Source of the DNA: Micromonosporaceae bacterium
GTDB lineage: Bacteria > Actinomycetota > Actinomycetes > Mycobacteriales > Micromonosporaceae
Direction of reading: 5' to 3'
Assembly (NCBI GenBank): GCA_019690055.1
Contig: JADGGF010000001.1
Location: forward strand, 1 to 34,350
DNA: 34,350 nt
Shown: piece after piece, positions 1 to 34,350 of the stretch
Position numbering within the stretch: position 1 is the first letter of the stretch
Layout of the letters: the number at the start of each line of letters is the position of its first letter
Notes under the pieces: model-generated
Databases searched by the model: none
Seen by the model: the letters and a program-made list of their open reading frames with translations, nothing else
Told to the model about the DNA's origin: nothing
Translations under genes and position numbers: made by a program

Positions 1-11
1 GTCGTAGTCGC

Positions 12-656
12 CTATCGACGGGGCTGTCGGGCGGTCGATGAGCGGGGCGGCGCCGAGGCCGGGCGGGTCGGACGGTGGGGCGCAGCGCCGGTCAGCACGA
101 GCTCGACAAAGGCGCGGGCGTCGTCCGGATCGGCCGGCGTCCGCAGCAGCACCCGCGATAAGACGATACCCATAAACATATCTGTCAGCCGCTCGACGGA
201 CGTGCCCGGTCGGAGTTGACGGGCGGCGGCCGCGGTGCGCAGCCGCTCGGCCAGCACGTCCGGCGAGGCGCCGAGCCGACCGGTGAGGTGCTCACCGATC
301 TCCGGGTTGTCGACGGCAGCGGCGATCAGGGACCGCAGCATGGTCTCGTGGCCAGGCGCGGCGATGAAGTCGAAGACCCGCTGCAGCCACTCGGTGAGGT
401 CCGCCACGATGTCGCCGGTGTCGTGCGGGGCGTACGTTTCGGGCAGCAGGGCGCCCTCGATCAGGCACTCGGCCACGACGGCGCTCTTGGACGGCCACCA
501 GCGGTAGATCGTCTGCTTGCCGACGCCGGCCTCACTGGCGATGCCCTCCATGGTCACCCGGTCGTACCCGAGACGCTCGATGAGCGAGGAGGTCGCCGCC
601 AGGATGGCCGCGCGGGCCGCCTGGCTGCGGGTCGCACCTCGCCGGCCTGCGGTCAT
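12..656 (-). CDS. TetR/AcrR-family transcriptional regulator
   Basis: Lower part of ORF 12..1046(-). ATG at 656 gives 214 aa starting MTAGRRGATRSQAARAAILAA, with the HTH signature MEGIASEAGVGKQTIYRWWPSK. The 130 codons upstream of 656 are Arg/Pro-rich and run into the divergent MMPL gene, so I treat them as non-coding. Confidence 0.85.
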   Translation of the reverse strand: MTAGRRGATRSQAARAAILAATSSLIERLGYDRVTMEGIASEAGVGKQTIYRWWPSKSAVVAECLIEGALLPETYAPHDTGDIVADLTEWLQRVFDFIAAPGHETMLRSLIAAAVDNPEIGEHLTGRLGASPDVLAERLRTAAAARQLRPGTSVERLTDMFMGIVLSRVLLRTPADPDDARAFVELVLTGAAPHRPTRPASAPPRSSTARQPRR

Positions 657-687
657 GCGAGGGATCTTACGTCCCGCCAATACCGAG

Positions 688-701
688 ACGAGACGTCTCG
701 T
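688..701. promoter_or_regulatory. 14-bp perfect palindrome ACGAGACGTCTCGT in the TetR/MMPL divergent spacer; candidate TetR operator
   Basis: Read directly at 688-701. It lies between the TetR ATG (656, minus) and the MMPL start (748, plus), the usual position for TetR autoregulatory operators. Confidence 0.4.
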
Positions 702-747
702 ATAGTTGGTCGCGGCCCAGCCGGCACAACGGGGAGGGGACGGACGA

Positions 748-3114
748 GTGGCACAGCTTCTGTACCGGATCGGACGGTTCTCGGGTCGGCGGCCCTGGCT
801 GGTCGTCGCAGTCTGGCTCGCGATCCTCGCCGTGTCGGCGGCGGCCTTCCTGGCGGGTCGGGGCACGCTCGCCAACGGCTTCGACATTCCCGGGACCGAG
901 ACGGCCCGGGTCACCGAGCAGTTGGACCGGAAGATCCCGGGCCTGTCCGGCGGCGCGGGCATGGTGGTATTCCGCACCACCGACGGCTCGCCAATCGACA
1001 AACGCCAGCGGCAGGCCATCGGCGAGCTCACCGCGAGCGCGCGCACGCTCCCCTACGTCGCGAACGTCATCGACCCGTTTGCGGCCGAGGCCGAGCGGGC
1101 CGCGCAGGCCCAGGCGATCGCCGACGGCCCGGCCCAGCTCGACGCGTTCGAGCGACAGCTACCGGACGGCCCGGCCGGTGAGGCGATGCGCCAGGCCCTG
1201 GCCGACCAGCGCCGCCAACTGGAGCTCGGTGCCCAGCTGCTCGAGCTGGCCGACCGGGCCCGGCTCGTGTCGGCCGACGGGAGCACCGCCGTCGCCCACG
1301 TCACCTTCACGGTCAGCCGGCTCACCCTCCCTGACGAGGCCAAGATCGCCGTACGCGACCACTTTGGACAGGCCCACATCGATGGCATCACCATCGACGT
1401 CTCCGACGAGATCGCGTCAACGCTGCCGAGCCTCGTGACGCCGGCCGAGGTCGCCGGGGTGGTGATCGCCGCGATCGTCCTCATCGTCATGCTCGGCACC
1501 CTGATCGCCGCCGGCCTGCCCATCCTCACCGCACTGCTGGGATTGGCCATCGGGGTCCTGGTGAGCCTGTCGCTGTCCGACCTCGTACAGATGTCCTCGG
1601 TGACGCCGGTCCTCGGCCTCATGCTGGGGCTCGCGGTGGGCATCGACTACGCCCTGTTCATCGTGCACCGGCACCGCCGCCAGCTCACCCAGGGCGTTGA
1701 CATCAACGAATCCATTGGCCTGGCCAACGGTACGGCGGGCAACGCGGTGGTCTTCGCCGGCTGCACCGTCCTGGTGGCGCTGCTGGCGCTCAACATCACC
1801 GGGATTCCGTTCCTCGGGGTGATGGGCAACGTCGGGGCGATCTGCGTCGGCGTCGCCGTGCTCATGGCGGTCACGCTGACGCCGGCGTTGCTCGGCCTCG
1901 TCGGTCACCGCGTGGTGCGCCGGCGCCAGCGCGGGCGGGTCGCCGCCGCGCCCATACGGCCGGCCCGGGCGATGTCGACCGTGTGGGCCCTGCTGGTCCT
2001 GCTCCTCGGCGCCGCCGCCCTGGCGGTCGTGGCGATCCCAGCCCAGGACATGCGGCTGGGCCTGCCCGACGGGTCGGCCGAGGACCCGGACTCGACGCAG
2101 TACCGGACGTACCAGATCGTCGCGCAGCAGTTCGGCGAGGGCGTCAACGGTCCGCTGCTCGTCACCGCTACGCTCTCCGAGCCGGCGACCGATCCCGTCG
2201 ACCGGCTGGAGGCCCAGGTACGCGTCGCGCGCCTGATCGCCGAGCAGGACGACGTGGTGGCCGTGGCGCCCGCCGGCGCGTCCGACGACGGAACCATGCT
2301 CGCCTTCCAGGTCGTCCCGGCCAAGGGTCCGACGAGCGTCTCGACCACCGAGCTGGTACGGACGCTGCGGTCCTTGTCGCCGCTGCCCGACGGGACCACG
2401 CTCGGCGTGGCCGGCCAGGCGACCGGAAACATCGACATATCCGAGATGCTGGCCGACGCCCTGCCCGGCTACCTCGCGCTCGTCGTCGGCATCTCGGCGC
2501 TGATCATGCTCGGGGTGTTCCGGTCCGTGCTCGTGCCGATCGTCGCCACCCTGGGCTTCGTGCTGTCGCTGTTCGCCACCTACGGGGCGCTCGTCGCCGT
2601 CTACCAGTGGGGTTGGCTCGGCCGCGTCTTCGGCGTGCACGACCCCGGACCGATCCTCAACTTCCTGCCGGTGCTGCTGGTCGGCATCCTGTTCGGGCTG
2701 GCCATGGACTACCAACTGTTCCTCGCCTCCGGCATGCGGGAGGCGTACGCGCACGGGACGCCAGCGCGCCCCGCGGTGGTGGCCGGCCTGCGCGCAGGCC
2801 GGGCCGTGGTCACCGCGGCCGGCATCATCATGATCGCGGTATTTAGCGGTTTCATCTTCTCCGAACTGACCGTGGCCCGGCCGCTCGGGTTCGGGCTGGC
2901 CTTCGGCGTGCTCGCCGACGCGTTCACCGTCCGGATGCTCGTGATCCCGGCGCTGCTGCACCTGCTCGGACCGGCGGCCTGGTGGCTGCCCCGGTGGCTG
3001 GACCGCATCCTGCCCCGGGTGGACGTCGAGGGCGCCGCACTGCGCCGCCGCGACTCGGCCGGCCCGAGACCCGACGCCGAGCCAGACCGCGCCATGGCGA
3101 CCACCCGGGGGTAG
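748..3114 (+). CDS. MMPL-family (RND superfamily) membrane transporter
   Basis: ORF 706..3114(+). GTG at 748 is preceded by GGGGAGGGGA (731-740). The N-terminus AQLLYRIGRFSGRRPWLVVAVW is MmpL-like, and there are two clusters of TM helices separated by soluble domains. Divergent from a TetR gene. Confidence 0.85.
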   Translation: MAQLLYRIGRFSGRRPWLVVAVWLAILAVSAAAFLAGRGTLANGFDIPGTETARVTEQLDRKIPGLSGGAGMVVFRTTDGSPIDKRQRQAIGELTASARTLPYVANVIDPFAAEAERAAQAQAIADGPAQLDAFERQLPDGPAGEAMRQALADQRRQLELGAQLLELADRARLVSADGSTAVAHVTFTVSRLTLPDEAKIAVRDHFGQAHIDGITIDVSDEIASTLPSLVTPAEVAGVVIAAIVLIVMLGTLIAAGLPILTALLGLAIGVLVSLSLSDLVQMSSVTPVLGLMLGLAVGIDYALFIVHRHRRQLTQGVDINESIGLANGTAGNAVVFAGCTVLVALLALNITGIPFLGVMGNVGAICVGVAVLMAVTLTPALLGLVGHRVVRRRQRGRVAAAPIRPARAMSTVWALLVLLLGAAALAVVAIPAQDMRLGLPDGSAEDPDSTQYRTYQIVAQQFGEGVNGPLLVTATLSEPATDPVDRLEAQVRVARLIAEQDDVVAVAPAGASDDGTMLAFQVVPAKGPTSVSTTELVRTLRSLSPLPDGTTLGVAGQATGNIDISEMLADALPGYLALVVGISALIMLGVFRSVLVPIVATLGFVLSLFATYGALVAVYQWGWLGRVFGVHDPGPILNFLPVLLVGILFGLAMDYQLFLASGMREAYAHGTPARPAVVAGLRAGRAVVTAAGIIMIAVFSGFIFSELTVARPLGFGLAFGVLADAFTVRMLVIPALLHLLGPAAWWLPRWLDRILPRVDVEGAALRRRDSAGPRPDAEPDRAMATTRG

Positions 3115-3143
3115 TTACTGGCAGATTCCGCTCCGGCAAGCTG
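3115..3143 (+). repeat. 29-nt element TTACTGGCAGATTCCGCTCCGGCAAGCTG (copy A)
   Basis: Matches the reverse complement of 22053-22081 at 28 of 29 positions, with a 23-nt perfect core GCAGATTCCGCTCCGGCAAGCTG. Located just after the MMPL stop and upstream of the SRPBCC gene. Confidence 0.85.
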
Positions 3144-3201
3144 GCTCCGGGTCCGGTCCGGGACCGTGGCCTCAGCCACATGGTCGGATGGCGACCCGCC
3201 T

Positions 3202-3219
3202 ATGTACCATCCGGTACAT
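3202..3219. promoter_or_regulatory. Palindrome ATGTACC-ATCC-GGTACAT overlapping the SRPBCC start codon; candidate operator for the co-transcribed TetR
   Basis: 7-bp perfect inverted arms (3202-3208 and 3213-3219). The right arm overlaps ATG 3218. TACCAT (3205-3210) fits the TANNNT -10 pattern, which would imply a leaderless or very short-leader transcript. Confidence 0.3.
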
Positions 3220-3661
3220 GGACTACGAGCAGACGATCGATACGCAGGCCGACGTGGGGCGGGCGTGGACCGCCCTGGCCGCGGTGCAGACGTATCCGCA
3301 GTGGACAAAGTCGATGAGCGCCGTCGAGCCGCTGGACGGACCGGAGCTGCGCGTTGGCCACCGCTTCCGGGTCCGGCAGCCCGGGCGGCCGGTCGTCGTG
3401 TGGCGGGTCTGTGAGGTGACCGACGGACGGTCGTTCCAATGGGAGGCGCGCACACCCGGGGTGTACACGGTCGCCTACCACCACCTGACGCCGCTGCCCA
3501 CCGGAGGTACCCGCATCACCATCGGCATCCGGCAGCGCGGGCCGCTGGCCGGCCTGGTCGCCCTCTTCACGGCCGCGAAGACCCGGCGCTACCTGGTGCT
3601 GGAGGCGGCCGGGCTCAAGGCGGCGGCCGAGGCCGTGCCGGCCAGCGAGGTCAGCCAGTAG
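3218..3661 (+). CDS. SRPBCC-superfamily (polyketide cyclase/dehydrase-like) protein
   Basis: ORF 3188..3661(+). MDYEQTIDTQADVGRAWTALAAVQTYPQW is a typical SRPBCC N-terminus, about 147 aa. The alternative ATG at 3188 adds 10 aa. Confidence 0.7.
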   Translation: MDYEQTIDTQADVGRAWTALAAVQTYPQWTKSMSAVEPLDGPELRVGHRFRVRQPGRPVVVWRVCEVTDGRSFQWEARTPGVYTVAYHHLTPLPTGGTRITIGIRQRGPLAGLVALFTAAKTRRYLVLEAAGLKAAAEAVPASEVSQ

Positions 3662-3670
3662 GCTGGCCGC

Positions 3671-4255
3671 ATGGCGGCGCGCGAGGCGCTGCTCGACCGG
3701 TGTGTCGAGTTCCTGACCAGCAACGGGTTCAGCCAGCTCAGCCTGCGCCAGATCGCCGCGGGCACGGGCACCAGCCACCGGATGCTCATCTACCACTTCG
3801 GTAACCGGGAGGGGTTGCTCACCGCGGTCGTGAACCGGGTCGAGGCTCTCCAGCGCGAGGCCCTCGTCGCGATGGCCCGGGAAATCGACGACCCGGTAGA
3901 GCTGGGCCGGCGGTTCTGGCGGCGCCTGGCCGACCCGTCCCTGGCCGGGGCCGAGCGGCTGTTCTTCGAGATCTACGCGCAGGCGCTGTACGGCCGGGAG
4001 TGGACCGACTCGTTCCGGGCCACCGTCATCGCGGCCTGGGCCGGGCCGGTCGAGGAGCTGTTCGTCCACTATGGATTTTCCCGCGACGAGGCCAGAGCCC
4101 GGGCCCGGCTGGGCATCGCCGCCACCCGCGGCCTGCTGCTCGACCTGCTGCTCACTGGCGAAACCGAGGTGCTCGACCAAGCCGCCGAGCTGCTCGGCGA
4201 GCTGCTCACGCGGCCGACGACCCCGGCGATGCCGCCGAGCGCGGCGACCCGCTGA
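3671..4255 (+). CDS. TetR-family transcriptional regulator
   Basis: 194 aa. HTH region FSQLSLRQIAAGTGTSHRMLIYHFGNREGL. Starts 9 nt after the SRPBCC stop, so probably co-transcribed. Confidence 0.85.
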   Translation: MAAREALLDRCVEFLTSNGFSQLSLRQIAAGTGTSHRMLIYHFGNREGLLTAVVNRVEALQREALVAMAREIDDPVELGRRFWRRLADPSLAGAERLFFEIYAQALYGREWTDSFRATVIAAWAGPVEELFVHYGFSRDEARARARLGIAATRGLLLDLLLTGETEVLDQAAELLGELLTRPTTPAMPPSAATR

Positions 4256-4462
4256 CCGATCCCCCGGGCTGGTGGTCGGGTGACCAGTTGCCTGGGTCAC
4301 ACGGGCCGGACCGGTCGACCGACCCACACCTAGTAACTTGCTAACTTCTGCAACTCGTGAGATTGGCGGGTCTCCGGACCGGGACGGGACGGGTTGCCCG
4401 ATCGGGGCAGGCGGCTAGGGTGAGGGTGGCGCACACGTCGATGCCGGAGGGGGTGGACGGGG

Positions 4463-4789
4463 GTGCACGCTCCGCTCTACCAGGCGAAGGCCGAGTTCTT
4501 CAAGGCGCTGGGACACCCGGCGCGTATCCGCGTGCTCGAGCTGCTCTCGGAGCGGGAGCACGCGGTGTCCGAGATGCTGCCCGGGGTGGGCATCGAGCCC
4601 GCGCATCTGTCCCAGCAACTGGCCGTGCTGCGCCGGCTGAACCTGGTGGTGACGCGCCGCGAGGGTTCGGCCGTCTACTACGCGCTGGTGAGCCCGCAGG
4701 TGGCCGAGCTGCTCGCGGTGGCGCGCCGGATCCTCACGGAGGTGCTCGCCAGTCAGGTCGAGTTGCTGGACGACCTGCGCGCGTCCTGA
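4463..4789 (+). CDS. ArsR/SmtB-family regulator, cysteine-free (Rv0081-like position ahead of hyc-like operon)
   Basis: 108 aa with a GTG start. KALGHPARIRVLELL and HLSQQLAVLRRLNLV form a wHTH typical of ArsR. No Cys residue anywhere, so the ELCVCD metal site is absent. Confidence 0.85.
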   Translation: MHAPLYQAKAEFFKALGHPARIRVLELLSEREHAVSEMLPGVGIEPAHLSQQLAVLRRLNLVVTRREGSAVYYALVSPQVAELLAVARRILTEVLASQVELLDDLRAS

Positions 4790-4856
4790 CTCGGCCACCC
4801 CGCTCGCTACCACCGCCGTCGCGACGACCCCGCTCGCTGGCCCACCGGAGGTTGGC

Positions 4857-5333
4857 GTGGGCCTGATCCGTCGCATCGCCGCCGCGGGGCGGGCCGCCCA
4901 GAAGGCTCCGGCCCGACCCGAGCCGCTGCCGGCGGCCCGGTGGCTCAAGCGTTCCCTGCAGATCCGGCACGTCGACGCGGGCTCGTGCAACGGATGCGAG
5001 ATCGAGCTCGGGCAGGCGTTCTCGCCCGTCTACGACGCGGAACGGTACGGCGCGCGGCTGGTCGCCTCGCCGCGCCACGCCGACGCGATCACCGTGACGG
5101 GGCCAGTGACCGTCAACATGGCGCAGGCGCTGCGCACGACCTACGAGGCGATGCCCGAGCCTCGCCTGGTCATCGGTATCGGTGACTGTGCCCGTAACTG
5201 CGGCGCCTTCGCGGGCGCCCACGCCGTGGTCGGTCCGGTTGACGACGTGGTGCCGGTTGACCTGCACGTGCCGGGCTGCCCGCCCGAGCCGGACGCCATC
5301 GTGGCCGCCCTGCGCGGCCTGACCGGCCGGTGA
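4857..5333 (+). CDS. NuoB/HycG-like small subunit of a group-4 hydrogenase-related complex
   Basis: GTG at 4857 after GGAGGT. Motifs GSCNGCEIE, GIGDCARNCG and VPGCPPEP provide the four Cys of the NuoB/HycG [4Fe-4S] site. Confidence 0.85.
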   Translation: MGLIRRIAAAGRAAQKAPARPEPLPAARWLKRSLQIRHVDAGSCNGCEIELGQAFSPVYDAERYGARLVASPRHADAITVTGPVTVNMAQALRTTYEAMPEPRLVIGIGDCARNCGAFAGAHAVVGPVDDVVPVDLHVPGCPPEPDAIVAALRGLTGR

Positions 5334-7348
5334 ACGTCGTCGCCGCGTCCCTTTCGGCCGCGGGTGGGCTCGCGGTCGCGGGGGCGATCAGCGCGGTCCT
5401 GTTCGGACGGTCGGTGCGCGCGGCGCTGGTGGGGCTGCTGACCGCGCCGGCGGGGGCGGCGGCGGCGGTCGCCGGGGCCGCCGCGGCCGGCGGCGTGTCG
5501 TGGTCGCTCGCCGCGCCGTACCTGCTGCCGCTGACCGGCGTCGAGCTGGCGGTCGATCCGCTGTCCGGGTGGTTCCTGCTGCTGATCGGCGCGGTCACCG
5601 CCGTGACCGGCGTCTATACGGTCGGCTATGCCGGCCGGCAGGGTCACGGCCCGGGGGCCCGACCGAGCCTGGTCCTGCTGCCCCTGTTCGCCGCCAGCCT
5701 GATGCTGGTGCCGGTCGCGGCGAGCGTACCGACGCTGCTTGTCGGCTGGGAGCTCATGGCGGTCACGTCGCTGCTGCTGGTGCTGACCGAACACCGCCAC
5801 GCGCCGGCCGTGCGGGACGCCGGGATCTGGTACGCGGCGTTGACCCAGCTCGGGTTCGTGGCGCTGCTCATCGGCCTGGTCTGGCTCGCCGGGACGGCGG
5901 GGGGCCCGAGCTTCGCCGCGATCCGGGCCGGTGCCCGCGACGTGGACGCGGCAACGGCGAGCGTCGTGTTCCTGCTCGGCCTGATCGGCTTCGCCGGCAA
6001 GGCGGGCGCGGTACCGCTGCACCCGTGGCTGCCCCGGGCGCACGCCGAGTCACCCAGCCATGTATCGGCGCTGATGAGTGCCGCGATGGTGAAGCTGGGC
6101 GTGTACGGCCTGCTGCGGCTCGGGTTCGACCTGCTCGGCGGCGGGGCGCCGTGGTGGTGGCTCCTGCTCGCGGCGGTCGGGGCGATATCGGCGCTGTACG
6201 GCATCACCCAGGCCGCCGTCGCCCGCGACATCAAGCGGATGCTCGCCTTCTCCACGAGCGAGAACGTGGGCCTGATCCTGCTCGGCGTCGGCTTCGCGGG
6301 GATGTACGCGCAGGCGGGCAACTCGACCGCGGCCGTGCTCGCCCTCGCGGCGGCGCTACTGCACGCCGCCAACCACGGCGCGTTCAAGGCGTTGCTCTTC
6401 GCCGGCGCCGGGTCGGTCGTGCGGGCGACCGGGACCCGCGACATGGATCGCCTGGGCGGACTGGTCCGCACGATGCCGGCCACCACCGTCCTGTTCGCCG
6501 GGGGCGCACTCGCCGCGGCGGCGCTCCCGCCCGGCAACGGCTTCGTCTCCGAGTGGCTGCTGCTGCAGTCGCTACTGCACCCCGGCCCGGACGCCGGCCC
6601 GATGCTGACGATCGCAGCGCCAATCGCCGTGGCCGTCGTCGCCGCCACCGCCGGCATCGGGGTCGCCACGTACGTGAAAGCGGTGGGCACGGGCTTTTTG
6701 GCCCGCCCGCGCTCGGACCGCGCGGCCACGGCCCGCGAGTCGCCGCCGAGCATGGTCGTCGCCATGGTGCTGGCCGGGCTGGCCTGCGTGGCGCTGGCGG
6801 TGGTGCCCGGCCTGACGATCCCGGTGCTGTCCCGCATCGCCGGTGACCTGCGTCTGGCGCCCCCCGGCGGGACCGTCGCGGCGTCGACCTTCGCCCTGCG
6901 GGTCGAGGCGGCCACGCTATGGCCACTGTGGACAGTGGTGGGCATCGTCGCCGGCACGGCCGCGGTCGCGGTCGCCGCCCGGGCGCTGGGTCGCGCGCGC
7001 CGCCGGGCTCCGGCCTGGGACTGCGGCGGCGGGCCGCTGACCGAACGGATGGAGTACACCGCGACCTCGTTCGCCGAGCCGCTGCAGCGCGTCTTCGACA
7101 ACGTGCTGGCGCCGGAGCGGGACGTGGACGTCACCCATGCCGATGAGTCGCGTTACCACGTCGCGGCGATCCGGTTCCACCAGCGCATCCCCGACCGCGT
7201 CGAGAACCGGATCTACCGACCGTTGGTCACCGCGCTCCGGTCGCTCGGCGAGCGGGTCCGGCCGCTGGCAAACGGGAGCGTGCACCGCTACCTCGGGTAC
7301 ATGCTCGTCGCCCTGCTCGCCGTCCTGGTCGTGGGGGTGCTGCGATGA
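5330..7348 (+). CDS. NuoL/HyfB/HycC-like antiporter-type membrane subunit
   Basis: 672 aa, polytopic. Mrp/NuoL-like motifs (WELMAVTSLLLV, HPWLPRAHAESPSHVSALMSA). GTGA overlap with the upstream gene. Confidence 0.85.
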   Translation: MNVVAASLSAAGGLAVAGAISAVLFGRSVRAALVGLLTAPAGAAAAVAGAAAAGGVSWSLAAPYLLPLTGVELAVDPLSGWFLLLIGAVTAVTGVYTVGYAGRQGHGPGARPSLVLLPLFAASLMLVPVAASVPTLLVGWELMAVTSLLLVLTEHRHAPAVRDAGIWYAALTQLGFVALLIGLVWLAGTAGGPSFAAIRAGARDVDAATASVVFLLGLIGFAGKAGAVPLHPWLPRAHAESPSHVSALMSAAMVKLGVYGLLRLGFDLLGGGAPWWWLLLAAVGAISALYGITQAAVARDIKRMLAFSTSENVGLILLGVGFAGMYAQAGNSTAAVLALAAALLHAANHGAFKALLFAGAGSVVRATGTRDMDRLGGLVRTMPATTVLFAGGALAAAALPPGNGFVSEWLLLQSLLHPGPDAGPMLTIAAPIAVAVVAATAGIGVATYVKAVGTGFLARPRSDRAATARESPPSMVVAMVLAGLACVALAVVPGLTIPVLSRIAGDLRLAPPGGTVAASTFALRVEAATLWPLWTVVGIVAGTAAVAVAARALGRARRRAPAWDCGGGPLTERMEYTATSFAEPLQRVFDNVLAPERDVDVTHADESRYHVAAIRFHQRIPDRVENRIYRPLVTALRSLGERVRPLANGSVHRYLGYMLVALLAVLVVGVLR

Positions 7349-8280
7349 CCGTGCTGGTGGCGCTGGGCCAGGCGGTGCTGCTGGCGGTGCTGGCCCCGTA
7401 CGTCCTCGGACTCACCCGCGCCGTCCGGGCCCGACTCGAGGGCCGGGCCGGCCGGCGGCTCGGCCAGCCGTGGCGGGACCTGCGCAAGCTGCTGCGCAAG
7501 CCGCCCACGAGCCCGAGCGACGCCAGCCTGTTCTTCGTCGCGGCCCCGCCGGTGCTCCTGGCGACCAGCCTGCTGGTGGCCGTCGCGGCGCCGTTCGTGG
7601 CCACGACCTCGCTCGCGGGCGAGGCCGACCTGATCGTCGTGGTCGGGCTGCTCCTGCTCGGCGCGGTCGCGCTCGCGCTGGCCGGGTTGGACACCGGCAC
7701 CGCGTTCGGCGGCATGGGTGCGAGCCGGGAGATGACGATCGCCGCGCTGGTGGAGCCGACGCTACTGCTGTCCGTCTTCGCCCTGTCGGTGCGGGTCGGC
7801 TCCACCGACCTCGCGGCGATCGTCACCGCCGGGGCGACGGATCCGGCCTCGGTCTTCACCCCGGCGAGCGCGCTGGCCGCCGCTGCCCTGGCGATCGCCA
7901 CGCTCGCCGAGTGCGGTCGCGTCCCGGTGGACAACCCATCGACTCACCTCGAGTTGACCATGGTCCATGAAGCGATGGTGCTGGAGTACTCGGGCCGGGA
8001 CCTCGCGCTGGTCGAGTGGGCCTCGGCGCTGCGCCTGACGATCCTGTTGGGACTGTTGGCGAACCTGTTCGCGCCCTGGGGAGTGGCGACGCACCTGACC
8101 CCGGTGGCGCTGGCCATCGGGACGGCCGCATTCATCGCCAAGGTCGGCGGGCTGGCCGCGCTGCTGGCCGCGGGTGAGGTCCTCGCCGCCAAGCTGCGCC
8201 TGTTCCGGGTGCCCGAGCTGCTGGCCGGGTCGTTCGCGCTGGCCCTGCTCGCCGTCCTCGCCGCCGCGGTGCTGGGCTGA
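7345..8280 (+). CDS. NuoH/HycD-like membrane subunit
   Basis: 311 aa. ATGA overlap at 7345-7348. Contains RVPVDNPSTHLELTMVHEAMVLEYSGRDLAL, a HycD/NuoH-type loop. Confidence 0.85.
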   Translation: MTVLVALGQAVLLAVLAPYVLGLTRAVRARLEGRAGRRLGQPWRDLRKLLRKPPTSPSDASLFFVAAPPVLLATSLLVAVAAPFVATTSLAGEADLIVVVGLLLLGAVALALAGLDTGTAFGGMGASREMTIAALVEPTLLLSVFALSVRVGSTDLAAIVTAGATDPASVFTPASALAAAALAIATLAECGRVPVDNPSTHLELTMVHEAMVLEYSGRDLALVEWASALRLTILLGLLANLFAPWGVATHLTPVALAIGTAAFIAKVGGLAALLAAGEVLAAKLRLFRVPELLAGSFALALLAVLAAAVLG

Positions 8281-8293
8281 CCGGAGGGATGGC

Positions 8294-8959
8294 ATGCACG
8301 GCGCGACCTGGGTGGAGCAGGCGTTCAACCTCGCCTGTGGCCTGCTGTTGCTGACCGCGGTCGGCGCCCTGTGGCGCCGGGAGACCTCCGCGCTCATCCC
8401 GATCCTGACCGTCCAGGGTGGAGCACTGACCGCGATCGCCGTGATGCTCGCGGCCGGCCACCCGGACGGCGGGCAGGCCGTGCTCGTCGCAGTGGTGGTC
8501 GGGCTGCTGAAGGTGGTCATCATCCCGCTGCTGCTGCGCCGGGTGCACCGGCTCGTGCGCAACGCCCGCGAGACCCGACCCCTCGTCAACGTCGCCACCT
8601 CGCTGCTGGCCGCCGCCGGGCTGTGCCTGCTCGCCTACGCCGCCGCCCGACCTCTGGTCGCGGTGGCCGAGTCGCCCACGGCGCGGGCCACGCCCGTGGG
8701 GCTGAGCCTGGTGCTGATCGGGTTCTTCCTCGCCGCCACGCGACACCGGGCCATCTCGCAGATCGTGGGCCTGCTGCTGATCGACAACGGCATCGCGGCC
8801 ACCGCCTTCCTGGCCACCGACGGGGTGCCGCTCATCGTCGAGCTGGGCGTCTGCGCGGACCTGGTGCTCGCGGTGCTGGTGCTGCAGGTACTGACCGCGC
8901 GGATGGTGCACACGTTCGGCGACGGCGACCTCGACGACCTGCGGGAGCTGCACGACTGA
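8294..8959 (+). CDS. HyfE/HycP-like small membrane subunit
   Basis: ATG at 8294 after GGAGGGA (8283-8289). 221 aa, hydrophobic. Occupies the position of Rv0085/HyfE in this gene order. Confidence 0.7.
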   Translation: MHGATWVEQAFNLACGLLLLTAVGALWRRETSALIPILTVQGGALTAIAVMLAAGHPDGGQAVLVAVVVGLLKVVIIPLLLRRVHRLVRNARETRPLVNVATSLLAAAGLCLLAYAAARPLVAVAESPTARATPVGLSLVLIGFFLAATRHRAISQIVGLLLIDNGIAATAFLATDGVPLIVELGVCADLVLAVLVLQVLTARMVHTFGDGDLDDLRELHD

Positions 8960-10485
8960 TGAACCTCGCTCTGCTCGATCCCGTCGCCGGCCCGGTGGCC
9001 GGCGCGCTGCTCGGTCCCGTCGCCGCCCCGGTGGCCGGCGCGCTGCTCGCCGCCGTGCTGCCACGGCGGGTGGCCGCCTGGACCTCGCTGCTCGCCGCCG
9101 CCAGCGTGCTCGCCGCCGGCATCGCGCTCGCCGCCCACACGGGGCAGGGCGCGACGATCACCGCCGGGCTGCTGCGCGCCGACGCGCTCACCGCCTGGTT
9201 GGTGGTCGCCGTCGGCGCGGTCGCCACGGTCGCCTGCTGGGCGGGCGTACACCACCTGGCCGACCGAGCCCGCCACGGTGACCTCACTCCGGCCGCGGCG
9301 CGCCGCTACCTCGTGCTCGTGCAGGCCTTCCTGGCCTGCATGACCGTCGCGGTGATGGCGGCCAATGTTGGCCTGTTCTGGGTCGCGGTGGAGGCGACCA
9401 CGGTCGTGACCGCGTTCCTCGTGGGCCACCAGCGCACGCGGGCCAGCGTCGAGGCCGCCTGGAAGTACGTCGTGCTCTGCTCGATCGGCGTCGGTATCGC
9501 GTTGCTGGGCACAATCTGCGTCTACGCCGCCGCCATCGCCGCCGGCCCGGCTCCGCTCGGCGGCCTCGAGGCGCTGAACTGGTCCTACCTGAACCAGCAC
9601 GCGGCCCAGCTCGATCCGGGCCTGATGCGGTTGGCGGCCGGGTTGATCCTGCTCGGGTTCGGCGCCAAGGCCGGGCTCGTGCCGATGCACGCCTGGCTAC
9701 CCGACGCGCACAGCCAGGCGCCGGCCCCGGTCTCCGCCCTCATGTCCGGGGTCCTGCTGTCGGTCGCCTTCTACGGCATCCTCCGGTACAAGAGCGTCAT
9801 CGATGCCGCGCTCGGCCCCACGTACGTCCGGACCCTGCTGCTCGTCGCCGGCCTGGGTTCGCTGGCGCTGGCCGCCCTGCTGCTGATCGGTCAGCGCGAC
9901 TACAAGCGCCTGCTCGCCTACTCGTCGATCGAGCACATGGGGTTGATCGCGCTGGGCACCGCCATCGGCGGACGTCTGGCGATCGCCGCGGTGCTGCTGC
10001 ACATCCTCGGTCACGGACTGGCCAAGGCCGTCGCCTTCTGCGGCGCCGGGCACATCCTGCACCAGGTCGGCAGCCCGCTGATCACCCACGTGCACGGCGC
10101 CCTGGCCCGCACTCCGGCCACCGCGGGGCTGTTCGGCCTGGCCGTGGTCGCGCTGCTCGGCCTGCCCCCGTTCGCGCTGTTCGCCTCCGAGATCACCCTG
10201 GCCCGGGCCGGGTTCGCCGCCGGGATGGGCGCGGTCGTCGCCGCCGCCTTCCTGCTGGTGCTCGTCGCGTTCGCCGCGATCGCCCGCCGCGCCGCGGGCA
10301 TGCTCCTCACGCCGTCCCCGACGTCTCCGTCGGCCCCGGCCGAGCACCCCGGCCCCCGTCCCGGGCTGCGGTGGCTGCCGCTGGCCCTGGGGTTGGTCGC
10401 GGCGGCCGGGCTGGGGATCTGGCTCGGACCGCTGCAGCCACTGCTGGACAGCGCCGCCCTCATCGCCGCCGAGGGGATCCGATGA
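8959..10485 (+). CDS. NuoN/NuoM/HyfF-like antiporter-type membrane subunit
   Basis: ATG at 8959 shares one nt with the TGA at 8957-8959. 508 aa. Contains KAGLVPMHAWLPDAHSQAPAPVSALMSGV, the antiporter-like signature. Confidence 0.8.
   Translation: MNLALLDPVAGPVAGALLGPVAAPVAGALLAAVLPRRVAAWTSLLAAASVLAAGIALAAHTGQGATITAGLLRADALTAWLVVAVGAVATVACWAGVHHLADRARHGDLTPAAARRYLVLVQAFLACMTVAVMAANVGLFWVAVEATTVVTAFLVGHQRTRASVEAAWKYVVLCSIGVGIALLGTICVYAAAIAAGPAPLGGLEALNWSYLNQHAAQLDPGLMRLAAGLILLGFGAKAGLVPMHAWLPDAHSQAPAPVSALMSGVLLSVAFYGILRYKSVIDAALGPTYVRTLLLVAGLGSLALAALLLIGQRDYKRLLAYSSIEHMGLIALGTAIGGRLAIAAVLLHILGHGLAKAVAFCGAGHILHQVGSPLITHVHGALARTPATAGLFGLAVVALLGLPPFALFASEITLARAGFAAGMGAVVAAAFLLVLVAFAAIARRAAGMLLTPSPTSPSAPAEHPGPRPGLRWLPLALGLVAAAGLGIWLGPLQPLLDSAALIAAEGIR
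8980..9051 (+). repeat. In-frame 36-bp tandem duplication (x2) at the N-terminus of the HyfF-like subunit
   Basis: Units 8980-9015 and 9016-9051 agree at 33 of 36 positions. They encode PVAGPVAGALLG / PVAAPVAGALLA. Confidence 0.85.
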
Positions 10486-12005
10486 CCGAACGCGCCACCG
10501 TCGATGTCAACAGCGCCGATGAGTTGCGGGAGCGCACCGCCCGGTTGCTCGGCGACGGGTTCCGGCTCGCCCTCGTGGCGGCGCACCACGACGCCTTGCG
10601 TGTCGGGGACGCCGCGCACCTTGGGGACGACGCGCAGATCCGGATCGTCTACCTGTTCACCGCCGGCCCGCCCGACCGGCGCCTGGAACTGGTGTGGCGC
10701 ACCGACGCGCCCCACCCGACCGTACCGAGCATCGCGGCCCTGTCGTTCCCCGGCAGCCGGTTCGAACGGGAGATGCACGACCTGTACGGCGTACGGCCCG
10801 ACGGGCACCCCATGCTGCGGCCCCTGGTGCACCATCCACACTGGCCGGACGGCTGGTACCCCATGCGCCGCGACGCCGGGCCCCGTCCCCCGCTGCAGGC
10901 CCACCGGCCGTTCCCGTTCCTCACCGTGGCCGGCGACGGCGTCTACGAGATCCCGGTCGGCCCCGTCCACGCTGGACTAATCGAACCTGGCCACTTCCGG
11001 TTCTCGGTGGTGGGCGAGACGATCCTCCGTCTCAAGGCCCGCCTCTGGTACGTCCACAAAGGAATCGAGAAGCTCGCCGAGGGCCGGACCGTCCTGGAGA
11101 ACCTGCCGCTCGCCGAGCGCGTCTCCGGCGACACGGCGATCGGCCACGCCCTGGCCTACTGCCTGGCCGTCGAGGACGCCCTCGGCCTCGAGGTCGGCGA
11201 GGACGTCGCCGCTGTCCGGTCCGTGCTGCTCGAGCTGGAGCGCCTGCACAACCACGTCGCCGACATCGGCGCCATCTGCAACGACGTCGCCTTCGGCATC
11301 GCCCACGCCCACACCCAGCGCATCCGCGAGTCGCTGCTGCGCCTCAACAAGGCGGTCACCGGTCACCGCCTGCTGCGGGGCGGCGTCGTCCCCGGAGGCG
11401 CGCAGATCGCCACTGGGCCGGACCTGCGCACCGTGGCGACGGCGGCCCGCGACCTCGCCGAGGTCGTCGCCTACGCGCTCGACCACAGCGTCGTCCGCGA
11501 ACGCCTGACCGGCACGGCCGTCCTCACCGCCGACCAGGCCCGCGACACGGGCGCACTCGGGTACGTCGCCCGGGCCAGCGGCCTGGCCTACGACGCCCGC
11601 GTGGCCCACCCGTTCCTCGCCAGCGGTCCCGAGGTCACCGTGGTCACTCGGGACACCGGCGATGTGCTCGCGCGGTTCCTGGTCCGCGCCGACGAGGCCC
11701 AGCACAGCGCCGCGCTGGTCCAGGCGCTCGCCCCGGCCCTGCCCACCGGCCGGATCGGGGTCACGGATGCCGGCCCGACCGGCGGCGCGACGCGCTCCGG
11801 CGTCGGCATCGTCGAAGGCTGGCGCGGCACGATCGTCCACCGGGTCGAGATCGGTCCCGACGGGCGCCTGCGCCGATGGAAGATCGTCGACCCATCCTTC
11901 CTCACGTGGCCTGCCCTGCCCCTGGCCATGGCCGACACGATCGTGCCCGACTTCCCGCTGGCCAACAAGAGCTTCAATCTCTCCTACGCCGGCAACGACT
12001 TGTAG
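10482..12005 (+). CDS. NuoC-NuoD fusion / HycE-like large subunit lacking the [NiFe] cysteine ligands
   Basis: ATGA overlap at 10482-10485. 507 aa. GPVHAGLIEPGHFRF and LELERLHNH are NuoD/HycE-like. The site expected to read RxCGxC reads AERVSGDTAIGH, and the C-terminus reads NKSFNLSYAGNDL where DPCxxCxxR is expected. Confidence 0.85.
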   Translation: MTERATVDVNSADELRERTARLLGDGFRLALVAAHHDALRVGDAAHLGDDAQIRIVYLFTAGPPDRRLELVWRTDAPHPTVPSIAALSFPGSRFEREMHDLYGVRPDGHPMLRPLVHHPHWPDGWYPMRRDAGPRPPLQAHRPFPFLTVAGDGVYEIPVGPVHAGLIEPGHFRFSVVGETILRLKARLWYVHKGIEKLAEGRTVLENLPLAERVSGDTAIGHALAYCLAVEDALGLEVGEDVAAVRSVLLELERLHNHVADIGAICNDVAFGIAHAHTQRIRESLLRLNKAVTGHRLLRGGVVPGGAQIATGPDLRTVATAARDLAEVVAYALDHSVVRERLTGTAVLTADQARDTGALGYVARASGLAYDARVAHPFLASGPEVTVVTRDTGDVLARFLVRADEAQHSAALVQALAPALPTGRIGVTDAGPTGGATRSGVGIVEGWRGTIVHRVEIGPDGRLRRWKIVDPSFLTWPALPLAMADTIVPDFPLANKSFNLSYAGNDL

Positions 12006-12022
12006 GCCGATCTGAGCAGCTC

Positions 12023-13009
12023 CTACGGGCGGAGCGACCGCTCGCGCGCCTCGTCGATGACCTCGGCCACCGGGCGGCGCGGCGTGGCCGGGGCCGGATC
12101 GCCGTACCCGATCCGCAGCACCATCTGGGGCGTGCCGGGGCGGCCGAGGGCGATTCGCAACTGCTCCCGGGCCGCACCGACCTCGATCGGCTGGGACAGC
12201 ATGGAGCTGGCCAGGCCGTGGTCGGTGATGGTGAGCAGCACGTGCTGCAGCGCGTAACCGGCCTGCAGCTGGTCCCGGTGAGTGTTGCCGGTCGTGCCCA
12301 GCACGCCGACGAGCGGCTCCTCCCGGGGGTCCGTCGCGGCGCGGACGAGCTCGCCGAACGGCCGCTGGGGCAGCAGATCCTGCGGCCCCACGCTGAGCCC
12401 GCCGGCCCCGGCCGGGACGCCGTCGATCGCACGACCGTCGCGCCGGGTCCACGCCGCGAGCTCGGACGCGTAGGCGGTGTTGCGCAGCAGGACCCGGTTG
12501 GCCGCGTGGGCGATCTCGCTGACCGCGGCGAGCGGGACCGGGCCGACCACCAGGTCCAGCCAGGCGCCGGCGCTGGCCGCCGCCTGGATCATGGCGATGC
12601 GGGCCGCGGACGGTACCGGCTCCGGGCGGAAGGGCCGGCGGTTGCTGCGGCGGTACGGAATCGCCCGAAACAGCCGTTCCTGGGCGGGCGTCGGGGGCCG
12701 CGCGGGCTCGGGGCGCAGCGCGGCCATCAGCGTGGGCTGGGCCGGGTCCGGGCGCCAGTGCACGGACAGCGGCGTCCCGTTAACCGCGAAAGCGAGCGCC
12801 AGGTTGTACGTCGCCGCCCCGCAGGCGATGCGGACGGCCCATCCGTCGGGATCGGCGACGGGCGGCGTCCGGCCGGGGTCGGCCAGGACGTGGACCTCGT
12901 CCCCGTCGAGGCGAAACCGCCAGGGCTGGCTGTTGTGCAGCGACGGGGCCAGGATCGCAGCCTCGACGGCGAGACGGAACTCGCGGTCGCTGATCGACAC
13001 GGGCGTCAC
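12023..13009 (-). CDS. Acg-family nitroreductase-like protein (Rv2032/Rv3131 type)
   Basis: ORF 12023..13075(-). APSLHNSQPWRFRL is the Acg-family motif. GTG at 13009 is preceded by GGAGGGAAGAG and gives 328 aa. The ATG at 13075 is the alternative start. Confidence 0.8.
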   Translation of the reverse strand: MTPVSISDREFRLAVEAAILAPSLHNSQPWRFRLDGDEVHVLADPGRTPPVADPDGWAVRIACGAATYNLALAFAVNGTPLSVHWRPDPAQPTLMAALRPEPARPPTPAQERLFRAIPYRRSNRRPFRPEPVPSAARIAMIQAAASAGAWLDLVVGPVPLAAVSEIAHAANRVLLRNTAYASELAAWTRRDGRAIDGVPAGAGGLSVGPQDLLPQRPFGELVRAATDPREEPLVGVLGTTGNTHRDQLQAGYALQHVLLTITDHGLASSMLSQPIEVGAAREQLRIALGRPGTPQMVLRIGYGDPAPATPRRPVAEVIDEARERSLRP

Positions 13010-13080
13010 CTCTTCCCTCCGGTCATCCCCCCACGGTGCCCAGTACGCACCGTTTCGGGCAGGGCCAGAGGTCACGAGCT

Positions 13081-13096
13081 GGGTGACCTTTCACCC
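13081..13096. promoter_or_regulatory. 16-bp perfect palindrome GGGTGA-CCTT-TCACCC (unknown regulator)
   Basis: Read directly, in the acg/dosR divergent spacer. GGGTGACC recurs at 4278-4285, upstream of the ArsR gene. Confidence 0.3.
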
Positions 13097-13152
13097 GATG
13101 TCGACGAGAGGCCACCCGAAATCGGCCCGTCGCGGGACGGTCGTTCGCGCAT

Positions 13153-13172
13153 ATCGGGACTTTCGTCCCGGC
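13153..13172. promoter_or_regulatory. DosR/DevR-type box (core GGGACTTTCGTCCC, 13156-13169)
   Basis: 13 of 14 core positions match the published M. tuberculosis consensus GGGACTWWAGTCCC. The core ends 35 nt before the dosR-like ATG, in the spacer shared with the divergent acg-like gene. A weaker box, GGGACGGTCGTTCG, lies at 13134-13147, 22 nt away. Confidence 0.65.
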
Positions 13173-13204
13173 ACGACCCATGGGTCATCGGGTATGAATG
13201 AGCA

Positions 13205-13840
13205 ATGATCCGTGTGTTCCTGCTTGACGACCACGAGGTGGTCCGCGCCGGGCTGAAGGAGCTGCTGCAGCACGACGGCGACATTGAGGTCGTCGGCGAG
13301 TCCGGCTCCGCGCAGGAGGCGGCTCGCCGCATACCTGCGCTGCGGCCCCACGTGGCCGTGCTGGACGCACGGCTGCCCGACGGCAACGGTATCGACGTCT
13401 GCCGCGAGATTCGTTCGGTCGACCCCAGCATTCAGGGGTTGATCCTCACCTCGTACGAGGACGACGAGGCGCTCTTCGCCGCGATCATGGCCGGGGCCGC
13501 CGGGTACGTGCTCAAGCAGATCAAGGGCACCGACCTGGTCGACACGATCCGGCGGGTGGCGGCGGGCCAGTCGATGCTCGACCCGGTCGTCACCCAGCGG
13601 GTCCTGGAGCGGATCCGGCACGGGGTGGAGACCCCGGACGAGCTCGCCGTGCTCACCGAGCAGGAACGGCGGATCCTTGTCCACATCGCCGAGGGCCTGA
13701 CCAACCGGGAGATCGCGGCCAAGATGTTCCTGGCCGAGAAGACGGTCAAGAACTACGTGTCAAGCCTGCTCGCCAAGCTCGGCCTGGAGCGGCGCACGCA
13801 GGCGGCCGTGCTGGCCACCCGCCTGCTCGGCAAGCGCTAG
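13205..13840 (+). CDS. dosR: DosR/DevR-like NarL/LuxR-family response regulator
   Basis: 211 aa. MIRVFLLDDHEVVRAGL...HVAVLDARLPDGNGIDVCREI...LILTSYEDDEAL...AGAAGYVLKQIKG aligns by eye almost block-for-block with DevR. C-terminal LuxR HTH: LTNREIAAKMFLAEKTVKNYVSSLLAKLG. Confidence 0.9.
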   Translation: MIRVFLLDDHEVVRAGLKELLQHDGDIEVVGESGSAQEAARRIPALRPHVAVLDARLPDGNGIDVCREIRSVDPSIQGLILTSYEDDEALFAAIMAGAAGYVLKQIKGTDLVDTIRRVAAGQSMLDPVVTQRVLERIRHGVETPDELAVLTEQERRILVHIAEGLTNREIAAKMFLAEKTVKNYVSSLLAKLGLERRTQAAVLATRLLGKR

Positions 13841-14030
13841 CCGGGGCGGGACCTGGCCTCTTGCCACAACTAGACTTGCGGCCTCGGGCCGCGTGGACCT
13901 GGACTGATCAATCTGGCTGCTGACCAAGCACCGGAGTGTTCCTTACATGACGAGCGAGCGAGGAGGGAAGGCCACGCATCAAGGGCCCGAGGCCGTGCGA
14001 GCGCCAGCGAGCACCAGAATTTAGGAAACC

Positions 14031-14063
14031 CGAAGCCATAGTTAGGTACGAAGCCATAGTTGG

Positions 14064-14066
<3 letters not shown>
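14031..14066. repeat. 18-bp tandem repeat x2 (CGAAGCCATAGTTAGGTA / CGAAGCCATAGTTGGTTA)
   Basis: 16 of 18 positions identical. The second unit ends on the TAA stop of the kinase gene (14064-14066, minus). Located in a low-GC convergent spacer. Confidence 0.75.
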
Positions 14067-18589
<4,523 letters not shown>

Positions 18590-18640
18590 CACACTGCCTC
18601 CTCGTGCCCACTCCACCGTGGACCGGTCTCGATCGACAGG

Positions 18641-18660
18641 GCAGGGCCGAAGGTCCGGCC
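18641..18660. promoter_or_regulatory. Degenerate DosR-type box (core GGGCCGAAGGTCCG, 18644-18657)
   Basis: GGG-8 nt-CC spacing is right, and 9 of 14 core positions match. Located in the divergent spacer between the ATPase-kinase operon and the hspX-like gene. A related GGCCGGATGGTCCGG lies at 18681-18695. Confidence 0.35.
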
Positions 18661-18760
18661 ATCGGCGGCCGGTCGACCCTGGCCGGATGGTCCGGATCGC
18701 GCTGCCATGGAAGCCGGGGAACGGTTCATGAAGCTGGGGAAGGTGAGGAAGGAGGACGCC

Positions 18761-19144
18761 ATGACGACCCTCGTACCGAGGCTCTGGGCGGAGATGACCG
18801 ACTGGCTGGAGCAGGACCTGATGCCGCGGGGCATCCGTCTGGAGGACCGGATCACCGACACCGAGTACACGGTCCGCGCCGAGTTGCCCGGGTTGGATCC
18901 CGAGAAGGACATCCAGCTCACGGTCGCGCACGGGGTGCTCACGATCCACGCCGAGCGCAAGGAGCAGACGCAGACCAGGCACCGCACCGAGTTCCGCTAC
19001 GGGGTCTTCGAGCGGTCGATCCGGCTGCCGGCCAACGCCGAGGAGTCCAAGATCAAGGCCGACTACCGTAACGGAATCCTGGAGATCACGGTGCCGCTGA
19101 CGCCGGTGGAGACCGCGCGGCGGATCGCGATCACCAGCAAGTAG
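18761..19144 (+). CDS. Hsp20/alpha-crystallin family protein (HspX/Acr-like)
   Basis: ORF 18707..19144(+). ATG at 18761 follows GGAAGGAGGA. RAELPGLDPEKDIQLTV...LTIHAERKEQ...EFRYGVFERSIRLP...IKADYRNGILEITVP is closely HspX-like. Confidence 0.85.
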   Translation: MTTLVPRLWAEMTDWLEQDLMPRGIRLEDRITDTEYTVRAELPGLDPEKDIQLTVAHGVLTIHAERKEQTQTRHRTEFRYGVFERSIRLPANAEESKIKADYRNGILEITVPLTPVETARRIAITSK

Positions 19145-19223
19145 CCGATCAGCAGCTCGTAGCCGGTCACGGGCAATAAACCCGATCACCAGCCCAAAAA
19201 TCCTGCCCGAACCGGGGCGCCGA

Positions 19224-19243
19224 ACCGGGGGCGGTGCCCCGGT
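19224..19243 (+). terminator. GC-rich hairpin ACCGGGG-GCGGTG-CCCCGGT downstream of hsp20
   Basis: 7-bp stem with a 6-nt loop in the convergent spacer. No clear T-tract, so weak. Confidence 0.25.
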
Positions 19244-19331
19244 CCTCGTATTCGCCCATCGGCGGACACCGGCGACGCGGGCTCCGTCCACATCGGACTA
19301 CATCAGGGTACGTACGTCAGACCACAGTGGA

Positions 19332-22013
19332 CTACGCCGGGCGGCGCAACTGGCGCAGCGTGGCATCGGGCTCGGGACCAACCTCGCTCAGCCGCAACTT
19401 GGCGTCCACCACCACGGCCCCGGACGCCGAGACCAGGATCGGGTTGAGGTCGAGCTCGGCCACCTCGGGCAGATCCTCGGCAAGCCGGCCCAGCCGCAGC
19501 AGCAGATCCTCCACCGCGTCGACCGCGACCGGCGGGCTACCCCGGTAGCCGGTCAGCAACGGGGCGGCCCGCAGCGACCGCCACATCCGCGCCGCGTCCC
19601 GGTCGGTCATCGGCACCAGAGTGAAGGCACGGTCGGCGAGGAGTTCGGTGTGGACGCCGCCGAGCCCGGTCATCACGAGCGATCCGAAGAGCGGGTCGTG
19701 GGCGATGCCGGCGACCAACTCGACCGACCCACGGGCCATCGGCTGGACCAGGACGGCCGGCTCGGCGACCCCCAGCGCCGCGCCGATCGCCGCGTAGGCG
19801 GCACGAACCTCGTCCGGGTCGGCCAGGTTCAGCCGGACCCCACCGACGTCGCTCTTGTGCACCAGGGCCGGATCGGCGGCCTTCAGCACGACCGGGAAGC
19901 CCACCTGCTCCGCCGCGGCCACGGCGGCGTCGCGGTCCGTCGCGGTGACCGTCCGCACGACCGGGATTCCGTAGCGGCTCAGCAGGTCGGCGATGCGAGC
20001 GTGCGGCTGCCAGCCACCGCCCTCGGCGAGCGCCCGGTGCACGATCGCGCGGGCCGCCGATGTGTCCACATCAGACAACAGCGGGTCGTGGCCGATGGGC
20101 GCGCGGCGCCAGGCGGCGTACCGGGCCGCCTTGGCCACCGCGGCGACCGCCCGCTCGGGCAGGTCGAACACGGGCACGCGGCGAGCGCCCACGGCCCCCG
20201 CCGTGGTCGCGCCGAGCACCACGAGCGCCATCGGCAGGTCGGGGTATCGGTCGGCCACCGGGGTCAGCGCGTCGAGGATGGACGCCACGTTGTTCGTCCG
20301 GGTCGCGGCCACCACCGTCAGCACGGCGTCGAACTCACCGCTCGCGGCGATCCGATCCAGCGACGCGGCGAACGCGTCGGGGGTTGCACCTGCGCCGAGG
20401 TCGAGCGGGTTGCTGACGCCGAGCCGGCTCAGGTCCTCGCTGGCCGCCGGCACGGTCAGGTCGCTGGCCTCGGCCGCGTCGGCGGCGAGCACGTTCACCC
20501 CGCCGGCGTTGCCCAGGATGGCCAACCGGTGGCCACGCGGCAGCGGCTGGTCGGTGACCAGGCGAGCCGTGTCGATCAGCTCGCCGAGATGATCGACGCG
20601 GATGATGCCGGCCTGGGCACAGAGCGTGTCGACCGCCACCGCTGGCGAGGCCGCAGCCGCGGTGTGCGAGGCGCCGGCCCGTTGGCCGGCCGAGGACCGG
20701 CCACTGACGACCGCGATGATCGGCTTGCGGCGGGTCAGTGACCGCGCGATGCGGGCGAACCGGCGCGGGTTGCCGAACGACTCAAGGTACAGGGCGACCG
20801 CGGTCGTGGCCGGATCGTCGTACCAGTACGACAAGAGATCGTTGCCGCTCACGTCCGCCTTGTTACCAAGAGATACACATGCGGATATGCCCAGACCTGC
20901 CCGGGCCACGTGGTCGAGCACGGCGATACCGATCGCCCCGGACTGGGTCGCCAGCGCCAGGCCGCCGGCCGGCGGCAGCGCCGGCGCGAAGAGCGCGGCC
21001 AGCCGGACCTCGGGATCGGTGTTCAGCACGCCGAGGCAGTTGGGGCCGACGATCCGGATGCCGTGCCGCCGGGCGAGGCGGACGAGCTCGGCCTGGCTCG
21101 CGGCCCCGCGCTCATCGGCCTCTCGAAATCCCGCGCTGAGAATCACCGCGGCCCGCACGCCGGCCGCGGCGGCGTCGGCCATCACGTTCGGCACGCTCGG
21201 GGCCGGCACGGCGACGACGACCAGGTCGACCCGCTCGGGGATGGCGCTGATGGTCGGGAAGGCGGGTACGCCGGCGATCTGGGTCGCCTGGGGGTTGACC
21301 GCGTAGACCCGACCGGTGAACCCGTACTCGACCAGCGACCGCAGGGTCGCGTGGCCGACGCCGCCGGGCCGCCGGGAGGCTCCGACCACGGCCACGACCC
21401 GGGGCGCCAGCAGCGGGCGCAGGGAGGCGCTCGCGGCGCAGCGGTCCCGCGCGTCCGCCAGGGCGAGCGCGGACTCATCGGGCTCGGTACGCAGCCGGAC
21501 ATCGACCACGCCCGCATCGCTGTGCAGGGACGACCGGCGGTCCAGGTCACGGACGACGCGCAGCATGTCGCCGTTGCTGGAGAGCACCTCACCGACCAAC
21601 TCGGACACTCCGGCCCGCCGGGCCCGGGCGGCCAGGTGCTCCAGCAGCAAGGTGCCCACGCCGCGGTTGTGGTGCGCCTCGTCGACGTACACCGCGAACT
21701 CGGCACTGCCGGAGTCCGGCGGTCGGCGCTCGTACGAGGCCACCCCGATGACGGTGTCGCCGGCCAGCGCCACGATGACGTCGTGATCGGGGACACCGGC
21801 GCCGGCCGGCCGCACGAGCCGGGCGATCTCCTGGTCCAACGCGGCCGGCCCGGGCACGCCGAAGAACCGTCGACGCAACGCGTCGGCCGAGGCGCGGCCG
21901 AACAGGGCGCGCAGCTCGGCCTCGTCACCGGGGATGACGGATCGAATCTGGATGATGCCGCCGTCAGCGGTGAGCGCATCGATCAGGATGGGAGCCGGCT
22001 GGCTGATGGTCAC
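19332..22013 (-). CDS. N-terminal GNAT acetyltransferase fused to NDP-forming acyl-CoA synthetase-like domains (actinobacterial PatA-type protein acetyltransferase)
   Basis: Part of ORF 19332..23237(-). GTG at 22013 is preceded by GAGGGAG. GNAT motif HNRGVGTLLLEHLAARARRAG, then the CoA-binding segment VVAVVGASRRPGGVGH, the ligase-CoA domain and the ATP-grasp segment (GFPVVLKAADPALVHKSDVGGV). 893 aa. Confidence 0.8.
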   Translation of the reverse strand: MTISQPAPILIDALTADGGIIQIRSVIPGDEAELRALFGRASADALRRRFFGVPGPAALDQEIARLVRPAGAGVPDHDVIVALAGDTVIGVASYERRPPDSGSAEFAVYVDEAHHNRGVGTLLLEHLAARARRAGVSELVGEVLSSNGDMLRVVRDLDRRSSLHSDAGVVDVRLRTEPDESALALADARDRCAASASLRPLLAPRVVAVVGASRRPGGVGHATLRSLVEYGFTGRVYAVNPQATQIAGVPAFPTISAIPERVDLVVVAVPAPSVPNVMADAAAAGVRAAVILSAGFREADERGAASQAELVRLARRHGIRIVGPNCLGVLNTDPEVRLAALFAPALPPAGGLALATQSGAIGIAVLDHVARAGLGISACVSLGNKADVSGNDLLSYWYDDPATTAVALYLESFGNPRRFARIARSLTRRKPIIAVVSGRSSAGQRAGASHTAAAASPAVAVDTLCAQAGIIRVDHLGELIDTARLVTDQPLPRGHRLAILGNAGGVNVLAADAAEASDLTVPAASEDLSRLGVSNPLDLGAGATPDAFAASLDRIAASGEFDAVLTVVAATRTNNVASILDALTPVADRYPDLPMALVVLGATTAGAVGARRVPVFDLPERAVAAVAKAARYAAWRRAPIGHDPLLSDVDTSAARAIVHRALAEGGGWQPHARIADLLSRYGIPVVRTVTATDRDAAVAAAEQVGFPVVLKAADPALVHKSDVGGVRLNLADPDEVRAAYAAIGAALGVAEPAVLVQPMARGSVELVAGIAHDPLFGSLVMTGLGGVHTELLADRAFTLVPMTDRDAARMWRSLRAAPLLTGYRGSPPVAVDAVEDLLLRLGRLAEDLPEVAELDLNPILVSASGAVVVDAKLRLSEVGPEPDATLRQLRRPA

Positions 22014-22052
22014 GGTCTGCTCCCTCGTGGGGGATCTGCAAGCACTTCCGCG

Positions 22053-22081
22053 CAGCTTGCCGGAGCGGAATCTGCGAGTAA
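22053..22081 (-). repeat. 29-nt element, copy B (minus strand reads TTACTCGCAGATTCCGCTCCGGCAAGCTG)
   Basis: 28 of 29 positions identical to 3115-3143 in inverted orientation. On the minus strand it ends 39 nt upstream of the patA-like GTG at 22013. Confidence 0.85.
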
Positions 22082-22112
22082 TTCCAGTGGATCGCGGGTC
22101 GCGCGCGGCGCG

Positions 22113-22132
22113 ACAGGGAACAACGTCCCGTA
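22113..22132. promoter_or_regulatory. DosR-type box (core GGGAACAACGTCCC, 22116-22129)
   Basis: 11 of 14 core positions match, with correct GGG-8 nt-CCC spacing. Located in the divergent spacer between the patA-like gene and the second acg-like gene. Confidence 0.5.
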
Positions 22133-22238
22133 TCGACGCCGACCATCGGCCCTGCTCGACGCGGGCCGTGAACGGTAGCATTCGTGCGACGTGGCGGTGT
22201 CGCCGGTCGCAAGCGCGGGTCGGAGGAGACGACAGACG

Positions 22239-23282
22239 ATGAACGAGCACACGCCGACCACGAACGAGCCGACCGCGAACGAGTCGCCCAGCAACGAGTC
22301 GATCGCGCCGGAGCAGGCGCCGACCGCCGATCTGGCGGCGGCCGCCCGCGTGGCCGGTCTCGCCCCGTCGATCCACAACACCCAGCCGTGGCGGTGGCGG
22401 GTCTCCGGCTCGACGCTGCAGCTGTGGGCGGTCCGCGAGCGCCAATTGTCGATCACCGATCCGCTCGGGCGGATGCTGACCATCAGCTGCGGCACGGCCC
22501 TGCACCACGCCCGCATCGCTCTGGCCGCCGAGGGTTGGCCGGTCGTCGTGCGCCGGCTTCCGGACCCGGCCCAGCCGGATCTGCTTGCCGAGACGAGCGT
22601 CGGGCCGCGCACCGACGTGACCCCGGAGGCCGTACGGCTGCTGCAGACCGCGCGGGTGCGCCGCACCGACCGCCGGCCGGTCAGCGACACCCCGGTCGAC
22701 CCCGTGGTCATCGAGCAGCTGCGGCGGGTGAGCGAGCGTGAGGGAGCCCGTCTGCATGTCCTGCGGCGGGACGACGCCATCGAGCTGGCCGGCGCGGCCA
22801 GCCGGGCCCAACGGGTGGAGGGCATGGATCCGGACTGGGCCGAGGAACTCGCCTACTGGGCCGGCGGCGACCGCCGCCACGGACTCGGTGTGCCCGACTC
22901 GGCCATCCCGAGCCAGCCACCGCCGACCACCGTTCCCGACCGGGACTTCGGCCCGACCGGCACGCTCCCCATTTGGCCCGGGCACGACCGCGAGGCCGTG
23001 TACGCGATCCTCTACGGCGACGAGGACAGCGCCCTGGCCTGGCTCCGGGCGGGCGAGGCGCTGTCCGCAGTCTGGCTCGACGCCATCCTGCACGGGCTGA
23101 CCGTGCTGCCGCTCAGTGCGGCAGTCGAGGTGCCGCAGACTCGGCAGGCGCTGCAGCGGATGCTCGCCGGCCTGGGCGAGCCGTTCCTGGTGCTGCGCAT
23201 CGGGGTCGGCGACGCCGACCATGTCGGACCGCCGCACACACCGCGTCTTCCGGCCGACCAGACCATCGAGATCGTGCCCTGA
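22239..23282 (+). CDS. Acg-family nitroreductase-like protein, second copy
   Basis: ORF 22191..23282(+). The ATG at 22239 follows [21 protein letters not shown] motif. Low-complexity N-terminus [13 protein letters not shown]. Confidence 0.8.
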
Positions 23283-23461
23283 CGCGGCCGGACATTATGG
23301 GCCCAGGCCGGTGGGGCGCCGGCCCCCGGGCCGTGGCGGCGCGCACCCTTCGTCCGCGAGTGCCGTTGGTCCCGTCGGTTGGGGTCCGCTGGCACTGCCA
23401 CGGCGGACGTAGCCGGGCGTCCAATGAGGTGTCGACGAATATCGCCATCCGGGAGGCCGCC

Positions 23462-24670
23462 ATGGCAGAGCTGGTCCTGCGCGACGTCACCAAAGTCTTC
23501 AAGGGCGGCGTGGTGGCCCTCGATCACGTGAACCTGACCGTCCACGATGGTGAGTTCGTGGTCTTCGTCGGGCCATCGGGCTGTGGCAAGTCGACGCTGC
23601 TGCGCCTGGTCGCCGGACTGGAGCAACTCACCTCGGGCACCATCGAGATCGATGGTCGAGTGGTCGACCTCGATCCGCCCCGCGACCGCGACGTCGCCAT
23701 GGTCTTCCAGAACTACGCCCTGTACCCCCACTACACGGTGGCCCAGAACATCGGCTTCAGCCTCCGGATGCGTCGCTACCCGAAGCGGGAGATCCAGGCG
23801 CGCAGCCTGGAGACTGCCCGCCTGCTGGGTCTGGAGGCGCTCATGGAGCGTCGCCCGTCCGCCCTGTCCGGTGGCCAGCGCCAGCGGGTCGCCATGGGGC
23901 GCGCGCTCGTGCGCCAACCGGCGCTGCTGCTCATGGACGAGCCGTTGTCCAACCTGGACGCCAAGCTCCGGGTGGCCATGCGGGGCGAGCTGGTCCGCCT
24001 GCACCAGCGCTACGGCACGACCACGCTCTACGTCACCCACGACCAGGTCGAGGCGATGACGCTCGGCGACCGCATCGCCGTGCTGGATCGGGGACGGTTG
24101 CAGCAGGTCGGTACGCCGGAGGAGCTGTACCGGCGTCCCTGCAACATCTTCGTGGCCGGATTCATCGGGTCCCCGGCGATGAACCTGGCCCGGGGACGCC
24201 TGGTCGCCACGGCGGATGGGGTCGACCTCGTAGCCGGACCCGTACGCGCGCCCCTGCCGGCCGGCTGGGAGCACCGGTGGCCGGGCCTGGTCGATCGCAC
24301 CGGTCGGGACAACGGGGCGGTCGCCGGCGGCGAGGTCGTCTTCGGGCTGCGCCCGCCCGCGTTCACCCTCGTCGCCTCAACGACCAACGATCCGTCGATC
24401 ATCGTGACCACGGCGGTGACCGTGGAGTCCCTGGGCGACGAGAAGAACGTGCTGTTCGTGCCGCCGTTCGGTGCCTACCAGCCGGACCGACCGGACGCGT
24501 CGGACGCTGAACCGCCGGCCCTGTGGACCGCCCGGATCGACCCCGACGCGCCGGTGCATTCCGGTGACCGGATCGCGCTTCGCATGGACCTGACCGCGGC
24601 CTACTTCTTCGACCCGCACACCGAACTGGCCATCCCGGCCGAGTCCCCTGCGCCAGCGCTAGCCTCATGA
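23462..24670 (+). CDS. MalK/UgpC/MsiK-type ABC transporter ATP-binding protein (orphan)
   Basis: Part of ORF 22973..24670(+). ATG at 23462 follows GGGAGG. Walker [10 protein letters not shown], signature LSGGQRQRV, Walker [13 protein letters not shown], and a C-terminal TOBE-like domain. No permease or binding-protein gene is nearby. Confidence 0.9.
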
Positions 24671-24685
24671 CCAGGAGGTTTGAAC

Positions 24686-25579
24686 ATGATCGATAAAAAT
24701 CGAGACGTCGTCGTGGGCGTGGACGGCTCGGACTCGGCGCAGGGCGCGTTCGCCCACGGGGCCTGGGAGGCGCGGCGCCGCTCAGCCACGCTCCGGTTGG
24801 TGTACGTCTCCCATGTGCCGCCCCGGTACGTGACCGGCGTCGATCTGTCGGACGCCGACCGGACGGCCGGGGCCACGATGCTGGCGGAGTACGCCCAGCG
24901 GGCGCAGGCGGCGTACCCGGAGCTGCGCGTCGAGAGCGAGGTGCGGAGCGGTTCGCCCGGGGCTGCGCTCGTGACGGCGTCCCGGGACGCGGCGCTGGTC
25001 GTGGTCGGGTCGCGCGGACTGGGTGGCTTCGCGGGCCTGTTGCTCGGCTCGGTGGGCATGCAGCTGGCCGCGCACAGCGTCGCTCCGGTCATCGTCATGC
25101 GGCCGCCCAACGACCGCGGGAACCTCGGCTCCGCGCCGACCTCCGCGCCGGTCGTGGTGGGCGTCGACGGGATCCCCGAGAGCACGGCCGCGCTCGGATT
25201 CGCCTTCGAGGAGGCCTCGGCCCGCGGCGTCGGCCTCATCGCGACCTACGCGTGGTGGATGCTGCCCCCGAGCTCGCTCGGCCCGGAAACGCCCAGCAAG
25301 TACGACCTGGCCGAGGCGGAGGAGGCGGCGCGCCGGATGCTCGCCGAGGCGGTCGCCGGCTGGCGATCGCGGTACCCCGACGTCGACGTCACCCTGCGGC
25401 CGGAGCGCTCGCTGAACCCGGTCGTGGGTCTGCTGGAGCAGAGCCGTACGGCCGGCCTGCTGGTCGTCAGCCGGCACGGCGGCAACACGCTGAGCCGCCT
25501 GCTCTTCGCCTCAATCAGTGACACCGCGGTCCGCGAGGCGCACTGCCCGGTCGCTGTCGTGCCCGATCAGGCCGCGTAG
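24686..25579 (+). CDS. Tandem universal stress protein (Rv2623-like)
   Basis: ORF 24680..25579(+). The ATG at 24686 lies 7 nt after AGGAGG. Two USP halves (VVVGVDGSDSA...VVGSRGLGGFAGLLLGSV and VVVGVDGIPES...VVSRHGGNTLSRLLFASISD). Confidence 0.85.
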   Translation: MIDKNRDVVVGVDGSDSAQGAFAHGAWEARRRSATLRLVYVSHVPPRYVTGVDLSDADRTAGATMLAEYAQRAQAAYPELRVESEVRSGSPGAALVTASRDAALVVVGSRGLGGFAGLLLGSVGMQLAAHSVAPVIVMRPPNDRGNLGSAPTSAPVVVGVDGIPESTAALGFAFEEASARGVGLIATYAWWMLPPSSLGPETPSKYDLAEAEEAARRMLAEAVAGWRSRYPDVDVTLRPERSLNPVVGLLEQSRTAGLLVVSRHGGNTLSRLLFASISDTAVREAHCPVAVVPDQAA

Positions 25580-25655
25580 CCCAGCCAGGCCGCCGAGCCC
25601 GATCAGGCCACAGTGGACACCACGCCCGTCCGATCGACTCCATTGAGGAGCAGTG

Positions 25656-28031
25656 ATGCGTGTCGTTCCCGGTAATCCCCTCACCGAGACGGAGCTGAGC
25701 CAGCTCGACGCGCACTGGCGCGCGGCGAACTATCTGGCGGTCGGCCAGATCTACCTGATGGCCAATCCCCTGCTGCGCGAGCCCTTGCAGCCCGACCACG
25801 TCAAGCCGCGCCTGCTCGGCCACTGGGGCACGACCCCCGGGCTCAATCTCGTCTACACCCACCTCAACCGGATCGTCACCCGCCGCCAGCGGCCGACGAT
25901 CTACATCGCCGGACCGGGGCACGGCGGCCCGGCGATGGTGGCCAACGTCTGGCTCGAGGGCACGTACAGCGAGATCTACCCGGCGGTGAGCCGGGATGAG
26001 CGCGGCATGGCCCGACTGTTCCGCCAGTTCTCGTTCCCCGGCGGGGTGCCCAGCCACGTGGCCCCGGAGACGCCCGGCTCGATCCACGAGGGCGGCGAGC
26101 TGGGGTACTCGCTGGCCCACGCCTTCGGCGCGGCCTTCGACAACCCCGACCTGATCGTGGCCTGCGTGATCGGCGACGGCGAGGCCGAGACCGGGCCCCT
26201 GGCCACCGCCTGGCACTCCAACAAGTTCCTTGACCCGACTGGGGACGGCGCCGTGCTGCCCATCCTCCACCTGAACAGTTACAAGATCGCCAATCCGACC
26301 ATCCTCGCCCGAATCGGCGACGAGGAACTGGATGCGCTGCTGACCGGGTACGGCTACCGCCCCTATCTGGTTGAGGGCAGCGAACCGCCCCAGGTCCACC
26401 AGCGCCTGGCGGCGGCACTGGACGAGGTGATCGACGAGATCGACCGAATTCAGCGGGCGGCGCGCGTCGACGGCCGTACCGACCGTCCTCAGTGGCCAAT
26501 GATCGTGCTGCGGACGCCGAAAGGCTGGACCGGGCCGAAGACAGTGAGCGACCGTCCGGTCGAGGGCACCTGGCGTTCCCACCAGGTGCCCCTGAGCGCG
26601 GCCCGGGAGGACCCGGAGCAGTTACTCCAGCTCGAGGAGTGGCTGCGCTCCTACCGGCCGGAGGAGCTGTTCGACGAGGCCGGAGCGCCCCGACCGGAGG
26701 TGGTCGGCTGGCTGCCCACCGGCGACCTGCGGATGGGGGCGAACCCGCACGCCAACGGCGGCCGGCTCACCCGACCGCTGGAGCTGCCCGACTTCCGCGC
26801 CTACGCGGTGAAGGTCGACGTGCCCGGCGCCACCACGGCGGAGCCCACCCGCGTGCTGGGGGCCTGGCTGCGGGATGTGGTCGTGGCCAACGAGCCCTAC
26901 CGCAACTTCCGCATCGTCGGGCCGGACGAGACCGAGTCCAACCGCCTCGGCGCCGTACTGGAGGCGACCGACAAGGTCTGGCGGGCCGCTGTATCCGATG
27001 TGGACGAACACCTCGGGAGGTCCGGTCGGGTCATGGAGATCCTCTCCGAGCACACCTGCCAGGGTTGGCTGGAGGGGTACCTGCTCACCGGCCGGCACGG
27101 CCTCTTCTCGTGCTACGAGGCGTTCGTGCACATCGTGGACTCGATGGTCAACCAGCACGCCAAATGGCTCAAGTCCACCCAGGAGCTACCGTGGCGGGCC
27201 CCGATCCCGTCGCTGAACTACCTGCTCACCTCACACGTATGGCGGCAGGACCACAACGGCTTCTCCCACCAGGACCCCGGGTTCATCGACTTCATCGTCA
27301 ACAAGAAGGGCAACGTGGTGCGGGTCTACCTGCCACCGGACGCCAACACCCTGCTGTCGGTCACCGACCACTGCCTGCGCTCGCGCGACTACATCAACGT
27401 CATCGTCGCCGGCAAGCAACCCGGACCGTCCTGGTTGGACATCGAGACGGCACACCTGCACTGCGCCCGCGGCATCGGCATCTGGGAATGGGCCTCCACC
27501 GACCACGCCGAACCCGACGTCGTGCTCGCCTGCGCCGGCGACGTGCCCACCCTGGAGACCCTGGCCGCCGCCGACCTGCTGCACACATACCTGCCCGACC
27601 TGCGGTTCCGGCTGGTCAACGTAGTCGACCTCATGCGGCTGAACTCCCCCAGCGAGCACCCGCACGGCCTGTCCGACGCCGAGTTCGATGCGATCTTCAC
27701 CACCGACAAGCCGATCATCTTCGCCTACCACGGCTACCCGTGGCTGATCCACCGGCTCACCTACCGCCGTACCGGGCACGCCAACCTGCACGTACGCGGC
27801 TACAAGGAGGAGGGCACCACCACGACCCCGTTCGACATGGTCGTCCGCAACGATATGGACCGCTACCACCTCGTCATGGACGTCATCGACCGCGTGCCCG
27901 GGCTGGCCCGCCAGGCGGCGGCCGTCCGCCAGCTCATGGTGGACCAGCGGCTGCGCCACCACGAGTACGTACGCCGGACCGGCCTGGACCTCCCGGAGGT
28001 CCGCGAGTGGACGTGGCGCGGCCTGGCGTAG
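25656..28031 (+). CDS. xfp: Phosphoketolase (xylulose-5-P/fructose-6-P)
   Basis: About 791 aa. [37 protein letters not shown] and GDGEAETGP are XFP signature blocks. GTG at 25653 is the alternative start. Confidence 0.9.
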
Positions 28032-28036
28032 GTTGC

Positions 28037-28090
28037 GTCAGGAAGGACGCCCTCTTGACGCCTAATGACCAGGAGGGCGTCCTTCCTGAC
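28037..28090. terminator. Perfect 18-bp-stem hairpin GTCAGGAAGGACGCCCTC / GAGGGCGTCCTTCCTGAC (18-nt loop)
   Basis: Arms at 28037-28054 and 28073-28090, starting 6 nt after the xfp stop and followed by ACTTTGTC. Flanked by 10-bp direct repeats (see findings). Confidence 0.5.
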
Positions 28091-28122
28091 ACTTTGTCGG
28101 TGCCCGCTCGTAGGTTGCCGGC

Positions 28123-29091
28123 ATGGCAAGTCCCTCCAGCCCGCACGATGCGGTGTTCCGTCTGGTCCTGGGTGAGCCGGCGAACGGGGCCTCGCAACTG
28201 CGGGCGGTGCTGCCGGCGGGCCTGGTCGATCGGCTCGACCTGTCGCGCTTGGCCCAGGTCTCCGGAAGTTTCGTTGATGAGGCGCTGCAGTGGCGTCACT
28301 CCGATCTGCTGTTCACCGTCCCGTTGGATGGCCGTGATGCCTTTATCTATGTGCTGATCGAGCATCAGAGCAGTGAGGACCCGTTGATGCCGGTGCGGAT
28401 GCTGCGGTACGTGGTGCGTATCTGGGACCGGTACCTGTCCGAGCATCCGGGGGTGACCCGGCTGCCGGCGGTGATCCCGCTGGTCGTGCACCACAACCGG
28501 CGCCCCTGGACCGGCTCGACCCAGCTATTGGACCTGCTTGACCTCGACGCACCCGCCATCGACGCGGTCCAGGATTACCTGCCCCGGTTCCGGTTCATCC
28601 TCGACGATCTGGCCCGCCTGGACGCGCAGGCGCTGCGCGCCCGGCCGGTGACCCCACTGGTGCGCATCACCCTGCTGGTGCTCAAGATCGCCCCCGGCAA
28701 CCCGGAACTGCCCCAGGACCTGCAGCCCTTCGTCGACGACCTGCGCGCGATCCTGGACCAGCCCGGCGGCACCGCCAAGTTTGTCGCCCTGCTGAGATAC
28801 ATTGAGTCAGTCGGTGAAGCGCCCCCCGACGAGTTGCGCAAACTGGTCGCCATGCTGGGTCCGGACGCAGAGGAGGCCTACGTGACCACCGCCGAAATGC
28901 TCCGCGCCGAGGGGCGGGCCGAAGGTCGTGCCGAGGGGCGGGCGGAGGCGCTCGTGCAGCTGCTGACCCTCAAGTTCGGACCCCTGCCCCAATCCGCACT
29001 CGACGCCGTACACGCCGCCTCCACCGAGCAACTCCAGACCTGGACCGCCCGCGTCCTGTCCGCCAACACCCTCGACGAGGTACTCGGCTGA
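28123..29091 (+). CDS. Rpn-family (YhgA/Transposase_31-like) PD-(D/E)XK recombination-promoting nuclease
   Basis: 322 aa. HDAVFRLVL, DLLFTV...YVLIEHQSSEDPLMPVRMLRY and the C-terminal AEGRAEGRAEGRAE repeat are typical of the family. Confidence 0.8.
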   Translation: MASPSSPHDAVFRLVLGEPANGASQLRAVLPAGLVDRLDLSRLAQVSGSFVDEALQWRHSDLLFTVPLDGRDAFIYVLIEHQSSEDPLMPVRMLRYVVRIWDRYLSEHPGVTRLPAVIPLVVHHNRRPWTGSTQLLDLLDLDAPAIDAVQDYLPRFRFILDDLARLDAQALRARPVTPLVRITLLVLKIAPGNPELPQDLQPFVDDLRAILDQPGGTAKFVALLRYIESVGEAPPDELRKLVAMLGPDAEEAYVTTAEMLRAEGRAEGRAEGRAEALVQLLTLKFGPLPQSALDAVHAASTEQLQTWTARVLSANTLDEVLG

Positions 29092-29169
29092 ACTGCCTTG
29101 ACCGGCTGGTAGCAGCCCCGACGGGTCGGACAACCGCCGGCTGGCCGGGCTCGAAAGACAATCCGCCGC

Positions 29170-29931
29170 TCAGCCGAGCGCGATCGCGACGAGCAGCAGG
29201 ACCGACGCGACGATCTCGATGATGCCGACCTGCTTGGGAGTCAGGCGCCGCCGCGGGAATATGGCGGCTCGGGCCAGCAGGCCGGCGAACAGGATCGCGA
29301 CCGGGGCCCGGAACCAGGCGGCCAGGGCGAGGATCGCCAGGTGGTAGCCGACGCTGGCGCGGTAGTAGCCGGCGTGGCCACGCTCGCGGATCATCGTCTT
29401 GACATAGAGAACTGTACCGACGAAGTACGCCGTCGCCGCGAGGAAGGCCGGCAGGACCCGGTCGAGCGGTGCCCCGGCGACGGTCGCGCACACGAGGACC
29501 ATGAGACAGCTCTGCGCGACCGACGCGAGGTCGTTGGCCAGGGCGCGTTCCCGGCGGCGCAGCGCGTAGGCGGCGTTGACGGCGAGCAGGCCAGCGTAGG
29601 CCGGGGCGTACCACAGCACCGGCGGGCGCAGCGCGACGACCAGGCCACCCAGCAGGACGGTCGGGATGGCGTACGTGACGAGCTGGGCGCGGAACCGGCC
29701 GGGGCGCCGGGTCTTGACCGCCTGGAACACGTAGTAGCTCGCCAGGTAACCGGCCAGCCAGGCGCCGAGCAACGGCACGTGGGGCCAGCGGAATCCGGCG
29801 GTCAACACGCCCGCGAGCCAGGGCACCAGGAGCATGGCCCAGGCGCCGTGCTGCGGCGGGATGTACTGGCGCAGGGTGCGCCGAGCCCGGGGCCGGTGGG
29901 GCTTGACCGCGGTCGGTGCCCGCGTAGTCAC
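29170..29931 (-). CDS. YwiC-like family membrane protein
   Basis: 253 aa. N-terminal IPPQHGAWAMLLVPWLAG resembles the YwiC-like signature, and the protein is polytopic. The GTG at 29931 overlaps the TGA of the nirK ORF (GTGA). Confidence 0.6.
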   Translation of the reverse strand: MTTRAPTAVKPHRPRARRTLRQYIPPQHGAWAMLLVPWLAGVLTAGFRWPHVPLLGAWLAGYLASYYVFQAVKTRRPGRFRAQLVTYAIPTVLLGGLVVALRPPVLWYAPAYAGLLAVNAAYALRRRERALANDLASVAQSCLMVLVCATVAGAPLDRVLPAFLAATAYFVGTVLYVKTMIRERGHAGYYRASVGYHLAILALAAWFRAPVAILFAGLLARAAIFPRRRLTPKQVGIIEIVASVLLLVAIALG

Positions 29932-31298
29932 GACGCCGCCTCCACCGCGATGACGCCCCGCGCCCCGCGCTCGGCGTCGACCATGCTGTGGCTCACGAAC
30001 GGGTAGTGACCCGGCTCGGCCAGCACGGTCTCCACGAACCCGCCCGCGGCGGGCGCGAGGTCGAGCACCTGAGCGCCGCCGGGGTCCCCGGGTCGCAGCT
30101 CGTAGCGGCCCTCCCGGTAGACCGTGTCGAACTGGGCCCCGACGATGTGGAAGGCGCTGCTGCGGTTGGGGCCGGCGTTGAGGACCCAGATCCGCACCCG
30201 CTCGCCGGCGGTGGCGGCCAGCGGCCGATGCACGTACTGGGACACGTAGCCGTTGAAGACGACCGCGTCCGGCCGCTCGGCCTGCATCGCGGCGTAGTCA
30301 CCCGGCTCGCCCTCAGGGCCGAGGTAGAACTCGGACTGGACGAGGACGTACTCACGGTCGACGGCCGGCAGGTCGGGTGGGTCGATGATGACCGCACCGT
30401 ACATGCCGTTGCCGACGTGCATCAGCATCGGCATCGTGGAACAGTGGTACATCCAGATGCCCGCCTTTGTAGCGGTAAACCGGTAGGTGAGCCGCTCGCC
30501 GGGCTCGATGGGTCGCATCGGCTCGTCCGGCGCGAGGGCGCCGGCGTGGAAGTCGATGCCGTGGTCGACGGTGCCGTCGTTGACCAGGGTGATCTCGAAG
30601 GTATCACCGACCCGGCCCCGCAGCACGGGCCCCGGCGCGGTGCCGTTGAACGTCCACAACCGCTGCGTCACGCCGGGCGCCACCTCCCGGACGACTTCCT
30701 GCACACGCAGCTCGAGCCGGTGCAGCCGCTCCGGGGCGACGGCGGGGGCGGTCGCGTCGCGGGCGACGAAGTCCGGGCCCGGATCGGCCATTGCGTCGAT
30801 CCGCGGTGGCCCGCTCGCACTCCCGCTCGGTTCCCCGGTGTGGTGGTGCTCGTCGCCGGACCCGGAGACCTCGATGGTCAGCGTCATGCCGGCCTGACGG
30901 TGCCCCGGCAGGGAGCACCAGCCCTCGACGGTGCCGCCGATGATCCCGGCGTCGAGGCGGGCGGTGCCGCCGCGATCGATGGTTTCCGTGCGGGCGCCGT
31001 TGGCGAGCACGAGGTCGTGGCGACGGTTGTCGTGGTTGACGAGCTCGATGACGAGCCGGTCCCCGGCCGGCACGGTGATCCGGTCCGGGTGGTAGCGCAT
31101 TCCCTCGGCGACCACGGTCACGGTGGTGGTCCGTCCGGTCGCCGCGACCGGTGCGGCGAGCGCCGAGGACCCGCCGGCGGAAGGGTCGGTGAGATGTTGG
31201 CCGGCGACGCCGACCAGCACGGCCAGCAGGACCAGACCAACCCCGGCGGCGGCACTGCCGAGCGTCCGCCCGGGCGCCGGCACAGCATTGCTCGACAT
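29928..31298 (-). other. nirK: Cupredoxin-NirK portion of the long ORF (would be a 456-aa stand-alone NirK if translated from ATG 31298)
   Basis: MSSNAVPAPGRTLGSAAAGVGLVLLAVLVGVAG looks like a signal anchor. AAAGGA lies upstream of ATG 31298. Copper-ligand motifs as listed for the full ORF. Confidence 0.6.
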
Positions 31299-32594
31299 CA
31301 ATGAATCCTTTGTGGACGATGAACCATCCGAGGAGGACAAGGCATCCGGGGAGGTTGAGGCATCGGGGGACACGGGAAGCTTCCGGGCGAGGACGAGACC
31401 GGCGGCGCCGACCAGGAACTGCACCAGCGCGGCGAGGACCAGCATGGAGGTCGTGATCCGTACGTACGGCGGAGCCGGCAGCAGGAACAGCGCGAGCGCG
31501 AGGTTGGCCATGACGACCCGTTGCGGACCGCGTCGCTCCAGCCGCTCGATGGCGTGCCGTACCCGGGTGGGACCGCCGCCGAGGGCCATCGGCAGCAGGT
31601 AGCTGAGCGCGCCGATCAGGGTCTGGGCGGCGAACCCGGCCAGCAGCGGCACCAGTACGCCGCCGAAGCGGTCGGCCGCGCGGTCCGGACTGCCCGCGGT
31701 GACCAGGATGGCGGCGTCGGCCCCGAGCGCGACCAGCAACCACAACGCCCCGGCGGCGATCGACCAGGCCGCGAACGACGCGGGCCGCTTCTGCCGCGCC
31801 GCCTGCACCGCTGGCCGGGCGGTGACGACCACCGCGGCGGCGACCAGGGCGAGGCCACTGACCGCGAGGGCGGGCCACCAGGCGAGGACGGCGACGGCGA
31901 GCAGCGCCAAGCCGGCGACGGCCAGCGGCAGGGCCGTTCGGGCGGCGGCGACCGCGCCGTCGACGATGCGGGTCCGCAGGATCGTGGGCCACAGCGTGAG
32001 CACGGTGCCCAGCACGGTGAGCGTGACCCACCCGAGCAGGTTGACGTGGGCGTGGAACAACACCAGACGCGGTCGCGCGGCGTCGTCGACCACCAGCATC
32101 CACGCGCCCACCGGGATTCCCACCAGCACGGACACGGTGGCCGCCACGTAGTAGTGCACGGTGACCGCGTACCGGGACGGCAGCGCGGCGCGCAGCCGAC
32201 CGCCCAGCCACAGCAGGTGCGCTCCCACGGCGGCGAAGACGGCGACCGCGCCGGCGACGCCGAACCACGGCCTCGGCCCGACGCCGCCGACCAGGACGGC
32301 CAGCACGCCGACGTTGAGGAGCGCGAGCCGGGCCGTTTCGCCCCGGCGGCTCGTCGGCGGCGGGATGCGCAGCAGGGCGGCGGTGAAGTGCGCGCTCCAG
32401 ACAACGATCGCGTTGGTGACCGCGCCGAGCAGCAGCAGATGGACGGCCAACCACCGCCACTCCGGCAGGAACGGGTGGGCGAGGCCGACCACCACGATGC
32501 CGGCCAGGTAGGCCAGGGGCAGCAGGCCGGCCCGGCGATGCCAGCCCGCGCGCCCCGTACCGGATCCCGGGGCGTCGGTGGCGATCGCGGTCAT
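29928..32594 (-). CDS. nirK: 888-codon ORF: polytopic membrane domain + Ser-rich linker + TM anchor + cupredoxin + two-domain copper nitrite reductase (NirK)
   Basis: The ATG at 32594 overlaps the stop of the upstream gene (ATGA). There is no stop in this frame down to 29928. The N-terminal half has hydrophobic TM segments. The C-terminal half carries a cupredoxin (HDLVL...WCSLPGHRQAGM) and NirK motifs (DHGIDFHAG, MYHCSTMPMLMHVGNGMYG, HIVGAQFD). An alternative independent NirK start is the ATG at 31298. Confidence 0.6.
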   Translation of the reverse strand: MTAIATDAPGSGTGRAGWHRRAGLLPLAYLAGIVVVGLAHPFLPEWRWLAVHLLLLGAVTNAIVVWSAHFTAALLRIPPPTSRRGETARLALLNVGVLAVLVGGVGPRPWFGVAGAVAVFAAVGAHLLWLGGRLRAALPSRYAVTVHYYVAATVSVLVGIPVGAWMLVVDDAARPRLVLFHAHVNLLGWVTLTVLGTVLTLWPTILRTRIVDGAVAAARTALPLAVAGLALLAVAVLAWWPALAVSGLALVAAAVVVTARPAVQAARQKRPASFAAWSIAAGALWLLVALGADAAILVTAGSPDRAADRFGGVLVPLLAGFAAQTLIGALSYLLPMALGGGPTRVRHAIERLERRGPQRVVMANLALALFLLPAPPYVRITTSMLVLAALVQFLVGAAGLVLARKLPVSPDASTSPDALSSSDGSSSTKDSLMSSNAVPAPGRTLGSAAAGVGLVLLAVLVGVAGQHLTDPSAGGSSALAAPVAATGRTTTVTVVAEGMRYHPDRITVPAGDRLVIELVNHDNRRHDLVLANGARTETIDRGGTARLDAGIIGGTVEGWCSLPGHRQAGMTLTIEVSGSGDEHHHTGEPSGSASGPPRIDAMADPGPDFVARDATAPAVAPERLHRLELRVQEVVREVAPGVTQRLWTFNGTAPGPVLRGRVGDTFEITLVNDGTVDHGIDFHAGALAPDEPMRPIEPGERLTYRFTATKAGIWMYHCSTMPMLMHVGNGMYGAVIIDPPDLPAVDREYVLVQSEFYLGPEGEPGDYAAMQAERPDAVVFNGYVSQYVHRPLAATAGERVRIWVLNAGPNRSSAFHIVGAQFDTVYREGRYELRPGDPGGAQVLDLAPAAGGFVETVLAEPGHYPFVSHSMVDAERGARGVIAVEAAS
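31380..32594 (-). other. N-terminal polytopic His-containing membrane domain of the long ORF (function unknown; NnrS-like is only a guess)
   Basis: About 400 aa of TM helices. Motifs LAVHLLLLGAVTNAIVVWSAHF and LFHAHVNLLGWVTLTVLGTVLTLWP. Confidence 0.5.
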
Positions 32595-33811
32595 CGGGCC
32601 GCTCCCGACACGATCGGGCCCGACTCGATCGGACGAGCGGCGGCCCGGTCGACGCCGGGGCCGGCCGCGGTCGGGCGCCGGCGGCCGGCCCGTACGGAGA
32701 GGGCGGCGGCGCAGACGGCGAAGCCGACGACGGCGGCCACGGTGGCGGCGCCGGCCCACCGCCACACCGCGGCCACGCCCAAGCCGTCCCCGACCAGCAC
32801 TCGCAGCAGCAGGGCGCCGTGCAGCAGGCCGAGTGGAACGTAGAGCACCGGCCGGTACGGGAGCGGCCGCCGCAGCACGGCCGGCAGAATGACCGGGGCG
32901 TGCACAAAGATCATCGACATGGTGAAGCCTAGAAATACAGCGTGCAAGGTCGCGTCGTAGGTGGGTCCGGCGACCGTCCGGCCCTGGCCCAGCCACAGCA
33001 CGCCGGCCACGGCGAGCCAGGCGAAGCCGGTGAGCAGGCCCACCGCGACGTACCGGGGCAGACCACGGGCCCGGACCGTACGCCGGGCCACATCGAAGGT
33101 CACCAACCATCCGACCACGGCGAGCACACCGGCGCCGAACAGGTGCGCACCGACCGCCGACCACAGCGTCGCCGCGGTAGCCCCGCCGAGCAGTGCGGCG
33201 AGGGTGGCCAGAAACCAGCGATGGGGGCGTGTGCCGACGGTGGCAGCGGGCTGGCTCACCGGCGCGCCGAGCGTGGCGAGGGGGGCGAGCTCGAGGCGCT
33301 CGCCGGCGATGGTCGCGACGACGAACGTGGCCAACCATGGCACCACGTCGCCGACGGGCAGGCCGGCGAGCCACAGCAGCGCGGCGGCGTACCAGGCGAA
33401 CGCCCCCGCGGCCTGGGCGAGCAGCGCCGGACCGGGCTGACGCTGCCACAGGGCCCGGTACACGCCCAGCAGCAGCACCCCGGCCGCCGCGAGGAGGACC
33501 TTGCCCGGCAGGTTCGGTCCGGCGGCAACGAGGACAACGGCGCCAGCGCCGGCGCACGCCGGGGCGGCGAGGGCCCACCGCGCGCCGAGCGCGACCGCGC
33601 GTTCCAGCGCCACGAGGGTGCCGACGAACCCGAGGACCATCACCGGGCCGTGGACCTCCGCGAGGGCCGGCCGAAGCGGCCCCGCCGCCAGCTCGAGCTG
33701 GGGCAGCCCGAAGCCGAGCAGCAGCAGCGCACCGTACAGGCCGGCGGCCAGGGCGAGGCCGCCGCCGGCCAGCAGCGGCAGCCGCATGGTGAGCCGGGTC
33801 GGGCGCGTCAT
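32591..33811 (-). CDS. Polytopic integral membrane protein, His-containing, function unknown
   Basis: Part of ORF 32591..33952(-). The ATG at 33811 overlaps the stop of the upstream regulator gene (ATGA). 406 aa. Motifs EVHGPVMVLGFVGTLVALERA and LHAVFLGFTMSMIFVHAPVILP. Confidence 0.7.
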   Translation of the reverse strand: MTRPTRLTMRLPLLAGGGLALAAGLYGALLLLGFGLPQLELAAGPLRPALAEVHGPVMVLGFVGTLVALERAVALGARWALAAPACAGAGAVVLVAAGPNLPGKVLLAAAGVLLLGVYRALWQRQPGPALLAQAAGAFAWYAAALLWLAGLPVGDVVPWLATFVVATIAGERLELAPLATLGAPVSQPAATVGTRPHRWFLATLAALLGGATAATLWSAVGAHLFGAGVLAVVGWLVTFDVARRTVRARGLPRYVAVGLLTGFAWLAVAGVLWLGQGRTVAGPTYDATLHAVFLGFTMSMIFVHAPVILPAVLRRPLPYRPVLYVPLGLLHGALLLRVLVGDGLGVAAVWRWAGAATVAAVVGFAVCAAALSVRAGRRRPTAAGPGVDRAAARPIESGPIVSGAAR

Positions 33812-34350
33812 GGCTGTCCACTGTGGTCGGTCGGGAGCCGCAGGCGGGCCACGCAGGCGTTGGGGGCAGCGAACGGTTCCAGCACCGCCTCGCCGTCGGC
33901 GGCCCCGACGGTGCGCAGCACGCCGCGGATCACCCCGGCGTGCAGGGCGCACATGACGTCCGGCTGCTGGCCGACCAGTTCCAGGAACGGGCAGGTACGC
34001 AGGTGCACCTCGACGTCTCCCGCGTTTCCGGTCTCGCCAGCGGAGCCCCCGGTCTCGCCCGCGGAACTCCCCGCATCGCGACCCTCAGTGTCGACAGTGG
34101 AGCTTCCCGGGCCGGGAGTGGAGCTCTTGGCGTCGGGTGCGGGAGTCTCGGCGTCGCCGACGCGGTGAAGGTGCGGATCGAACCCCAGGTCCCTCAGCAC
34201 GGTGACGGTGGCATCGACCGGGCTCGTTGGCTGCGGCAGCGCCGCAGCGAGCTGCCGGCCCCACGCCTGGCCGGCCTGGGCCGCGACCGGGACGCCACCA
34301 CCGGCCGTGGCCAGATGCTCGAGCAAGGCGGCGGCGAGCGTGCGATAGGG
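33808..34350 (-). CDS. Transcriptional regulator, C-terminal part only (gene continues past the window end); ArsR-like family with a Cys-containing C-terminal domain
   Basis: The frame is open to nt 34350 (PYRTLAAALLEHLATAG...). The C-terminal LRTCPFLELV...VMCALHAGVIRGVL pattern is typical of actinobacterial wHTH regulators. Contains a 21-bp tandem repeat at 34028-34069. Confidence 0.55.
   Translation of the reverse strand, partial: PYRTLAAALLEHLATAGGGVPVAAQAGQAWGRQLAAALPQPTSPVDATVTVLRDLGFDPHLHRVGDAETPAPDAKSSTPGPGSSTVDTEGRDAGSSAGETGGSAGETGNAGDVEVHLRTCPFLELVGQQPDVMCALHAGVIRGVLRTVGAADGEAVLEPFAAPNACVARLRLPTDHSGQP

Follow-up and report, generated by a model that had tools for sequence, protein, structure and literature searches.

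Ehr complexes, defined by Marreiros et al. 2013 as cited in PMC4758237, have six subunits in Nitrospira, Elusimicrobia and others, with CxxC motifs missing (PMC10284858) from the large subunit and cluster ligands present in the small subunit; their function is given as unknown (PMC10284858, 10.1101/765248, PMC4758237). The Ehr interpretation of Rv0081-87-type genes is already published: these hyc-family genes of M. tuberculosis show homology to EHR complexes and do not encode a functional hydrogenase (PMC6728331). Part of the tuberculosis literature uses formate hydrogenlyase-type names for the locus (PMC6901956). The closest solved structures are those of E. coli FHL-1 (PDB 7z0s), namely HycE, HycC, HycD and HycG.

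The locus described here, from an uncultured high-GC actinobacterium that most likely belongs to the Micromonosporaceae, corresponds to M. tuberculosis Rv0081-Rv0087, which is annotated as a ‘formate hydrogenlyase’ (hycD/hycP/hycQ/hycE) locus. We consider it likely that this Rv0081-Rv0087 orthologue, an ArsR gene with a six-gene Ehr operon, encodes a redox-coupled ion-translocating module. It occupies positions 4463–12005 of the window (the whole 34,350-nucleotide stretch analysed), where one ArsR regulator gene precedes six translationally coupled genes, named ehrS, A, B, C, D and L (Table 1). Their products are homologous to HycG/NuoB, HycC/HyfB, HycD/NuoH, HyfE, HyfF and HycE/NuoCD, respectively; in complex I and in group-4 [NiFe] hydrogenases, these homologues belong to the membrane arm and the connecting module. 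All gene assignments were upheld by Pfam and NCBIfam searches, and all seven ORFs are intact. The original prediction had described this gene order, with the six complex genes joined by short overlaps or a 13-nt gap, and this matches the ORF coordinates throughout: GTGA at ehrS/ehrA, ATGA at both ehrA/ehrB and ehrD/ehrL, TGATG at ehrC/ehrD, and the gap at ehrB/ehrC.

Table 1. Features of the ehr locus and the adjoining dosR/dosS region, in window coordinates.
Feature	Position	Strand	Evidence
arsR-family regulator, Rv0081 orthologue	4463..4789	+	PDB 6jmi, Pfam HTH_5, NCBIfam ArsR/SmtB
ehrS, NuoB/HycG/MbhJ-like small subunit, 158 aa, N2-type [4Fe-4S] site	4857..5333	+	Pfam Oxidored_q6
ehrA, HyfB/HycC/NuoL-like antiporter-type subunit, 672 aa	5330..7348	+	NCBIfam, PDB HycC
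ehrB, HycD/NuoH-like subunit, 311 aa	7345..8280	+	Pfam NADHdh, PDB HycD
ehrC, HyfE-like (NuoK-related) membrane subunit, 221 aa	8294..8959	+	NCBIfam PRK11492
ehrD, HyfF/NuoM-like antiporter-type subunit, 508 aa	8959..10485	+	NCBIfam ‘hydrogenase 4 subunit F’
ehrL, HycE/NuoCD-like large subunit without [NiFe] ligands, 507 aa	10482..12005	+	PDB HycE 7z0s_E
Former L1 motif R213-V-S215-G-D217-T218-A-I-G-H222, replaces RxCGxCxxxH	11118..11147	+	HycE alignment
Former L2 motif/C-terminus N495-K-S-F-N-L-S501-Y-A-G504-N-D-L507, then stop	11964..12002	+	HycE alignment
Acg-type nitroreductase gene, convergent	12023..13075	-	Pfam Nitroreductase + TM1586_NiRdase
DosR-box-like palindrome ATCGGGACTTTCGTCCCGGC, between nitroreductase and dosR	13153..13172	.	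16/20 vs M. tuberculosis DosR consensus
dosR/devR-type response regulator	13205..13840	+	PDB 3c3w
dosS/dosT-type GAF-GAF-HisKA_3 sensor kinase	14064..15803	-	Pfam GAF_2, HisKA_3, HATPase_c

A layout shared with M. tuberculosis had also been proposed and was borne out on the M. tuberculosis-complex contig used for this comparison (L081), where the seven genes follow one another as they do here, all in one direction, and overlap or nearly abut at their junctions. Identity was 58% for arsR/Rv0081 and 46–65% per subunit (ehrS/Rv0082 65%, ehrA/Rv0083 55%, ehrB/Rv0084 61%, ehrC/Rv0085 46%, ehrD/Rv0086 49%, ehrL/Rv0087 59%). The regulator also gave a full-length match to the Rv0081 structure (PDB 6jmi, E 3.5e-34), and arsR is linked to the operon in eight actinobacterial loci. 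The surroundings differ: in M. tuberculosis the neighbours are Rv0079, Rv0080 and Rv0088, and dosRS lies at another place in the genome, whereas an Acg-type nitroreductase gene, dosR and dosS/T adjoin the operon here.

EhrL retains the HycE fold and scaffold without the metal-binding cysteines. It matched E. coli HycE (PDB 7z0s_E) at E 3.5e-61, and this chain was also the best fold match (TM 0.89/0.85) of its AlphaFold2 model (pLDDT 92.1). In the alignment, RVSGDTAIGHA of EhrL pairs with RVCGICGFAHS of HycE, and NLSYAGNDL followed by the stop codon pairs with DPCYSCTDR; all four [NiFe] ligand cysteines are substituted (S215, T218, S501 and G504), as had been predicted. Codons 11121–11135, previously assigned to the N-terminal RxCGxC position, indeed encode V214–T218. 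The only cysteines in EhrL, C227 and C266, lie off the ligand positions. Its C-terminal end coincides with the HycE maturation cleavage position, in keeping with the suggestion that a maturation extension is absent; the closest cysteine-bearing relatives also lack this extension, however, and its absence alone is therefore not diagnostic. Without metal-binding cysteines there is therefore no [NiFe] centre and no H2 production or consumption, and the Ehr-type complex is almost certainly not a hydrogenase. Alignment of EhrL with Rv0087 likewise gave cysteine-less motifs, Rv0087 having ERISGDTSAAH and the C-terminus NKSFNQSYAGNDL. Given this common trait, the locus is typical of its kind rather than deviant.

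Ligand loss extended to all 120 nearest database homologues of EhrL and to 80 of 80 related genome loci spanning Actinobacteria, Nitrospirae and Proteobacteria, which agrees with the original view of an Ehr-type module and not a hydrogenase. The former L2 motif and C-terminus is identical in 112 of the 120 homologues. Family members have S/A at position 215, D at 217 (67/79) and S/T/E/N at 218; the corresponding residues of cysteine-bearing relatives are C, V/A and C. Signatures shared with the described Ehr complexes are VGPVHAGxIEPGHFRF, RxSGD[ST] and NKSxNxSY[SA]GxDL, and R-x-S-G-D-[ST] … N-L-S-Y-[AS]-G-x-D-L is a new, phylum-spanning replacement signature. In subunit families, missing large-subunit CxxC motifs and retained small-subunit cluster ligands, the locus resembles the described Ehr complexes. 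Gene order separates the lineages: the small-subunit gene leads in actinobacterial loci (S-A-B-C-D-L), with an ArsR gene attached, whereas the 68 non-actinobacterial loci are arranged A-B-(C)-D-L-S (ehrABCDLS in Nitrospirae and Geobacteraceae) and have an XRE-type regulator, or a sigma-54-type regulator paired with a sensor kinase.

The nearest cysteine-bearing relatives, probably group 4f hydrogenases, are 37–45% identical to EhrL over residues 150–507. Most of the invariant scaffold residues, the beta1-beta2 loop and the C-terminal NKSF[E/N]L...Y...D are common to both, but the relatives carry ER[IV]CGxC..SH and end in NKSFELCY[SA]CxDR. Besides the four cysteines, three positions consistently separate the two sets: EhrL has D217, L507 and P471 where the relatives have V/A, Arg and Ala, respectively. 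EhrC and EhrD match HyfE and HyfF, which are specific to Hyf (hydrogenase-4); compared to FHL-1 and Hyf, both group 4a [NiFe] hydrogenases, the locus lacks the [NiFe] ligands, HycF/HyfH, HycB/HyfA, FdhF, the C-terminal extension and HycI. Complex I has homologous subunits (NuoB, CD, H, K, L and M), its N2-type cluster ligands are kept in Ehr, and NuoD, which is likewise without NiFe cysteines, ends at the position equal to the end of EhrL. In sequence, however, complex I is far less similar (E about 1e-21 to 1e-28), and NuoI, NuoEFG, NuoA, NuoJ and NuoN have no counterpart in the locus. In the alignment, EhrL Gly216 takes the place of the Tyr that serves NuoD as quinone ligand; there is thus no evident quinone site of the complex-I type, which counts against our reading of the complex.

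The small subunit was predicted to keep the four cysteines of its [4Fe-4S] site. EhrS matched Oxidored_q6 (E 9e-31), MbhJ (4.7e-37) and HycG (6.9e-33); the cluster ligands of the latter two line up with EhrS C44, C47, C111 and C141, which are invariant in 73–75 family members. Among the membrane subunits, EhrA matched ‘hydrogenase 4 subunit B’ (NCBIfam, E 1.7e-164) and HycC (7z0s_C, E 1.8e-58, residues 13–594), and EhrB matched NADHdh (E 2.8e-36) and full-length HycD (7z0s_D, E 1.5e-36). EhrC was recognised as ‘hydrogenase 4 membrane subunit’ (PRK11492, E 6.3e-21) with a weak Oxidored_q2 match and none in the PDB sequence search, and EhrD as ‘hydrogenase 4 subunit F’ (E 2.1e-108) with PDB matches to MbsH, NuoM and MbhH. 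Charged transmembrane residues are conserved in both antiporter-like subunits (E141, K224, K255, K353 and E408 in EhrA; E145, K237, K356 and E411 in EhrD), which retain the TM5 Glu, TM7 Lys and TM12 Glu as in complex I. At the TM8 Lys position, however, this EhrD has Ser and most family members have Asn, and the lack of this central lysine counts against our reading. All genes are under purifying selection relative to a 91%-identical relative (dN/dS 0.07–0.27), which together with the conserved key ion-channel residues shows that the complex is functional. The kept cluster ligands, the channel residues and this selection support the ion-translocating Ehr reading of the original prediction.

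We propose that the complex acts as a minimal redox-coupled ion-translocating module. A low-potential carrier, soluble or separately encoded (e.g. ferredoxin), would dock on EhrS/EhrL at the place of NuoI/HycF, and electrons may, by analogy, travel via the single EhrS cluster to an acceptor at the EhrL/EhrS/EhrB interface, where Ser, Asp, Thr and Asn would stand in for the Ni-Fe thiolates. The reaction would be coupled to H+ or Na+ movement via EhrA, B, C and D or, alternatively, could run in reverse with the membrane potential as driver. An Rv0081-like repressor probably controls ehr expression, which in the present lineage may also be tied to the adjoining DosR/DosS hypoxia and NO system.

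The absence of HycF/NuoI, FdhF, hyp and hycI genes from the window had been claimed, and a motif scan and Pfam searches found none: the CxxCxxCxxxCP ferredoxin motif is absent from all six frames, and Pfam identified no formate dehydrogenase, no Hyp protein and no HycI-type protease in the remaining coding ORFs of the window. At ten further actinobacterial loci, too, no ferredoxin, FdhF, hyp or hycI gene recurs beside the operon. With a redox-partner gene linked in no clade and no catalytic metal site in EhrL, the locus might instead encode an Mrp-like cation/proton antiporter, redox-independent or redox-gated, in which EhrS/EhrL form a structural or regulatory cap and the cluster serves as a redox or O2/NO sensor. 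The antiporter-like subunits match MrpA/MrpD of Mrp (E 1e-23 to 1e-42), and the hypoxia/NO-sensing neighbourhood is compatible with such a role. We consider this improbable, however, as all four cluster ligands stay unchanged from one phylum to the next and Mrp systems do not need a NuoB/D/H-like module. Furthermore, once the former cysteine positions are set aside, the EhrL scaffold shows just the conservation seen in the cysteine-bearing relatives, E168 and H171 in the beta1-beta2 loop included, as would be expected of a complex that still couples redox change to conformation.

A true formate hydrogenlyase or group-4 [NiFe] hydrogenase is suggested by the best PDB matches of four subunits (E. 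coli FHL HycC, HycD, HycE and HycG), by the identity to cysteine-bearing relatives, and by names in databases (‘Ni,Fe-hydrogenase III large subunit’, ‘formate hydrogenase HycE’) and in the tuberculosis literature (PMC6901956). This identity is contradicted by the EhrL sequence itself, in which no ligand cysteine remains, and with the loss holding family-wide and HycF, HycB, FdhF, hyp and hycI missing from the window, it has almost no credibility. Loss of the active site could also mark a decaying relic of a hydrogenase operon without present function, and one M. tuberculosis-complex assembly (L082) has a natural 4.4-kb deletion of Rv0084'-Rv0087, the operon therefore being dispensable at least in that strain. 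Such decay is extremely unlikely given seven intact, translationally coupled ORFs, the low dN/dS values, and the fact that phyla as far apart as Actinobacteria and Proteobacteria conserve the channel residues, the cluster ligands and the replacement motifs.

The operon had been placed inside a hypoxia island, and homology supports this setting. The dosR product matched DevR (PDB 3c3w, E 1.4e-71, residues 1–208), and the sensor kinase matched the haem-binding DosT GAF domain (PDB 2vzw, E 3.9e-52) as well as DevS entries. The nitroreductase, encoded 17 nt from the ehrL stop codon, matched the ‘Acg nitroreductase’ (PDB 2ymv, E 1.1e-24). This direct linkage of an ehr operon to dosR, dosS/T and an Acg-type nitroreductase gene is new. 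No DosR box scoring at least 12/20 was found upstream of arsR or ehrS, and dosRS linkage was not found at the other actinobacterial loci examined; both points count against our main reading. The palindrome ATCGGGACTTTCGTCCCGGC is the only site in the window scoring at least 14/20 against the M. tuberculosis DosR consensus, but the number of DosR-box-like sites is no higher than in shuffled sequence, and only its position is therefore suggestive. A BLAST comparison of the SRPBCC gene upstream of the operon with Rv0088 gave no match at E 1e-5. The window also encodes a P-type ATPase, an Hsp20 and a tandem USP (Pfam), and the adjacency of dosR, dosS and the equally placed nitroreductase gene is conserved in both 91%-identical relatives (L083 and L084).

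The interval 4463–12005 contains seven plus-strand ORFs whose GC distribution over the codon positions is that of genuine genes, in a window whose GC content is 0.67–0.77 in 1-kb steps. Families were assigned to these ORFs using Pfam and NCBIfam and are listed in the table. As stated in the original prediction, the genes follow one another in the order of an ArsR regulator and six hydrogenase-like subunits, with junctions formed by exactly the expected GTGA, ATGA and TGATG overlaps and a 13-nt gap. [quoted passage not shown] The nearest solved structures are subunits of E. coli formate hydrogenlyase (FHL) and P. furiosus MbhJ, with PDB matches to HycE (E 3.5e-61), HycC (1.8e-58), HycD (1.5e-36), HycG (6.9e-33) and MbhJ (4.7e-37). 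No Ehr entry came up when the PDB was searched with Foldseek and by sequence, the closest solved complex being E. coli FHL at ~29% identity. No RNA family was found in the window with Rfam, nor any element in a sigma-70/terminator scan of 4200–4900.

Genes and sites of the ehr locus and its flanks (window positions)
Feature	Position	Strand	Length	Placement	Match or description
SRPBCC gene	3188-3661
arsR	4463-4789	+	108 aa		Pfam/NCBIfam ArsR/SmtB family
ehrS	4857-5333	+	158 aa		NuoB family, Oxidored_q6 E 9e-31
ehrA	5330-7348	+	672 aa	GTGA overlap with ehrS	hydrogenase-4 subunit B, E 1.7e-164
ehrB	7345-8280	+	311 aa	ATGA overlap with ehrA	NuoH/NADHdh, E 2.8e-36
ehrC	8294-8959	+	221 aa	13-nt gap after ehrB	hydrogenase-4 membrane subunit HyfE, E 6.3e-21
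ehrD	8959-10485	+	508 aa	TGATG overlap with ehrC	hydrogenase-4 subunit F, E 2.1e-108
ehrL	10482-12005	+	507 aa	ATGA overlap with ehrD	NuoC+NuoD/NiFeSe_Hases fusion
Acg-type nitroreductase				17 nt from ehrL, convergent	PDB 2ymv, E 1.1e-24
DosR-box-like palindrome	13153-13172			Acg-nitroreductase/dosR intergenic region, divergent	ATCGGGACTTTCGTCCCGGC, 16/20
DevR/DosR				flank	PDB 3c3w, E 1.4e-71
DosS/DosT-type GAF kinase				flank	E 3.9e-52
P-type ATPase	15800-19291	-	1163 aa	flank	Pfam
Hsp20	18449-19144	+		flank	Pfam
ADP-forming acyl-CoA synthetase fused to GNAT domain				flank	Pfam
Weaker DosR-like site	22113-22132			upstream of second nitroreductase	13/20
Second nitroreductase-like ORF				flank	weak Pfam match
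Tandem USP				flank	Pfam
Phosphoketolase				flank	Pfam
YhgA-like gene	28123-29091			just after phosphoketolase	Transposase_31 / PDDEXK
Multicopper-oxidase-like ORF	29928-33952	-	1297 aa		cupredoxin/multicopper-oxidase, residues 893-1149 only

The large subunit, EhrL, has lost the [NiFe] site. In a HMMER alignment with HycE, RVCGICGFAHS corresponds to RVSGDTAIGHA and DPCYSCTDR pairs with NLSYAGNDL, directly before the stop codon, so the four ligand positions are S215, T218, S501 and G504 and, as claimed, all four metal-binding cysteines are replaced. Only two cysteines, C227 and C266, are present in the protein. Both CxxC pairs are thus missing, as they are in all 80 related loci, and neither of the group 4a hydrogenase motifs L1 (RxCGxCxxxH) and L2 (DPCxxCxxH/R) occurs. 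The last residue of EhrL aligns with the site at which HycI processes HycE, in line with the proposed lack of a C-terminal maturation extension. An AlphaFold2 model built from 61 sequences (pLDDT 92.1, lower only in the beta1-beta2 loop, residues 163–169) matched HycE best (TM 0.89/0.85), with E. coli NuoCD second. The quinone ligands of the complex I large subunit are a Tyr and a His, Y87 and H38 in T. thermophilus Nqo4. A complex-I-type quinone site is not evident in EhrL because the NuoD-type Tyr aligns with G216 (RMDYIS against RVSGDT, 7q5y_B); the beta1-beta2 loop does carry a His (H171), which hydrogenases have too.

The remainder of the complex retains its redox and membrane features. 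The four [4Fe-4S] cysteines said to persist in the small subunit are C44, C47, C111 and C141 of EhrS, which occupy the cluster-ligand positions in alignments to MbhJ and HycG, provide the single ligand set of an Ehr small subunit, and are invariant where residue conservation was counted over 75–82 homologues per subunit. Conserved charged residues in EhrA include the TM5 Glu E141, TM7 Lys K224, TM8 Lys K255, K353 and TM12 Glu E408, with K255 replaced by Asn in a minority of homologues, and those in EhrD include E145, K237, K356 and E411. The central TM8 Lys is kept by EhrA and absent from EhrD, where Ser stands here (S268, window 9760–9762) and Asn in 66 of the 82 family members; the two antiporter-like subunits may thus differ as ion paths. 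We considered whether the operon could be a decaying relic, a reading that is ruled out by dN/dS values of 0.07–0.27 in all seven genes relative to L083, a relative with 91% identity, so the complex is under selection.

The loss of the ligand cysteines extends to M. tuberculosis and well beyond the actinobacteria. L081, a M. tuberculosis-complex contig reached via the PDB sequence of Rv0081, carries Rv0079 to Rv0090 and has the arsR-S-A-B-C-D-L order of the window, with 58% identity for the regulator and 65, 55, 61, 46, 49 and 59% for subunits S, A, B, C, D and L, which substantiates the suggested likeness to Rv0081-Rv0087. Rv0087 reads ERISGDTSAAH and ends in NKSFNQSYAGNDL, hence it also lacks the ligand cysteines, and the comparisons with HycE and Rv0087 that the prediction called for leave neither EhrL nor Rv0087 with a ligand Cys. 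Among the 120 database proteins nearest to EhrL (62–91% identical, mostly from Micromonosporaceae and metagenomes), all have R[VI]SGDT..GH or close variants, a Cys occupies one ligand position in three, and 112 end exactly in NKSFNLSYAGNDL. A scan for related loci, using one genome per species, returned 80 loci, every one of which encodes the signatures VGPVHAGxIEPGHFRF, RxSGD[ST] and a C-terminal NKSxNxSY[SA]GxDL. Actinobacterial loci (Micromonospora, Hamadaea, Kribbella, Streptomyces, Kitasatospora, Actinospica, Actinophytocola and Acidimicrobiales, among others) have the order S-A-B-C-D-L, usually with an ArsR gene, while 68 loci from Nitrospirae, Mariprofundaceae, methanotrophs, Geobacteraceae and others are arranged A-B-(C)-D-L-S. 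EhrL shares its signature motifs with the Nitrospirae and Geobacteraceae proteins at 40–46% identity. The order found here and in other Actinobacteria departs from the ehrA-B-C-D-L-S of described Ehr loci and is a clade-specific rearrangement with unchanged content. A further M. tuberculosis-complex assembly (L082; Logan, SRR7851365) lacks 4,422 bp corresponding to L081 9534–13955: Rv0085-Rv0087 are gone entirely, Rv0084 has lost its 3' part, and the remaining Rv0084' abuts the sequence upstream of Rv0088. The deletion is a naturally occurring Ehr knockout.

Relatives that retain the metal ligands were found in a HMMER search with EhrL against 1.84 billion cluster representatives, which gave 6536 matches at E ≤ 0.001. 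In the best 150 of these, 104 were full-length, of which 19 had all four cysteines and two more had three of the four. The cysteine-bearing proteins, including the nearest representatives P0254, P0261 and P0269 with their NKSFELCY[SA]CxDR ends, read ER[IV]CGxC..SH … NKSFELCY[SA]CxDR, have no C-terminal extension either, and are 37–45% identical to EhrL, about as near as distant Ehr proteins. A crude neighbour-joining tree of the 104 representatives did not separate Ehr from them. When 79 cysteine-less sequences were compared with the 19 cysteine-bearing ones, consistent differences were few: the four former cysteine positions, D217 (67 of the 79 Ehr sequences have Asp here, the cysteine-bearing ones Val or Ala), and L507 and P471, which are Arg and Ala, respectively, in the cysteine-bearing set. 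Elsewhere the scaffold shows the same degree of conservation in the two sets, E168 and H171 of the beta1-beta2 loop among it, so EhrL is a hydrogenase large subunit minus its metal site with all else kept, which argues that the coupling role is retained. A few intermediates carry a single Cys, such as the cluster representative P0323 (RICGDSSVAY … NKSFNLSYAGADL).

No dedicated redox partner was detected at the locus. Six-frame motif and Pfam scans of the window bore out the reported absence of HycF/NuoI, FdhF, hyp and hycI: the Fer4 motif CxxCxxCxxxCP is missing from all six frames, the window's other coding ORFs include no ferredoxin, formate dehydrogenase, Hyp protein or HycI-type protease by Pfam, and neither hyp maturation genes nor a HycI-type endopeptidase occurs within the 34 kb. 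The HycF/HycB and FdhF genes found in or near group 4a operons are likewise absent from the window. When 51 ORFs flanking the operon in ten other actinobacterial loci were scanned, no Pfam family appeared in more than two loci, and in non-actinobacterial loci regulators were the sole recurring neighbours; what is conserved is therefore the six-gene set, joined by ArsR in Actinobacteria, and any redox partner is encoded elsewhere. A SulP transporter that clustering placed beside 14 loci was rejected, as direct tblastn detected it only in L003 and L005 and the grouping was a single-linkage artefact. A Pyridox_ox_2 gene (Rv0080-like split-barrel flavoprotein) adjoins ehr in L008, an Actinospica MAG (8169–8690), and in L081 (6029–6487), two loci being too few for an association.

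Judging by gene content, the window flanks look like a DosR-type dormancy set, and the hypoxia island of the original prediction was recovered by homology, with dosR (3c3w), dosS/T and the Acg-type nitroreductase beside the operon. The order SRPBCC, TetR, arsR, ehr, nitroreductase, dosR, dosS, ATPase is kept in the 91% relative but not in other actinobacterial loci, and the SRPBCC gene has no BLAST similarity to Rv0088 at E 1e-5. Directly upstream of the operon, the ArsR regulator is of the Rv0081 type (6jmi, E 3.5e-34 over residues 3–107), and its synteny with the operon was seen in eight loci. DosR-box-like sites were found beside the two nitroreductase genes (see table), the one at 13153–13172 being a near-perfect palindrome and the sole good match, although the number of such sites window-wide is not above the shuffled expectation, and upstream of arsR and ehrS, where a DosR regulon promoter box would lie, the best match is 11/20. 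The region upstream of arsR (4277–4303 and 4334–4347) contains an inverted repeat, CGGGTGACC-N9-GGTCACACG, and an AT-rich direct repeat, TAACTTGCTAACTT, which are candidate operator/promoter elements for the Rv0081-like regulator. The sequence was found only in DNA metagenomes, from wood decay (0.73–0.94 of sampled words); the one RNA run with any match, from compost, contained 0.07 of words, too little for use as transcript evidence.

PMC4758237 credits the definition of Ehr complexes to Marreiros et al. 2013; these complexes lie near group 4f hydrogenases, lack CxxC motifs and are of unknown function (PMC10284858; 10.1101/765248). The hyc-family genes of Rv0081-Rv0087 are homologous to EHR complexes and do not form a functional hydrogenase, and M. 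tuberculosis has no hydrogenase assembly genes (PMC6728331), while other tuberculosis papers treat the locus as a putative [NiFe] hydrogenase (PMC6901956; PMC11361433). The proposal of an Ehr-type module rather than a hydrogenase, supported by the lost NiFe ligands together with the kept Fe-S site and ion-channel residues, is therefore right in light of this literature, yet not new. We consider it probable that the locus is Ehr-type, encodes no hydrogenase and is functional; its specific electron path is much less certain. What is observed is a six-subunit HycE/HycG/HycC/HycD/HyfE/HyfF-type complex with one Fe-S site, no NiFe site and antiporter-like subunits whose ion-channel residues are largely kept, with the exception of the EhrD TM8 Lys. 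A carrier could dock at the usual HycF/NuoI site, with electrons entering or leaving through the single cluster and reacting with an acceptor at the remodelled polar pocket, and this reaction may be coupled to ion translocation. The chief alternative would be a redox-gated antiporter whose cluster serves as a sensor.

A bolder and rather unlikely version of the coupled reaction would make Ehr a minimal respiratory module, specific to hypoxia, on which partners dock, passing electrons from a soluble carrier to a small acceptor while pumping ions, or the reverse. The complex would take electrons directly from a soluble low-potential carrier, for example a hypoxia-induced ferredoxin, and deliver them to menaquinone or another small acceptor in the remodelled Ser/Asp/Thr/Asn pocket as ions are pumped; alternatively, by running in reverse it might keep the Acg-type nitroreductases next to it supplied with re-reduced carrier. 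In that case the site made up by the invariant Asp217 and the polar former cysteine residues would not be dead but newly catalytic or proton-loading. If true, Ehr would maintain both the membrane potential and the redox balance of actinobacteria that are not growing, M. tuberculosis among them. The M. tuberculosis copy, Rv0082-87, is still widely annotated and discussed as formate hydrogenlyase or [NiFe] hydrogenase. The present locus adds context and signatures, but no new principle, to a tuberculosis-relevant class: one cysteine-less active-site signature is common to Rv0087, many soil actinomycete orthologues and the Ehr of Nitrospirae and Proteobacteria, and, as an independent line of evidence from outside the mycobacteria, the operon's location next to dosR, dosS/T and an Acg-type nitroreductase supports its involvement in hypoxia/NO adaptation. 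The same operon is present in members of harmless, cultivable genera, namely Micromonospora costi (isolate CS1-12), Kribbella sp. GL6 and strains of Streptomyces (among them Streptomyces sp. NPDC047002) and Kitasatospora, which are tractable models for genetics and cryo-EM.

Three further features concern the annotation of the flanks. Approximately 250 N-terminal residues of the P-type ATPase ORF, which overlaps the Hsp20 gene on the opposite strand, are without a domain match; the true start is probably near 18.6 kb, which would leave the two genes divergent. The multicopper-oxidase-like ORF is probably two genes, given a change of coding frame near 32.55 kb, and Pfam gave no match for its upstream part (32591–33952) or for the ORF at 33808–34326. 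GC falls to 0.67–0.68 at 27000–29100, around the YhgA-like gene, where a mobile element may have inserted at the border of the dormancy set.
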